From contig JAZLHT010000070.1 in the NCBI GenBank assembly GCA_045616965.1, positions 1-52,633 on the forward strand: a stretch of DNA of 52,633 bases. Reading direction: 5' to 3'. Position 1 is the first letter of the stretch; the number at the start of each line of letters is the position of its first letter. This document shows, in pieces, positions 1 through 52,633 of the stretch. Under the pieces are notes generated by a model. That model did not search any database and had not been told where the DNA came from. It was given only the letters and a program-made list of their open reading frames with translations. The DNA is from Candidatus Enterocola sp. (GTDB taxonomy: Bacteria > Bacteroidota > Bacteroidia > Bacteroidales > Paludibacteraceae). The position numbers and the translations under genes are program-made.

Positions 1-151
1 ATATGGGCTGCCTCACATCCGGCATGCCCAGCCCCCACCACTATTACATCGTAGTTAAAAGTCACTGCAATAAATTTCAGTGCAAAAATAGTCAATTTTT
101 ACAAAAGAGGCAAATCCGCTGTTTTTACTTTTTATTTCCAATAAAAATCTG

Positions 152-159
152 TATATTTG
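152..159 (+). promoter_or_regulatory. Possible Bacteroidetes -7 promoter box (TATATTTG, consensus TAnnTTTG) ahead of the PLD-SNF2 gene
   Basis: Exact TAnnTTTG match. It lies only 9 nt before the ATG at 168, so the transcript would be nearly leaderless. Other boxes in this window sit 20-45 nt upstream of their starts. Confidence 0.35.
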
Positions 160-167
160 CAAGGACA

Positions 168-3100
168 ATGAACAACACTTTAATAGATAATAGTAAAGGG
201 TTACTTATGAAAGATGTCATAAGGAATTTCATTGGAAGTGGAAAATACAATCATCTTTGTATTGCTACTGGTTACTGGGATTTGCCAGGTACAGCCATTG
301 TCTATGACTCCTTAAAAACATTTCTTGAATCTGGTGGGCGGTTGGATTTACTTTTGGGACAAGAGCCACAACTACGTTCTTACCAAACACACGCACCGGA
401 ACAAGACCAAGAAACATTTCCGGATTTCTATCTTCAGCGAGACATCAACCTTTTAACGGATGAGTATCGTCCTACTGCGGAACTTATTCAGCAGTATTGT
501 AAAGATAATAGTGATGATTCTCAAATACAAATCAGAATATTCGGTCAAAATGATTCTGCACATAAACAGTTTCTGCACGCAAAATGCTATATTTTTTTAG
601 GTCAGGGAGAGGCAGATGCCATAATAGGGAGTAGTAACTTTACAGAAAAGGGATTAGAGGATAATGCGGAATTAAACTATCTGGAAACACAGAATAATAT
701 TGTTACTGCACCTTTTTCTGAATATAGTAATTCTAAGAGTCATAAGGTTTGGTTTGATGAGAAGTGGGAGCAAAGTGTGCCTTGGAATGGAAAGTTCCTA
801 AAAATACTTGCAGAGGCACCTGTTGGTAAGCCAAAACCACAACCAAAGTCATTAACATCGTCACAAGAGGAACCTTTGACACCATACGAACTTTACATCA
901 AACTCCTTCAAACCAAGTTTGGAAATCTTGTTGACAAGAACCTTGATGAAGTCATTGAGAGTTATCTGCCTAAAGGTTTTGATAAATATAATTACCAAAT
1001 TGATGCTGTCAAGCAATGTTTCTCAACTATGAAAGAGCATGGTGGATTTCTGCTTGCTGATGTAGTAGGTTTGGGAAAGACCATAGTGGGCTCGCTTATA
1101 ATCAAACATTTTTTACAATTCCCCGATGATGACGGACGTGAACGTAAGGTTCTCATTGTAACACCTCCAGCCATTAAATCAGCGTGGGTAAACACTATTG
1201 CGGCATTTGATAAGGATTCTTCAGACAAGATGGAATCATATATTGATTATATTACAACAGGCAGTATCGGCAAATTAACAGCAGATGATAGCATTGAAGA
1301 CGAAGATGGTGATGACCATGATTCTGGAGATTTTGAGGAAGAATTAAAACATGAGAATTACGGACTTATCATAATAGATGAGAGTCATAAATTCCGTAAC
1401 AGTACCACAAATATGTATATGGCGCTTGATAATCTTATTGGTGAGATTGGAGCGGATACAGGGGCTTATCCTTATATTGGTTTGTTGAGTGCCACACCAC
1501 AGAATAACAAACCGGATGATTTGAAGAATCAGATATATCTTTTTGAGCGTAATCATAATGACACTACTTTACGTAAGGCCAATAGTGGTAATCTTGAAAA
1601 CTTCTTTTCAGAAATCAATACTGAGTATTCTGAAATAATTCACTCAAACAATACAGATTTTACTGCTACTAGTGAATATAATGAAAAGTTAAAAAAGCTC
1701 TCTCTTCGTATTAGAGACTGTGTTTTAACAGATATAATGGTTCGCCGTACACGTACAGATGTGCAAAAGTATTATAGTGATGATGTGGAGAACCAAAATC
1801 TTAAATTTCCTAAGATTGTAGGACCAAATGAGCTTGAATATCAGATGGATTCACAACTTTCCCACCTCTTTGCAGAGACAATGGATATTATAGCACCATC
1901 TGATTTGTATAAATTTAGTGGCAGCCCATATCTTGGGTATTATCGTTATCGTGCCATACAGTTTTTATCAGATGAAAAAAACAAGAAAAAGTATGATGCT
2001 CGTGGTTCTCGTGATGCAGACACGTTGGCTGACCAGTTGGCAAAGATAATGCAAATAAATCTTGTAAAGAGGCTTGAAAGTAGTTTCTCCGCCTTTTATC
2101 AGTCATTGCTTAATTTGCGTCAATATACTAAGAATATGATTGATATGTGGGAGTCTGATAATATTTTTATATGCCCGCAAATCAATGTTAATGCGGAACT
2201 TGACCGTAAGGAAAAAGAGAGAAAACGCAGAAGTCAGGTTAGTTATCAGGATTGTTTAAATGATATTCGCACAAGGATTCAGAGACTTAATGCTGAGGGG
2301 AGAAATGATAATGAGCGGAACAAGGAGTATAGCAGGGGGGATATGAAGCAAGAGTATATTGATTTGTTGCGTGCGGATTATGAGATTATATCTGATTTAT
2401 GTGATAGATGGATGAAGAATACAGAAGACCCCAAACTTGAGGTCTTTAAGGATAATCTGAAATATGAACTCTTTGACCCGGGCAGGAATGTGCCACAGAA
2501 ATTAGTTGTTTTTTCAGAGGCTATTGATACCGTTGATACAATCAAACGCGTGGCAGAGTCAAAAGGCTATAGAGTATTAAAGGTCACCGCCGCTAACAGA
2601 GATGAGATGGAATCCGTCATTCGTGAGAATTTTGATGCCAACTACGGCAAGGAGCAGGGTGAAATACAAAAAAATGACTATGATATAATTGTAACCACAG
2701 AGGTTCTTGCGGAAGGCATCAACCTACACCGTGCTAATGTCATTCTCAATTATGACACCCCTTGGAACTCAACCAGATTGATGCAACGTATAGGACGTGT
2801 AAATCGTATTGGTTCCACACAAGATAAAGTTTATGTCTATAATTTCAAGCCGAGTGCCGAGGGTAATGCAGAGATACAACTTGTACAGAAAGCATATACC
2901 AAACTACAGTCTTTCCACACGCTTTTTGGTGAAGACAACAAGGTGTTTACAGCCGATGAGGAGATAAGTCATTATGATTTGAATACAATAGTAAATGGAG
3001 AGGAATCTCCACTTGAAAAGTATATCTATGAGTTAAAACAGTATAAAGTGTCTCATCCTGAACGATATGATTTTATATTGAATTGTAATCAAAACCTTGA

Positions 3101-3653
3101 ATGTGCCACTACAACAGTAGATGGGAACTCATATTTCCTTGTACGTACTCCACGTATGTCAGGCTTATTTGTCAAGGTCGTCCGCAATGATAATACGGGG
3201 TATATTATTTCTGCCTCTGAGATGTATGAAAACTTTTCCGTACCACAGAATGCCCCTGTTGCTGAGTTGCCAGAGCAATGGTCTGATGATAAGAAAAAGG
3301 CGGAGTTGGCAGTTAATAAGTATCTACACAAGATGAATGTTCGTATGGGCAGCAGTGCAAGAGCCACAAAGGCAAAAGAGATTTTACGCAGAATGCAACA
3401 GAATGTTACTATGTCAGAACATTCAAAGTCGCTTCTTGCAGATGCTTTCACTTTGGTTAATAAAGGGAACTTGGATATTATAAAAAAAGTTCTTGCATTT
3501 GAAAGAGAACTTAACAGTTCACAGGGTAATTTGTTTGGTGGCTTGACACAACAAGATTTTGACGATATGATAGAGCGTGAAATCAGTCACATTGTTGCTA
3601 ATCTGCAACAACGTTACGGCAAGGCAGAAGTATTTATAGGACTTTCAAAATAA
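168..3653 (+). CDS. PLD-family (single HKD motif) nuclease fused to an SNF2-family helicase/translocase, about 1161 aa
   Basis: The ORF track opens at 3, but the first plausible start is the ATG at 168 (MNNTLIDN...). HKD motif: H-A-K at 576-584 through GSSN at 627-638. SNF2/SF2 motifs: GLGKT 1068-1082, DESH 1377-1388, QRIGRVNRIG 2784-2813. An acidic insert (DDSIEDEDGDDHDSGDFEEE) lies between motifs I and II. Confidence 0.85.
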   Translation: MNNTLIDNSKGLLMKDVIRNFIGSGKYNHLCIATGYWDLPGTAIVYDSLKTFLESGGRLDLLLGQEPQLRSYQTHAPEQDQETFPDFYLQRDINLLTDEYRPTAELIQQYCKDNSDDSQIQIRIFGQNDSAHKQFLHAKCYIFLGQGEADAIIGSSNFTEKGLEDNAELNYLETQNNIVTAPFSEYSNSKSHKVWFDEKWEQSVPWNGKFLKILAEAPVGKPKPQPKSLTSSQEEPLTPYELYIKLLQTKFGNLVDKNLDEVIESYLPKGFDKYNYQIDAVKQCFSTMKEHGGFLLADVVGLGKTIVGSLIIKHFLQFPDDDGRERKVLIVTPPAIKSAWVNTIAAFDKDSSDKMESYIDYITTGSIGKLTADDSIEDEDGDDHDSGDFEEELKHENYGLIIIDESHKFRNSTTNMYMALDNLIGEIGADTGAYPYIGLLSATPQNNKPDDLKNQIYLFERNHNDTTLRKANSGNLENFFSEINTEYSEIIHSNNTDFTATSEYNEKLKKLSLRIRDCVLTDIMVRRTRTDVQKYYSDDVENQNLKFPKIVGPNELEYQMDSQLSHLFAETMDIIAPSDLYKFSGSPYLGYYRYRAIQFLSDEKNKKKYDARGSRDADTLADQLAKIMQINLVKRLESSFSAFYQSLLNLRQYTKNMIDMWESDNIFICPQINVNAELDRKEKERKRRSQVSYQDCLNDIRTRIQRLNAEGRNDNERNKEYSRGDMKQEYIDLLRADYEIISDLCDRWMKNTEDPKLEVFKDNLKYELFDPGRNVPQKLVVFSEAIDTVDTIKRVAESKGYRVLKVTAANRDEMESVIRENFDANYGKEQGEIQKNDYDIIVTTEVLAEGINLHRANVILNYDTPWNSTRLMQRIGRVNRIGSTQDKVYVYNFKPSAEGNAEIQLVQKAYTKLQSFHTLFGEDNKVFTADEEISHYDLNTIVNGEESPLEKYIYELKQYKVSHPERYDFILNCNQNLECATTTVDGNSYFLVRTPRMSGLFVKVVRNDNTGYIISASEMYENFSVPQNAPVAELPEQWSDDKKKAELAVNKYLHKMNVRMGSSARATKAKEILRRMQQNVTMSEHSKSLLADAFTLVNKGNLDIIKKVLAFERELNSSQGNLFGGLTQQDFDDMIEREISHIVANLQQRYGKAEVFIGLSK

Positions 3654-3658
3654 AGAGT

Positions 3659-5083
3659 ATGATAAAATTGAAATTAAGTGAGAGTCAAAATGTTGAGTAT
3701 AAAGAATCTTGGAGAGATGAATACTTGAAGTGGATTTGTGGTTTTGCCAATGCTCAAGGAGGAAGATTATACATAGGAGTTAATGATGCCTGTGAGATTG
3801 TAGGTGTAGAGGACTCAAAAAAATTAATGGAGGATATTCCAAATAAAATTGTTTCTCAACTTGGAATACTATGTGACATAAATCTTTTAACGGATAGCGG
3901 ACTTAATTACATTGAGATAATAGTTGAACCCAATAGTGTGCCTATTAGTTATAAAGGTAAGTATCATTATCGTTCAGGTAGTACAAAACAAGAGATAAAC
4001 GGAGTGGCATTGCAGCAGTTTGTACTAAAAAAAATGGGAAACACTTGGGATGATTACGCCAGACAAAATGTGACGGTTGATGATATTGACCGTGAAGCAA
4101 TAGAATATTTCTTGAAAAAAGGAATTGAAGCAGGTCGTATTGACCCCGATGACCGCAATGCAACCACACAGCAGGTATTGGAGAACCTGAATCTAATAGA
4201 TGAGAACGGAAATCTTAAGAATGCCGCACTTCTGTTATTTGCAAAGAAACCACAGAAATATTTTCCGTGCGTTGAGTTCAGAATAGGCAAATTTGGACGT
4301 AATGAAGCAGAACTGATTGTTCAGGACAGTGTTGAGGGTAATCTTATACAAATGACAGATAAAGTTATAAAACTGCTTAAAACATACTACCTAAAATCAT
4401 ACATACACTATGAGGGTATGCAACGCATTGAAACACTTGAAGTGCCTGAACCTGCATTACGGGAAATAATTTATAATGCCATAGCACACAAAGACTATAC
4501 AGGAGTGCATATACAGATGCGTATATATGATAATCAGATACAGTTGTGGAATGATGGTGAATTGCCTGTAGGTTATACACAGGAAACGCTTATGCAGCAG
4601 CATTCGTCCAGACCGCGCAATAAGAATATTGCATTTGCGTTCTTTAAGGCTGGTTTTGTGGAAGCGTGGGGGCGTGGCTATAAGAAAATTGCAGAGGCTT
4701 TTGAGAATACAGAGTTGCCTATGCCTACAGTCAGGAATGACTGTGGCGGAACACTTGTAACAATTATGCGACCTACAGAGAGTCCGTATAAAGAACAAAA
4801 TGTCGGTAGTTATGCACAAAATGGCACAAAAGATGTCGTAAAAGAAAATCAAAAAGTCATAAAAGAATTTGAAATAGAACTAACTGAACGTCAATTGAAT
4901 ATAATAGCATATATGTCTTTGTTCCCAACTATCACTGTATCTGAAATGGCACAAAAGATGTCGGAAAAGAATTCTTTTACGACACGGACTATACAGCGTG
5001 ATATCGCCTTTCTTCAAAATCATGAAATAATTAGACGTGAAGGTGGACGTAAAGAGGGAAAATGGGTGGTACTTAAAGGCTAA
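3659..5083 (+). CDS. COG2865-type protein with Schlafen-like AlbA_2 N-domain, HATPase_c_4-like domain and C-terminal wHTH (often annotated as RecG-like or transcriptional regulator)
   Basis: N-terminus ESQNVEYKESW...FANAQGGRLYIGV matches the AlbA_2 signature. LREIIYNAIAHKDYTGVHIQMRIY..LWNDGELP matches the HATPase_c_4 signature. The C-terminal TERQLNII...TIQRDIAFLQNHEIIRREGGRKEGKWV looks like a wHTH. The gene starts 5 nt after the helicase stop. Confidence 0.8.
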   Translation: MIKLKLSESQNVEYKESWRDEYLKWICGFANAQGGRLYIGVNDACEIVGVEDSKKLMEDIPNKIVSQLGILCDINLLTDSGLNYIEIIVEPNSVPISYKGKYHYRSGSTKQEINGVALQQFVLKKMGNTWDDYARQNVTVDDIDREAIEYFLKKGIEAGRIDPDDRNATTQQVLENLNLIDENGNLKNAALLLFAKKPQKYFPCVEFRIGKFGRNEAELIVQDSVEGNLIQMTDKVIKLLKTYYLKSYIHYEGMQRIETLEVPEPALREIIYNAIAHKDYTGVHIQMRIYDNQIQLWNDGELPVGYTQETLMQQHSSRPRNKNIAFAFFKAGFVEAWGRGYKKIAEAFENTELPMPTVRNDCGGTLVTIMRPTESPYKEQNVGSYAQNGTKDVVKENQKVIKEFEIELTERQLNIIAYMSLFPTITVSEMAQKMSEKNSFTTRTIQRDIAFLQNHEIIRREGGRKEGKWVVLKG

Positions 5084-5093
5084 CAACTAAAAT

Positions 5094-8000
5094 GTGAAAA
5101 TACAAATGGTGGATTTAAAATCATATTTTCATAGTAAATACCAGGGTGGTGAGGATTTTATAAAAAATGTTATCATCCCTGTTTTTGGTGAGGATAAGTA
5201 TGAAGACACATACGGGGAGGATATTCTTGAGAACAATACAGACCTTATAAAAAAGGCTCAAGGTACGGGCATCGTTAAAATTCTCAGACTAGGCACTATT
5301 GATATTCCATATAATCCAACTGATGTGTTTGACATAACAGTTAGTGACCAAGTACAGATGAGACGTAACCGTGTTGCCGTGCAGCAACTTATACGCAGTG
5401 TGATGTCAACATACAGCAGTGCCTTTATGATATTTCACTACAGCGGTGACGATAAATGGGATTGGCGTTTTACATTTTGCAGTAAGCAAGGCAGTAATCA
5501 AGAATCTTCAGATTCCAAGCGTTATACATTCCTTCTTGGACCAAACCAAAGTTGCCGTACCGCCGCTGAAAACTTCAAGAAATTGGCAGACAAGTGTGGT
5601 AATATAGAGTTAAATGATATTGTAGCGGCGTTTGATGTGGAAGCCTTATCTAAGGAATTCTTTACTAAATATAAGGTTCATTATGACAAATTCTGTCAGT
5701 TTGTTTATGATAACAAAGACAATAGAGAATACTTTGGGCAAGAGTTCTCACAGTGGGAGGATAAGATTATACGTGATTATGTAAAAAAACTGCTTGGTCG
5801 AATAGTGTTTCTACACTTCTTGCAGAAAAAAGGCTGGCTTGGCGTTCCGTCCTGTGGGCAGTGGGGCGATGGCGATACCCAATTTATGAAACACCTGTTT
5901 GTGGCAAGTAGCGATGAGCAAAAAAGCGACTACCTTGATAAGGTTCTTGAGCCACTGTTTTCAGATGCACTCAATACTCAGCGGGATAACGATGTATTTA
6001 ACCTTAATGTAGCAGGATTTACAGATACTAAGATACCATATCTTAATGGTGGACTCTTTGAGCGTGATGAGTTGGATATTCCCAAATCAACATTTCCTGC
6101 TGATTATTTTGCAGACTTATTTGAGTTCTTTTATGAGTATAATTTTACCATAGATGAGAATGACCCCGATGACGCTGAGGTAGGCATTGACCCGGAAATG
6201 CTTGGGCGTATATTTGAGAATCTTTTGGAGGATAATAAGGATAAGGGAGCATACTATACACCAAAGGAGATAGTACAGTATATGTGCCGTGAGAGCCTTG
6301 TGGCCTATCTTACCACTTGCGTAATAAAGAAACACGGAGATAACCATAAGCCTGAGGAGGAGATACAAGCATCGGTACGTAAACTGTTAAAAGAACCAGA
6401 GGCTATTGTTCCTAAAATGACTAAGGAACAACTTGAGGATTTTGGCTCATATATACGCAATGTCAAAATTTGTGACCCTGCCATTGGTTCTGGAGCGTTC
6501 CCTATGGGACTGCTTAATGAATTGGTGCGTTGCCGTGCAAGCATAAACGCTTGGGCAACTGATGAAAAAGGCTCGGTTTTATCGGGAGATTACGCCGCTT
6601 TAAAGGCAGAAATTATAAGTAATAATATCTATGGTGTTGATATAGAGAAGGGTGCTATTGATATTGCCAGACTGCGGTTTTGGCTCAGCATAGTGGTAGA
6701 TGAGCAAACCCCGGAGGTTTTGCCTAATCTTGATTACAAGTTTATGCAGGGGAACTCACTTATTACCACATTTAATGGGGAGTATGTAAATCTTGACACC
6801 AATAGCCAACAACATACAAATGTTGTTGGAATGAAGAGAGAAAAGGCTAAACTCTATAGTTTGAAACAAAAATATTATGCAGCAACAGGAGATGCCAAAT
6901 ACCAATTAGGCATAGACATTAAGGACTCCATACTTACTCTAATATCTTATCAATTGGGTTACGAAATTCAATCGTGGTATGAAAAGAATTCCGCTAAACA
7001 GTTATCATTGTTTCCTGAAACAGAACCAAGACAACTCTCTTTTGCCGACATAAAAGAACAGCTACCTGCCGAAAAGCAAAAAATTATGGATGTTGGGATT
7101 GCAATTAGAAAACAGTTGGCAGATACTACCCGTTCTTTGGCAGAAAGAGCCCAAACAGACATACGGTTCTTTGATTGGCGTATTATGTTTACTGAGGTGT
7201 TTGAAGGAGAGAACCCTGGATTTGATATTGTGATTGGGAATCCACCGTATGTTCAACTTTCTAAGCAACCCAATGTTAGTGAACATTATAAGAAAGTGAT
7301 CAAAGAAACTTTTTGTACTTCTGGAGGAAGACAAAATCTTTTTATATTCATGTTGCACCAAGCAATAAATATTACAAATAAGAATGGTGTTGTTACGTAC
7401 ATTATCCCTAATACTATTCTTACACAAGAATATTATAAAGACACGCGAGAACTGTTATTAAAACACCATTTGCATACCATTGTCAATTACAACGATATGG
7501 AATTTGATAATGCTGTTGTTGAAAATGTAACATTAATCATTACCAAGGATTCGCCGAAGGAAAATGATGTCCAGATATATTCATGTAAAGGAAAAGAGAT
7601 TAATTATGTAAAAAAGATAAGTACAATAAAGTTTAAAAGACAAAAAGGTTATGTTTTTAATATTAATTCAAACGATTTTATAGAAAAATTGTTTGAAAAC
7701 GCTACACCATTGAATGAATTATGTAACATTAATCAAGCAATTGCTTTGAAGGGTGATAAATCATTGTCAATTAAGCAAGAATATTCCCCGCACTACTACA
7801 AGTTTCTGGATGGAAGAAATATTGGGCGTTATTCAATAGTTTGGGGTGGACTATACCTTGATTATGATGTGGAAAGAATTCATTCATGCAAGAGAAAAGA
7901 TATTTTTGAATGTAAAGAAAAATTGTTTTTCAGACGAGTTTCTGCAAATCTTATGGCAACTTACGATAATAATCAATATTTTGCACTAAATACACTTGTC

Positions 8001-8330
8001 GTAATTACTCCTAAGATAAAATGCGAAATTAAATTCATTCTTGCACTATTCAATTCAAAATTAATGAACTACGTTTACAAGAATAATTTCAAATCAACAA
8101 AAACAGTATTCTCTGAAATTCAAGCAAGAAGTGTAGGAGAGTTACCAATAAAAAGAGATGATGCACATAAAACGGAAATAGTGAGTATAGTTGACAACAT
8201 TCTTGCTGCAAAGAAAGCAAACCCACAAGCCGATACTTCCGCTCTTGAGGCGGAGATAGACCGTTTGGTTTATGACTTATATGGCTTGACCGATGATGAA
8301 ATAGCCATCGTAGAAGGAACAAACACTTAA
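5094..8330 (+). CDS. Gamma-class N6-adenine DNA methyltransferase of the Eco57I/MmeI/PglX family with a C-terminal target-recognition-like region, about 1075 aa
   Basis: Motif order is GAYYTPKEIV, then DPAIGSGAFP (6474-6503), YGVDIEKGAIDIARLRFWL, LPNLDYKFMQGNSL, a long coiled insert, FFDWRIMFTEVF and FDIVIGNPPYV (NPPY at 7239-7250). The start is GTG at 5094 or ATG at 5106. Confidence 0.85.
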   Translation: MKIQMVDLKSYFHSKYQGGEDFIKNVIIPVFGEDKYEDTYGEDILENNTDLIKKAQGTGIVKILRLGTIDIPYNPTDVFDITVSDQVQMRRNRVAVQQLIRSVMSTYSSAFMIFHYSGDDKWDWRFTFCSKQGSNQESSDSKRYTFLLGPNQSCRTAAENFKKLADKCGNIELNDIVAAFDVEALSKEFFTKYKVHYDKFCQFVYDNKDNREYFGQEFSQWEDKIIRDYVKKLLGRIVFLHFLQKKGWLGVPSCGQWGDGDTQFMKHLFVASSDEQKSDYLDKVLEPLFSDALNTQRDNDVFNLNVAGFTDTKIPYLNGGLFERDELDIPKSTFPADYFADLFEFFYEYNFTIDENDPDDAEVGIDPEMLGRIFENLLEDNKDKGAYYTPKEIVQYMCRESLVAYLTTCVIKKHGDNHKPEEEIQASVRKLLKEPEAIVPKMTKEQLEDFGSYIRNVKICDPAIGSGAFPMGLLNELVRCRASINAWATDEKGSVLSGDYAALKAEIISNNIYGVDIEKGAIDIARLRFWLSIVVDEQTPEVLPNLDYKFMQGNSLITTFNGEYVNLDTNSQQHTNVVGMKREKAKLYSLKQKYYAATGDAKYQLGIDIKDSILTLISYQLGYEIQSWYEKNSAKQLSLFPETEPRQLSFADIKEQLPAEKQKIMDVGIAIRKQLADTTRSLAERAQTDIRFFDWRIMFTEVFEGENPGFDIVIGNPPYVQLSKQPNVSEHYKKVIKETFCTSGGRQNLFIFMLHQAINITNKNGVVTYIIPNTILTQEYYKDTRELLLKHHLHTIVNYNDMEFDNAVVENVTLIITKDSPKENDVQIYSCKGKEINYVKKISTIKFKRQKGYVFNINSNDFIEKLFENATPLNELCNINQAIALKGDKSLSIKQEYSPHYYKFLDGRNIGRYSIVWGGLYLDYDVERIHSCKRKDIFECKEKLFFRRVSANLMATYDNNQYFALNTLVVITPKIKCEIKFILALFNSKLMNYVYKNNFKSTKTVFSEIQARSVGELPIKRDDAHKTEIVSIVDNILAAKKANPQADTSALEAEIDRLVYDLYGLTDDEIAIVEGTNT

Positions 8331-8343
8331 AAACTTGACTAAT

Positions 8344-10152
8344 ATGGTAGAAATTAGAAATAAATCCTATTTTGATGATTATCTTGAATCTCTACTTAAT
8401 CAAACAGAGTGTGATGATATAGAGTTTAAGAGTGCAGAAGGTGGTTTTCCTGAAAATTTTTGGGATACGTATTCTGCTTTTGCAAATACAGATGGTGGAA
8501 CTATTGTATTTGGTGTTAAAGAGAAAAATGGAGCGTTCTTCCTTAATGGTCTTACTGCTGATCAAATTGATAAGTATAAAAAGACGTTTTGGACAAATGT
8601 AAATAATCGTTCCACTATCAGTTGTAATTTGATGAAAGAGAGAGATGTAATTGTTGCTACGTATAAGGGCTATAATTTTATGTTATTTTTTGTTCCTAGG
8701 GCAAATAATGAACAACGGCCTGTTTTTCGTACAAACAATCCTTATAACGGAACTTTTAAACGTAACTACGAGGGTGATTATAAATGTACCGAAAAAGAAG
8801 TTAGGCGTATGTTTGCCGATGCCGATGATATGCATCCGGCAGACAGTCGCATATTGAAGAATTATACAATGGACGATATTGATGGTGAAACTCTTGCTAA
8901 ATACAGACAGTTATTTAAAACATCTTCTCCTGATCATCCTTGGCTCTCATTGAGTGATATTGAACTTTTAAGGATGCTAGGTGGTTATCGCAAAGATCGC
9001 CAAACGGGAGAGGAGGGTTTTACTGTGGCAGGGTTATTGATGTTTGGTAAATATCAATCAATAACTGATGTGGAGTGTACTCCAAATTTTTTTCCTGATT
9101 ACCAAGAACACCTTACAGAAGATAAAGATGTAAGATGGACAAATAGAATTTATGCAGACGGGACTTGGGAGGCAAACTTATTTAACTTTTATCAAAGAGT
9201 TTTGCCAAGATTACAATCGGTATTACCTAAACCGTTTAGATTAGAAGATAATATACGAAGGGAGGAAACGCCTGCACATATTGCAGTTAGAGAGGCTCTT
9301 ATAAATCTGTGTGTTCACGCTGATTATACAGAGAATGCTTCTTTGGTAGTAAGACATAATGCAAATTCATTTGTTTTTTCTAATCCTGGTACTATGCTTA
9401 TTTCAAAAGAGCAATATTATTATGGAGGAGAGAGTGTATGCAGAAATAAGTCTCTTCAGAAAATGTTTGCAATGCTTGGTGTTGCTGAGAAGGCAGGTAG
9501 TGGAACTGATAAAATAATGAAGGGATGGCAGGAAGCAAATTGGCGTGCTCCAAATGTGGAAATTCAACAAAATCCTGATAAAGTTGTATTAGTGATGCCT
9601 ATGGAATCATTCTTATCTGAAAAGGCAAAAGTAAAGTTGGAAGAAAAATTTGGTTTGTTAGCGGATAAATTCGAGCATAATGTACTATCTGTGTTATCTT
9701 TAGTTATTGATGAAGGGTCTGTTACAAATGAAAGATTAAGGTACTCTTTGAATTTGCATAAATCTCAAATTTCAGATTTACTTAAACAAATGTGTCGTAA
9801 GCATTTATTAGTAACAAAAGGTCATGGTAGGGGAATGAAGTACTTTTTCCCTGATATTCAAATGAATGTATTACGTTCAGAGGTTGCAACCTCCAGAGAA
9901 AAGGTTGCAACCTCCGAAGAAAAGGTTGCAACCCATATAAAACAAAAAATGTCATTTGGAGAGTTAGAAGAGTTCATATGTAAAATATGTTTAGAATGGG
10001 TTGATCTAACAGAAATATCTAGAAAATCTCAACGGGACTACTCATACTTGAGAAACAAAATTATTCCACGCTTGTTGAAAGAGGATCGTATAGAGATGAT
10101 GTTCCCTGGAACTCCAAATCATCCAAAACAACAATATAGAATAAAGGAATGA
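8344..10152 (+). CDS. Second COG2865-type Schlafen-like AlbA_2 / HATPase_c_4 / wHTH protein
   Basis: IEFKSAEGGFPENFWDTYSAFANTDGGTIVFGVKEK matches AlbA_2. VREALINLCVHADY...FSNPGTMLIS matches HATPase_c_4. The tail looks like a wHTH. The ORF opens at TTG 8335 and the first ATG is at 8344. It is clearly paralogous to the gene at 43585-45165. Confidence 0.8.
   Translation: MVEIRNKSYFDDYLESLLNQTECDDIEFKSAEGGFPENFWDTYSAFANTDGGTIVFGVKEKNGAFFLNGLTADQIDKYKKTFWTNVNNRSTISCNLMKERDVIVATYKGYNFMLFFVPRANNEQRPVFRTNNPYNGTFKRNYEGDYKCTEKEVRRMFADADDMHPADSRILKNYTMDDIDGETLAKYRQLFKTSSPDHPWLSLSDIELLRMLGGYRKDRQTGEEGFTVAGLLMFGKYQSITDVECTPNFFPDYQEHLTEDKDVRWTNRIYADGTWEANLFNFYQRVLPRLQSVLPKPFRLEDNIRREETPAHIAVREALINLCVHADYTENASLVVRHNANSFVFSNPGTMLISKEQYYYGGESVCRNKSLQKMFAMLGVAEKAGSGTDKIMKGWQEANWRAPNVEIQQNPDKVVLVMPMESFLSEKAKVKLEEKFGLLADKFEHNVLSVLSLVIDEGSVTNERLRYSLNLHKSQISDLLKQMCRKHLLVTKGHGRGMKYFFPDIQMNVLRSEVATSREKVATSEEKVATHIKQKMSFGELEEFICKICLEWVDLTEISRKSQRDYSYLRNKIIPRLLKEDRIEMMFPGTPNHPKQQYRIKE
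9881..9934 (+). repeat. In-frame 21-bp tandem repeat, about 2.6 copies (aggttgcaacctccRRagaaa), encoding VATSREK/VATSEEK/VAT
   Basis: Read directly from the sequence. It lies in the linker between the HATPase_c_4-like domain and the C-terminal wHTH of the 8344-10152 gene. Confidence 0.9.
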
Positions 10153-10154
10153 CT

Positions 10155-10571
10155 ATGATAACGTACCAGACAATAGACGTAAAGCGTCCGTCAATAAAGG
10201 TTAGGGAGTGCAACGCTTGGATTAAGGGTGTTGCCGCAGGTCATGGTAAAAAGGTAGGGGATATTGCCTATATATTCTGCTCAGATGCCAAGATTCTTGA
10301 GGTTAACAACCAATATTTAGGTCATAACTATTACACAGATATAATAACCTTTGACTATACAGACGGCGATGTTATAGGCGGAGATATATTTATATCGGTA
10401 GATACTGTTAAGAGTAACGCCGATGAACTTGGCATACCGTTTGACACTGAACTTCACCGCATACTTATTCACGGAATCCTGCATCTTTGCGGATTCAAGG
10501 ATAAAAACCCTGTTGACAAGGCGGAAATGACACGTCAGGAGGATGCAGCACTTACTAGACTAAAAAATTAA
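10155..10571 (+). CDS. ybeY: rRNA maturation endoribonuclease YbeY
   Basis: The HGILHLCGFKD zinc-binding motif is present and the size is right. Remembered Bacteroides YbeY proteins start MITYQ, which favours ATG 10155. The ORF track starts at ATG 10149, which overlaps the upstream stop (ATGA). Confidence 0.9.
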   Translation: MITYQTIDVKRPSIKVRECNAWIKGVAAGHGKKVGDIAYIFCSDAKILEVNNQYLGHNYYTDIITFDYTDGDVIGGDIFISVDTVKSNADELGIPFDTELHRILIHGILHLCGFKDKNPVDKAEMTRQEDAALTRLKN

Positions 10572-10575
10572 AGAT

Positions 10576-11808
10576 ATGTTTAATTACATTTGGGCAGGTT
10601 TTTTTATTGTGGCACTAATAGTGGGTGCCGCACAAGCCATTTTTATGGGTAATACCGCCATACTTGGCGATATGGTCAACTCAACGTTTGAGATGGCGGA
10701 GTTTTCTGTTATGGGTATAGCACTTCCGCTATGTGGAGTAATGACATTATGGTTAGGTCTTATGAATATAGGAGAAAAGGCAGGTGCCATAAACGTGATG
10801 TCAAGGGTAGTGGGTCCGTTTTTCTCAAAGTTATTCCCTGAGATTCCAAAAGGACACCCTGCAAGCGGTCAGCTGGTTATGAATTTCAGTGCAAACCTGC
10901 TTGGACTTGACAACGCAGCCACTCCGCTTGGACTAAAGGCAATGCAGAGCCTGCAGGATTTGAATCCTAAAAAGGATACGGCTTCAAATGCACAGATAAT
11001 GTTCCTTGCACTAAACACATCGGGGCTTACAATAATACCGGTTGCCATACTTGCCCAAAGAGCCATTCTTGGGGCGGCAAACCCTACAGATGTGTTTGTG
11101 CCGTTGCTAATATCAACATACGTTTCCACCATTTCCGCCATTATTTTTGTAGGAATAAAACAGCGTCTTAATCTGCTTAATTGGACAGTAATGGGGTGGC
11201 TTCTTGGACTTTCAGCCTTGATAGGCGGAATGTGCTGGTGGCTGTCAACCCTAAGCAGAGAGGGAATGACACTTGCAACCAATATAATAAGTAACGGAAT
11301 ACTCCTTATTATAATGGTAGGCTTTATAACAGGTGCCATAATGAAGAAAGTTAATGTGTTTGAAGCCTTTATTGAGGGTGCCAAAGGTGGTTTTGAAACC
11401 TCAGTAAAGATAATACCGTATATGGTGGGTACGCTTGTAGGTATAGCCGTTTTCAGAGCCTCAGGAGCCTTAGGATTTATTACAGACGGACTCGCTTGGG
11501 TTTGTGGACTCTTTACAGAGCGTACAGAGTGGGTTGATGCCATGCCTACAGCCTTTATGAAACCATTAAGCGGTAGCGGAGCCAAAGCCATGATGGTGGA
11601 GTGTATGAAAACCTTTGGACCCGATTCCTTTGCCGGCAGACTTAGCTGTCTGTTCCAAGGAGCCGCCGATACTACCTTCTATATTATAGCCCTGTATTTT
11701 GGTTCTGTGGGCGTAAAAAAGACAAGATACGCCATCGGTGCCGGACTTTTTGCAGATTTAATGGGTGTAATTGCCGCAATTTTTGTTGCTTACCTCTTCT
11801 TTTTTTAA
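10576..11808 (+). CDS. Nucleoside-recognition (Gate) domain membrane protein, fused SpmA/SpmB-like
   Basis: 410-aa polytopic membrane protein. N-terminus MFNYIWAGFFIVALIVG... resembles SpmA, and the second half resembles SpmB. Confidence 0.7.
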   Translation: MFNYIWAGFFIVALIVGAAQAIFMGNTAILGDMVNSTFEMAEFSVMGIALPLCGVMTLWLGLMNIGEKAGAINVMSRVVGPFFSKLFPEIPKGHPASGQLVMNFSANLLGLDNAATPLGLKAMQSLQDLNPKKDTASNAQIMFLALNTSGLTIIPVAILAQRAILGAANPTDVFVPLLISTYVSTISAIIFVGIKQRLNLLNWTVMGWLLGLSALIGGMCWWLSTLSREGMTLATNIISNGILLIIMVGFITGAIMKKVNVFEAFIEGAKGGFETSVKIIPYMVGTLVGIAVFRASGALGFITDGLAWVCGLFTERTEWVDAMPTAFMKPLSGSGAKAMMVECMKTFGPDSFAGRLSCLFQGAADTTFYIIALYFGSVGVKKTRYAIGAGLFADLMGVIAAIFVAYLFFF

Positions 11809-11837
11809 CATTTTTTAACATTTGATTAAACCTTTTT

Positions 11838-11873
11838 GTAATCATCAGTTATAATTTTGTAACTGATGATTAC
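11838..11873 (+). terminator. Rho-independent terminator-like hairpin after the spmAB-like gene
   Basis: Perfect 14-bp arms gtaatcatcagtta / taactgatgattac with an 8-nt loop, followed by a T-rich run (gtgattttttt). Confidence 0.6.
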
Positions 11874-11941
11874 AGTGATTTTTTTGCAAATTATAAAAAA
11901 TGTTAAAGTTTTGATTTAGTGTTTTTTATATAAAAAATTTG

Positions 11942-11978
11942 CCGTTACTTTGCAGTGCCAAACAATACAAAGTAACGG
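11942..11978 (+). promoter_or_regulatory. Perfect 11-bp inverted repeat plus T-run immediately before the first ORF of the tra operon (attenuator, operator or oriT-like; function unknown)
   Basis: Arms ccgttactttg (11942-11952) and caaagtaacgg (11968-11978). T7 follows, then the ATG at 11986. Confidence 0.4.
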
Positions 11979-11985
11979 TTTTTTT

Positions 11986-12174
11986 ATGTTCGGATTACAA
12001 TATATTAGTGTACATTTATTCTTAATTATTGTGTTTGCCATATTTACATTTTTTAACATTTCAGTATATGTATGGTTCCGTTATTTTTCAAATCCCGATA
12101 AGAAGAGAGAAGAGGAGTTGAGGCATCAGTTTGAATCAGATAGTGATGACAGTTTGGATGACATACCGTTTTAA
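11986..12174 (+). CDS. Small hypothetical membrane protein with an acidic C-terminal tail (about 62 aa)
   Basis: The ORF track starts at 11950, but its first 12 codons cover the hairpin. The ATG at 11986 gives MFGLQYISVHLFLIIVFAIFTFF... (one TM segment) followed by an EEELRHQFESDSDDSLDD tail. No family was recognised. Confidence 0.35.
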   Translation: MFGLQYISVHLFLIIVFAIFTFFNISVYVWFRYFSNPDKKREEELRHQFESDSDDSLDDIPF

Positions 12175-12186
12175 AATAATAATAAA

Positions 12187-12489
12187 ATGAAAAAGAGAGT
12201 GATTTTTTTATTATCCGCCACACATTCATCTATTGTGGCGTTGGCTCAAGGGAATGGAGTTGCCGCTATAGAAAAGGCAAATTCTGAGATTCAATCCTAT
12301 ATTGAACCTATTACCACACTATTTTATGTAATATGTGCGGTTGTAGGGTTTATAGGTGCTGTAAAAGTGTATAGCAAGTGGTCTTCGGGCAGTCCTGACA
12401 CCACTCGTACCGCTGCATCATGGTTTGGAAGCTGTGTATTTGCAGTTGTAGCGGTAACCGCTATCCGTGCGTTTTTCTTAGGCTCATAA
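12187..12489 (+). CDS. traE: TraE-like (DUF4134) conjugative transposon protein, VirB2-like pilin candidate
   Basis: Signal peptide plus AQGNGVAAIEKA...KVYSKWSSGSPDTTRTAASWFGSCVF closely resembles CTnDOT-family TraE. Confidence 0.85.
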   Translation: MKKRVIFLLSATHSSIVALAQGNGVAAIEKANSEIQSYIEPITTLFYVICAVVGFIGAVKVYSKWSSGSPDTTRTAASWFGSCVFAVVAVTAIRAFFLGS

Positions 12490-12501
12490 ACCATATTTAA
12501 T

Positions 12502-12813
12502 ATGGCAAGGTATCAAATAAATAAAGGAGTAGGAAAATCGGTAGAGGTAAAAGGTCTCAGAGCCCAATACTTTATATGTGCTGTGATAGGCATAGTGATC
12601 GCATTTGTAGTGTTTTTCATACTATCGTTTATTGTAGGTCAAGTGGCATCTATAATTGTAGCGGTTTTCTGCCTTGTCATAAATGTGTCAATGTGTTTCT
12701 ATTTGAATAATAAATTCGGAGAAAAAGGGTTGGTCCAATTATATGCCGTTAGGGCAATGCCAAAAAGGATTGCAATACATAAAAGGTTATACATAATAAT
12801 CGGAGTTAAATGA
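12502..12813 (+). CDS. traF: TraF-like (DUF4133) conjugative transposon protein
   Basis: MARYQINKGVGKSVEVKGLRAQYF... matches the conserved TraF N-terminus. Two TM segments are present. Confidence 0.85.
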   Translation: MARYQINKGVGKSVEVKGLRAQYFICAVIGIVIAFVVFFILSFIVGQVASIIVAVFCLVINVSMCFYLNNKFGEKGLVQLYAVRAMPKRIAIHKRLYIIIGVK

Positions 12814-15296
12814 AAATAAAGTCAAAGGATATTGAGAAGTGTCTGCCTCTGTTATGCTGGGAGAATGGCTGTCTTATCAGCAAAGCAGCGGACATAACGG
12901 TGCCGTTTTGTTTAAGTATGCCGCAGGTCTATTCTTTAGGAAAAGAAAATTTTGAACAACTGCATCAAACTTGGGTAAGGGCATTGAAATGTCTGCCGGA
13001 CAATTCCATTGTTCACAAACAGGATTGGTTTTTCACAGATGAGTATAAGGCTGACTTATCAGGTGAAAAAACATTTCTCGGTACTGCTTCTGACAATCAT
13101 TTTAATGGAAGAAAATCCATCAGGCATTGCTGTTTCCTATATCTTACCATGTCATCTGCAAAAAGTATTTCAACTACCAGTCAGTTTTCGGCACTTTGCA
13201 CTGGTAATTTAATAAGTGAGAATGTTTTAAATCTTGCTATGATTAAGTCTTTTTCCGATTCTGTAAGTCGCTTTTGTGGAGTTTTGGAAGAAAACGGAAT
13301 AGGCATAAGAAGGGTTAGTGAAAAGGAAATGTTGGGAACGGCGGCTGAATATGGTGTAATCGAGCAGTATCTTACGTTGTCTTTAGGTAAAACATCGGGT
13401 TATGCATTATGTGATATAACTTGTAATGAGATGGATACAAGGGTTGGTGATAATTATTTGAGCTGTTTCTCAATATCAGATTTGGACCAACTACCCTCCG
13501 AAGTTTTCACGTACAAGATTCATGATAAATTGTCGTCTGAAAGTACAAATTTTCCAATAGGCTATACACACTCTTTGGGTTTTGATTTGCCGTTTGACCA
13601 TATATATAATCAGTATTTCTTTTTAGTGTCGCATAAAGACACAATAAATGCAATAGAGCGCAGGGGAAGGGAACAGCAGTCACTGTCAAGAATCTCAAGG
13701 GAGAATGCTATAAACAAAGAGTTCAATGATATGTATCTTAATGAGAGTGTAATCAATGCCAGAAGGTGTGTAAAAGTGGCTGCGAACATACTTTTATGGG
13801 ACACCAACTATCAGCGGTTACTAAAAAAGAATACCAAAACAGGCTCGGTACTTGCAAATATGGATTGTACTGTATCAAAAACACAAGGTATAGTGCCACA
13901 GATTTTTTGGGGCGGGATACCAGGTGCAGCGTCACAGTTTCCGTCAGAGATGACATTTCTCACTTTTTTGGAACAAGCCTGCTGTTTTGTTTATAACGAG
14001 AGCAATATTAAGTCAGTCGGTAGTGATTTTGGCATACGTTTATGTGATAGGATTTTTGGATTACCACTGAATATAGATATATCGGATTATCCAAGGCAGA
14101 AGGGTTGGACTGATAATAGGAACAAATTTATACTTGGTCCCTCAGGTACAGGGAAATCATTTTTCACCAACCACATGGTCAGGCAATATTACGAACAAGG
14201 AGCACATGTAGTAATTGTCGATGTTGGCGACAGTTACCAAGGTTTGACAAAAATGATACAGGAAACAACTAATGGCAAGGATGGTGTTTACCTCCAGTAT
14301 TCAGAAGAACATCCAATTTCGTTCAACCCTTTTTATGTTGCAGACAGAGTATATACTGTTGAGAAAAGGGAGCAGTTGGCTGCTTTGGTTTTCTGTCTTT
14401 GGAAGAATGAAAGTGAGCAGATAACAAAAGCGGAAGAGACGCACATTTCAGTGGCAATAAATAATTATATCGACTACATTATGCAAAACAGTATATTCCC
14501 TTGTTTTGACACTTTTTTTGAATATTTAGATGTGCAGTACAGGGAATACATGTTATCAAAAGGAGTGGATAAATATAGTTTTGACATAGATAATCTGCTT
14601 CAGGTGTTGAGTCCGTACTACATAGGTGGAATGTACCATTTTTTACTAAATGCTACAGAAAATGCTGATTTGCTTGACAAGCGTTTTATTGTATTTGAAA
14701 TTGACAGCATAAAGGACCATAAAACTTTATTTCCAGTGGTTACGTTGATGCTGATGGATACCTTTATATCCAAGATGAGACACCGTTCTCTAGCAATGGA
14801 TAGAAAAATGATATTGATAGAAGAGGCTTGGAAAGCTATATCAAAGAGTGGTACGGCACAGTTCATAAAATATTTGTACAAAACCGTTAGAAAGCACTTT
14901 GGAGAGGCGATTGTAGTTACACAGGAGGTTGATGACATTGTTGGAAATGAAATCATAAAGAACACTATTATTTCAAACGCCGATTGCAAGATATTACTTG
15001 ATCAGCGTAAATATGCAAATAGATTTGATGATATAAAGCAAATTCTCGCGTTAAGCGAAAAGGAGGCGGCGATAGCACTGTCAATTAACAAGGATATAAA
15101 AACAGTTGGAAGAGCACCCTATAAGGAGGTTTTTATAACATTAAACGGGAATCTTACATCTGTATATGGCGTGGAGGTTTCCAAAGAGGAATATTTGACT
15201 TATACTACGGAGAAAAAAGAGAAAGAGACTGTCATTCAAAAAGAGAAGGAGACAGGTAGTTATATAGAGGCAATTAAAAGTCTGATAAATAAATGA
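12810..15296 (+). CDS. traG: TraG-family conjugative transposon ATPase (VirB4-like)
   Basis: 828 aa. Walker A GPSGTGKS at 14136-14159. ATGA overlap with traF. Size and position are typical. Confidence 0.9.
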   Translation: MKIKSKDIEKCLPLLCWENGCLISKAADITVPFCLSMPQVYSLGKENFEQLHQTWVRALKCLPDNSIVHKQDWFFTDEYKADLSGEKTFLGTASDNHFNGRKSIRHCCFLYLTMSSAKSISTTSQFSALCTGNLISENVLNLAMIKSFSDSVSRFCGVLEENGIGIRRVSEKEMLGTAAEYGVIEQYLTLSLGKTSGYALCDITCNEMDTRVGDNYLSCFSISDLDQLPSEVFTYKIHDKLSSESTNFPIGYTHSLGFDLPFDHIYNQYFFLVSHKDTINAIERRGREQQSLSRISRENAINKEFNDMYLNESVINARRCVKVAANILLWDTNYQRLLKKNTKTGSVLANMDCTVSKTQGIVPQIFWGGIPGAASQFPSEMTFLTFLEQACCFVYNESNIKSVGSDFGIRLCDRIFGLPLNIDISDYPRQKGWTDNRNKFILGPSGTGKSFFTNHMVRQYYEQGAHVVIVDVGDSYQGLTKMIQETTNGKDGVYLQYSEEHPISFNPFYVADRVYTVEKREQLAALVFCLWKNESEQITKAEETHISVAINNYIDYIMQNSIFPCFDTFFEYLDVQYREYMLSKGVDKYSFDIDNLLQVLSPYYIGGMYHFLLNATENADLLDKRFIVFEIDSIKDHKTLFPVVTLMLMDTFISKMRHRSLAMDRKMILIEEAWKAISKSGTAQFIKYLYKTVRKHFGEAIVVTQEVDDIVGNEIIKNTIISNADCKILLDQRKYANRFDDIKQILALSEKEAAIALSINKDIKTVGRAPYKEVFITLNGNLTSVYGVEVSKEEYLTYTTEKKEKETVIQKEKETGSYIEAIKSLINK

Positions 15297-15916
15297 GTAT
15301 GAAAAAGTTATACATATCAATCTTATTGCTTGCTTTTTGGAACACAATTTTTTCGCAGGCTGTGGTTACAGACCCTACCTCAATGTCACAGAGGATAGCG
15401 TTGTTTTTTGAGGAGATGGAGGAATCAATATCTCAGAGTATTGATATTGCTGATAATGCAGAAAATATGAGCAAGTTGTTTGAGCTTACAAAAGAATCTG
15501 CTGAAAAATTAAAAAGGGTAAGCAATTTTGTAAAGGCTTCACGGCAGGTTGTGGAGATTACCGGTGCAGAGATAAGAATTGCCGATAAAATGGACAAGTA
15601 TATCAACAGAATCAACGAAATTGATGAATTGACAATGACGGAGAAACTAAATATAATAGCTTCTATTATGAATTTTGGAACAGTTGCCGCAGAACGTATA
15701 AAAAATGGTGTTGAAATGGCAAAGAATGGTGTAAATGACGCAGATTTGTCTGATTATGAAAGAATAGAGATTTTAACAAAAATAGAAGATGAAGTGTTGG
15801 CATTGGAAGATGCGATAGATAAGACGTACGAACTGAGTTTGTCTAAAGTGGCTTATGACGGAATTAAAAACGGCATGGAGAACTTGAAGGTTCAAGCGAT
15901 GACATTCTCATTTTAA
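15293..15916 (+). CDS. DUF4141/TraI-like conjugative transposon protein
   Basis: Signal peptide followed by VVTDPTSMSQRI... and a coiled region, resembling DUF4141 proteins found between TraG and TraJ. The TraH-versus-TraI naming is uncertain. Confidence 0.55.
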   Translation: MSMKKLYISILLLAFWNTIFSQAVVTDPTSMSQRIALFFEEMEESISQSIDIADNAENMSKLFELTKESAEKLKRVSNFVKASRQVVEITGAEIRIADKMDKYINRINEIDELTMTEKLNIIASIMNFGTVAAERIKNGVEMAKNGVNDADLSDYERIEILTKIEDEVLALEDAIDKTYELSLSKVAYDGIKNGMENLKVQAMTFSF

Positions 15917-15927
15917 ATCAGTAATAT

Positions 15928-17055
15928 ATGAATTATTCATTAGAAATAGTACAAAATCTTGGCGAATCAGTGACGCAAGGGTTGAACAAAGTATATTCAA
16001 CTGCTGTTAATTACGCCGATATGCTTTCTTCCACCGCACAACTGATATGTGGTATCGCTGCTTTGCTATATATAGGATCAAAACTTTGGAAATCTTGGGC
16101 CAAAGGGGAACCTATAGATTTTTACAGTATGTTAAGACCTTTTGCCATAGGGTTGGTAATTATATTTTTTACTGGTTTCACCAAGGTTTTGGACGCTCTT
16201 GTAAAACCAATAGAGGTAGCCACGGAATTTGTAAAAGAATCCGCTTCTGATAGAATGGAATCCTCCTATGCTGAATATTTTGAGACACAGAAAAAAATGA
16301 GAGAGGTGCAGGCACAGGCGGAAGCCAAATCAAAGGCTTCAGAGGAGAAATTGAGTGTTTGGCGTACTATCAGCAAAAATATAGGGGAAATAAAGGATAA
16401 TATAGTTAACTCAGTGGGCAGTTTATCTGATACAATCTTTAAATTCTTAGTGGATTTGGGCAGTATGACTGTAGATATTTTCACAATGGCTACGGTTTAT
16501 TTTTACAAGGTATATGTGGTGACAGCCAAAATTGTTTTAGTGTTGATAGGTCCGTTTGCTTTAGCACTTTCTGTAATACCAGGGTTTGAAAAGAATTTTA
16601 AGGCTTGGGTTGCCCAGTATATAAATATCAGCTTGTATATCCCAATTTGTAATATTATAGGGTTTGTGCAGACAATGATAGTAAGTGAGTGTCTTTATGC
16701 TCCTGGAACATCATCAATGCAGGCAGTAATAGATCAAACCACAGCGGAATCCACATTGGTTTCCATAGACAGCAACACAATTATGGTGCAGATTTGTGGA
16801 ATGTTATTAGGCATAATATCAATTATGCTATATTCTCATGTGCCTGTTTTTGCAAATTGGATTTTGCGGGGAGACGGTTCAGGCGGACTTGCAGCGGCAT
16901 TCAGCGTAGGAGGCGGATTGGCTGCCACTAAGGTAGGAGATGCGGAGAGTGTGAATCAGATTGCTTCAAAATTCGGACTTGGGGGCAATCAACCGCAACA
17001 ACAGACGCAAGTACAGCCACAGTCGCAGGTACAACAGAATTCAATAGATAAGTAG
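15928..17055 (+). CDS. traJ: TraJ conjugative transposon protein (VirB6-like polytopic membrane protein)
   Basis: The GEPIDFYSMLRPFAIGLVIIFF motif matches TraJ and there are multiple TM segments. It carries an unusual Q-rich C-terminal tail (GGNQPQQQTQVQPQSQVQQN). Confidence 0.85.
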   Translation: MNYSLEIVQNLGESVTQGLNKVYSTAVNYADMLSSTAQLICGIAALLYIGSKLWKSWAKGEPIDFYSMLRPFAIGLVIIFFTGFTKVLDALVKPIEVATEFVKESASDRMESSYAEYFETQKKMREVQAQAEAKSKASEEKLSVWRTISKNIGEIKDNIVNSVGSLSDTIFKFLVDLGSMTVDIFTMATVYFYKVYVVTAKIVLVLIGPFALALSVIPGFEKNFKAWVAQYINISLYIPICNIIGFVQTMIVSECLYAPGTSSMQAVIDQTTAESTLVSIDSNTIMVQICGMLLGIISIMLYSHVPVFANWILRGDGSGGLAAAFSVGGGLAATKVGDAESVNQIASKFGLGGNQPQQQTQVQPQSQVQQNSIDK

Positions 17056-17057
17056 AT

Positions 17058-17678
17058 ATGATTAAGAGTTTGCAAAATATTCAATCGACATTTTCTCTTG
17101 TGAGAATATATATGGTACTTGTGACCGTTATAACTATTGCTGTATCTGGATATGCAGTGTGGAAATCATTCCAATTTGCAGAAAAGCAGAGAGAAAAAAT
17201 ATATGTCTTGGACGGTGGAGCGTCATTGCTTATGGCATTGCAACAAGATGTGAATCAAAATAGACCGGCTGAGGCAAGGGCACATGTAAAATTGTTTCAT
17301 GAGTATTTTTTTACCATTTCACCGGATAAAAGTTCAATTGAGCAAAGATTGGTACAGGCATTGGCATTAGCAGGTAATGATGCGTATGAGCAATATATGA
17401 ATCTGAAGGAGGAAGGCTTTTATGATAGAGTGATAGCCGCTGGAATAAACTGTGAGATACAGACTGATAGCGTAATAGTTGATACTGGTTCTTACCCGTT
17501 TAAGGCGTATTATTATGGCAAGACAGCCATAGTAAGAAGTTCTAATATAACGTATAGGAATCTAGAAACGCAATGTGAGTTAATCTCTTGTGCAAGGTCA
17601 GACAATAATCCGCACGGATTTGTCATAGAGAGATGGAAAATATTGGATAACAGTGATTTATCTGTAGTAAATAAGTAA
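17058..17678 (+). CDS. traK: TraK conjugative transposon protein (VirB8/9-like)
   Basis: FAEKQREKIYVLDGG...NRPAEARAHVKLFHEYFFTISPDK...SDNNPHGFVIERW closely matches remembered CTnDOT TraK. Confidence 0.9.
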   Translation: MIKSLQNIQSTFSLVRIYMVLVTVITIAVSGYAVWKSFQFAEKQREKIYVLDGGASLLMALQQDVNQNRPAEARAHVKLFHEYFFTISPDKSSIEQRLVQALALAGNDAYEQYMNLKEEGFYDRVIAAGINCEIQTDSVIVDTGSYPFKAYYYGKTAIVRSSNITYRNLETQCELISCARSDNNPHGFVIERWKILDNSDLSVVNK

Positions 17679-17872
17679 TGAACAAAACGGAATATTATAG
17701 AAAACGCATTGCTCTTATAATTAAGAGCATAAGTGACAGATTCAGTTCTTATTTAAATGAAATGAATCCTTCAAAAAGAAAGTGTGCGTTAATAGTGGCA
17801 TTTGTTGTTTGCCTGACAGTACTTGTAATTCAAACAATGGTGGCGTATTTTAAACTTATAGATAAAATTTAA
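17678..17872 (+). CDS. traL: TraL-like small membrane protein
   Basis: 64 aa with a single TM segment. It sits between traK and traM as in CTnDOT-type operons. The call rests on position and size only. Confidence 0.45.
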   Translation: MNKTEYYRKRIALIIKSISDRFSSYLNEMNPSKRKCALIVAFVVCLTVLVIQTMVAYFKLIDKI

Positions 17873-17873
17873 T

Positions 17874-18938
17874 ATGAGCAGAAAACAGAAATCTCTTCAC
17901 ATCTATTCGGTATTTGCATTGGTATTTGTAATAGTTACATATTTTGTATTAGGTGGCGGAAAGCAATCAGATATCAATGCAATGGGAAAATCGTATGGCA
18001 TAAACATGGATATACCTAATTCCAAAGAGGAGGATTTGGCGGCAAACAGATTTGCTGCTGAAAAAAGAGAGGAGATACGCAATCAAGAACAAAATCATAG
18101 GAATATGGTGCAAAAGCATTCGTTCAGTATTGTACAGCACGACACAATAATAGAATCCGATAGGGCCCGCATAGCATCTCAAAGTCTAAACCACAAAACT
18201 TGTATATCATCCGGCATTAGGGAGGATGAGAAAAAGCGTAAAATGGAGAATAAATACGAAAGAAGGGAAAAGATAATGAGAAAAAAGCGGGCTCAATTGG
18301 AGGAAAAATTGGGAATCAACCTCTCTGATTATGGATATACTAAATACGAGATACCTGAAGAAGTTGTTACGCCAAAAGCAGATACAATTGAAATTGCATC
18401 TAATGCAGGTGTTGCGGAAAGCGTCAATTCAGAATCACATGGGTTTTATGGTTTGGAATCAGAGGTTGATAATTTTGAAGGAGATGTAAAAGCGGTTGTC
18501 CATGGGGATCAAAAAAATCTTAAATCGGGAGCGATAGTGAAATTGAGACTAATTGAAACTCTTGAAGTAGAGGGCGTTAATGTTCCAAAAAATACATTTG
18601 TTTATGGAAAACTGACTTTTGGAAACGGGAGAGGAATAATTAAAATACAGAACATAAACTATAGAAATAAAATTCTTCAGTTTAGAGGAACTGTTTACGA
18701 CAGTGATGGATTTGAGGGGATATATGTTCCGGATAACATTGTCAGTGACACAAAATCCAAGGCGGCATCGTCGGCGGTGGGTAGTGTAGATATTAAGGCG
18801 GGCTCTAAAAATAAGATGATAAATTCCGCCATTTCTTCAATAGGCGATGTAATTAAAAATGCGGTACAAGGCTCGATAAAAGAATCAAAAATATCCATTT
18901 CATCCAATTATTCAGTAACAATAAAACGAATAAAATGA
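17874..18938 (+). CDS. traM: TraM conjugative transposon protein (VirB10-like)
   Basis: N-terminal TM segment. The C-terminal VKAVVHGDQK...VKLRLIE...VYDSDGFEGIYVPDN matches the conserved TraM C-domain. Confidence 0.8.
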   Translation: MSRKQKSLHIYSVFALVFVIVTYFVLGGGKQSDINAMGKSYGINMDIPNSKEEDLAANRFAAEKREEIRNQEQNHRNMVQKHSFSIVQHDTIIESDRARIASQSLNHKTCISSGIREDEKKRKMENKYERREKIMRKKRAQLEEKLGINLSDYGYTKYEIPEEVVTPKADTIEIASNAGVAESVNSESHGFYGLESEVDNFEGDVKAVVHGDQKNLKSGAIVKLRLIETLEVEGVNVPKNTFVYGKLTFGNGRGIIKIQNINYRNKILQFRGTVYDSDGFEGIYVPDNIVSDTKSKAASSAVGSVDIKAGSKNKMINSAISSIGDVIKNAVQGSIKESKISISSNYSVTIKRIK

Positions 18939-20026
18939 AGAATCTTAAATTTTACTTATTCGCTATTTCCGCTATTGTGGCATCAAATGGTCACTTATAT
19001 GCAGAGGAATCAGAACAATTGCAATTGAACGATACTCATTGTGTGGTGCTTAAATTTTCAAGTGATGTCAAGTATGTTGATTTTGGCAGCAGTGCCATTG
19101 TGGGAGAGAGACTTTCATCAGATAAAATGTTAAAATTGCAAAGTTCCAAGCCTGATTTTCCGGAATCAACCATTTCTGTAGTAACATCAGACGGAGGATA
19201 CCATCAATTTAACGTCGTCTATTCACAGAATCCCGAAAAATATGTGTGGCAACAGGAGGGAGAGTCATTTTTTACCGATTCCATCGGGTTTTCTTCTGAA
19301 AAAACAACGCACTTTATATGTGATGAGAAAATTAACGATATTGTATTGGGTAGTAATTCCATAATAGCGGCATACGCTGATAAAATAGAAAATATTATCA
19401 AGGCAAAAGCATTAAATGCAGATTTTGCTGAGACAAATATTCATTTTATTACTGAAACCGGATACGTCTATACCTTCATTGTAAAACCTGATCCTTCCCC
19501 TGACAGACTGTCTGTGCAACTGTCGTCAGATGAAGATCAGTCGTCGCAAGCCATTTTCAGAAATAATTCCGTAAATGATAAGCAGATGAACTCTTTTGCC
19601 AAAAAACTTGTTGAGGTAAAACCGTCGCTTAATGATATCGGAGTAATTAAATCTAAAATGGTTTTTGCGATGTCTGGCATATATGCCTATAATGATATGC
19701 TTGTTTTTAGATTTGATATTCAGAACTATGGTAAAATTGAGTATGAACTTGATTTTATGAAGGGTTATGTTAAAGATAAAAAAGAGACTAAGACCACTGC
19801 AATTCAGGAGGAGGAGATAATTCCTGTTTATGTTTATTTCTCTAAAAGTGTGTCTCCTTCCATTCTTAAGGGTGGAGAGAAAGAATCTATTGTAATGTTT
19901 TTCTCAAGATTCACTATTCCGCCAAGCAGAATCCTCTACTTTGAAATGTTCGAGAAAAATGGAGGCAGGCATCTTGCATTTCCTGTTTCAGACAGGGAGT
20001 TGTTGAAGGCAAAGGCATTATATTAA
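18935..20026 (+). CDS. traN: TraN conjugative transposon protein (DUF4138, VirB9-like)
   Basis: Duplicated ...VVTSDGGYHQFNVVY.../...FITETGYVYTFIV... modules. The C-terminal GIYAYNDMLVFRFDIQNYGKIEYELDF...DKKETKTTAIQEEEIIPVYVY matches TraN. Confidence 0.75.
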   Translation: MKNLKFYLFAISAIVASNGHLYAEESEQLQLNDTHCVVLKFSSDVKYVDFGSSAIVGERLSSDKMLKLQSSKPDFPESTISVVTSDGGYHQFNVVYSQNPEKYVWQQEGESFFTDSIGFSSEKTTHFICDEKINDIVLGSNSIIAAYADKIENIIKAKALNADFAETNIHFITETGYVYTFIVKPDPSPDRLSVQLSSDEDQSSQAIFRNNSVNDKQMNSFAKKLVEVKPSLNDIGVIKSKMVFAMSGIYAYNDMLVFRFDIQNYGKIEYELDFMKGYVKDKKETKTTAIQEEEIIPVYVYFSKSVSPSILKGGEKESIVMFFSRFTIPPSRILYFEMFEKNGGRHLAFPVSDRELLKAKALY

Positions 20027-20041
20027 CTAACATTATTTTAT

Positions 20042-20587
20042 ATGAGAAGGATTTTATTTAATTTTTTATTGGCGGCGATTATGTTTTTTTGTGTATCTCT
20101 TGCATACGCAGAATCATCGATATCGCATATCAAGGGTATGAATGCCATAGGGATTAGGGCAGGGACAGGATTAGGTCAGACATTTGATGTGGGGGTACTG
20201 TATCAATATCACTTTTCTAAAAGATGGTCATTCCTTGTAAATGTGGATTTTGAAAAAGGTAAATTCAAAAATGCAGATTTTTGGGGAATAAAGATACATC
20301 CTGGTGTTGAGTGCAGTGTTTGGCATCCTATTTCGTGGTTTTATCTTCATCTTTTGGGTGATATAAATTTAGGTTATGATGATTGGAGAAACAAAGACAT
20401 AGACAAAATCACGTCGGGATTTGTAATGGGACTTGATTTGGGTATGAATTTTGAATTTTACGCAGTTCCGCAACTTTCATTTGTGTTGCAGGCACAGCAA
20501 GGTTGGGATTGGGGCTTTTATAAAAGCGGGGGATACAACTATTTTCATCCTCTGTTCTCTTTAGGTATTAAGTATAACATTAAATAA
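20042..20587 (+). CDS. traO: TraO-like small outer-membrane beta-barrel protein
   Basis: Signal peptide and alternating beta-strand pattern. The MNAIGIRAGTG...Y.Y...KRWSFLVNVDFEKG layout is like TraO and the gene follows traN. Confidence 0.6.
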   Translation: MRRILFNFLLAAIMFFCVSLAYAESSISHIKGMNAIGIRAGTGLGQTFDVGVLYQYHFSKRWSFLVNVDFEKGKFKNADFWGIKIHPGVECSVWHPISWFYLHLLGDINLGYDDWRNKDIDKITSGFVMGLDLGMNFEFYAVPQLSFVLQAQQGWDWGFYKSGGYNYFHPLFSLGIKYNIK

Positions 20588-20593
20588 AAGATT

Positions 20594-23500
20594 ATGAAAA
20601 AAATATTAACCGTACTGTTTGTATTATTTATAGTGTCAAATTTCTCTTTTGCATATCAAAGTTATTGGGACGGAATATCGACATCAGTTTTTAAAGTAAA
20701 GGATATGATGAGGAAAATGCCCGAAGCGTCCAATGCTTATGTTTCAATAAACAAGCAATTGATTACTGACGGAAAGTTGGATTGTTCCGTTTCAATGAAT
20801 TTGACTTGGCATAATTTTTTTACTCGAGGTCCCTTTTTTAGTGATATTTGCGGTTTTTGGACTGTGGTTGAAATTAACTACGAGAGAAGGGTGTATTATG
20901 CACTTGCAACTTCTAACTCCTATACCGAACTTCAGTCTCTTAGGGTTAAAGATGGAAAATTTGATGTGAGGAGTGTATCTATGCGCCCATCGGATGATGT
21001 AGACTATGGAACTAGAATGCAGGAATGCTCAACTGAATTCAGAGATTTTATTGAATCGGACATAAGTAATCTGACTCCAAATAAAGAGTATAAGTTAAAG
21101 GTGGAGTACTTTTTTACGGTAGTGCCAGAAGCAGATATTTGCGGCTCAAATTATGACGCTACAGAAACAACAAGATATGTAACAAAACAAACTGTTTCTA
21201 TAGGGAATATGAATACAGGTGCAGATGCAAAATTTAAGTTATATTCTTCTGTTGTCAATTCAGTAATAAATGCCAATAGTTTGTTTAATCCTATATACAA
21301 TACAGGTTCAGGAGACAGATATTTGATATATGATAATCCCGACGCAGTTATCGCTGTTGTTGCGGATAAATTGAATTTACCGTCAAAGGTCGAAGTTGAA
21401 AGTGGTACAAATGTATCTTGCAAATATGGTGCAGGTGCGTATATTGCATCAATAGGGTCATCGTCATTGCCTACAGAGATAGATACATATATTCCTACCA
21501 CCGGAGGGTGTGGTATATACGTTAAAGATTGCTCCAAAAACTGCAACGGGCTGTCAAATGTAAATGTTCAGTTTGTGAATGACAATGTGTTGCAAAAATC
21601 GTTTCTTTTGTCCAAAGGCGGCTTGCAGAGAAATGTCTGTTATAAAAGATGGACAAACATTATGCAACGTTCTATTGATGAAGGCATGAGCGTTTATGAT
21701 GAAAACACATTAGAGCATTTTGATATATATGATTCTAATGATTACAGAATGAGCAGAATGTTTCATTTAAGAGATTTGTCTAATGTGGATGTATATACAA
21801 AAAAAGGATATGGAGCAGGAACTACAATAAAAATTCAAAATTCGGCTTTGTATAATGGTTCTTTCCAAAATTCCATGCGTGAAGATCTTGCAGATTTCTA
21901 TGCATTAGGATATATGTATTACGGTCCATCTATAGATAAGGAAATTGCGACAGGGAAGGGGACTGTAAGTAATATTCTCGTGTTTGAGGTAGTGAATGAA
22001 GCTAAATTGCCGGCTGTCAGTACTTCTGATAAATTACCAAAGATGACTTGTATAACAGATTCTCTTGTTAAGGAGGGCGATTTTATACATTTAAAAGGGT
22101 CTGCCATACAATGCGGAAATTACTCTGAAACCATATACAATCCGGATTATATATGGGAGGTGTCATTCAATGGTGCTGATTGGGAGACTCTTGATAAGAA
22201 ATCATTTTCAAAATATATAATTGATAGAAACAGTTTGGGTTTTGCCGTAGTTGTTGACCCTGATAGAGATATATTAGTTAAATCAACAATTTTAAAAAAC
22301 AGGAGCCAAGCCCAATTTAGACAAAAAGTTATATTAAGATCGTTTGCCTCAGATGAGTTTAGTCCGTTATATAACTATAGAATTGATGACAAATATTACA
22401 TTTCCATAGTGTCAGGCGATTTTTATACGTATATCCCAACTCCGATATTGGATCAGGATAATATCGCTTTTACTCCTTCAACATTTCCTTTGGAGCAGAG
22501 ATTATGTAAAGGCGATGTTCTTACAAAAAATAAAATATCATTTAAATTGAAGAGTTCCACCAATGTAAGCGCTGATAAAATCGGAAAATTATCCGAAATA
22601 GCCGATTATAAAATTTATGAGTTACATGGAGATACTGTTGGAAAATTAGTCTCAAATGCAGCGTCATATACGATTAATTATTCGGGTAAGACAATAGGTT
22701 TCAGATGTGTGATTTCATGGTGTAATGATTCTATCTACAAGGATGTGCACATAATAGCTAATGATGATGAATCCATTGAGTTGAAAGACATTTACTCAAA
22801 TGTTGTGATTGTAGAAAGAAACGAGACTGAAAATAAGTTAAAACTGCTTTGCCAAAGAGGGGTTGTCCCTACTATTTCTTTATTTGAAAAGGTGAATAAT
22901 GAATTTGATTATCAATATCGTGGAGTGTCACCATACTCGAATCCCATTATTACTGTAAATGATTTTTCTTCAATGTCAAGGACAAAAATCATCTCATTTA
23001 TGAAAAGTGCTAATTGGGACTATGAGGCTGAAACAGGTACAGATGTTGATAATACTGGAATTGATGCGTTGAGAGCGTGGTGTCGTGTTAAAGAGGATAA
23101 AACTAACGCAATGATTGTTTCCAATGCAAAAAACAACTACGTAAGTGCAAACGCATGGTATGGGTTTACTGATAACAATATAACAGAGTTGCCTGTTTCA
23201 AATGCAACAGCTTCTGATATGAGTTTTTATGTAATGAAGCAGAACGTTAAAACTAAATGCTATAGTGATAGTGTAAAAATAGAAATTGTTTTTTTTGATG
23301 GCATAGAGGATAATAAGATTGCTTTTTCCGCAGCATCAGATGCTTCAAAGAGTGAAGTGTATGTTATGGAGAATACAAATTCCCCTGCGATTAAGGGATA
23401 TGTGATAAAAGGTGGTTATGGAGTTCCGTCCAAAGAAAACAGCTTTAAATACGTATATCGCTACATCTATAGAGAAAGCGGAGGTGTTTGGCAACAGTTG

Positions 23501-24586
23501 GGATCTGATATAGAAGTGTATGGTGACAATAATAAAAATGTGTCGTTGAAGGCTGGTGCATTGGCAATGGATCGATTGTATCAAGTGGCGAGAGTCGTTT
23601 ATTCAAGAGTTGGCAACGATATTCTCACTCAAGTGACAGATACAAGTAATATTTTGACTATAAATGTAATAGAAGAATTAAAGACTGATGATATAGAAAT
23701 TTATAATAATGGTTCATGTGCCGGTGTTGTTGTTACATTAGGAGTTCCCAATTATGACCCTTCTAAAAAAATTAAGGATGCGACACGCTTTATCTGGTCT
23801 GCCAGCGATACTGCGGTAAAGATTATTTCTTACGATGAAATGGAAAGATATTGCAGTTTGTACAATACTCGTTCAGATTTTAATGTTTATGTTTATAGAA
23901 CAGACACAATAACCGGTGCAAGAACTAAAACTGTGGAAATACCTATAGATGTTGTAGAGGTCAAGCCTAAGTTTTCTATTACTGCAGATGGGGTGACAAG
24001 AAATATAATGGATTACCCCAATGAGAATTTTTACTTTCAAAGTGGAACCAGATTTGTGTTAAATAATAGCAGCGAAGGGGCAGACAGTTATCTATGGAAT
24101 TTGGAATTACAATATTATAGCGGTTCTGAAATTGAAGGGCTGACCTCATATGTTGAAAATCCTGTTTGTTATCTCTACAATCCAGGTCAGAATAGAATAA
24201 GGCTTACCGCTATGAACTCGTTGGGGTGTGAATCTCAAATTACAGCAGAAAATATCTATATACAATCTTCTTCCGTTAAAAATGCCACAGTAAATTCGCA
24301 TTTTGAAAGAAGTGGAGTCACACCTCAATTTCCAAATGAATTTACTTCTGGTTATGAGGTTTATCCTACTGTCACAACAGGGGATGACATAAATATCTAT
24401 TATTCAAAAGGGTTGTTCCGCTATACCCTTATGGATTCAATGGGGCGGATTATATTGGAAGGTGTATCTGATATGTTCAGAAAAATTGATTATGAGAATC
24501 TTTCTGACGGAGTTTCCACTTTAGTCTTGGAAGCTGGGGACAACGGCAATTCAAATAATAAAATCATCAGACTTATAAAACAATAA
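20594..24586 (+). CDS. Large secreted protein (1330 aa) with a PKD-like domain and a T9SS C-terminal sorting domain
   Basis: Signal peptide MKKILTVLFVLFIVSNFSFA. PKD-like segment at about 23963-24265 (KPKFSITADG...FVLNNSSEGADSYLWNL...NPVCYLYNPGQNRIRLTAMNSLGCES). CTD at about 24350-24583 (VYPTVTTGDDINIYYS...YTLMDSMGRIILEG...LSDGVSTLVLEAG...IIRLIKQ) fits the Por_Secre_tail pattern. Confidence 0.75.
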   Translation: MKKILTVLFVLFIVSNFSFAYQSYWDGISTSVFKVKDMMRKMPEASNAYVSINKQLITDGKLDCSVSMNLTWHNFFTRGPFFSDICGFWTVVEINYERRVYYALATSNSYTELQSLRVKDGKFDVRSVSMRPSDDVDYGTRMQECSTEFRDFIESDISNLTPNKEYKLKVEYFFTVVPEADICGSNYDATETTRYVTKQTVSIGNMNTGADAKFKLYSSVVNSVINANSLFNPIYNTGSGDRYLIYDNPDAVIAVVADKLNLPSKVEVESGTNVSCKYGAGAYIASIGSSSLPTEIDTYIPTTGGCGIYVKDCSKNCNGLSNVNVQFVNDNVLQKSFLLSKGGLQRNVCYKRWTNIMQRSIDEGMSVYDENTLEHFDIYDSNDYRMSRMFHLRDLSNVDVYTKKGYGAGTTIKIQNSALYNGSFQNSMREDLADFYALGYMYYGPSIDKEIATGKGTVSNILVFEVVNEAKLPAVSTSDKLPKMTCITDSLVKEGDFIHLKGSAIQCGNYSETIYNPDYIWEVSFNGADWETLDKKSFSKYIIDRNSLGFAVVVDPDRDILVKSTILKNRSQAQFRQKVILRSFASDEFSPLYNYRIDDKYYISIVSGDFYTYIPTPILDQDNIAFTPSTFPLEQRLCKGDVLTKNKISFKLKSSTNVSADKIGKLSEIADYKIYELHGDTVGKLVSNAASYTINYSGKTIGFRCVISWCNDSIYKDVHIIANDDESIELKDIYSNVVIVERNETENKLKLLCQRGVVPTISLFEKVNNEFDYQYRGVSPYSNPIITVNDFSSMSRTKIISFMKSANWDYEAETGTDVDNTGIDALRAWCRVKEDKTNAMIVSNAKNNYVSANAWYGFTDNNITELPVSNATASDMSFYVMKQNVKTKCYSDSVKIEIVFFDGIEDNKIAFSAASDASKSEVYVMENTNSPAIKGYVIKGGYGVPSKENSFKYVYRYIYRESGGVWQQLGSDIEVYGDNNKNVSLKAGALAMDRLYQVARVVYSRVGNDILTQVTDTSNILTINVIEELKTDDIEIYNNGSCAGVVVTLGVPNYDPSKKIKDATRFIWSASDTAVKIISYDEMERYCSLYNTRSDFNVYVYRTDTITGARTKTVEIPIDVVEVKPKFSITADGVTRNIMDYPNENFYFQSGTRFVLNNSSEGADSYLWNLELQYYSGSEIEGLTSYVENPVCYLYNPGQNRIRLTAMNSLGCESQITAENIYIQSSSVKNATVNSHFERSGVTPQFPNEFTSGYEVYPTVTTGDDINIYYSKGLFRYTLMDSMGRIILEGVSDMFRKIDYENLSDGVSTLVLEAGDNGNSNNKIIRLIKQ

Positions 24587-24590
24587 TAAT

Positions 24591-25382
24591 ATGAATATTT
24601 CAAAAATTTTATTTTGGGCAAATCTGTTGCTTATATCATCTACAGTACTTGTTTCGTGCGAGACGCGTAACGATTTGTTTCATAAATTCAATGAAGTTCC
24701 ATCTGTTTATGTAAATAGTCAATCCAGAAAATTTGATGATAAAAAATCCGACACTCAATTTATTTTAAGACATGGAGAGAAAAAAACGGTTTATTTTGAT
24801 TATACCGATGACTATATTCAAACGGGACTACATATATCGTTTCAAGTATATAGTGAGCAATCCGTACCTGAATACATAAAATGTACACTTGACTATGATT
24901 CAAGAAAATTAGTTGTTGAAGATACATTGCCACAGCATATATTAAATGATAAGGTTGTCAAATTCACTGTTAAGATATCGGTGACTGATTATTATGGGGA
25001 TAAAGGAGAGGCAGTTATAAATGTTACAGACTATGATAACAATCCTCCTATGCCTATAATACATGTAACCAAAATTCAGGCAATGGAATATTCAATCAGT
25101 GCGGTTGAAACCACAGACCCTGATTCAGATGAGGTTTTGGAGTATGAGTATCTTATAGACGGAGAACCTACTATCATGAAATCAGGTTATGAAAATCAGG
25201 ATAATCCTAAAGATTTGTTAAATCCTGGTATGGCTGGTATAAAAGGTACGTATATAATATCAACCCCGTTAAATGTTGTTAAGCACGCATTCCAGACATC
25301 AGGAACGCATGTTATTTATGTAAGGGCAAAGGATTCTTTAGGTTTATGGAGTGCATGGAGCAGACTTAATATTGATATTTAA
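24591..25382 (+). CDS. Lipoprotein with Ig/cadherin-like features, function unknown
   Basis: Lipobox LVSC followed by ETRND. It contains VTDYDNNPP and TTDPDSDE segments reminiscent of Ig-like or cadherin-like folds. It starts 4 nt after the preceding stop. Confidence 0.55.
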   Translation: MNISKILFWANLLLISSTVLVSCETRNDLFHKFNEVPSVYVNSQSRKFDDKKSDTQFILRHGEKKTVYFDYTDDYIQTGLHISFQVYSEQSVPEYIKCTLDYDSRKLVVEDTLPQHILNDKVVKFTVKISVTDYYGDKGEAVINVTDYDNNPPMPIIHVTKIQAMEYSISAVETTDPDSDEVLEYEYLIDGEPTIMKSGYENQDNPKDLLNPGMAGIKGTYIISTPLNVVKHAFQTSGTHVIYVRAKDSLGLWSAWSRLNIDI

Positions 25383-25393
25383 GAAAAAAGCAG

Positions 25394-25401
25394 TAACTTT
25401 G
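25394..25401 (+). promoter_or_regulatory. -7 promoter box TAACTTTG upstream of rnhB, followed by a 7-bp hairpin (25401-25421)
   Basis: Exact TAnnTTTG match 22 nt before the ATG at 25423. The hairpin is ggagatg-taaaatt-catctcc. Confidence 0.45.
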
Positions 25402-25422
25402 GAGATGTAAAATTCATCTCCA

Positions 25423-26010
25423 ATGTTACTTCCATACTATAAAGAGGGTGTTATTGAGTGCGGTTGCGATGAGGCTGGCAGGGGTTGTCTGGCGGGTTCT
25501 GTGTATGCTGCTGCGGTAATTCTGCCGCCTGATTTCAAGAATGAGCTGCTGAATGACTCCAAACAGCTTACAGAGAAACAGCGATATGCGTTAAGACCTG
25601 TAATAGAGGCTGAGGCTATTGCTTGGGCGGTTGGGGTGGTTACTGCAGAGGAGATAGACAGAATGAATATTCTTAAAGCGTCAATAGTGGCTATGACCAG
25701 AGCCATAAACGCTCTTAAAATAAAACCTGAATATCTAATAATTGACGGTAATAGGTTCTATAATACTACAGGTATTCCGTATAACACCATAGTTAAGGGA
25801 GACGGCAAATACATGTCAATAGCGGCGGCTTCTGTGCTTGCCAAGACTTATCGTGATGATTATATGAATTCTCTTGCTATGGAATATCCTCAATATGGTT
25901 GGGATGTGAATAAAGGATATCCGACTAAAGCTCATAGAGAAGCAATAAGGCGATACGGAGTATCGCCTTATCATAGAATGACTTTTAGTCTGTTAGGTAA
26001 AGATGCTTAA
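25423..26010 (+). CDS. rnhB: Ribonuclease HII
   Basis: The [21 protein letters not shown] catalytic N-terminus and the 195-aa size are typical. Confidence 0.92.
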
Positions 26011-27233
26011 TGCTTTTCTGCCTCTTCCACCTCTTTTTGCAGTTTTTCAGGCAGATTCTCTACGCAGTGGTGGCACTTCATTTCAAGTGTGTACATACGA
26101 CCAATGCAGTAATTTGAGTGTTTGCATGAGCTATGGTAATTGTCGTCTGAATTTTTCATGTGATTTACAAATTCAGGGTCGTTTACAAGCACACGTGCCA
26201 TCTGTATAAGTTCAAATCCGTTATTGAGTACGGTCTCGCAGTTTGCACGGCTTACCACGCCACCTACATATATAAGCGGACATTTAATCTCTTTACGGAA
26301 TTTTAAGGCATCCTCAAGGAAATAAGTCTCTTTAAAAGGAACAGTAGGTATCAATAGTCTGCCAGCCATCTTCAGACCAAGTTTCAGCCACCAGAAACGC
26401 CATGGATTCATATAATATGAAAGTGTTTTCAGTGGCATTGCTCCACGCATGACGTGCATTGGGGCTTTACTTACAAAACCGGCACTAAGCACTATTCCAT
26501 GAACGCCTGCCTTCTCTATCTCCTTGGCTACGGTAATGCAATCAGGCAATTCCATGCCTCCCTTGAATCCGTCAAACATATTGGTTTTTACAACCACAGC
26601 CATATCATCTTTAGCATGCTCCATAACCTCTGCCAGCACCTCTTTCATAAAGCGCATACGGTTTTCAAGGCTGCCGCCGTACTCATCATGGCGGTGATTT
26701 GTATAAGGAGATATAAATTGTGAAATAAGATAACCATGTCCTGCATGAATCTCCACACAGTCAAATCCCGCTTCGCGGCACATATCCACTGCTTTGCCAA
26801 AATCCTTTACCAAGGATTTTATTTCTGATACTTTAAGCCCTCTGACAAATGTCGGTGAATACATATTGAATCCCGATGAAGCACCCACAGGCAGACAACC
26901 GCATGTATAGAAGTGTGTCATATTGCCACAGTGACCAAGTTGTATGCTTACTTTCGCCCCTTCTGCATGGATGGCATCAGTAAGTTTCTTGAGGTCAGGA
27001 ATAATCTCAGGGCGCATCCACAGTTGCCCTTTAAAAGAGACACCGCTTTTATTTACAGCACAATAGGCAATGGTTGTCATACCAATGCCGCCTTTGGCAA
27101 CACTTGTATGGTAATTGAACAAATCTTGCGATGGCTTGTTGTCATAACACATGTTTTCAAAAGCCGCACTTCTTATTGTACGGTTTCTAAGGGTGATTGG
27201 ACCCAATTTGAATGATGTGAATAGTTCACTCAT
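26007..27233 (-). CDS. NADH:flavin oxidoreductase, Old Yellow Enzyme / 2,4-dienoyl-CoA-reductase-like TIM-barrel with a C-terminal Cys cluster
   Basis: [19 protein letters not shown]..., [33 protein letters not shown] and the C-terminal [21 protein letters not shown]. Confidence 0.8.
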
Positions 27234-27252
27234 AGTGTTTAATAGTTTAATG

Positions 27253-27288
27253 GTTTAATCGGTGAATCGATTAAACAGTTCACCGATT
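27253..27288 (-). promoter_or_regulatory. Two mutually exclusive hairpins in the spacer between the reductase genes (function unknown)
   Basis: gtttaatcg (27253-27261) pairs with cgattaaac (27268-27276). Alternatively aatcggtgaa (27257-27266) pairs with ttcaccgatt (27279-27288). No U-run follows on the transcribed strand. Confidence 0.3.
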
Positions 27289-27293
27289 TTCCA

Positions 27294-28067
27294 TTAGTAT
27301 ATAAATGGAAAAACTCTCTTTAGTCTTTTTTCATCAAATTCATCGGCGAATTCAACCTTGTATTTTTCATAGATGGCATTAGCCCTTGGTACTAAATTGG
27401 CACATGTCCACCAAAGGAATATAAGACCTGCCCAAGACCATGTAAGTATTGCCCAACCAAGCCATTCCAAAATTTCCCCAAAATAGTTTGCGGAGCATAC
27501 ATACTTATACATACCATTTTTGGGAAGATAATGCTTGGTATCGCCAGGCTTACGTAAATTTCTAATTACTCTGTCTGAGTCCCAGTTTATACATATTCCA
27601 ATAGTAAATATGCAGATGCCTATTATAAATTGCGGTGAGGTAAGCCAATCAACTGTGTATAAATCGTCGGGTGCAAGATAGAAAATCCAATATCCCTGTA
27701 TATATCCGTTCATAATGTTAAATACAACACCCATCAGCATAATGGCTATAGGCATCTTGCTTTTACCTTTAAGAAGTAGTGGAAATACAAATGAGCGTTG
27801 GAAATAGTGAAGTTCAAAAATAAGCAGCATTACAAGTGGTGTAACCTCAAACGTGCGGCATGAGTTAAACCACAAATAAAGCATAATAAAAAATACGGGG
27901 CATTCCATAACAATCCATGCAGCCTTGTTATTGATGGCAGGTCCCCATTTTTCACTAATCATTTTGCCGTATCCAGCCTCCACAAAATAGAGACATACAA
28001 ATACAACAAATCCAATTATGCTCACAATAAAGAGCAAAAAATTAAAACTTTCTAAAGAGAGTTGCAT
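27294..28067 (-). CDS. 3-oxo-5-alpha-steroid 4-dehydrogenase (steroid 5-alpha-reductase, SRD5A-like) family membrane protein
   Basis: Polytopic membrane protein. The C-terminal LPKNGMYKYVCSANYFGEILEWLGWAILTWS...ANLVPRA motif is typical of the SRD5A family. Confidence 0.8.
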   Translation of the reverse strand: MQLSLESFNFLLFIVSIIGFVVFVCLYFVEAGYGKMISEKWGPAINNKAAWIVMECPVFFIMLYLWFNSCRTFEVTPLVMLLIFELHYFQRSFVFPLLLKGKSKMPIAIMLMGVVFNIMNGYIQGYWIFYLAPDDLYTVDWLTSPQFIIGICIFTIGICINWDSDRVIRNLRKPGDTKHYLPKNGMYKYVCSANYFGEILEWLGWAILTWSWAGLIFLWWTCANLVPRANAIYEKYKVEFADEFDEKRLKRVFPFIY

Positions 28068-28088
28068 ATTTTCAAGTATTTTAAGTTA

Positions 28089-29045
28089 TCAAAATTCCCA
28101 AGCCACATTATCAACCCACAAAGTATTTCCTAATGTGCCTATAAACGCCCCCTGATTACCAGCCGTCAGCATTACAATTACGTGTGTGGGGGTGTCCGTC
28201 TCTTTTCCCCAGCCGTCTTCAATAATAGGCACCATCTTTCCTTTGCTATTCATAGTCCTGTAAGGTCCGTTCAATGCCATATAATCCTTATAATAAGGAG
28301 TTTTGGTAATATCTCCGTAATGTATTTCAACCCGATGTCCGTTTTGCCACTCAGGAACATCGTGGTCTAATTGTTCGCGTCCTGTACCTATGCGAAGAGC
28401 ATGGATATTACCGTCTTCATCTTCCCAACGTTTTTGCAAATAGACCCAAAATTCCGCCTTATCCTGAATACCCTCTATGATCTTATGTCCTACTCCCGGC
28501 CACTTCTCCACATAATTGTTTCGTGAAATCTTACATTTATAGTCAAGTACAAGTGCTTTAGGCTTACGGGTAAATGGAACTCCAAAATCAAGATTGCAGT
28601 AAGGGTCGTTGGCACTTTTTATAGGCTCAATAGTCTGCCCTGTATAGATGCTTCCGGTTACGAGCACATGAATACTTATCATCCCCAAAACCTTTACTCC
28701 GTCAAATTTTGTATCCAAACGGCAACAAGTACCGCCGTTCTCCCTTTTTTCAGGCTTTACAGAGTTACTTGCCTTTACAATACCGGCCACTTTGGCGTAA
28801 ATGTTTGATGATGTCCAAGGTGTGTTGGCTCTATAATTGTAGGGTGCAAGCTGCTCTTTTGTAAAATGGGCTTTAGGACCAATGACATAGATGGTTTTTA
28901 TATTTCCTCCTATTAACCCTGATTCTTTAACCTCTCTTGTAGCCCAACTCTCAAAATCCCCGTACCTGATAGGTTCCATTTTGGCTGTTACGCACATTGA
29001 TGAAATGAGCATAATTAGTGGAAGCAAGAACCTTTTACACATCAC
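28089..29045 (-). CDS. Secreted protein, possibly PCMD-like (putative carbohydrate-metabolism domain)
   Basis: Signal peptide is present. FGVPFTRKPKALVLDYKCK and the terminal LWVDNVAWEF resemble my memory of PCMD-domain proteins. The family call is tentative. Confidence 0.4.
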   Translation of the reverse strand: MMCKRFLLPLIMLISSMCVTAKMEPIRYGDFESWATREVKESGLIGGNIKTIYVIGPKAHFTKEQLAPYNYRANTPWTSSNIYAKVAGIVKASNSVKPEKRENGGTCCRLDTKFDGVKVLGMISIHVLVTGSIYTGQTIEPIKSANDPYCNLDFGVPFTRKPKALVLDYKCKISRNNYVEKWPGVGHKIIEGIQDKAEFWVYLQKRWEDEDGNIHALRIGTGREQLDHDVPEWQNGHRVEIHYGDITKTPYYKDYMALNGPYRTMNSKGKMVPIIEDGWGKETDTPTHVIVMLTAGNQGAFIGTLGNTLWVDNVAWEF

Positions 29046-29073
29046 AATAATAATTATTGTTAAAAAACGGGTA

Positions 29074-29081
29074 CAAAGGTA
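29074..29081 (-). promoter_or_regulatory. -7 promoter box (TACCTTTG on the minus strand) for the 28089-29045 operon
   Basis: The + strand reads caaaggta, 29 nt upstream of the ATG at 29045. Confidence 0.45.
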
Positions 29082-29119
29082 TGAAAAAGTTTTAACTTTT
29101 TACTAACTTTGCCCCAAAT

Positions 29120-29704
29120 ATGCAAAAGTTTAACATTTCAACTAACGTTAATATGATAAACAAACAGATTTCAGAAATAGCCCAAAGGCTGCGCGGATTA
29201 CGGGAATCACTTGACTATTCTGCCGATGAAATGGCAAAAAAAACAGAAATCAGCACTGACTTGTATTTAAAATATGAGAGTGGTGATGTGGATATTCCTA
29301 TGAATTATCTTTGCGTAGTGGCACATATCTTTAATATGGATACCGCGGTTCTAATCAACGGTGATGAAACACATGCACAAACATTTTTTGTTACAAGAAA
29401 AGGCGGGGGCGTCACAGTAGAGCGTACTAAGGCGTACAAATACAGGAATCTGGCAGGTGGTTTCCGTAATGCAAAGGCAACTCCGTTCCTTGTATCAGTG
29501 GAGCCTAAGGATGGAGAAATAACCCTGAATTCACACCCAGGGCAGGAGTTTAACTTGGTGGAATCAGGCAGAATGATGCTTAGCATAGACGGTAAGGATA
29601 TTGTATTGGAAGAGGGTGACAGCGTATATTTTGACGCCACAAAACCTCATGGAATGAAAGCGTTGGACGGTAAGAAAGCACATTTTCTTGCCATAATACT
29701 GTAG
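29120..29704 (+). CDS. XRE-family HTH transcriptional regulator with a C-terminal cupin domain
   Basis: HTH_3-like IAQRLRGLRESLDYSADEMAKKTEISTDLYLKYESG. Cupin-like GQEFNLVESGRMMLSIDGKDIVLEEGDSVYFDATKPHG. The likely true start is ATG 29153 (MINKQ), because a TAACTTTG box lies at about 29104-29111. Confidence 0.8.
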   Translation: MQKFNISTNVNMINKQISEIAQRLRGLRESLDYSADEMAKKTEISTDLYLKYESGDVDIPMNYLCVVAHIFNMDTAVLINGDETHAQTFFVTRKGGGVTVERTKAYKYRNLAGGFRNAKATPFLVSVEPKDGEITLNSHPGQEFNLVESGRMMLSIDGKDIVLEEGDSVYFDATKPHGMKALDGKKAHFLAIIL

Positions 29705-29707
29705 AAG

Positions 29708-31366
29708 ATGTTAGAAAGATTTGTATCACAGACAGAGTTCACCTCTCAAGAGGACTTTGAAAAGAATTTCAGGATAAAGGTTCCTGAAAACTTTAATTTT
29801 GCATACGATGTGTTGGACGCATGGGCGGCTGAGGCACCTGATAAGGTAGCGTTGTGTTGGACTAACGATAAGGGAGAGCATATAGATTTCACTTACAAAA
29901 TGCTGAAAGATAAGACAGACAGCACCGCATCTTATTTTCAATCGCTTGGAATAGGTAAGGGAGACAAGGTTCTGCTTATCCTGAAACGTCGTTATGAGTT
30001 TTGGTTCTCAATACTTGCCCTGCACAAGATAGGGGCTGTTGTTATTCCTGCAACGCACCTGCTTACAGGTAAGGACATTGTCTATCGTTGTCATGAGGCA
30101 GACATTAAGGCAGTAGTGTGTGTAGGGGAGCAGGTTGTACTTGACCACGTAATTGATGCCAAGCCAGACTGCCCTACATTGAAGCATACAATATCTGTAG
30201 GGGCTATAGTACCTGATGGTTTTGATGATTTTACAGAAGGCATAAAAAAGGCAAAGAAGTTTTTAAAACCGGACAAGGTTAATGAGAACTCTGATGTAAT
30301 GCTTATGTTTTTTACATCGGGTACAACAGGAGAACCTAAGATGGTGGCACATGATTTTCTTTATCCGCTTGGGCATATTGTTACAGGTTGTTATTGGCAT
30401 AATCTAAATGAGAATAGCTTGCACCTCACTGTAGCGGATACAGGTTGGGGCAAGGCGGTATGGGGTAAGTTATACGGACAGATGATAGCAGGAGCCACCA
30501 TTTTTATTTATGACCATGAGAAGTTCACTCCGTCAGATATGCTGAAGATGATTCAGGATTATAGAATCACATCATTCTGTGCACCTCCCACTATTTTCCG
30601 TTTTATGATTCAGGAGGATTTGCGTAAGTATGACTTATCATCGCTGAAATGGGGTTGTATAGCTGGTGAGGCACTGAATCCAAGCGTATATGAGGATTTT
30701 TATAAACTTACAGGTGTCAAGTTGAGAGAGGGATTTGGTCAGACAGAGACTACATGTACAGTTCTTACAACTCCTTGGATGGAGCCAAAACCAGGGTCTA
30801 TGGGTCGTCCGAATCCAGGTTACGATGTGGATATTATAAAGGACGACGGAACATCGGCAGAGGTTGGTGAGCGAGGAGAGATAGTGATACGTGCAAATAG
30901 AGATGAAAAGCCATGCGGCCTGTTTACAGGTTATCTGAAAGATGAGAAAAAGACAGAAGCTGCTTGGAATAACGGGCTGTATCATACCGGCGATGAGGCT
31001 TGGCGTGATGAAGATGGTTATTTTTGGTTTGTAGGCAGAAACGATGATGTAATAAAGTCATCGGGTTACCGTATAGGACCTTTTGAAGTGGAGAGTGCTC
31101 TTGTATCGCACCCTGCAGTAGTTGAATGTGCAATCACCGCAGTTCCTGACCTTATAAGGGGGCAGGTGGTAAAAGCCACAGTGGTGCTTGCAGATGATTA
31201 TAAGGAAAAGGCGGGCGAAGCTCTTATCAAGGAACTTCAGGATTATGTAAAAAAGGTTACCGCACCATATAAATATCCACGTGTGATGGAGTTTGTAGAT
31301 GAACTTCCAAAAACAATTAGCGGTAAAATAAAACGTGTGGAGATAAGAAATAAAGAGAACAAATAA
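29708..31366 (+). CDS. AMP-binding acyl-CoA synthetase (medium-chain/ACSM-like)
   Basis: [16 protein letters not shown]-binding motif, [13 protein letters not shown] and the C-terminal [10 protein letters not shown]. Confidence 0.85.
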
Positions 31367-32457
31367 TGTATCGTTTTAAGCGTATAGCAGTTAAGATAGG
31401 TAGCAATGTGCTGACACACAGTGATGGCACACTTGATACTGATCGTATGTCAGAATTGGTCAATCAAATGGCACTCCTGCACTCTAATGGGGTAGAAATA
31501 GTGCTCATTTCATCGGGAGCTGTGGCATCAGGGCGAAGTACATTAAAACTTGAAAAAGAACCGGACCCAGTATCGGCACGTCAGATTTTTTCTGCAATAG
31601 GACAGGCAAGGCTTATAAACATATACTATGAGCTGTTTGCAAAACATAATATATGCTGTGGACAGGTATTAACCACCAAGGAGTCTCTATCTACACGTAG
31701 CCATTATCTTAATCAGAAGAATTGCATTACAGGTCTTTTGCAAAATAGAGTCATTCCTATCCTTAATGAGAACGACACAATATCTCTTACAGAACTTATG
31801 TTTACAGATAATGATGAACTAAGCGGATTGGTAGCCACGATGATGGATGTGGAGGCGTTGATAATCCTTAGCAATATAGATGGTATTTATACAGGGAATC
31901 CGTGCGAACCTACTTCTGCCGTTATTAAGGAAGTTGCAGAGGGACAGAGTATTACAAAGTACATTCAAACTTCCAAATCTTCATTCGGACGTGGCGGAAT
32001 GCTTACTAAAACAAACATTGCACGTAAGGTTGCGGCAGAGGGCATTACAGTAATAATTGCAAACGGTAAAAAGGAGAACATTCTGCCTGATTTGCTTGAT
32101 AAGGAGTCAAAGACGGTATGCACCACTTTCCTTCCAAGCAAGCGTGAGGTGTCAAGCATAAAGAAGTGGATTGCCCATAGTGACGGATTTTCAAAAGGCT
32201 CAATAACCATAAATGAGAATGCCTGCAAGGCGTTACTCTCAGATAAGGCATCATCCATTCTTTTTGTAGGTATCACAAAAGTTGACGGTGAGTTTATGAA
32301 GGGAGATATTATTAAGATAAAGAATGACAGCGGAAATGTTATTGCAGTTGGTAAAGCACAATATGATAATGAAAAAATGACCCAATCCATCGGTAAAAAA
32401 GGGTTGCGTCCCGCAGTTCTTTATGACTATCTTTGGATAATGAGGGGACAAGGATAA
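31366..32457 (+). CDS. proB: Glutamate 5-kinase with PUA domain
   Basis: RIAVKIGSNVLT N-terminus, an amino-acid kinase fold and a C-terminal PUA-like region. It overlaps the upstream stop by 1 nt (TAATG). Confidence 0.9.
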   Translation: MYRFKRIAVKIGSNVLTHSDGTLDTDRMSELVNQMALLHSNGVEIVLISSGAVASGRSTLKLEKEPDPVSARQIFSAIGQARLINIYYELFAKHNICCGQVLTTKESLSTRSHYLNQKNCITGLLQNRVIPILNENDTISLTELMFTDNDELSGLVATMMDVEALIILSNIDGIYTGNPCEPTSAVIKEVAEGQSITKYIQTSKSSFGRGGMLTKTNIARKVAAEGITVIIANGKKENILPDLLDKESKTVCTTFLPSKREVSSIKKWIAHSDGFSKGSITINENACKALLSDKASSILFVGITKVDGEFMKGDIIKIKNDSGNVIAVGKAQYDNEKMTQSIGKKGLRPAVLYDYLWIMRGQG

Positions 32458-32487
32458 AGGGACAAGGAACAATAAAAATGAATTAAT

Positions 32488-33726
32488 ATGAATTGGAAAG
32501 AACAAGCTTTGGAGGCTTCAAGAAAGCTGAATTTGGTATCGGGTAATATAATAGACAGTGTATTGCTTGATGTGGCGGACGCCGCAGAGGCTTCAACTTC
32601 AGAATTACTTGCTGCAAATCAGAAGGATTTGGATAAGATGGACAAGAGCAATCCTCTCTATGACCGTCTTCAACTTACAGAGAAAAGAATTTCTGATATA
32701 GCCGCAGATATGCGTAAAGTGGCTTCACTTGAATCTCCGCTTGATAAAATCATAGAGGAACGCACATTGTCTAACGGACTTCACCTTACTAAGCGTTCAG
32801 TTCCGTTTGGTGTGATTGGTATAATTTATGAGGCACGCCCTAATGTCAGTTTTGACGTTTTCTCACTTTGCCTTAAAAGTGGCAACGTCTGCGTATTAAA
32901 AGGAGGCACAGATGCTTACAATTCCAATTCTGCCATTGTATCGCTGATTAAAGGAGTTCTGAAAAAACATAATCTTGATGAGAATACAGTACACCTTATG
33001 CCTGCAGGAAGAGAGGCCACAGCGGAACTTATGGATGCCGTAGGTTTTGTTGATTTAATTATACCAAGGGGTGGTGCCGGACTCATTAAATTTGTAAGAG
33101 AGAATGCAAAAGTTCCGGTAATAGAGACAGGAGCAGGTGTAGTTCATGCCTATTTTGATGCAGATGCAGATTTGCAGAAGGGAATAGCCATAATTGCCAA
33201 TGCAAAAACCCGTAGAGTGAGCGTATGCAACGCTTTGGATACGCTTATAATAAACGCCAAGCGTCTGCAAGACCTGCCTGCAATCTGCAAACCTCTTGCA
33301 GAGAAGAATGTTGTTATAGAGGCAGATTCCAAATCGTTCACATTCCTTGCAGGTAAATATCCTGACAATCTGCTTGAAAAAGCAACAGACAGCACTTTTG
33401 GCAAGGAGTTTATGGATTATCGTATGGGTTTGAAGACCGTAGATTCCTTAGATGGTGCGTTAAAACATATAGCACAATTCAGTTCAAAACACAGTGAGTG
33501 TATAGTTACAGAAAATGCTGAGGCTGCAGCCAGGTTTCAAAAAGAGGTGGATGCGGCTTGTGTCTATGTAAACGCTCCTACAAGTTTTACGGACGGAGCC
33601 CAATTTGGTATGGGAGCGGAGATAGGAATAAGCACACAGAAACTTCATGCCCGCGGACCTATGGCACTACCTGAACTTACCACATACAAATGGCTTATTA
33701 AAGGTAACGGGCAGGTTAGGGGATAA
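32488..33726 (+). CDS. proA: Gamma-glutamyl phosphate reductase
   Basis: Aldehyde dehydrogenase-like protein with [16 protein letters not shown] and [11 protein letters not shown]. It is adjacent to proB. Confidence 0.9.
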
Positions 33727-33746
33727 TACTAAAAACTATCGGTCAA

Positions 33747-35837
33747 ATGGAGCAATTAAGCAGTTTATTCAGTTTGCCGTTAACAGACCCTGTACTTATT
33801 TTTGCAGTGGTACTGCTCCTCATTCTGCTTACACCTCTGATATTTGACCGCCTTCATATTCCACACATTGTAGGTCTTATCGTAGCAGGTATAATATTTG
33901 GTCCTAACGGATTAGGTTTGCTTGATAACGACAGCAGTTTCCGCCTGTTCGGGCAGATGGGCATACTCTACATAATGTTTATAGCCGGCGTGGATATGGA
34001 CATGAACGACTTTAACCATAACCGTAACAAGAGTATAGTGTTTGGGTTATATACATTCCTTATACCTATGATATTAGGAATTATCACAGGTCTGTTTCTT
34101 CTAAACTTTTCCGTACCTTCATCCGTAGTGCTTGCAAGCATGTTTGCATCAAACACCCTGTTAGCCTATCCTATTGTAACCCGATATGGTGTCAGCGATA
34201 ACCGTTCTGTTCCCATAACCGTAGGTGGCACAATGGTTTCAATGTTGCTCTCTCTTCTTACGTTGGCAGTGATGTTGCAAGTGGTTAATGGGGACATTTC
34301 ATATTTCTTTTGGCTGAAATTTATAGCCTCGCTCACTGTTTACGGGCTAATAGTAATGTTTGTATTTCCAGCCATTACCCGATGGTTTTTCAAGCACTAC
34401 GCCGATAATATATTGCAATATATATTTGTTTTGGCTATTGTGTTGCTCTCATCATTCCTTGCAAAGGTGGCAGGTTTGGAATATATTATTGGTGCGTTCC
34501 TTGCAGGCATATCGTTGAATCGTCTGATACCAAAGCGTTCATCACTTATGAATAGAATAAATTTTGTAGGTAACGCCATCTTTATTCCGTTCTTCCTGAT
34601 AAGCGTTGGAATGATAGTAAACCTAAGATTGATATTCAGTGGTTACACTGCCATATTTATAGCTTTGGTTATGACTGTGATGGCAACTCTATCCAAGTAT
34701 TTGGCGGCACAAGCCACCAGATTAACCTACAGAATGGACAGAGCGGAGGGAGAGATGATGTTTGGTCTTAGTAATGCAAAAGCGGCATACTCTCTTGCCG
34801 CCGTAGTGTTGGCATATAATACGGTAATAGGATTTACAGAATCGGGTAGCCCCATAAGATTACTTACAGAGGATGTACTGAACGGAACAGTGATAATGAT
34901 TCTCTTTACGTGCATAATAAGCTCTGTGGTAACAGAAAGTGCGTCCAGAAAAATAGCCGTATCGGGAATCTCAAATGCTGATAAAAGAACAGCTTATAGA
35001 CCGGAGAGGCGAATCCTTATTCCTGTTTCAAACCCTGAATCACTTGAAAATCTGATGGATTTGGCGGTGATGCTAAACGATAGCAAATACAAACAGCCAA
35101 TGTATGCCTTAAATGTGGTGGATTACAATAACGTGGACGACAAATCATCTGCAGATAGTGATAAAATGCTTGAAAAGGCAGCCTACATTGGGGCGGCATC
35201 TGATAATAAGGTCAAGAAAATAAAACGCTATGACCTTAATGTGGCAAGTGGTATAACCAATGTGGTTAAAGAGAAAAACATATCAGAGATTGTAATGGGT
35301 GTAGGTTCTAAAACTACACTTGCGGATACATTTTTCGGTACACTTGCAGACAAGGTATTGGATGGGGTGAACCGTATGATTTACATTATGTCATCTTCCC
35401 AACCTCTGGGTACGGTTCATAAAGTAATAGTTGTCGTGCCAAACAGAGCGGAAAAGGAGAGCGGATTTGCACAATGGTGTCATAGCGTTGCAACTATAGC
35501 GTCACAATCGGGAGCTGGATTGGAAGTCCGTTGTTCAAAAGAGGCATACGATGCTGTTAAAAGGAATTTCCGTAAAAACAAGGGTAATATCAACCCCGAT
35601 TTTATTGAGTCACTTGAGTTCTCCGTACAAGATGCCGTACAGTCAGTTGGAGAAAACGATTTGCTTATAGCGGTGCTTGCCCGCAGACATAGTTTGTCAT
35701 ATACCCCTGCTCTTGAGGGCGTATTGCCTTATTTGCTTGATAATCTTAAAAATAAAAATTTTATTGTGTTGTTCCCAGAGCAGTTTAAAGAGGGTGAGAT
35801 AGACAGAATACAAAATACTAGCACAAAAATTATATAG
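33747..35837 (+). CDS. Cation:proton antiporter (CPA2/Kef-type) with a C-terminal cytoplasmic USP-like regulatory region
   Basis: About 400-aa polytopic N-domain with a typical Na_H_exchanger N-terminus (LLLILLTPLIFDRLHIPHIVGLIVAGIIFGP), followed by a soluble 280-aa tail. Confidence 0.8.
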   Translation: MEQLSSLFSLPLTDPVLIFAVVLLLILLTPLIFDRLHIPHIVGLIVAGIIFGPNGLGLLDNDSSFRLFGQMGILYIMFIAGVDMDMNDFNHNRNKSIVFGLYTFLIPMILGIITGLFLLNFSVPSSVVLASMFASNTLLAYPIVTRYGVSDNRSVPITVGGTMVSMLLSLLTLAVMLQVVNGDISYFFWLKFIASLTVYGLIVMFVFPAITRWFFKHYADNILQYIFVLAIVLLSSFLAKVAGLEYIIGAFLAGISLNRLIPKRSSLMNRINFVGNAIFIPFFLISVGMIVNLRLIFSGYTAIFIALVMTVMATLSKYLAAQATRLTYRMDRAEGEMMFGLSNAKAAYSLAAVVLAYNTVIGFTESGSPIRLLTEDVLNGTVIMILFTCIISSVVTESASRKIAVSGISNADKRTAYRPERRILIPVSNPESLENLMDLAVMLNDSKYKQPMYALNVVDYNNVDDKSSADSDKMLEKAAYIGAASDNKVKKIKRYDLNVASGITNVVKEKNISEIVMGVGSKTTLADTFFGTLADKVLDGVNRMIYIMSSSQPLGTVHKVIVVVPNRAEKESGFAQWCHSVATIASQSGAGLEVRCSKEAYDAVKRNFRKNKGNINPDFIESLEFSVQDAVQSVGENDLLIAVLARRHSLSYTPALEGVLPYLLDNLKNKNFIVLFPEQFKEGEIDRIQNTSTKII

Positions 35838-35854
35838 TGTGTTATTTTTTTCAT

Positions 35855-35862
35855 TACCTTTG
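35855..35862 (+). promoter_or_regulatory. -7 promoter box TACCTTTG
   Basis: Exact TAnnTTTG match 30 nt before the ATG at 35892. Confidence 0.45.
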
Positions 35863-35891
35863 CATTGTTTATATCTAAAATATTTTAAAGT

Positions 35892-36482
35892 ATGAAAATC
35901 AAGTTTTTATCACTTGCCGTGTGCACTATGTTTGCATTGGCATTGACAGGTTGTAAATCAAGTTCATCAACAACCACATCATCTAGTTCTTCAAGTTCAT
36001 CAAACATCGCAGGTACAGTTGCTTCCATGCTTGGGGTGATTGCGTCACCATCATCTTCATCAGCAGCCGCACAGTCTGGATCTACGGCCGGGTCATCAAT
36101 TCTTAACATTTACAAAAACTACAAGGCTGATGGCAAACTTGATATGAAGAATGTTAACAATATACTGAACATCGCATCGCTTGCTACAAGCGTAGCCACC
36201 ATTAAGGACAACTACAAAGATAAATCATTCTACAAGGATTTTGCCTTGGGTATGGTTTCAAGTTCTACAGGATTGGTTACAAACTCAAACGTAGATAATA
36301 CAATATCTGCACTAACAAACATTGATTTTAGTTCACTTACTTCCGCTGCTAAATCAGCTGCTTCTTCCGCAGCCACATCAGCTATTTCATCTGCTATTAG
36401 CAGCAGTTCTTCTGCGTCATCAGAAACAACTGCAGCCGCAGTTTCAGCACTATCTTCATTGATTGGCACTTTGGGCAAATAG
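35892..36482 (+). CDS. Ser/Ala-rich lipoprotein, function unknown
   Basis: Lipobox LTGC is followed by a poly-Ser/Thr linker. The C-terminus is also Ser/Ala-rich. Confidence 0.55.
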   Translation: MKIKFLSLAVCTMFALALTGCKSSSSTTTSSSSSSSSNIAGTVASMLGVIASPSSSSAAAQSGSTAGSSILNIYKNYKADGKLDMKNVNNILNIASLATSVATIKDNYKDKSFYKDFALGMVSSSTGLVTNSNVDNTISALTNIDFSSLTSAAKSAASSAATSAISSAISSSSSASSETTAAAVSALSSLIGTLGK

Positions 36483-36543
36483 TTAAGTTAATTGAAATGT
36501 ATAAAAAAGTAGGACAACTTTTGGTTGTTCTACTTTTTTTGTA

Positions 36544-36551
36544 TAAATTTG
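36544..36551 (+). promoter_or_regulatory. -7 promoter box TAAATTTG for argR
   Basis: Exact TAnnTTTG match 37 nt before the ATG at 36588. Confidence 0.45.
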
Positions 36552-36571
36552 CAAAAAAATTGCAGAAAAAC

Positions 36572-36585
36572 CGAATATTTATTCA
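36572..36585 (+). promoter_or_regulatory. ARG-box-like operator (cGAATATTTATTCA versus core TGAATwwwwATTCA)
   Basis: One mismatch to the palindromic ARG box core. It lies between the -7 box and the argR start codon. Confidence 0.45.
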
Positions 36586-36587
36586 TT

Positions 36588-37049
36588 ATGAAGAATAAGA
36601 CAGACAGAATCAAATTTATTAGGCAGGTCTGCCTTGAAAACAATATATCAAGTCAGGAGGATTTGTTATCAATATTAAAAGATAACGGATTCAGTCTTAC
36701 GCAGGCTACTTTGTCAAGAGACCTCAAACGTCTCAAAATTTCCAAGACACTGACACCGCAAGGATTGTACAGATACGTGGTTCCATTAAGCACGTTCCCT
36801 ATTTCGCACACACCTGAGGTTAAGAAAATAAGTGTTGGATCATTGGAGTTTTCCGGACATCTGGCTGTTATTAAGACCAAGTCTGGTTACGCCGGGGGAA
36901 TTGCATCAGAGATAGACAATAATGAGAATAATGCGATTTTAGGCACCGTTGCGGGTGATGATACCATAATAATAGTTCCACGTGAAGGTTTTTCAAGAGA
37001 GGAGATAGTTAAGGCTCTTACAAAAATATTAGAAGAAAGCGGGCATTAG
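36588..37049 (+). CDS. argR: Arginine repressor
   Basis: MKNKTDRIKFIRQVCLENNISSQEDLLSILKDNGFSLTQATLSRDLKRL... is a typical ArgR wHTH, and the C-terminal GTVAGDDTIIIV is the oligomerisation motif. The ORF-track start at 36525 runs through the promoter. Confidence 0.85.
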   Translation: MKNKTDRIKFIRQVCLENNISSQEDLLSILKDNGFSLTQATLSRDLKRLKISKTLTPQGLYRYVVPLSTFPISHTPEVKKISVGSLEFSGHLAVIKTKSGYAGGIASEIDNNENNAILGTVAGDDTIIIVPREGFSREEIVKALTKILEESGH

Positions 37050-37061
37050 TCCATTACAGAA

Positions 37062-37694
37062 ATGAAAACGTCAGATATTAAAATTGTTGTGGCAGACGAG
37101 AGTCATATCAAGTATGTGGATACAATACTTACAACAATAGCTACAGCAGCGGCCGTAAGAGGGACGGGAATAGCAAAACGTAACCCCGATTATGTTAAGC
37201 AGAAAATGCTTGAAGGGAAGGCTGTCATAGCACTTTACGGAGATGAGTTTGCAGGGTTCAGTTATATAGAGACATGGGGTGGAAAACATTACGTCACCAC
37301 ATCGGGTCTTATAGTACCTGAAAAATTCAGAGGATTGGGAGTTGCCAAGAGAATCAAGCATGTAACATTCACACTTGCACGCATGCGTTGGCCGGAGGCT
37401 AAGATATTCAGCTTAACGTCAGGAGCGGCTGTCATGAAACTAAATACAGAGCATGGCTATATACCTGTTACATTTGCCCAACTTACAGACGATGAGACAT
37501 TTTGGAAAGGGTGTGAGGGTTGTATAAACCACGATGTGCTTGAACGTACAGGCAGACGTTATTGCGTATGTACAGGTATGCTGTATGACCCTGAGCGTGA
37601 ACGTAGCGTGCGTGATGCCAATGAGGAACTTGAGAAAGACCCGGAAGTGATTGAAATAATAAAGAGCAGATTCCCCAACGGATTCCCAAATTAG
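37062..37694 (+). CDS. GNAT-family acyltransferase of the arg cluster (candidate glutamate N-acyltransferase)
   Basis: GNAT core RGLGVAKRIKHV, positioned between argR and argG as in Bacteroides arg clusters. The substrate cannot be read from the sequence. Confidence 0.65.
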   Translation: MKTSDIKIVVADESHIKYVDTILTTIATAAAVRGTGIAKRNPDYVKQKMLEGKAVIALYGDEFAGFSYIETWGGKHYVTTSGLIVPEKFRGLGVAKRIKHVTFTLARMRWPEAKIFSLTSGAAVMKLNTEHGYIPVTFAQLTDDETFWKGCEGCINHDVLERTGRRYCVCTGMLYDPERERSVRDANEELEKDPEVIEIIKSRFPNGFPN

Positions 37695-37729
37695 TGGTGA
37701 TGCGGTGATTTGGTGATATGAAATATGGA

Positions 37730-37793
37730 GCGAAGCGACAACTGACGATAGTCAGTCGTGCGAAGCACGTAGGGGTTTGGGGATATGCCCCAA
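37730..37793 (+). other. Structured intergenic element: GCGAAGC, 6-bp hairpin, GCGAAGC, GGGG/CCCC hairpin
   Basis: GCGAAGC at 37730-37736 and 37760-37766. actgac-gata-gtcagt lies between them. ttgggg-atatg-ccccaa at 37777-37793. A related element occurs at 45319-45350. Confidence 0.5.
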
Positions 37794-37897
37794 TAAATAA
37801 AGAATAAACTGCTTTTTTCATTTTTCACTAAATTAAGAGTGGAAGCGAAAAAATGCGGGAGAAGTAAAAATGCGTAAATTTTAATTGTTATAGAAAA

Positions 37898-39094
37898 ATG
37901 AAAAAAGTAGTAGTGGCATTTAGCGGTGGACTTGATACCTCTTACACCGTTATGTATCGTGCAAAAGAGAAAGGTTATGAAGTTTATGCAGCCTGTGCAA
38001 ACACAGGAGGGTTCAGTGCAGAACAGTTAAAAAAGAACGAGGAGAACGCCTATAAATTAGGTGCAAAAAAATATGTAACCCTTGATGTCACCCAAGAGTA
38101 CTATGAGAAGAGCCTTAAATATATGGTCTTTGGAAATGTGCTACGTAATAACTGTTACCCAATTTCAGTAAGCTCTGAGCGTATATTCCAAGCCATAGCC
38201 ATAGCCCGATATGCAAAAGAGATAGGCGCTTCAGCCATAGCACATGGCTCAACAGGAGCAGGCAATGACCAGATACGCTTTGATATGACATTCCTTGTAA
38301 TGGCACCGGGAGTAGAGATAATAACCCTTACAAGAGATGGTAACCTAAGCCGTCAGGAGGAGGTTGATTACCTTAATAAAAACGGATTTTTTGCCGATTT
38401 CACCAAGCTAAAGTACTCTTATAACGTGGGTATTTGGGGTACCTCAATCTGTGGAGGAGAGATTCTTGATTCCAAACAAGGTCTGCCAGAGTCGGCATAC
38501 CTTAAGCACCCTACAAAAGATGGACCTGAAATCCTAAAATTAGGGTTTGAAAAGGGAGAACTTTGCAGTGTGAACGGAAAGAACTTTACAGATAAAATTA
38601 AAGCCATTCAGGCAGTGGAGGAGATAGGAGCGGCATACGGAATAGGCAGGGATTGCCATGTTGGCGATACTATAATAGGTATTAAGGGTAGAGTGGGATT
38701 TGAAGCCGCAGCCCCAATGCTAATAATAGGAGCACACCGTTTCCTTGAGAAATACACGCTTAGCAAGTGGCAGCAATACTGGAAAGACCAGGTTTCCAAT
38801 TGGTACGGAATGTTCCTGCATGAGAGCCAATATCTTGAACCTGTAATGCCTGATATAGAGGCAATGCTTCAAAGCAGTCAGCGTAATGTAACAGGAGAGG
38901 TAACACTTGAACTACGTCCGTTAGGATTCCAAACATTAGGCGTAGATTCACCTAATGATTTGGTTAAAAATAAATTAGGAGAGTATGGAGAGACTGCCAA
39001 AGCGTGGAGTTCAGAGGATGCAAAAGGCTTTATTAAGGTAACTTCCACAGCACTGCGTGCATACTATCTTGCTCATCCGAATGAGAGACAGTAA
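37898..39094 (+). CDS. argG: Argininosuccinate synthase
   Basis: MKKVVVAFSGGLDTSY N-terminus and the AHGSTGAGNDQIRF motif. Confidence 0.92.
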   Translation: MKKVVVAFSGGLDTSYTVMYRAKEKGYEVYAACANTGGFSAEQLKKNEENAYKLGAKKYVTLDVTQEYYEKSLKYMVFGNVLRNNCYPISVSSERIFQAIAIARYAKEIGASAIAHGSTGAGNDQIRFDMTFLVMAPGVEIITLTRDGNLSRQEEVDYLNKNGFFADFTKLKYSYNVGIWGTSICGGEILDSKQGLPESAYLKHPTKDGPEILKLGFEKGELCSVNGKNFTDKIKAIQAVEEIGAAYGIGRDCHVGDTIIGIKGRVGFEAAAPMLIIGAHRFLEKYTLSKWQQYWKDQVSNWYGMFLHESQYLEPVMPDIEAMLQSSQRNVTGEVTLELRPLGFQTLGVDSPNDLVKNKLGEYGETAKAWSSEDAKGFIKVTSTALRAYYLAHPNERQ

Positions 39095-39215
39095 TAGAGT
39101 CAAGGGACTGTTACTAGGAACGAGTGCAGAACCAAGTTTACTTGGGTTATGCCGAGTGACGAAGTAATATGGTTAAGGCAAAGCCTTAACAAAGGGAACA
39201 AGTAAAAGGAATATT

Positions 39216-40178
39216 ATGATTAAAGTAGGAATTATAGGAGGTGCGGGCTATACCGCAGGGGAGTTGTTAAGAATACTTTTTAACCACCCTAATGTGGAAA
39301 TTAAGTTTGTTAACAGCAGTAGTAACGCAGGTAATAAACTCTACTCTGTGCATGAAGGGCTGTTTGGTGAAACAGATATGGAATTTACCGATGAAATGGA
39401 CTTAAATTCCATAGATGTAGTGTTTATGTGTTCCGGTCATGGCAAAAGCACAGAGTTTTGGGCAGAGCATAAAAAGCCTGAGTCTCTTAAAGTCATAGAC
39501 TTGGCTCAAGACTATCGCAATGAGAGTAACGGATATGTATATGGGCTTCCTGAAATTAACAGAGAACGCATAAAAAAATGCACACTCCTTGCAAATCCCG
39601 GGTGTTTTGCCACAGCAATACAACTTGGACTTATTCCGCTTGCCGCTAACGGTTTGCTTAATTCAGAAGTTCAGACCACAGGTATTACAGGTTCCACAGG
39701 GGCTGGAGTAAAACCTGGAGCAACCACCCATTTCAGTTGGCGTAACAATAACTTGTCTGTATATAAGGCATTTGAGCATCAACATCTTATAGAGATAAAC
39801 CAAACAATGCACAAACTACAGCCAAGTTTTGATAAGACCATAAACTTTATTCCGTTCAGAGGAGATTTTGCAAGAGGCATATTCATTGCTTCCCACCTTG
39901 ATTGCAAACTTAGTGCAGAAGAGGCTGTAAAACTCTATAAGGATTTCTACAAGGATGCCGTATTCACATTTGTTATGGATGAGAATCCTGATATGAAACA
40001 AGTGGTTAATACCAATAAGGCCATTGTTCATATAGAAAAACATGGAGACAAATTGCTGGTTCTATCCGCTATAGACAATTTGCTGAAAGGAGCATCAGGG
40101 CAGGCGGTTCAGAATATGAACCTGATGTTCGGGTTAGATGAAACTGCGGGGCTAAAACTCAAGAGTTCGGCATTTTAA
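39216..40178 (+). CDS. argC: N-acyl-gamma-glutamyl-phosphate reductase
   Basis: MIKVGIIGGAGYTAGELLRIL Rossmann N-terminus, the active-site region NPGCFATA and the C-terminal DNLLKGASGQAVQNMNLMFG. Confidence 0.92.
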   Translation: MIKVGIIGGAGYTAGELLRILFNHPNVEIKFVNSSSNAGNKLYSVHEGLFGETDMEFTDEMDLNSIDVVFMCSGHGKSTEFWAEHKKPESLKVIDLAQDYRNESNGYVYGLPEINRERIKKCTLLANPGCFATAIQLGLIPLAANGLLNSEVQTTGITGSTGAGVKPGATTHFSWRNNNLSVYKAFEHQHLIEINQTMHKLQPSFDKTINFIPFRGDFARGIFIASHLDCKLSAEEAVKLYKDFYKDAVFTFVMDENPDMKQVVNTNKAIVHIEKHGDKLLVLSAIDNLLKGASGQAVQNMNLMFGLDETAGLKLKSSAF

Positions 40179-40191
40179 GTACATAATTAAA

Positions 40192-41313
40192 TTACAGGCA
40201 CTTCTTGAAGCGGGTAAGGAACTCACTTGCATCTGCCATAGTAAGACATAGTGGTGGAAGAAGACGTATGGTGTTTGTCCCTGCCACACCTGTAAATACG
40301 TGCTGTTCAAACAGAAGTTTTGAGCGAATCTCTTTGATTGGTTGTTCAAACTCAAGACCTATCATAAGTCCACGTCCGCGAACCTCTTTTATCCCGTCAA
40401 ATTTGCCCAGTTCATCAAGTAAAAACGCACCTACCTCTGCGGCGTTCTGAATTAGGTTCTCTTTCTCTATTATATCCAAAACCGCTATGGCTCCGGCACA
40501 ACCAAGATGGTTACCGCCAAATGTGGTTCCAAGTTGTCCATATACAGGAGTAAATTTAGGACTTATAAGCATTCCGCTCATAGGGAATCCGTTGCAGATT
40601 CCTTTTGCCACTGTTATAAGGTCTGCCTTGATGCCTGAATACTGGTGAGCGAAGAATTTTCCGCTACGTCCGTATCCTGACTGTATCTCGTCAAGTATAA
40701 GTACTGTATCTGTCTCTGTGCATACATCGCGGAGCTGACGCATAAAGTTGTCATCGGGTACCTGAATACCACCTATACCCTGTATGCCCTCTATAATCAC
40801 AGATGAGTATTCATTGGTCTGTAACTCTTGTTTTACTGCCTCAATATCATTGAGTTCTACAAATTTAACCTCAAGACCCTCATTTACAGGGGCTATGTAT
40901 TTAGGAATATCAGTAACTCTTACCGCCGCAGATGTTCTGCCATGAAATGATTTCTTGAAAGCTAAAACCTTACGCCTGTCATTATAGAAAGAGGCAAGTT
41001 TAAGAGCATTCTCATTAGCCTCCGCACCTGAATTGACAAGGAATAGAAAATAATCGTCATATCCGCAAATTTTGCCCATTTTATCGGCAAGTTTACGCTG
41101 TAAACCATTTATTACGGAATTGGAATAGAATCCAAGTTTTGCCACTTGCTCACTAATGGCTTTTACATAATCCGGATGGGCATGACCAACTGATATTACG
41201 GCATGACCGCCATATAAATCAAGGTATTCCACACCTTCATTGTCATATACGTGACAACCATTGCCTCTAACTATCTCAATGGGGAACAGAGGATAAACAT
41301 CAAATAGTTTCAT
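40192..41313 (-). CDS. argD: Acetyl/succinyl-ornithine aminotransferase (class III PLP aminotransferase)
   Basis: YLDLYGGHAVISVGHAHP, LILDEIQSGYGRSGKFFA and TVAKGICNGFP (PLP lysine region). It is convergent with argC. Confidence 0.85.
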   Translation of the reverse strand: MKLFDVYPLFPIEIVRGNGCHVYDNEGVEYLDLYGGHAVISVGHAHPDYVKAISEQVAKLGFYSNSVINGLQRKLADKMGKICGYDDYFLFLVNSGAEANENALKLASFYNDRRKVLAFKKSFHGRTSAAVRVTDIPKYIAPVNEGLEVKFVELNDIEAVKQELQTNEYSSVIIEGIQGIGGIQVPDDNFMRQLRDVCTETDTVLILDEIQSGYGRSGKFFAHQYSGIKADLITVAKGICNGFPMSGMLISPKFTPVYGQLGTTFGGNHLGCAGAIAVLDIIEKENLIQNAAEVGAFLLDELGKFDGIKEVRGRGLMIGLEFEQPIKEIRSKLLFEQHVFTGVAGTNTIRLLPPLCLTMADASEFLTRFKKCL

Positions 41314-41367
41314 AACTAAAACTTTCTAAATTATCCGCAAAATTACTCATTTTATTTTATTTTTTTG

Positions 41368-41375
41368 TATATTTG
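41368..41375 (+). promoter_or_regulatory. -7 promoter box TATATTTG for the DASS transporter gene
   Basis: Exact TAnnTTTG match 30 nt before the GTG at 41405. Confidence 0.4.
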
Positions 41376-41404
41376 TTGTTCTAAATCTTTCATTATTTTC
41401 CTAC

Positions 41405-42844
41405 GTGTCAAAAAATAACATTATCAAGTTAGTTGTTATATCCGTGATAGGCTTGATTCTTGGGTTTATGCCTATTGAGTGGATTCCACTTGCCAATATG
41501 GATATTGCACAGCAGAGAATGCTTGCGGTGTTTGTCTTTACCGCATTGATGTGGGTGTTTGAGCCTGTATCCGCTTGGGTGACAAGTATTATAGGTATGC
41601 TCATAATCACGTTCACTGTATCTGACGGAGGTCTTACTTTTATGAGAGAAGGGATAGCCCCTGAACACCTTATTGACTATGAGAAAATATTGGCATCGTT
41701 TGCTGACCCAATAATCATATTGTTTTTAGGTGGTTTTGTAATTGCGGAGGTTGCTTCTTCATCGGGGCTTGACAAACAGATGGCTTCCATTATTCTAAAG
41801 CCATTCGGACACAAATCCAAATTCATTCTGTTAGGAATAATGCTTACTACCGCCGTTATCTCTATGTTTGTAAGTGACAGTGCCACATCTGCAATGATGT
41901 TTGCAATGCTGGCTCCTGTATTTAGAAACCTGCCTGCCGATGAGAAGGGAAGCGCCGCACTTGTTATAGGTATTCCTATTAGTGCCGTTGTAGGTGGTAC
42001 CGGCACCCCGATAGGAACCCCTCCTAACGCTATTGCACTTAAATATCTGAATGACCCTAACGGGCTGAATTTAGGCTTGGGCTTTGGGGATTGGGTGATT
42101 ACCATTGTCCCTTGTATGCTTGTGATTATTTTTGTGGCTTGGTTTATTCTATTAAAACTTTTCCCATTTAAGAGCGAGGAGATAAACCTAAAAATAGAGA
42201 AGGGCGATGTAAAGCCTTGCGACAGATGGAAATTCTGGACTATAATCTGCACCACTATTCTTACCATTGTACTATGGATGACTGATACTTTAACAGGACT
42301 TAACATAAGTATTGTAGCACTTATCCCTATTGTGGTATTCTCTATTACAGGTATATTTAAATCATCTGACATTCAGAAATTAGAGTGGAGCGTACTGTGG
42401 ATGGTGGCAGGTGGTTTTGCACTTGGCACAGGCATGGAGGAGACAGGGCTGGCTAAGAATATAGTAGCCTCTATCCCATTTGAGACTATGTCTCCTGCAT
42501 TTGTAATTATACTTGCCGGTCTGCTATGCTGGAGTCTCTCTGTATTTATCAGTAATACTGCCACTGCCGCTATGATGATGCCTATGATGCTTGCCATAGG
42601 TATTGGTTTGGGCTCTGCCATTACTCCATTTGGAGGTATTACCGCACTGCTTGTAATTGTTGCACTTGCCGCATCATACGCTGTAGTGCTTCCTATATCA
42701 ACGCCATCTAACGGTATAGCCTACTCTACCGGGTTGGTTTCAACAAAACAGATGGCTACCGCAGGTGTTATCATCGGGTTATTTGCCCTTACACTTGCAA
42801 TTGTGTGCATGTTTACCATTTGGCAATATATTAGTTTAGCATGA
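41405..42844 (+). CDS. DASS/SLC13-family sodium-coupled anion (di/tricarboxylate or sulfate) symporter
   Basis: 479-aa polytopic protein with duplicated SNTATAAMMMP / SDSATSAMMFAMLAP hairpin motifs typical of the DASS family. A GTG start is assumed. Confidence 0.75.
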   Translation: MSKNNIIKLVVISVIGLILGFMPIEWIPLANMDIAQQRMLAVFVFTALMWVFEPVSAWVTSIIGMLIITFTVSDGGLTFMREGIAPEHLIDYEKILASFADPIIILFLGGFVIAEVASSSGLDKQMASIILKPFGHKSKFILLGIMLTTAVISMFVSDSATSAMMFAMLAPVFRNLPADEKGSAALVIGIPISAVVGGTGTPIGTPPNAIALKYLNDPNGLNLGLGFGDWVITIVPCMLVIIFVAWFILLKLFPFKSEEINLKIEKGDVKPCDRWKFWTIICTTILTIVLWMTDTLTGLNISIVALIPIVVFSITGIFKSSDIQKLEWSVLWMVAGGFALGTGMEETGLAKNIVASIPFETMSPAFVIILAGLLCWSLSVFISNTATAAMMMPMMLAIGIGLGSAITPFGGITALLVIVALAASYAVVLPISTPSNGIAYSTGLVSTKQMATAGVIIGLFALTLAIVCMFTIWQYISLA

Positions 42845-43527
42845 AAAATATTGTAGTCTTTACAGGTGCAGGTGTCTCTGCTGACAGTGGTATAGCCACT
42901 TTTCGCGATAGTGACGGACTATGGTGTAACCATAGCGTAGAGGAAGTCTGCACTGCCGAAGCAATGCTTTGGAACAGAAAAGGTGTGATTGATTTCTATA
43001 ATGAGCGCCGTAAGGAGTTGCTTACCAAGGAGCCAAATGCAGCCCACTATGCCATAGCCAAGCTGGAAAAGTATTTTCCTGTTAAGGTGATTACTCAGAA
43101 CGTGGATAATCTGCATGAGCGTGCAGGCAGTACAGATATAACCCATCTGCATGGAGAACTTATGAAACTTCGTAGCAGCGATGATGAGACTGCCACTGTG
43201 CCTATAGACGGTTGGAAACAGGAGTACGATGCCCGTCACCCCGATGGTTCACTACTTAGACCTTATATTGTGTTTTTTGGAGAGAGCGTACCTAATCTTG
43301 TTAAGGCAATAGAGATTACTCAAAAAGCGGATATATTCATAGTTGTGGGCACCTCATTAAAAGTCTATCCTGCCGCATCACTATTACAATATGTACGGCA
43401 GGGTGTACCTGTTTATCTTGTTGACCCGGGGAATCCCGATTTAGTGGGAGTGGGAGAACCCTTCACCTTTATTAAGAAGCGAGCCGCAGAGGGCGTTCCA
43501 GAATTAGTGGAGACATTGATTTCGTAA
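42841..43527 (+). CDS. cobB: NAD-dependent protein deacylase (Sir2 family)
   Basis: TGAGVSADSGIATFRDSDGLW, QNVDNLHERAG and VVGTSLKVYPAA. ATGA overlap with the upstream gene. Confidence 0.9.
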   Translation: MKNIVVFTGAGVSADSGIATFRDSDGLWCNHSVEEVCTAEAMLWNRKGVIDFYNERRKELLTKEPNAAHYAIAKLEKYFPVKVITQNVDNLHERAGSTDITHLHGELMKLRSSDDETATVPIDGWKQEYDARHPDGSLLRPYIVFFGESVPNLVKAIEITQKADIFIVVGTSLKVYPAASLLQYVRQGVPVYLVDPGNPDLVGVGEPFTFIKKRAAEGVPELVETLIS

Positions 43528-43530
43528 AAT

Positions 43531-43554
43531 GGAACCGGCACCACAAAATGAAAA
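43531..43554 (+). repeat. Direct repeat copy 1 (ggaaccggcaccacaaaatgaaaa)
   Basis: Perfect 24-nt identity with 45357-45380. It starts 4 nt after the cobB stop. Confidence 0.9.
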
Positions 43555-43558
43555 AAAA

Positions 43559-43590
43559 GGGTGACTAAAATGGTATTATTTTAGTCACCC
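43559..43590. terminator. Bidirectional terminator hairpin between convergent cobB and the COG2865 paralogue
   Basis: 13-bp arms gggtgactaaaat / attttagtcaccc with a 6-nt loop. A8 lies upstream and a T-run downstream. Confidence 0.65.
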
Positions 43591-45165
43591 TCTTTTTGAT
43601 TTCTCATATGTCAACACTGCTAGACCTTTTTTTGACAAAACGTATTTTTGATTAGAACTAGTCGGTTTATCTGGAATAGTCATAGACACTAATCCCTCTT
43701 CTATCAATGGATTTATATACCTATTCTTAAATTTTGAAGTATTAGACATACCGTATTTTTCTTGAATGCCTTTTAATGCATTAGGTTCTTTCAGCATTTC
43801 AAAAACGGTTGACACCTGGTTCCAATTCAATCCTGTCTTAATTTCAAGTGAATCCCAACTTAAACTAGACTTAGTCCCTAACTTAGTCCCTAACTTAGTC
43901 CCTGACTTAGTCCCTGACAGCTGCATTTTTATCACCACTCTATCAGGATCTGCGCATTCGGAAATTTCAGGTATAATCCACTGATTATCTTTCCACCCCT
44001 TTATTATTACATCAGCACCGCTACCTGCTTTCTCTCCAATACCCATAAAAACAAACATTTTTTGAAGCAATGGATTACGGCAAACACTTTGCTGTCCTTG
44101 ATAGAATTGCTCTACAGAAACTAGCATATTACCAGGGTTACTTATTTCTATATGGTCTTTCCACCTATCAATTTTTATACTGGCTAGGCTATTATAATTA
44201 GCATGTATGATAGCATTTGCAAAAGCTTCTCTTACAGCAATATGTGCGGAAGAGTATTCGAGCCTTGTAATGCCATCATTGTTTAATTTAAAAGGGGTTG
44301 GCAAAGCATCATATAATTTATTTAATACCTTGAAAAAGAATTGGCACAAATTAGATTCCCATCTTCCGTCCGGATAAATTCTATCAGACCAACGCTCATT
44401 AGGGTCATCACCCAAATGTTCTTTGTAATCAACAAAAAATTGAGGCAAGCAATCACCAGATGATATATTTTCATACTTGCCAAACATAAGCATACCGGCA
44501 ACGGTAATACCCTCAATGCCTTTTTCTTTGGAAATTTTATATGCACCTATTTTTGTTAAAAACTCCTTATCTGACAACTCCACCCATGGATGCCCCTCGT
44601 GACGCCAATTATACTCCTTTCTATACTTTAAAAGTGTTGCTTCATCAATATCTTCAATGGTATAGCCAGATAGAATTTTTGCATCTAATGTGTCCTTGTT
44701 AATGTTTGAATCTGAAAACATTAGCCGCACTTCATCATCAGTACAACGGTAATCTCCCTCGTTTCTCCTTTTGTACGTATTCCCGAAAGGAGAACCATTC
44801 AAAAAGATTGGTTTTATAGTATAATCTGCTCTTGGTATTTCAAAAACCAAAATCCTAGATTCTCCTATATTGTATGTTCTCACGTCCTTTTCTTGTAGTA
44901 AGGATTCACTTATTTTTTGCTTATTATGAGCCTGATTCCAAAACTCATTTTTTAATTTTTCAACTTCATCGTTACTTAAATTATCAATAATAGGAATATG
45001 ATTGCCTTTCTCCTTAACGCCCAATACTATAACACCACCATTAGTATTAGCAAAAGCAGAGAATGTTGACCAAAAAGATTGAGGAAATCCTCCTTTTGCA
45101 GATTTAAATTCTATTCTGTCATTCTCTCTATGGTCAATAATTTTTAAAATATCAACAATATTCAT
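43585..45165 (-). CDS. Third COG2865-type Schlafen-like AlbA_2 / HATPase_c_4 / wHTH protein
   Basis: IEFKSAKGGFPQSFWSTFSAFANTNGGVIVLGVKEK and VREAFANAIIHANY...ISNPGNMLVS. The N-terminal half aligns by eye with the 8344-10152 product. Confidence 0.8.
   Translation of the reverse strand: MNIVDILKIIDHRENDRIEFKSAKGGFPQSFWSTFSAFANTNGGVIVLGVKEKGNHIPIIDNLSNDEVEKLKNEFWNQAHNKQKISESLLQEKDVRTYNIGESRILVFEIPRADYTIKPIFLNGSPFGNTYKRRNEGDYRCTDDEVRLMFSDSNINKDTLDAKILSGYTIEDIDEATLLKYRKEYNWRHEGHPWVELSDKEFLTKIGAYKISKEKGIEGITVAGMLMFGKYENISSGDCLPQFFVDYKEHLGDDPNERWSDRIYPDGRWESNLCQFFFKVLNKLYDALPTPFKLNNDGITRLEYSSAHIAVREAFANAIIHANYNSLASIKIDRWKDHIEISNPGNMLVSVEQFYQGQQSVCRNPLLQKMFVFMGIGEKAGSGADVIIKGWKDNQWIIPEISECADPDRVVIKMQLSGTKSGTKLGTKLGTKSSLSWDSLEIKTGLNWNQVSTVFEMLKEPNALKGIQEKYGMSNTSKFKNRYINPLIEEGLVSMTIPDKPTSSNQKYVLSKKGLAVLTYEKSKRG
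43869..43916 (-). repeat. In-frame 12-bp tandem repeat, 4 copies (acttagtcccta/g on +), encoding GTK(S/L) x4
   Basis: Read directly from the sequence. It occupies the same linker position (after the HATPase_c_4-like domain, before the wHTH) as the 21-bp repeat in the paralogue. Confidence 0.9.
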
Positions 45166-45318
45166 TGCTTCTTATGTTACAAACATCTACGCACAAAAAT
45201 ACAAAAAATATATAAATTTTAAGTCACTATAGATAAATTTTTTAGACTTTATATTTTGTTGTGATGTTCAGTTAGGCAAGTTAGCACTTGCGTAGTAAAA
45301 GACCTCTTTGGAGGTCAC

Positions 45319-45350
45319 GCGAAGCGAGGGGGTACGGGGAACTCCCCGTA
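45319..45350 (+). other. Second copy of the structured element: GCGAAGC plus GGGG run plus 8-bp hairpin
   Basis: GCGAAGC at 45319-45325, then gaggggg, then tacgggga-ac-tccccgta at 45333-45350. The layout matches 37760-37793. Confidence 0.5.
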
Positions 45351-45356
45351 AACAAG

Positions 45357-45380
45357 GGAACCGGCACCACAAAATGAAAA
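45357..45380 (+). repeat. Direct repeat copy 2 (ggaaccggcaccacaaaatgaaaa)
   Basis: Perfect 24-nt identity with 43531-43554. Positions 45363-45377 are also the inverted complement of 45402-45416 (tRNA-Phe 3' end plus trailer). Confidence 0.9.
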
Positions 45381-45416
45381 GAGACCTCTTTTGGAGGTCT
45401 CTCATTTTGTGGTGCC
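45363..45416 (-). terminator. Long hairpin spanning the tRNA-Phe 3' acceptor strand and trailer (probable tRNA terminator)
   Basis: ggcaccacaaaatga(aaa)gagacctc - tttt - ggaggtctctcattttgtggtgcc, about 23 bp with a 3-nt bulge. A related small hairpin gacctc-tttg-gaggtc lies at 45301-45316. Confidence 0.5.
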
Positions 45417-45482
45417 ACCAGGAATCGAACCGGGGACACAAGGATTTTCAGTCCTTTGCTCTACCAACTGAGCTATGGCACC
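45410..45482 (-). tRNA. tRNA-Phe (anticodon GAA)
   Basis: The reverse complement is GGTGCCATAGCTCAGTTGGTAGAGCAAAGGACTGAAAATCCTTGTGTCCCCGGTTCGATTCCTGGTGGCACCA. It folds as a cloverleaf with anticodon loop CTGAAAA. There is one C:U mismatch in the T-stem, and CCA is not encoded. Confidence 0.9.
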
Positions 45483-45602
45483 AATCACCACTTTGGGTTT
45501 TGGGACTGCAAAGGTATATTTTTTTTTTTATTCCGCAAAATTTTTTAGAGAAATTTTAATAAAAAAGAGAAAAAAATCATTTGCTTTTAGTGTAAAAAAG
45601 CG

Positions 45603-45610
45603 TAATTTTG
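45603..45610 (+). promoter_or_regulatory. -7 promoter box TAATTTTG for the protease gene
   Basis: Exact TAnnTTTG match 15 nt before the ATG at 45625. Confidence 0.4.
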
Positions 45611-45624
45611 CAAAAAATTTTAAA

Positions 45625-47313
45625 ATGAGAAAGTTTTTCACGTTTATTGTAGTTTTTGTAATGGCATTTGATGTTTTTGCCATTGACTTAAAGAGTTCTG
45701 TGTGTGTGATAAGGCGTAATGACAAGTTTTTGGATTCTCTATACACACGGACTGGAGATAATCTTCAGGATAATGGATATTTGAGTGCCGGCAGGTTAAT
45801 GATGAATGTGAAAAATTCATTTGGCACAGGATTTGTCTATAAAACCCAAACGGGCAAACAGTATGTGATTACAAATAGTCATGTAGTGAATATTGCTGAT
45901 TATGTAACACTGGAATTCTCTGTTGAAAACAGTGCCTTTAGAACAGACTGCAAAGTCTTGTATTCTGATGATTTCAGGGATCTTTGTCTTATAGAATGTC
46001 CTAAAGACTTTAATTATAAACCATTGATGTCTTATAATGGGGGTATTTCTGACGGCAAAGAGGTGTACACTGCTGGTTTCCCTGGTTTTAATTCAGAACC
46101 CTTATGGCAACTTGGGAAAGGTATAGTGTCAAATTGCAACGTTAATTTTGGTAAATACAGCGTTAAGGATTCTATGAGTGTCATACAGCACACTGCACAA
46201 GTGGATCCGGGAAGTTCCGGCGGGCCATTACTTATTTTGTCTGTAAGTGAATCGGACTCTTTATATAGTGTTGTCGGTGTAAACACTTGGAAGGCAAAAC
46301 GCCGTGAGGGAACAAATTTTTCAATCAAGACATTAGACTTGGACTCCTTCATAAATGATTATGAAAAAGAAAAATCCAAAGAGTCATTGGACAGTGTAAG
46401 CAAGCATTTTGAACAGTCTTTTCTAGAAGGATATGAAAGTGTTGCTATGTACATTTCCACAAAATATGCCCTTTCTCTTTCAAAAGACGAGACCTCCGCT
46501 CTTATGCGTGGTATGACTCCGTCTATAGGTAATGAAATTCGTAATGGAAATCCTATTTTAGGATTGCAGGAGTTGATTGCTGTAAATTTGCGTGATAAAT
46601 TTAAGGAATATGATCAGTTTACATCCTCGTCAGTTAGCGAAAACGGTGACACTGGCATAGTGACCTACAATGTTAAAAAGGATGTTATTGAGTGTGAGTG
46701 GGTAATGGAATCAGGAAATTGGAAATTGTCCAACGTAAATATAGGTAATTCAAAGAAAAAGAAGAAATTAGGAGACGTTTCAGTAGGTAGGAAAAAATAT
46801 GGTTTGTTTGAGCCTGTGTGGGATAATATGATAGGGGTCAGTTTTTCCGTTCCTGTAGATAATGTTCAAGGTCCAGGCTTTTATTTGGATTATTCCAGAA
46901 TATTTTGTTTCTATGGTATGTTTGATGTAGAGGCAGGCGTGCAAGGGTTTCATTACAAAGAAGAAAAAAGTCAAAAACTGTCAAATAATACTTTGTATGG
47001 ATTTGGCACACAGTTTTCTATAGGGGGTCAACTCCCTATTTGTTTAAATAGTTTCGTTATTGATCCTTATATTACGGCTGGTTGTGGTTTCAATATGGTG
47101 CCTGGGGAGAGGGCGGCGGACGGTAAATATGGAGCGTCTATTTTTGGGGTGGCTAAAGGTGGATTCAAATTCGGATATCAATTCAAAGGTAACAACATGA
47201 TAGCCATTGGGTGTGAGTATGTGTATAGAATAGCCCCAACGGTAAAAATGGCAATAAAGGATTTTAAAATGCCTAATCACGGTTTTAGTGTCAGTGTTGT
47301 TTACGTATGGTGA
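45625..47313 (+). CDS. Secreted trypsin-like (S1) serine protease with a C-terminal beta-barrel-like domain
   Basis: The ORF track starts at 45475 inside the tRNA. The ATG at 45625 gives the signal peptide MRKFFTFIVVFVMAFDVFA. Catalytic triad context: TNSHVV, DLCLIE and GSSGGP (46210-46227). The last ~170 aa show alternating beta-strand patterns and end in ...SVSVVYVW. Confidence 0.7.
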   Translation: MRKFFTFIVVFVMAFDVFAIDLKSSVCVIRRNDKFLDSLYTRTGDNLQDNGYLSAGRLMMNVKNSFGTGFVYKTQTGKQYVITNSHVVNIADYVTLEFSVENSAFRTDCKVLYSDDFRDLCLIECPKDFNYKPLMSYNGGISDGKEVYTAGFPGFNSEPLWQLGKGIVSNCNVNFGKYSVKDSMSVIQHTAQVDPGSSGGPLLILSVSESDSLYSVVGVNTWKAKRREGTNFSIKTLDLDSFINDYEKEKSKESLDSVSKHFEQSFLEGYESVAMYISTKYALSLSKDETSALMRGMTPSIGNEIRNGNPILGLQELIAVNLRDKFKEYDQFTSSSVSENGDTGIVTYNVKKDVIECEWVMESGNWKLSNVNIGNSKKKKKLGDVSVGRKKYGLFEPVWDNMIGVSFSVPVDNVQGPGFYLDYSRIFCFYGMFDVEAGVQGFHYKEEKSQKLSNNTLYGFGTQFSIGGQLPICLNSFVIDPYITAGCGFNMVPGERAADGKYGASIFGVAKGGFKFGYQFKGNNMIAIGCEYVYRIAPTVKMAIKDFKMPNHGFSVSVVYVW

Positions 47314-47343
47314 ATTTATGTACAATCCTAATATTTTTAATAT

Positions 47344-47955
47344 ATGAAAAAAATTGTGTTTTTTGTGTTATCTGCCGTAGTGTGTGCGGGTAGCGTGTGT
47401 GCTTCAGACAATTATAGTCCTTGTCTGTTGGATTTTGTAAACGGAAAGTCTATAGAATGTACTGCTTACAGTAACATTTTTGGTACATTTAAGTATAAAC
47501 TTAATCCTAATGACAAGAGTGTTAGTGTCAAATCTTCAGAGGTGTTGTTTGCCACATTTGTGGAAAATGGTGACACGGTGATTATCTCCGGAATGCCTAC
47601 TGTTAAGGTTACAAAAGCGGTTAAAGGCAATTACAAACCTTCAAAAAGTTTAGGTTGGATATATTTCCTAACAAATCCAAAAACTGAAAAGGTGGCTCTG
47701 TATTACTATCAGGTATCAAGAGGTAATGGAATTATGGCAACTGTTTACGGATGTTGCCGTATGGGAGACAAATATGGCGTGGACTTGTATTATAGTGATG
47801 CGGTCAATAGAGAGTCTGTGCTACGTAAGGCAGGTTCATTATATTTTAAGGATTGTCCTGATGTGGTAAAATATCTGAATGATAAGAGCCACAGTTTTAA
47901 AAAGGGTAATGATTTCATTCATCTTGTAGATGAGTATAATAACTGCCAAAAATAA
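47344..47955 (+). CDS. Secreted hypothetical protein
   Basis: Signal peptide MKKIVFFVLSAVVCAGSVCA. No family was recognised. Confidence 0.5.
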   Translation: MKKIVFFVLSAVVCAGSVCASDNYSPCLLDFVNGKSIECTAYSNIFGTFKYKLNPNDKSVSVKSSEVLFATFVENGDTVIISGMPTVKVTKAVKGNYKPSKSLGWIYFLTNPKTEKVALYYYQVSRGNGIMATVYGCCRMGDKYGVDLYYSDAVNRESVLRKAGSLYFKDCPDVVKYLNDKSHSFKKGNDFIHLVDEYNNCQK

Positions 47956-47961
47956 TATACT

Positions 47962-48011
47962 GAGTAACAAACGGAATCCACCCCTTAATGGGCAGGTTTC
48001 GTTTGTTACTC
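47962..48011. terminator. Inverted repeat between convergent genes (possible bidirectional terminator)
   Basis: Perfect 12-bp arms gagtaacaaacg (47962-47973) and cgtttgttactc (48000-48011). The 26-nt loop is long for a terminator. Confidence 0.4.
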
Positions 48012-48767
48012 ATATATTTTGAGTTCAAAATTCTCGCCGTCCCACTCTCCGTAAGAGAATTTGTCTATCCAATCGCCCAAATAAACCACACGTTTGTTAT
48101 CACGCAGCAGCAAATCAAGCACTACGTGGCGGTGTCCGAATATAAAGAAATCTATAGTAGGGTCTTTTTTAAGAGTCTCTTTTGCAAACTGAACAAGAAA
48201 CTCCTTATCCTCACCTAAATATCGGGCGCTCTCCTGAGTATGTTTTACAAGGCGGTTGTTTTTGGACCACCAATACCCGAATTTCATTGATAGCGATGGG
48301 TGAATAACACTATATAGGTGCTGTATTGCCTTGCAGTGAAAAATTTTCTGCATCAGGTGTACCGAGAACGGGCGGTATCCCACCATATCGCCGTGGCTAA
48401 GAAAGAATTTCTTGCCGTCAAGCATCTGAATATCGTATGCTCCATAGACTTTCATTCCAATCTCCTTCTCTAAATAGCCGAAAGTCCATATATCATGATT
48501 GCCTATAAAAAAGTGCAGATTTATACCACTGTCACTAAGTTCAGCCATTTTACCAAGCAGACGCACGCACCCTTTAGGAACATAGTGGTTATACTCATAC
48601 CAGAAATCAAATATATCACCTAAGAAATATATATCAGATGCCTCATCTTTAATGGAATCCAGAAATCTTACAAGTTTCTGTTCACGTTCACGGTCAGAGT
48701 CTGCAAAAGCCCTGCTACCTAAGTGAGAGTCAGAAATAAAGTACTTTTTATTTTTTTGCGTAGCCAT
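48006..48767 (-). CDS. lpxH: UDP-2,3-diacylglucosamine diphosphatase
   Basis: MATQKNKKYFISDSHLG...YFLGDIFDFWYEY...GNHD..., a calcineurin-like metallophosphoesterase of LpxH type. The ORF-track start at 49157 would overlap the lysE-like gene, so the ATG at 48767 is preferred. Confidence 0.85.
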   Translation of the reverse strand: MATQKNKKYFISDSHLGSRAFADSDREREQKLVRFLDSIKDEASDIYFLGDIFDFWYEYNHYVPKGCVRLLGKMAELSDSGINLHFFIGNHDIWTFGYLEKEIGMKVYGAYDIQMLDGKKFFLSHGDMVGYRPFSVHLMQKIFHCKAIQHLYSVIHPSLSMKFGYWWSKNNRLVKHTQESARYLGEDKEFLVQFAKETLKKDPTIDFFIFGHRHVVLDLLLRDNKRVVYLGDWIDKFSYGEWDGENFELKIYE

Positions 48768-48805
48768 ATTGCCGTTATATGACTGCAAAAATAAGAAAAA
48801 TTTAT

Positions 48806-48813
48806 TATCTTTG
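48806..48813 (+). promoter_or_regulatory. -7 promoter box TATCTTTG for the LysE-family gene
   Basis: Exact TAnnTTTG match 22 nt before the ATG at 48835. Confidence 0.4.
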
Positions 48814-48834
48814 CAACCCGATAGCATATTACTT

Positions 48835-49482
48835 ATGTTCAATACAATAGTACAAGGTTTCATTATTGGTTTGTGTACCTCCGCACCGGTAGGTCCTATT
48901 GCCATTCTTTGCATACAGCGTACATTGCAGAAGGGCAGGAGAGTGGGATTCGTATCAGGGTTAGGGGCAGCGAGTTCTGATTTTGTATATGCACTTATAG
49001 CATTGCTTGGACTCTCATTTGTGATGGATTTCATAAACCAGCATGAGTTCCTTATACAACTTGTAGGCAGCATAGTGATTATGGGATTTGGTGTTATGAT
49101 ATTCTTCCAGAATCCTACCAGACGTATAAGAAAAGGCAAATCCACAAGTTCAAGCACCTATTTTCAGGAATATATAACATCGTTTGCTCTTACAATAACC
49201 AATCCTCTTATGATATTTCTGTTTTTGGGACTTTTTGCCAGAATGGAGTTCTTAGTTAATTCTGCAGGTTGGTACGAGAATGTTTTTGGAATGATAGCCG
49301 TACTTATAGGCTCCACCACTTGGTGGTTTACCATAACACTGCTTGCCAGCACATTCCGTAATAAGTTCAATATACGCGGACTTTGGATACTTAATAAGAT
49401 AACAGGCTCTCTGATATTCCTCATCGCACTTGTGAGCCTTATACTTACACTTACAGGGAACTCCTTAAGCCATGCAGTATGA
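48835..49482 (+). CDS. LysE/RhtB-family amino-acid exporter
   Basis: MFNTIVQGFIIGLCTSAPVGPIAILCIQRTL is a typical LysE N-terminus and there are six TM segments. The upstream ORF-track codons overlap lpxH. Confidence 0.8.
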   Translation: MFNTIVQGFIIGLCTSAPVGPIAILCIQRTLQKGRRVGFVSGLGAASSDFVYALIALLGLSFVMDFINQHEFLIQLVGSIVIMGFGVMIFFQNPTRRIRKGKSTSSSTYFQEYITSFALTITNPLMIFLFLGLFARMEFLVNSAGWYENVFGMIAVLIGSTTWWFTITLLASTFRNKFNIRGLWILNKITGSLIFLIALVSLILTLTGNSLSHAV

Positions 49483-50444
49483 TAGATATCTATGTTATAG
49501 TCTGTGCCTACAATGAGGCTCAAAACATAGAGTCCACACTGACAGCCATGCAATCCCAAACGTATAAAGGATTTAACCTTATATTAATAGATGACGGCTC
49601 TACAGACAACACTTACAATATAATGGAGCAAAAGTCAAAAATACTCCATTTTACCGAGAGTTTTAAAACTTTTACACTAATTGGGTCGGAACATAAAGGC
49701 AAGGATGAGAATATAAGGTGCATAGTTGATACCATAAAAGAAAACTCACTGATACTACTGACGGATGCAGACTGCTTACTGCCTGAAACATGGGTGGAGA
49801 CTATGTTTATGGAGTATCTTAAAACAAACGCCTCAATGCTTATAGGACCTGTCAAGATTAGTGAGGCATACCCATTCCAAGCCACAGAATTTCTTAGCAT
49901 ACAAATAGTTACAAGAGCAAGTGCAATGTTTGGCAATCCTCTTATATGCGGAGGGGCTAATTTGGCATTCACCACAGACGGCTACCGTCTGTCCAAGCCG
50001 TATATGCTTGCCGATAAGCCAAATGGTGCGGACATGTACCTGCTTGATGCTATGAAACAAACGCACCAATCCATAGTGGCGGTAACAAATGCGGCGGCTA
50101 TAGTTGTAACAAAAGGTAAGAATACGCTATGCAGTTTCCTAAACCAGCGTACCCGATGGGCAGGTAAGGCGTTAAACTATAAAAGCCTGTCTATAACCAT
50201 AACTGCCGTATTGGTATTATTATTGCAGATATTTCTTATCACAATCCTCTTTTTTGCCCCATTTTATCCCAAGATTCTATACTTTTGGATGGTTAAGGTG
50301 CTGATGGATTTGGATATGCTGTCTTATATGGCTGTAAAGATGAACTCCATAAAACTTATACCATACATATTGCCGGTAAGCATACTATACCCTTTTTATG
50401 TAATAATAGTTTTTATAAACACTATCATAAACAGACCAAAATGA
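49479..50444 (+). CDS. Family 2 glycosyltransferase with C-terminal TM segments
   Basis: VIVCAYNEAQNIESTL...LILIDDGSTDNT GT2 signature. ATGA overlap with the upstream gene. Confidence 0.8.
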   Translation: MIDIYVIVCAYNEAQNIESTLTAMQSQTYKGFNLILIDDGSTDNTYNIMEQKSKILHFTESFKTFTLIGSEHKGKDENIRCIVDTIKENSLILLTDADCLLPETWVETMFMEYLKTNASMLIGPVKISEAYPFQATEFLSIQIVTRASAMFGNPLICGGANLAFTTDGYRLSKPYMLADKPNGADMYLLDAMKQTHQSIVAVTNAAAIVVTKGKNTLCSFLNQRTRWAGKALNYKSLSITITAVLVLLLQIFLITILFFAPFYPKILYFWMVKVLMDLDMLSYMAVKMNSIKLIPYILPVSILYPFYVIIVFINTIINRPK

Positions 50445-51391
50445 AAAGACGTTTCTTAATAATACCGTTGTTTCCGCTATTGATGGCGGCATGCACCAAT
50501 ACTGTAGCCACTACAGAACAGGATGAAACCAAGTCGTTCCCTGAATTTAGTGCAGACAGTTGTCTTATGTACCTTAAGGCACAGACAGATTTTGGAGCAA
50601 GAGTTCCAAACACAGTTGCACATGACATGTGCAGAGACTATATAGTTTACAAATTTGAACAGTGTGGTCTAAAGGTCATAAAACAAGATGCAGACCTAAA
50701 GGCACATGATGGAAAAACACTCCATTCCACCAATATAATCGCCTCTTTTAACCCCGATGTAAGAAACCGTATTTTCGTGGCGTCACATTATGACAGCCGC
50801 CCTTGGTGTGATGAGGAGGCGTTAAAGGAAGATGCCGCCAATCCTGTACTTGGAGCCAATGACGGAGCCAGCGGAGTGGCAGTTATGATAGAACTTGCCC
50901 GTATCCTTTCACAAAACCCCATAGAGACCATAGGAGTAGATTTAATATGTTTTGACTCAGAAGATTATGGAATTAGCAGAGCAGAAAACAGTTTCTGTTT
51001 AGGATCTCAGTATTGGGCTAAAAACCTGCACAGTAGAGACTACAAACCCAGATTCGGCATACTTCTTGATATGGTTGGCGACCCCAATGCCGCCTTTTAC
51101 AGAGAGCGGGTCTCAGAGTACTATGCATCTGATATAGTGGATTTGGTATGGAACGAGGCAGAAAAAGCGGGCTATTCAGATGTTTTCATAAATCAGCAAG
51201 GCGGTGCCATTACAGATGACCACTACTACGTAAACGCCCTTGCAGGCATACCATGCATAGATGTTATAGACTACAAGCCGGGTATCGGGTTCCCAGAAAC
51301 ATGGCACACCACACACGATACCCCAGACCATATTTCAGCCAAAACATTAGGCATTGTAGGAAATGTTCTTGTAAGGTTGATATATAAATAG
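50441..51391 (+). CDS. M28-family lipoprotein, glutaminyl-peptide cyclotransferase-like
   Basis: Lipobox MAAC. HYDSRPW and NDGASGVAVMIELAR match the M28/glutaminyl cyclase pattern known from Bacteroidetes with T9SS. Confidence 0.7.
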   Translation: MKRRFLIIPLFPLLMAACTNTVATTEQDETKSFPEFSADSCLMYLKAQTDFGARVPNTVAHDMCRDYIVYKFEQCGLKVIKQDADLKAHDGKTLHSTNIIASFNPDVRNRIFVASHYDSRPWCDEEALKEDAANPVLGANDGASGVAVMIELARILSQNPIETIGVDLICFDSEDYGISRAENSFCLGSQYWAKNLHSRDYKPRFGILLDMVGDPNAAFYRERVSEYYASDIVDLVWNEAEKAGYSDVFINQQGGAITDDHYYVNALAGIPCIDVIDYKPGIGFPETWHTTHDTPDHISAKTLGIVGNVLVRLIYK

Positions 51392-51423
51392 CCGTAAAGT
51401 GATATTTTTTCACAAAAAATCCG

Positions 51424-51431
51424 TACCTTTG
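51424..51431 (+). promoter_or_regulatory. -7 promoter box TACCTTTG for the RNB exoribonuclease gene
   Basis: Exact TAnnTTTG match 25 nt before the ATG at 51456. Confidence 0.4.
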
Positions 51432-51455
51432 TCCTTTTAAGGACAAGAAGCGTTT

Positions 51456-52633
51456 ATGACTAAGAAGAAAAAACATAAGAAACAGCAACAATTAAGGTCT
51501 AAAAAGTTCTTCAAAAAGGAGAAGGTAGAGGTGCGTGCAGACCACAGCCCTAAAAAGAGCCGCCAGACAGAGGAGGATGCTGTAGAGTTCAAACTACCCG
51601 GAAAATATCCTGAAGAGGCGGAGGCGGAAGCCGCTAAGATAGACATAACCATTACAGACGATGAGATTGCCCGCAGGCTTGACTACAGAGATGTAGTAAC
51701 ATTCACCATAGACCCTAAAGATGCCAAAGACTTTGATGATGCGTTATCAATCAAGGAGTTAGCCAACGGAAACTATGAGGTTGGAGTGCATATAGCAGAT
51801 GTAACCCACTACGTAAAGCCGGACGATGCTATAGATAAAGAGGCTTACACACGTGCCACATCAATCTATTTGGTGGACCGCACAATACCAATGTTACCTG
51901 AAAAACTGTGCAATATGGTATGCTCACTACGCCCCGACGAGGACAAACTGACATATTCTATCATATTTGAGATAACACCTAAAGGGGAGGTTAAAAGCAA
52001 TAAGATAACCAAGGCGGTGATACGCAGCAACCGCCGTTTCACATACGAGGATGCACAGTCTATAATAGAGAGTGGCACAGGAGATTACAGTAAAGAGGTT
52101 CTTGTCCTGAATGAATTGGCTAAGATATTAAGAGACAAGAGGTTCAGCGATGGAGCCATATCATTTGAGCGTGTAGAGGTAAGGTTTGAGATAGATGAAT
52201 CAGGCAAGCCCATAAGCGTATGGTTCAAAGAGGCAAAAGAGTCCAATAACTTAGTGGAGGAGTTCATGCTGCTTGCAAACCGTACCGTAGCAGAGACCAT
52301 AGGCAGGGTAAAGAAAAATGAGAAACCAAAAACCTTTGTCTATAGAATCCACGATGAGCCAAACCGTTTCCAACTTCAGAATTTGTCAGCATTCATCAGT
52401 AAATTCGGCTATAAATTAAAACCAGATGGGGAGCGTATTGAGGTTTCAAAATCAATAAACAGGCTGCTTAGTAAAGTGGTGGGCACCAGAGAGCAGAACC
52501 TGATAGAGACAGTGACTCTACGCTCTATGGCAAAAGCCATATATAGTACAGACAACATAGGTCATTACGGATTGGCGTTTGACTACTATACCCACTTTAC
52601 ATCACCAATAAGGCGTTACCCCGATATGATGGT
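51456..52633 (+). CDS. rnr: RNB-domain 3'-5' exoribonuclease (RNase R/II family), 3'-truncated by the window end
   Basis: The ORF track omits it because the frame stays open to the window edge. My manual translation gives MTKKKKHKKQQQLRSKK...TFTIDPKDAKDFDDALS...HIADVTHYV...YLVDRTIPMLPEKLCN...HYGLAFDYYTHFTSPIRRYPDMM, which are canonical RNB motifs. Confidence 0.85.
   Translation, partial: MTKKKKHKKQQQLRSKKFFKKEKVEVRADHSPKKSRQTEEDAVEFKLPGKYPEEAEAEAAKIDITITDDEIARRLDYRDVVTFTIDPKDAKDFDDALSIKELANGNYEVGVHIADVTHYVKPDDAIDKEAYTRATSIYLVDRTIPMLPEKLCNMVCSLRPDEDKLTYSIIFEITPKGEVKSNKITKAVIRSNRRFTYEDAQSIIESGTGDYSKEVLVLNELAKILRDKRFSDGAISFERVEVRFEIDESGKPISVWFKEAKESNNLVEEFMLLANRTVAETIGRVKKNEKPKTFVYRIHDEPNRFQLQNLSAFISKFGYKLKPDGERIEVSKSINRLLSKVVGTREQNLIETVTLRSMAKAIYSTDNIGHYGLAFDYYTHFTSPIRRYPDMM

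What the first reader, a model, noticed from the sequence alone, without database searches (positions are those of the whole stretch)
152..10152. Four-gene PLD-SNF2 / PglX-MmeI-type methyltransferase / two Schlafen-like COG2865 genes: candidate unnamed restriction-modification-like defence operon
Seen in sequence: four same-strand genes are separated by only 5, 10 and about 4-13 nt. Gene 1 fuses one HKD phospholipase-D nuclease motif (576-638) to a full SNF2 helicase (GLGKT 1068, DESH 1377, motif VI 2784). Gene 3 is a gamma-class N6A methyltransferase (motif I 6474, NPPY 7239) with the YGVDIE..RLRFWL / GNSL / FxW..FPEVF-like layout of MmeI and BREX PglX, plus a TRD-like tail. Genes 2 and 4 are AlbA_2 (Schlafen-like) + HATPase_c_4 + wHTH proteins. 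No PglZ, BrxC, DrmA/DrmB, HsdS or classical endonuclease is present. Established knowledge: PLD nuclease, SNF2 helicase and N6A methylase are DrmC, DrmD and DrmMI of class 1 DISARM. Type ISP enzymes combine nuclease, translocase, methylase and TRD in one chain. Inference: this may be a split nuclease-translocase (R-like) plus methylase-TRD (M/S-like) system. The two COG2865 proteins could act as sensors, regulators or effectors. I could not match it to a named system from memory.
Basis: partly seen in the sequence, partly recalled or inferred. Interest (0 to 1): 0.8.

Follow-up and report, generated by a model that had tools for sequence, protein, structure and literature searches.

The report
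PLD-SNF2 plus methylase restriction module
The locus is a real, widespread but never tested two-gene restriction-modification-like pair (a nuclease-motor protein plus a DNA adenine methylase), into which two optional Schlafen-like defence genes have been inserted in this genome, so it is interesting but not a new four-gene system.

Summary

- **Conserved unit:** two genes, not four. They are g1 (one HKD/PLD nuclease domain plus an SNF2 ATPase) and g3 (a gamma-class N6-adenine methylase with a TaqI-type specificity domain and no detectable nuclease domain).
- **Linkage:** in 70 related loci from different species, g3 follows g1 directly in 66 (median gap 12.5 nt) and after one inserted gene in 3.
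- **g2 and g4:** prokaryotic Schlafen / mini-histidine-kinase / wHTH proteins with an intact Ex4ExK motif. They are only 22% identical to each other and are optional cargo. g2 sits where close relatives have a 12-nt spacer. Its close homologues also lie in BREX and McrBC-like loci.
- **Named systems:** no DISARM, BREX or Hma/BR family cut-off is met, and their other core genes are absent.
- **Prior notice:** the pair has been mentioned in passing in print (L. lactis pLd8 2018; programmed inversions 2023; probably P. intermedia 2017). It has no name and no restriction experiment.
- **Most likely mechanism:** an ATP-dependent, Type III/ISP-like restriction system. g3 marks self DNA and finds targets. 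g1 translocates and cuts after its PLD domains pair. The Schlafen genes act as backup effectors.

The parts
152..159 (+). TAnnTTTG match (Bacteroidetes -7-like promoter element) 9 nt upstream of the g1 ATG
   Evidence: Read directly from the sequence. It is only a consensus match, and function is not shown. The contig starts 167 nt upstream of g1, so anything further upstream is unseen.
168..3653 (+). g1: N-terminal single-HKD PLD nuclease domain (about aa 1-215; HxK...GSSN at nt 576-638), SNF2 ATPase (motif I nt 1068, DESH nt 1377, motif VI nt 2784) and a conserved C-terminal region of about 230 aa with unknown fold
   Evidence: - Pfam finds PLDc_2, SNF2-rel_dom and Helicase_C.
- The best PADLOC match is 'C3a139 HKD+Snf2' at 8e-41.
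- The catalytic residues are invariant in 12 homologues.
- The top Foldseek hit is SauUSI, a PLD-helicase restriction enzyme, but the model is low-confidence.
3659..5083 (+). g2: prokaryotic Schlafen (AlbA_2) + HATPase_c_4 (mini histidine-kinase-like) + C-terminal HTH. Accessory gene inserted between g1 and g3.
   Evidence: - Pfam domains.
- Ex4ExK motif, ESQNVEYK at aa 8-15 (motif definition from bioRxiv 10.1101/2025.07.24.666596).
- Relatives L001, L004 and L008 have only a 12-nt spacer at this position.
- Homologues 57-71% identical lie in BREX, McrBC-like and AIPR contexts.
5094..8330 (+). g3 (probable start 5106): conserved N-terminal alpha/beta domain + helical region (aa 1-436), gamma-class N6-adenine methylase (motif I about nt 6474, NPPY nt 7239) and a variable TaqI_C specificity domain (about nt 7800-8150) with a C-terminal helical tail
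   Evidence: - Pfam finds Eco57I, N6_Mtase, MmeI_Mtase and TaqI_C.
- PADLOC finds REase_MTase_IIG at 1.5e-86.
- A PDB profile search hits CamA, M.BseCI, BrxX/PglX and TaqI.
- Foldseek hits CamA, M.BseCI and BrxX/PglX.
- Conservation is high for aa 130-560 and low after about aa 700.
8335..10152 (+). g4: second Schlafen (AlbA_2) + HATPase_c_4 + wHTH protein. Accessory gene; its stop overlaps the ybeY start by 4 nt.
   Evidence: - Pfam domains.
- Ex4ExK motif, ECDDIEFK.
- Only 22% identical to g2.
- None of 80 homologue loci has ybeY next to it or a close g1/g3 relative; about 12 have a distant SNF2 or methylase gene upstream.
11836..11875 (+). Only strong + strand terminator-like hairpin downstream of the four genes (after ybeY and a membrane-protein gene). 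It is the possible end of the transcription unit.
   Evidence: An 18-bp stem followed by a T-run. That all six genes are co-transcribed is inferred only from the tiny gaps and the lack of any earlier strong terminator.

Best explanation
The core is a two-subunit, ATP-dependent restriction-modification system.

- **g3 is the modification and specificity subunit.** It is built like MmeI/PglX/TaqI. Its TaqI_C-type domain reads a short, probably asymmetric site, and its gamma-class methylase puts m6A on it, which marks self DNA.
- **g1 is the restriction subunit.** It is recruited or licensed by g3 at unmethylated sites. Its SNF2 motor hydrolyses ATP to move along double-stranded DNA. It carries only half of a PLD active site, so two g1 molecules (or two converging complexes) must pair their HKD domains to cut. 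This would tie cleavage to the meeting of two unmodified sites, as in Type ISP, Type III and SauUSI enzymes.
- **g2 and g4 are not core parts.** They are independently acquired prokaryotic Schlafen / mini-histidine-kinase / wHTH genes of the kind found embedded in many methylation-based defence operons. They most likely act as second-line, phage-triggered RNase (tRNA-cleaving) effectors.

**Shown here:** domain content, intact catalytic motifs, near-obligate g1-g3 linkage, a variable specificity domain, and the optional nature of g2 and g4.

**Inferred:** a g1-g3 complex, translocation, cutting that depends on PLD dimerisation, hemimethylation, and RNase activity of g2 and g4.
For: **Linkage**
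- A g1 relative was found in 437 species genomes. Of 70 fetched loci with downstream DNA, g3 is the next same-strand gene in 66 (median gap 12.5 nt). It follows one inserted gene in 3 more.
- Three look-ups that started from g3 homologues all found PLD-SNF2 directly upstream.
- The same pair is on a Lactococcus plasmid and a P. nigrescens replicon.

**Active sites**
- HxK...GSSN, GLGKT, DESH and motif VI are invariant in g1 homologues.
- Motif I and NPPY are invariant in g3 homologues.

**g3 lacks its own nuclease**
- There is no MmeI_N or other nuclease Pfam hit on aa 1-440.
- No conserved D...(D/E)xK pattern appears among the invariant residues.

**Specificity variation, as expected of an RM system**
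- g3 identity falls from about 0.7-0.9 (aa 130-560) to 0.2-0.3 in the specificity domain.
- 12 of 80 loci carry inverted partial g3 copies plus a serine invertase.
- L089 and L091 show the same element with a 3.0-kb segment inverted at 99.7% identity. The break lies in the NPPY-coding repeat.

**Precedents**
- The best structural match of g1 is SauUSI, a dimeric PLD-helicase ATP-dependent restriction enzyme (low-confidence model).
- In P. intermedia, a 'Type IIG' enzyme with an SNF2/RAD54 helicase gene upstream, which is probably a relative, methylates GGYGAB when cloned (PMC5608340).
- The g1 family is essentially absent from phage genomes.

**g2 and g4**
- The Ex4ExK motif is intact in both (motif from bioRxiv 10.1101/2025.07.24.666596).
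- g2 is an insertion, and its homologues sit in a BREX operon between PglX and PglZ and in other defence islets.
- The literature describes this architecture as common cargo of BREX and BREX-related loci (PMC12839542).
Against: - No experiment shows restriction by any member of this family.
- No physical g1-g3 interaction has been tested.
- The g1 model is poor (pLDDT 57), so the SauUSI match rests mainly on the PLD and first RecA-like domain.
- The fold of the g3 N-terminal domain could not be searched on its own, so a cryptic or degenerate nuclease cannot be excluded.
- REBASE-derived models label g3-type proteins as bifunctional Type IIG enzymes.
- The contig starts 167 nt upstream of g1, so an upstream partner (for example the small HTH controller seen in L081 and L089-L092) cannot be seen here.
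- For the Schlafen-HisK-HTH architecture, the cited preprint reports no defence phenotype.
Confidence: 0.62

Rival explanations
1. Two independent systems lie side by side. g3 would be a self-contained Type IIG restriction-modification enzyme, or an orphan phase-variable methylase that regulates genes (as Cj0031 does). g1 would be a separate SauUSI-like (Type IV) ATP-dependent nuclease that attacks foreign, modified DNA.
For: - PADLOC's best models for g3 are 'REase_MTase_IIG', and they include its N-terminal 41-426.
- g3-type genes were classed as Cj0031 homologues, and some of those are solitary or paired with DUF1016 instead (PMC9881135).
- The best structural match of g1 is SauUSI.
Against: - Adjacency in 69 of 70 loci with gaps of about 12 nt argues for a single unit.
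- g3 shows no nuclease domain or motif.
- g1 shows no recognisable reader domain for modified bases.
- A Type IV enzyme paired with an m6A methylase in one operon would need a mutual-exclusion logic that nothing here supports.
Confidence: 0.15
2. The locus is a reduced or partial member of a named multi-gene system: class 1 DISARM (DrmD + DrmMI + DrmC) or a Type-2 BREX-related/Hma system (HKD-SNF2 helicase + N6-methylase + DUF499 ATPase + DUF3780). Its missing partners would lie beyond the contig start or elsewhere in the genome.
For: - g1 hits the DrmD, BrxHII and HmaA models, and g3 hits the DrmMI and PglX models.
- Type-2 BR systems use an N-terminal HKD fused to a Swi2/Snf2 helicase as the effector (PMC12839542).
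- The contig begins just upstream of g1.
Against: - All scores are far below the curated cut-offs: DrmD 129 against 610 bits, and PglX 76 against 500 bits.
- HmaA is a weaker match than the generic SNF2 models.
- In 80 related loci with up to 10 kb on each side, no third gene family recurs beyond invertase/shufflon parts, a 215-aa unknown protein (10 loci) and sporadic cargo.
- Seven large neighbouring ORFs contain no DUF499, DUF1998 or PglZ.
Confidence: 0.1
3. The pair is not a defence system. It would be an epigenetic switch in which g3 is a phase-variable regulatory methylase and g1 is a DNA-remodelling or repair motor. g2 and g4 would be transcription regulators, as COG2865 is traditionally annotated.
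For: - Invertible specificity cassettes also typify phasevarions.
- COG2865 is named a 'predicted transcriptional regulator' by one source.
- A third paralogue sits among housekeeping genes.
Against: - The intact, invariant HKD nuclease motif fused to the motor.
- Carriage on plasmids and mobilisable elements, and a patchy spread across phyla.
- Neighbours are often other defence genes.
- The Schlafen catalytic motif is intact.
Confidence: 0.08

Closest known systems
PLD-SNF2 + 'Type IIG-like' methylase pairs already noted in the literature: L. lactis pLd8 orf33/orf34 (PMC6098607), the 'Cj0031-homologue with upstream PLD+SNF CDS' loci with programmed inversions (PMC9881135), probably P. intermedia Pin17FIII (PMC5608340), and possibly the CRISPR-III neighbour cluster C3a139 'HKD+Snf2' (PMC6546367)
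   Same: - Same two families in the same order and orientation. I checked this directly for a Lactococcus plasmid (pJM1F): g1 is 26% identical over about 1000 aa (E 4e-62) and g3 is 33% identical (E 8e-50). pLd8 itself was not compared.
- The 2018 paper made the same inference, that the PLD supplies the nuclease the methylase lacks.
- C3a139 is linked only through a hit of g1 to its PADLOC profile.
   Different: - This locus has no invertase or shufflon.
- It carries two Schlafen-type genes, one of them inside the pair.
- None of these papers names the pair, surveys it or tests restriction.
- I could not verify Pin17FIII by sequence.
Type ISP (LlaGI/LlaBIII) and Type III restriction-modification enzymes
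   Same: Same functional logic (established knowledge): an ATP-driven SF2 motor, a nuclease, a gamma-type (ISP) or separate Mod (III) methylase with a specificity domain, an asymmetric site methylated on one strand, and cleavage that needs two enzymes or sites to meet.
   Different: - ISP is a single chain with an Mrr/PD-(D/E)XK nuclease and a Type I-like motor.
- Type III Res has a C-terminal PD-(D/E)XK nuclease, and Mod is a beta-class methylase.
- Here the nuclease is a single HKD/PLD domain, the motor is SNF2-type, and the parts are split 2 + 2 across two genes.
Class 1 DISARM (DrmD SNF2 helicase, DrmMI methylase, DrmC PLD nuclease, DrmA, DrmB)
   Same: Three of the five domain families are present, and helicase and methylase are adjacent. 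The DrmD and DrmMI models are hit at 1e-25 to 1e-37.
   Different: - DrmA and DrmB (DUF1998), which define DISARM, are absent here and in all 80 related loci.
- The PLD is fused to the helicase.
- Scores are far below the equivalog cut-offs.
Type-2 BREX-related (Hma-like) systems (PMC12839542)
   Same: The effector is an N-terminal HKD endonuclease fused to a Swi2/Snf2 helicase, partnered with an N6-adenine methylase. Schlafen-HisK-wHTH genes are frequent embedded cargo.
   Different: - The defining DUF499 AAA+ ATPase and DUF3780 are absent.
- The PADLOC HmaA model scores below DrmD, BrxH and C3a139.
SauUSI (Type IV, PDB 7CLG)
   Same: An N-terminal PLD nuclease followed by an SF2 helicase-like motor. 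It is a dimer through the PLD domain and cleaves in an ATP-dependent way. It is the top Foldseek hit for g1.
   Different: - SauUSI reads 5mC/5hmC through its own C-terminal domain and has no partner methylase.
- g1 has an SNF2-type motor and an unrelated C-terminus.
- The g1 model is low-confidence.
Prokaryotic Schlafens (pSlfn), HisKinase-HTH class (bioRxiv 10.1101/2025.07.24.666596); by analogy, PrrC in the EcoprrI Type Ic locus (my own knowledge)
   Same: g2 and g4 have AlbA_2 with the Ex4(E/D)xK motif, then HATPase_c_4, then an HTH. This is the second most common pSlfn architecture (19%). Like PrrC, they are embedded in an RM operon.
   Different: - The two pSlfns shown to defend have other sensor domains (DUF262, Ig-like).
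- RNase activity, a trigger, or any coupling to the RM proteins has not been shown for this architecture.

Membership tests
Class 1 DISARM | DrmA (helicase with DUF1998) and DrmB (DUF1998) core genes | tested here: not met
   - The region holds only four genes, and none is DrmA- or DrmB-like beyond generic helicase similarity.
- No such family recurs in 80 related loci.
- Seven large neighbouring ORFs lack it.
Class 1 DISARM | DrmD equivalog score (NCBIfam NF038317, cut-off 610 bits) | tested here: not met
   g1 scores 129 bits.
BREX (types 1-6) | PglZ and BrxC/PglY present; PglX equivalog score | tested here: not met
   There is no PglZ or BrxC among the four genes. g3 scores 76 bits against the 500-bit cut-off of BREX_1_MTaseX.
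Hma / Type-2 BREX-related system | DUF499 AAA+ ATPase and standalone DUF3780 next to the HKD-SNF2 helicase and the methylase | tested here: not met
   - Absent from the four-gene region and from the flanks of 80 related loci.
- What lies upstream of the contig start cannot be seen.
Type IIG (MmeI/Eco57I-like) restriction-modification enzyme | Nuclease, methylase and specificity domain in one polypeptide | tested here: inconclusive
   - The methylase and TaqI_C specificity domain are present, and the PADLOC IIG models are hit at 1.5e-86.
- However, no nuclease Pfam domain is found on aa 1-440, and no conserved D...(D/E)xK appears among the invariant residues.
- The fold of the N-terminal domain could not be searched separately.
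Type ISP restriction-modification enzyme | Single chain: Mrr-type nuclease, SF2 motor, methylase, specificity domain | tested here: not met
   The parts are split over two genes, the nuclease is PLD rather than Mrr, and the motor is SNF2-type.
PLD-SNF2 + gamma-methylase/TRD two-gene module (unnamed) | g1-family gene immediately upstream of a g3-family gene on the same strand, with intact HKD, ATPase and NPPY motifs | tested here: met
   - The motifs are intact.
- The order is kept, although g2 is inserted between the two genes.
- 69 of 70 related loci keep the pair.
Prokaryotic Schlafen, HisKinase-HTH class | AlbA_2 domain with the Ex4(E/D)xK motif, followed by HATPase_c_4 and an HTH | tested here: met
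   - g2 has ESQNVEYK and g4 has ECDDIEFK.
- Both have Pfam AlbA_2 and HATPase_c_4, with weak HTH or Fic-like_C hits.
- RNase activity cannot be tested with these tools.
Restriction-modification system (functional sense) | Sequence-specific methylation that protects self DNA, and nuclease attack on unmethylated DNA | not testable with these tools
   The only indirect support is that Pin17FIII, a probable relative, methylates GGYGAB when cloned (PMC5608340). No restriction data exist.

The most novel reading that the evidence does not exclude
The two Schlafen / mini-kinase / wHTH proteins are not mere neighbours. They would be latent tRNA nucleases wired to the PLD-SNF2/methylase complex in a PrrC-like guard arrangement. 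They would stay silent while the restriction complex is intact and fire when a phage anti-restriction protein (an Ocr-like DNA mimic or a methylase inhibitor) disables it.

The underlying PLD-SNF2 + methylase pair would then be a distinct, still unclassified type of ATP-dependent restriction enzyme. Its cutting would depend on the collision-driven pairing of two half PLD sites.
Probability: 0.15. Interest if true: 0.7.

Novelty: new variant of a known kind. Interest (0 to 1): 0.42.

Why it matters
The PLD-SNF2 + methylase pair is common: at least 437 species in one narrow pattern scan, on chromosomes, plasmids and mobilisable elements of gut, rumen, oral and dairy bacteria. Annotation pipelines nevertheless call it only 'helicase-related protein' plus 'N-6 DNA methylase' or 'Type IIG'.

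If it works as proposed, three things follow.
- It would be a further architectural solution for ATP-dependent restriction, with an SNF2 motor and a half-site PLD nuclease.
- It would explain unassigned m6A motifs in Bacteroidales methylomes.
- It would be a practical barrier to genetic manipulation of Prevotella and Bacteroides.

The locus also offers a compact natural case for testing whether Schlafen-HisK-wHTH genes embedded in methylation-based defence operons are functionally coupled to them.

Tried and rejected
- **Exact look-up of g2 in public assemblies:** nothing on record.
- **Sequence search of g1 and g3 against the PDB:** only generic SNF2 and TaqI hits. Profiles added CamA, M.BseCI, BrxX and, weakly, MmeI, but nothing for the g3 N-terminus.
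- **AlphaFold models:** the g1 model is poor (pLDDT 57, pTM 0.30). I therefore use its SauUSI and RapA matches only as hints, and I did not interpret the C-terminal 230 aa. The g3 model is moderate (pLDDT 70). Foldseek on the whole chain is dominated by the methylase, so it cannot tell whether aa 1-145 is a degenerate nuclease fold.
- **Hma / Type-2 BR and DISARM membership:** rejected. No DUF499, DUF3780 or DUF1998 is present, and scores are sub-threshold.
- **Invertible specificity cassettes or an invertase in this window:** none.
- **Is the g4-ybeY overlap ancestral?** No. None of 80 g4-homologue loci has ybeY next to it.
- **Phage origin:** rejected. There is one weak helicase-only hit in 50,697 phage records.
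- **Sigma-70 promoter scan:** uninformative for a Bacteroidetes-like sequence.
- **Literature searches for a name for the pair:** 'PLD-SNF2', 'cd09178', 'HKD+Snf2' and similar terms returned only passing mentions.

Full report
**1. What is in the sequence**

Nucleotides 168-10152 carry four + strand genes.
- g1: 168-3653.
- g2: 3659-5083.
- g3: 5094-8330. The start shared with homologues is more likely the ATG at 5106.
- g4: 8335-10152.

The gaps are 5, 10-22 and 4-13 nt.

- g1 has PLDc_2, SNF2-rel_dom and Helicase_C.
- g2 and g4 have SLFN_AlbA_2 and HATPase_c_4, plus weak C-terminal HTH signals.
- g3 has Eco57I, N6_Mtase, MmeI_Mtase and TaqI_C.

In g1 these are HxK...GSSN, GLGKT, DESH and motif VI. 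In g3 they are motif I and NPPY.

The stop of g4 overlaps the start of ybeY. The only strong + strand terminator-like hairpin lies after the next gene, at 11836-11875. The contig starts 167 nt upstream of g1. A TAnnTTTG match lies at 152-159.

**2. The conserved unit is two genes**

A pattern scan of one genome per species found g1 relatives in 437 species. I fetched the best 80 loci. They are mostly Bacteroidales, but also include Lachnospiraceae, Treponema, Kiritimatiellia, Akkermansia, Desulfovibrionaceae and others.

Seventy of these loci have at least 600 nt downstream of g1.
- In 66, a g3 homologue is the next gene on the same strand (median gap 12.5 nt).
- In 3, a single gene is inserted between the two (RhuM in two of them).
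- In 1, no g3 homologue is seen.

Three look-ups that started from g3 homologues all found PLD-SNF2 directly upstream. The same pair lies on Lactococcus plasmid pJM1F and on a 568-kb P. nigrescens replicon. There it is annotated only as a helicase-related or DEAD/DEAH helicase protein plus 'N-6 DNA methylase'. The family is essentially absent from phage genomes.

Clustering of all flanking ORFs found no other gene family that recurs with the pair, apart from the following:
- inverted partial g3 copies plus a serine invertase (12 loci);
- an unknown 215-aa protein (10 loci);
- sporadic cargo.

Seven large neighbouring ORFs have no DUF499, DUF1998 or PglZ.

**3. g2 and g4 are optional cargo**

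- g2 and g4 are only 22% identical to each other.
- In relatives whose g1 is about 80% identical, the g1 stop is followed by 12 nt and then the g3 start. In the window, g2 sits exactly there.
- Among the 80 loci, a COG2865-type gene lies next to the pair in only five, and always upstream.
- In L089-L092 another lineage lies upstream. It is 20-23% identical to g2 and g4.
- Homologues 57-71% identical to g2 sit in a BREX operon between PglX and PglZ, next to a McrBC-like pair, and in an AIPR/SNF2/GIY-YIG/C5-methylase islet.
- Homologues of g4 never have ybeY next to them. About 12 of 80 lie near distant SNF2 or methylase genes.
- Both g2 and g4 keep the Ex4(E/D)xK motif, which the pSlfn preprint defines as the Schlafen RNase catalytic site (the sequences are).

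Rakesh and Krishnan describe exactly this architecture as a backup effector embedded in at least 1017 BREX and BREX-related loci. The association with the pair is therefore recurrent and probably functional in a loose, modular sense. It is not a fixed four-gene system.

**4. How it most likely works**

*g3.* It has the layout of MmeI, PglX and TaqI-like enzymes.
- Its methylase-plus-specificity half matches CamA, M.BseCI, BrxX/PglX and TaqI.
- Its first 440 residues are conserved, but give no nuclease domain hit.
- No conserved D...(D/E)xK motif is present.
- Conservation is high in the N-terminal and first methylase parts and collapses in the specificity domain.

In related loci the C-terminal 370 residues are swapped by site-specific inversion. 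L089 and L091 are the same element with a 3.0-kb segment flipped at 99.7% identity. The crossover lies in the NPPY-coding repeat. This is the behaviour of a specificity subunit under diversifying pressure.

*g1.* It has an intact ATPase and a single HKD. From established knowledge of Nuc, BfiI and SauUSI, a single HKD must pair with another to form one active site. The best structural match of g1, on a weak model, is SauUSI.

*Inference.* I infer a Type III/ISP-like mechanism.
- g3 methylates one strand of an asymmetric site and licenses g1 at unmodified sites.
- g1 translocates with ATP.
- Cutting follows when two PLD domains meet.
- The Schlafen genes would add an abortive, RNA-directed second layer.

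None of these steps has been tested experimentally. The one supporting experiment concerns P. intermedia Pin17FIII, a probable relative with an upstream SNF2/RAD54 helicase. It methylates GGYGAB when cloned. I could not verify that homology by sequence.

**5. Comparison with what is known**

- *Curated thresholds.* They fail for DISARM DrmD (129 against 610 bits) and BREX PglX (76 against 500 bits).
- *PADLOC.* The best g1 model is 'C3a139 HKD+Snf2'. This is a neighbour cluster of type III CRISPR loci from Shah et al. 2018, listed beside a methyltransferase cluster and an invertase cluster.
- *Type-2 BREX-related (Hma-like) systems.* They share an HKD-Swi2/Snf2 effector and an N6-methylase. 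They are defined, however, by a DUF499 ATPase and DUF3780, and both are absent here.
- *Prior mentions of the pair.* van Mastrigt et al. 2018 described it on L. lactis pLd8. They proposed that the PLD provides the nuclease missing from the REBASE 'Type IIG' protein, and noted the DISARM resemblance. Milman et al. 2023 listed it as a context for long-read-confirmed programmed inversions.

My literature searches found no name for the pair, no survey of it and no restriction experiment.

**6. Verdict**

- The R-like plus M/S-like reading is supported and is the best explanation (confidence about 0.6).
- The four-gene system is not supported. The Schlafen genes are modular add-ons.
- Novelty is moderate. 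This is an unclassified variant of ATP-dependent restriction-modification that has been noticed before, here with two embedded Schlafen-type genes. Interest is about 0.4.
- The most novel reading still open is a PrrC-like guard coupling between the Schlafen proteins and the restriction complex (probability about 0.15).

Noticed in passing
window 12187-20026 (+), possibly to about 25.4 kb: A block of Bacteroidetes conjugative-transposon genes starts 300 nt after the terminator that follows the locus: DUF4134/TraE-like, DUF4133/TraF-like, TraG P-loop, TraM and DUF4138/TraN-like. The defence genes may therefore sit at the edge of, or inside, an integrative conjugative element, although ybeY and a membrane-protein gene lie in between.
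   Followed up: partly
window 43585-45165 (-) and tRNA-Phe 45409-45482 (-): A third Schlafen AlbA_2 + HATPase_c_4 + Fic-like_C (wHTH) gene. It is 46% identical to g4 and stands alone among housekeeping genes, next to the only tRNA gene of the window, in a local GC dip.
   Followed up: partly
L089:9131-12143 versus L091:9131-12143; also L010, L013, L018, L025, L026, L030, L032, L036, L043, L047, L074, L078, L081, L082: A shufflon. Inverted partial copies of the methylase C-terminus plus a serine (Mpi-family) invertase lie downstream of the pair. Two natural samples carry the same element with the 3.0-kb segment in opposite orientations (99.7% identity). The inverted repeats of about 47 bp lie at the FDIVIGNPPY-coding site. 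The window has no shufflon.
   Followed up: yes
L013:18530-19177, L089:10406-11071, L093:10335-11006 and 9 other loci: An unknown protein of about 215-223 aa with no Pfam hit recurs directly beside the pair, in 10 of 80 species loci and in three metagenome loci (33-34% identity across them). In L089 and L091 it lies inside the invertible segment. It is not present in the window.
   Followed up: partly
L072:13619-14617, L076:8185-9291; upstream of g1 in L048, L049, L064: A RhuM-family gene (PF13310, 2e-111) is inserted between the PLD-SNF2 gene and the methylase gene in two Treponema loci. That is the position g2 occupies in the window, which suggests this intergenic spot is a preferred landing site for accessory genes.
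   Followed up: partly
L081:8798-9001, L089:1753-1959, L091:1731-1937: A 68-aa HTH_3 gene lies at the head of the operon in several relatives. It abuts the helicase gene or the upstream Schlafen-type gene and may be a C-protein-like controller. The window's contig starts too close to g1 to tell whether it has one.
   Followed up: no
L086:8001-9410: A 57%-identical g2 homologue is embedded in a BREX operon. It lies 23 nt after PglX (Eco57I domain, 1185 aa) and 4 nt before PglZ, with BrxL downstream and an SNF2 helicase upstream.
   Followed up: partly
window 9877-9940 (within g4): g4 encodes three imperfect tandem copies of the peptide E(K)VATS. The DNA here forms a 14-bp-stem hairpin on the - strand at 9902-9934. 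Its significance is unknown.
   Followed up: no
window 10149-10152: The g4 stop codon overlaps the ybeY start (ATGA), so a housekeeping RNase gene looks translationally coupled to an accessory defence gene. None of 80 g4-homologue loci shares this junction.
   Followed up: partly
window 20594-24586 (+): A 1330-aa ORF in the conjugative-element block has no Pfam hit at E <= 1e-4.
   Followed up: no

Follow-up and report, generated by a model that had tools for sequence, protein, structure and literature searches.

Why would a type IV secretion system (T4SS) of the kind that drives conjugation lie intact between housekeeping genes, with no gene for mobilising DNA beside it? The question is raised by a 52.6-kb stretch of DNA (52,633 nucleotides, hereafter the window) from Candidatus Enterocola sp. 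Its T4SS block is a tightly packed operon of 13 genes on the + strand (11986-25382; the terminator and the operon's promoter-like motif described below lie on this strand too), in the order small62, traE-F-G, orf207 (traI-like), traJ-K, orf64 (traL-like), traM-N-O, big1330 and orf263. Intergene gaps run from -4 to +15 nt and include ATGA overlaps, and no frameshifts were seen in the operon genes. An earlier note had described ten tra homologues in canonical order, free of frameshifts and with overlapping or near-abutting junctions, and all of this was borne out. We conclude that the block is very probably an exapted (domesticated) T4SS of the Bacteroidetes class (MPF_B).

The region 11809-25422 also holds three genes that were left undescribed earlier: a conserved 62-aa gene (small62, 11986-12174), a 1330-aa gene (big1330, 20594-24586) and a 263-aa gene (orf263, 24591-25382). 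All three are members of the same operon as the tra genes.

The operon is bounded by ybeY-spmAB on the left and rnhB on the right, identities that domain matches uphold (ybeY itself, two Gate domains for spmAB, and RNase HII). A terminator hairpin with an 18-bp stem and a T-run (11836-11875) closes ybeY-spmAB and sets the T4SS operon apart from it; in an intergenic alignment of eight species, its stem pairing is preserved through compensatory changes. The motif GTTACTTTG (11944-11952) is invariant in the same alignment (columns 139-147) and agrees with the Bacteroidetes -7 consensus TAnnTTTG at 7 of 8 positions; it is probably the Bacteroidetes-type -7 promoter box of the T4SS operon. A perfect -7 box, TAACTTTG, precedes rnhB. 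The flanks, the terminator and the separate rnhB promoter box are thus as first described, and the impression that the block is more AT-rich than its surroundings is real, if modest: single genes of the block have a GC of 0.29-0.42 and housekeeping genes one of 0.36-0.45, GC3 falls from 0.380 in the housekeeping genes to 0.343 in the T4SS genes and 0.288 in the two accessory genes, and codon usage of block and housekeeping genes correlates at r = 0.68 (RSCU).

Does the block encode a whole apparatus? It has a TraG-clade (Bac_Flav_CT_G) VirB4 with co-linear TraE, F, J, K, M and N around traG, as an MPF_B apparatus does, and these six are the equivalents of VirB2, 3, 6, 8, 10 and 9, respectively (PMC4027160). 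Pfam and NCBIfam matches support E, F, K, M and N, with TraJ below its cut-off. The first of the core genes are traE, for a VirB2-like pilin (DUF4134; 12187-12489; PF13572, E 1e-30; dN/dS 0.05-0.10), and traF, for a VirB3-like protein (DUF4133; 12502-12813; PF13571, E 1e-18). The VirB4-family ATPase gene traG (12810-15296) scores 943 bits against TIGR03783, for which the cut-off is 262. Both Walker motifs are intact (A, GPSGTGKS; B, ILIEEAW) and agree with those of conjugative relatives, and its dN/dS is 0.04-0.07. The same dN/dS range is found for traJ (15928-17055), which encodes a divergent VirB6-like polytopic channel protein and is the positional orthologue despite a score of 112 bits against a TIGR03782 cut-off of 290. 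VirB8-like traK (17058-17678; TIGR03781, 263 bits), VirB10-like traM (17874-18938; PF12508, E 2e-31) and VirB9-like traN (18935-20026; PF13595, E 2e-68; TIGR03780, 228 bits) follow. The last tra gene, traO (20042-20587), falls just under the PF10626 cut-off (22.6 bits) and is 44% identical to traO of the conjugative element L101 (E 1e-55).

Two further members are assigned by homology or position. The secreted, traI-like product of orf207 (15293-15916) occupies the VirB5 position; against protein family profiles it gave no family match and only a weak match to DUF4141, and its homologue in the conjugative loci L016 (E 3e-8) and L101 (E 2e-7) is the gene that follows traG. The small, traL-like membrane protein of orf64 (17678-17872) is placed by position, with a weak TraL_transposon match (E 0.06). 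Six of eight close relatives have an intact homologous frame, and none was recovered in L005 or L008; the homologues diverge to 30-36% identity, with a dN/dS of 0.19-0.35.

What is missing is as clear-cut. The claim that the window lacks recombinase, relaxase, coupling protein (T4CP), ParA and primase genes held: Pfam searches of all its main ORFs found none of them in the 52.6 kb, and no match to PF03432 or MobC. Related conjugative elements supplied T4CP, relaxase, ParA and topoisomerase queries for tblastn, which matched nothing in the window or in 17 relative loci, each read with ±10 kb around it; the same queries matched L014-L016 and, among 27 canonical CTn loci taken as controls, 13. 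Such genes could in principle have lain just outside the block, and at every locus housekeeping genes stand on both sides instead. The block therefore differs from CTnDOT-type integrative and conjugative elements (ICEs), as it has no mob region, T4CP or recombinase and its site is constantly occupied in eight species-level genomes. It is a chromosomal VirB4 locus without neighbouring relaxase or integrase, that is, a MOBless or exapted T4SS sensu Guglielmini et al. (PMC3158045, PMC3548315).

How widespread is this arrangement, and is it maintained? The order ybeY-spmAB-small62-traE..O-big-263 recurs in eight species-level Paludibacteraceae genomes, so relatives with the same block beside spmAB do exist, and its genes are intact in all eight apart from big1330, which is split in L008. 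In a relative at 58% TraG identity the same module adjoins an inverted spmAB, and reduced E-N modules lie amid housekeeping genes at 62%, 59%, 57% and 54% TraG identity. The carriers are uncultured Paludibacteraceae from herbivore guts. The recognised tra genes are under purifying selection, with dN/dS of 0.02-0.21, near the 0.01-0.09 of the flanks. T4SS protein distances correlate with those of the neighbouring housekeeping proteins (r = 0.85-0.88); inheritance of the block is largely vertical and its position fixed. Close relatives nevertheless show saturated synonymous divergence in the block, a new observation that indicates replacement of alleles there.

The earlier note had offered three alternatives and chosen none of them. 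One was a decaying ICE remnant, its genes intact by chance so far. The mobility genes are indeed all missing and GC3 is slightly below that of the flanks. However, the block is intact across the 17 relative loci and the window at deep divergence, and in no relative is the site occupied by a full ICE. We reject a remnant as extremely improbable, given synteny in eight species-level relatives, purifying selection and conserved ATPase motifs.

Where did the block come from? The loci without mobility genes form one clade in a neighbor-joining tree of TraG. The sister clade, which holds P0080 and P0082, carries T4CP, relaxase, MobC, ParA and Rep3, and is genuinely conjugative. In its elements the coupling-protein gene sits between traL and traM, where the gap here is 1 nt, and traO and a homologous giant protein are already present. 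Domestication, which the earlier note had offered as another alternative, is thus strongly supported by the fixed position, by divergence that tracks the housekeeping neighbours, by a whole TraG clade without mobility genes and by a conjugative sister clade. All DNA-mobilising genes were lost, yet the rest stayed intact in a single chromosomal position throughout the family, so the host evidently took the machine over for a purpose of its own. The ancestor would have been a conjugative element (plasmid or ICE) of the L016/L101 type, whose gene set is Rep3, relaxase, MobC, ParA, traE-L, T4CP, traM-O and a giant surface protein. From it, the lineage would have retained the whole mating-pair-formation module (TraE pilin, the VirB3, B4, B5, B6, B8, B10 and B9 equivalents, TraO and the giant adhesin), cleanly lost relaxosome, coupling protein and partition genes, and trimmed the gene upstream of traE until a membrane anchor of 62 aa was left.

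Could the machine still export DNA, as the third alternative would have it, with the chromosome giving channel and pilus, and with relaxase and coupling protein coming from elsewhere in the genome or from mobilisable elements or plasmids? It is common for a Bacteroidales genome to harbour several ICEs and IMEs. However, the known Bacteroides mobilisable elements of the NBU and Tn4555 types supply a relaxase without a coupling protein, and the block has none either; in the sister elements the T4CP gene lies within the tra operon, and here it is precisely excised. Retention at one site under purifying selection, from species to family-level divergence, is also hard to ascribe to a benefit for unrelated mobile elements. 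From the ±10 kb read around each locus, we regard such service in trans as unlikely, even though nothing in the apparatus is missing or broken, alleles replaced at the locus mean that DNA moves between these lineages, and extensive use of T4SSs in trans is documented (PMC3158045).

The two genes that end the operon encode surface proteins. The big1330 product has a Sec signal, arrays of Ig-like beta-sandwich domains, and a C-terminal PKD-like region with a putative type IX secretion system (T9SS) sorting domain. The Por_Secre_tail profile (PF18962) matches the window copy over its full length but weakly (E 0.09), and 3 of 10 orthologues have the match (best E 9e-4); the C-terminal pattern YPT...GxY...KIIRK is consistent with type-A sorting domains. 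In Foldseek searches its AF2 model resembles multi-Ig arrays (GhpA, cadherins, Sap and PrgB Ig domains) at low TM-score. That big1330 is likely a T9SS cargo of Ig-like arrays is a new observation. Only 12 homologues were found, every one inside the clade of the block, and the N terminus has a homologous counterpart in the giant ORF that follows traO in the conjugative L016 and L101 (hhalign 90% and 85%). The protein is hypervariable and is predicted to be a surface fibre or adhesin. Its neighbour orf263 has an LVSC lipobox and encodes a lipoprotein of two Ig-like/cadherin-like domains, whose AF2 model (pLDDT 89.7) matches generic Ig/FN3/cadherin adhesion modules in Foldseek; its 25 homologues are likewise all clade-restricted.

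These proteins invite the reading that the block builds only a pilus and adhesion organelle, in which TraE pili and the giant fibre serve attachment, aggregation or gut biofilm and no substrate is moved. A VirB4-dependent pilus requires the whole core, so selection on every core gene would be explained equally well; two co-transcribed Ig-domain surface proteins would fit, as would an adhesin that is hypervariable and swapped by recombination, as is frequent for surface structures. We nevertheless find an organelle of this kind rather unlikely. [quoted passage not shown]

That tail belongs to small62, a protein with one N-terminal transmembrane helix. Its acidic C-terminal stretch closes with DDIPF, just as the tip of SSB does, and the motif through which SSB-Ct is known to bind its partners is DDDIPF (PMC5872125). 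In conjugative relatives a gene of 227-278 aa stands before traE, and small62 is a shortened homologue of it. Across all fetched DNA, a [DE][DE][IL]PF terminus occurs in 10 of 15,142 open frames, namely nine small62 orthologues and one true SSB, and two further database homologues keep it as well. The remainder of the tail diverges to 27% identity while the terminal motif stays. We take the terminus to be a candidate SSB-type interaction motif, DD(I/L)PF, present and conserved; this ending on the operon's first gene is a new observation. The tail is missing from L010 and L018, and L019 ends in SLPF only. Its confinement to an inner clade means that it is not essential to the ancestral exapted function.

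Might the block instead secrete protein, as an X-T4SS- or Dot/Icm-like antibacterial system or a Ptl-like exporter of periplasmic cargo? Relaxase-less T4SSs frequently secrete protein (PMC3158045), Bordetella Ptl and Brucella VirB do so without a coupling protein (PMC12102498), and deeply divergent alleles at a fixed locus recall antagonism loci. However, the block lacks what marks effector-translocating T4SSs (VirB/D4, Dot/Icm, X-T4SS): there is no T4CP, and no locus showed effector/immunity-like gene pairs inside the operon or adjoining it. The accessory proteins also have export routes of their own (Sec plus the putative T9SS sorting domain; the lipobox). Protein secretion is accordingly very unlikely. 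Ptl and Brucella VirB are of the MPF_T class with a known toxin or effectors, whereas we found no candidate cargo for the block.

How does the domesticated T4SS compare with known systems? With CTnDOT-type and other MPF_B elements (traA-Q operon) it shares the families and order TraE, F, G, (I), J, K, (L), M, N, O and a TIGR03783 VirB4. Its closest relatives among them are the plasmid-like L016/L101, and the sister elements also have a giant protein after traO. In contrast to CTnDOT-type elements it has no relaxase, MobC, T4CP, ParA/TraA, primase, topoisomerase, Rep or integrase, is chromosomally fixed and largely vertical, and has its pre-traE gene cut to 62 aa. Several T4SSs work without a T4CP, including ComB (DNA import), Ptl and Brucella VirB (PMC4027160, PMC3548315, PMC12102498). 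Like Helicobacter pylori ComB, which keeps VirB2, 3, 4, 6, 7, 8, 9 and 10 equivalents (PMC3548315, PMC4027160), the block is chromosomal, has neither relaxase nor coupling protein, and keeps VirB2, 3, 4, 6, 8, 9 and 10 equivalents. Unlike ComB, an MPF_T system that takes up DNA, is required for natural transformation and works with ComEC, it is MPF_B, and it adds the VirB5-position gene, the putative T9SS-type adhesin and the small protein with the SSB-like tail. Archaeal Ced/Ted, a domesticated conjugation machine that imports DNA, is likewise conjugation-derived (pilus, VirB4 and VirB6), chromosomal, lineage-conserved and without relaxase (PMC9905601), but it spans a single membrane with far fewer components, and its function is experimentally established where that of the block is predicted. 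The chromosomal T4SSs of Patescibacteria are also lineage-wide, mostly without relaxase, and read as co-opted (PMC12102498); they derive from MPF_FATA, a monoderm-type class, in another phylum.

What might the machine do for its host? The absence of a coupling protein points to T4CP-independent working, as in ComB, Ptl and Ced. TraG would drive the building of an envelope-spanning channel and the TraE pilus, the big1330 fibre, probably exported by the T9SS, would with the Ig-like lipoprotein orf263 make or specify cell-cell contact, and the cytoplasmic DD(I/L)PF tail of small62 may dock an SSB-partner enzyme (candidates are RecQ, RecJ, ExoI, PriA and Topo III) at the channel base. The most likely job, which we propose tentatively from gene content and comparison, may be coupling-protein-independent uptake or exchange of DNA between related cells, of the ComB/Ced kind. 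Two observations weigh against this account: the competence genes comEC, dprA and comF were not found in the 52.6-kb window, and GC3 of the block is below that of the housekeeping genes. A doubtful extension is that the block is the Paludibacteraceae counterpart of Ced, a fixed conjugation-derived machine that would move cellular DNA between kin with neither relaxase nor coupling protein, with the hypervariable, T9SS-displayed adhesin setting partner specificity, the membrane-anchored SSB-tail mimic recruiting host recombination or replication enzymes to the channel, and the deep allelic divergence between close relatives as the footprint of exchange. As a single statement, domestication, origin and the proposed mechanism and function together form an account towards which we lean only slightly.

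Relaxase-less T4SSs are already known, the DNA-import (ComB) and DNA-export (GGI) cases being MPF_T and MPF_F; by 2012 protein delivery was experimentally established only for MPF_T and MPF_I (PMC3548315). Beltran et al. tied bacterial conjugation machinery to mobile elements and described the archaeal machinery as domesticated (PMC9905601). We found no report of a host-fixed MPF_B system in the literature searched. The conjugative state of the ancestors can be seen here together with exactly what was lost and with descendants at several depths, which makes this a clean case of a selfish DNA-transfer machine becoming a host organ. The putative SSB-tail mimic and the allele-replacement pattern offer concrete, testable handles on it, and the case also bears on the capabilities of a T4SS that lacks a coupling protein, in gut Bacteroidales that are abundant.

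The 13-gene plus-strand cluster at window positions 11986–25382 is a complete mating-pair formation module under selection, and DNA-processing and coupling genes are not found nearby. What does it encode? Ten proteins at 12187–20587 (+ strand) follow the canonical Bacteroidetes tra order. Family matches were clear for TraE (DUF4134), TraF (DUF4133), TraG (TIGR03783, 943 bits), TraK (TIGR03781, 263 bits), TraM (PF12508), and TraN (PF13595 and TIGR03780). TraJ and TraO score under the curated family cut-offs, and neither orf207 (traI-like, 207 aa) nor orf64 (traL-like, 64 aa) had a significant match in the family searches; position and direct comparison with conjugative relatives indicate that all four are orthologues of tra genes (E = 3e-8 for orf207; 44% identity, E = 1e-55 for TraO). 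These comparisons bear out the ten tra genes in canonical order described in the earlier note, and intergenic distances of -4 to +15 nt agree with the overlapping or near-abutting junctions it reported. The interval is not limited to those ten, however, but holds three further co-oriented, tightly packed genes: a conserved, previously unannotated 62-aa ORF (small62) 5' of traE (11986–12174, +), and, 3' of traO, a giant 1330-aa ORF (20594–24586, +) and a 263-aa ORF (orf263; 24591–25382, +), the latter two without a Pfam family. Against PDB sequences, TraG matched VirB4/TrwK only, while TraN and TraM had no match. PADLOC found nothing defence-relevant in TraG or the accessory proteins, and an exact-protein look-up of the window TraK found no identical protein on record.

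Are the genes that would make this apparatus conjugative present? The earlier reading of the window as free of them stands: Pfam searches of every main ORF in the 52.6 kb returned no relaxase, coupling protein (T4CP), ParA, primase, or recombinase, and tblastn with the T4CP, relaxase, ParA, and topoisomerase of related conjugative elements gave no match in the window or in 17 relative loci. The same queries were positive in L014–L016, loci of related conjugative elements, and in 13 of 27 control loci. The controls came from a metagenome scan with a TraK profile and were nearly all canonical CTn loci of the human gut at ~50% identity; they served as positive controls and were not counted as new members. 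No mobility gene lies within 10 kb of the more distant loci L010–L013 and L018–L020. In the sister clade a T4CP gene separates traL from traM; the window has no trace of it, and the gap there between orf64 and traM is 1 nt. The module could act as a helper in trans for conjugation, a role that we consider unlikely.

A genome scan with TraK recovered eight species-level relatives (TraK identity 75–94%) whose labels are Paludibacteraceae, Candidatus Enterocola, or uncultured Bacteroidales; their sources are horse faeces and rumen. These and all further relatives are MAGs or metagenome contigs, and MAGs with the block include JAKSNY01, JAKSNX01, JAKSOA01, JAKSNZ01, RUG243, RUG163, GCA_017959385, and GCA_045133855. 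The order of ybeY-spmAB, small ORF, traE to traO, giant ORF, and 263-aa ORF is identical in 8/8, and every block gene is full length in each, except for a split giant gene in L008. There it consists of two overlapping ORFs (348 and 969 aa; L008 13336–17245)—the sole broken gene seen in the clade—explained either by a frameshift or by an error in the MAG assembly. The earlier note had asked whether relatives carry the block between spmAB and rnhB. The spmAB side is constant in all eight, but rnhB follows only in L001 and L002, as in the window; the right neighbour is a metallophosphoesterase in L003 and L004, an M28 peptidase with GT2 in L005 and L006, and RNase R in L007 and L008. Because window homologues of these right-junction genes sit at 48–52 kb, the chromosome has been rearranged around an operon that remained whole. 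In the window, the metallophosphoesterase, GT2, M28 peptidase, and RNase R genes, which directly abut the operon in L003–L008, are separated from it by ~23 kb (25423–48000, rnhB to a trypsin-like protease).

Upstream of ybeY, the relatives have mnmG and the window has a defence island (1–10152) absent from all related loci. Its genes encode an HKD(PLD)+SNF2 helicase, incomplete at the window start, together with a type IIG restriction-methyltransferase and a pair of Schlafen/AlbA_2-HATPase_c_4 proteins. A third Schlafen/AlbA_2 paralogue, with HATPase_c_4 and Fic-like_C, lies distant from the other two (43585–45165, - strand) and adjoins tRNA-Phe (45409–45482).

The flanks are as first described, with ybeY-spmAB and a strong hairpin plus T-run on the left and, on the right, rnhB preceded by a perfect -7 box, TAACTTTG (25391–25398). 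This box and GTTACTTTG (11944–11952), which lies 5' of the operon and is unchanged in eight species, are similar to TAnnTTTG, the -7 promoter box of Bacteroidetes. A sigma-70 promoter scan, ill-suited to Bacteroidetes, gave no enrichment over shuffles. Rfam identified tRNA-Phe alone across the whole window and no known RNA 5' of the operon. A second hairpin (11942–11979), before the small ORF, was dropped as a regulatory element, being conserved only in the window and L001. The block is also AT-richer than its surroundings, as had been judged by eye, if modestly so (GC3 of 0.343 for T4SS genes and 0.288 for accessory genes vs. 0.380 for housekeeping genes). We rejected codon usage and GC as a sign of recent acquisition: the compositional difference is slight, and the block has long occupied this site.

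Could the cluster be a decaying remnant of an integrative element, as the earlier note had proposed among its explanations? Pairwise Nei-Gojobori dN/dS is 0.02–0.21 for the recognised tra genes, 0.19–0.35 for orf64, and 0.01–0.09 for flanking housekeeping genes, with dS saturated in many pairs. The TraG Walker A and Walker B motifs and the acidic box that follows are identical to those of conjugative relatives. Low dN/dS and conserved ATPase motifs refute decay, which is effectively excluded.

We then asked how the block has been inherited. T4SS protein distances correlate with those of neighbouring housekeeping proteins (r = 0.85–0.88), and the two sets of trees concur on pairs and outgroups; thus, inheritance has been largely, not purely, vertical. 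In two pairs of otherwise close genomes, the T4SS genes are far more divergent than the flanks (mnmG, ybeY, spmAB): pS is 0.60–0.82 (saturated) vs. 0.28–0.39 between L001 and L005, and 0.58–0.76 vs. 0.19–0.50 between L007 and L008. Between L003 and L004, the T4SS genes (0.20–0.43) are as similar as the flanks (0.33–0.51), and the giant gene alone is saturated (pS 0.77, pN 0.23). This contrast points to deeply divergent, individually conserved alleles swapped by homologous recombination, by which the block or parts of it have been replaced. Such a pattern is typical of cell-surface or recognition loci. SpmAB (spmAB, 10576–11808) keeps 98–99% protein identity among lineages in which mnmG and ybeY are saturated (pS 0.75), and its own pS there is only 0.22–0.33; spmAB itself may have been swept or exchanged together with the junction.

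How far does this arrangement extend? TraG homologues range without a break from 93% to 49% identity. L018 (62%) has a small ORF and traE-N adjoining spmAB, followed by flavodoxin, argD, and nrd genes; L010 and L011 (58%) have the full module adjoining an inverted ybeY-spmAB; L019 and L020 (59% and 57%) have traE-N flanked by recQ-clpXP-focA and an M23 peptidase; and L012 and L013 (54%) have traE-N with a beta-helix protein, adjoining zapA and rny. In L012, this 644-aa protein (18375–20309) stands in for both TraO and the giant protein, which gives the shared core a different surface accessory, and two extra genes lie between traK and traM. A partial TraG (P0112, 62% identical), labelled "Clostridia bacterium" at NCBI, is probably from a mis-binned Bacteroidales contig. 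Conjugative homologues include P0080 and P0082 (55–56%; Rep3, relaxase, MobC, and ParA, with the T4CP gene between traL and traM) and P0113 and P0119 (50–51%; relaxase, MobC, ParA, topoisomerase, and T4CP). In the TraG tree, built by NJ only, the loci without mobility genes at 57–93% identity form one clade, whose sister is the P0080/P0082 group. These sister elements show the ancestral state of the block, and P0080/P0082 carry a giant ORF of 1247–1503 aa after traO.

The giant gene also has counterparts in conjugative elements. By hhalign, the N-terminal ~260 columns of the 1330-aa protein match the giant ORFs 3' of traO in the conjugative loci L016 (probability 90%, E = 1.5e-6) and L101 (probability 85%, E = 6e-6). 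This protein has a Sec signal and, in a moderately confident AF2 model (pLDDT 63.5), Ig-like arrays. Its best fold matches, all with low TM-scores, were the Aureispira grappling-hook protein GhpA, cadherins, the S-layer protein Sap, and PrgB Ig domains; these are generic Ig-array matches, and those to GhpA and PrgB were not taken as evidence of specific homology. The C-terminal ~75 aa match Por_Secre_tail over the full profile, weakly in the window copy (E = 0.09) and more strongly in 3/10 orthologues (best E = 9e-4). With only 12 homologues, all inside the clade, the giant gene is the fastest-evolving in the operon (44–70% identity where TraG has 68–93%). The 263-aa protein has a lipobox and, in a confident AF2 model (pLDDT 89.7), two Ig-like beta-sandwiches with generic cadherin, FN3, and adhesin matches in Foldseek. 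A machine serving adhesion or a pilus only is possible, if somewhat unlikely.

The gene 5' of traE encodes 227–278 aa in conjugative relatives, where an N-terminal TM segment as in the 62-aa protein (MFGLxxISW in L014 and L015, with the close variants MIFSGISW and MSFLSSISW in L016 and L101) precedes a long acidic tail. In the 62-aa protein, one TM helix is followed by basic residues and an acidic tail ending DDIPF, which should be cytoplasmic by the positive-inside rule. Orthologues end in DDIPF, DDLPF, EDLPF, DELPF, or EELPF, while the remaining tail falls to 27% identity. Of the 15,142 open frames that end in a stop and span ≥40 codons in all DNA retrieved, only 10 have a [DE][DE][IL]PF terminus: nine small62 orthologues and the genuine SSB of the conjugative locus L016. 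DDDIPF is the SSB C-terminal tip, the binding site for SSB partner proteins (PMC5872125). Searched exhaustively with HMMER, the 62-aa protein gave three real matches and one repeat artefact, and we therefore regard it as lineage-specific; judging from its terminus, this protein could be a mimic of the SSB tail anchored in the membrane. Deeper branches do not have the motif: it is absent from L010 and L018, and L019 has SLPF instead. In the reduced variants L019 (3117–5297) and L020 (143–2323), recQ-clpX-clpP lies near the operon, and RecQ is among the classical partners of the SSB tail; the proximity of recQ, while the L019 small protein ends SLPF, is probably coincidence.

What might such a machine do? 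TraG would power assembly of the channel and of a TraE pilus, and the giant fibre and lipoprotein would bring about or specify contact. As there is no T4CP, the machine would have to work in the manner of ComB, Ptl, Brucella VirB, or Ced. We tentatively favour DNA uptake or exchange, given the ComB-like composition, the precedent of Ced domestication, and the candidate SSB-tail mimic at the cytoplasmic face. Protein export appears highly unlikely. By definition, the block is an MPF_B (Bacteroidetes-class) apparatus and a T4SS without relaxase; unlike a CTnDOT-type ICE, it is without three defining features: relaxase, T4CP, and an integrase combined with variable presence. Relaxase-less T4SSs that have been exapted are already known (PMC3158045, PMC3548315). 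Protein delivery had by 2012 been experimentally demonstrated for MPF_T and MPF_I only (PMC3548315), and of the systems that move DNA, ComB (import) belongs to MPF_T and GGI (export) to MPF_F. Chromosomal T4SSs spread across a whole lineage have been reported from archaea (PMC9905601) and Patescibacteria (PMC12102498). Our literature search found no description of a host-fixed MPF_B system or of a T4SS in Paludibacteraceae.
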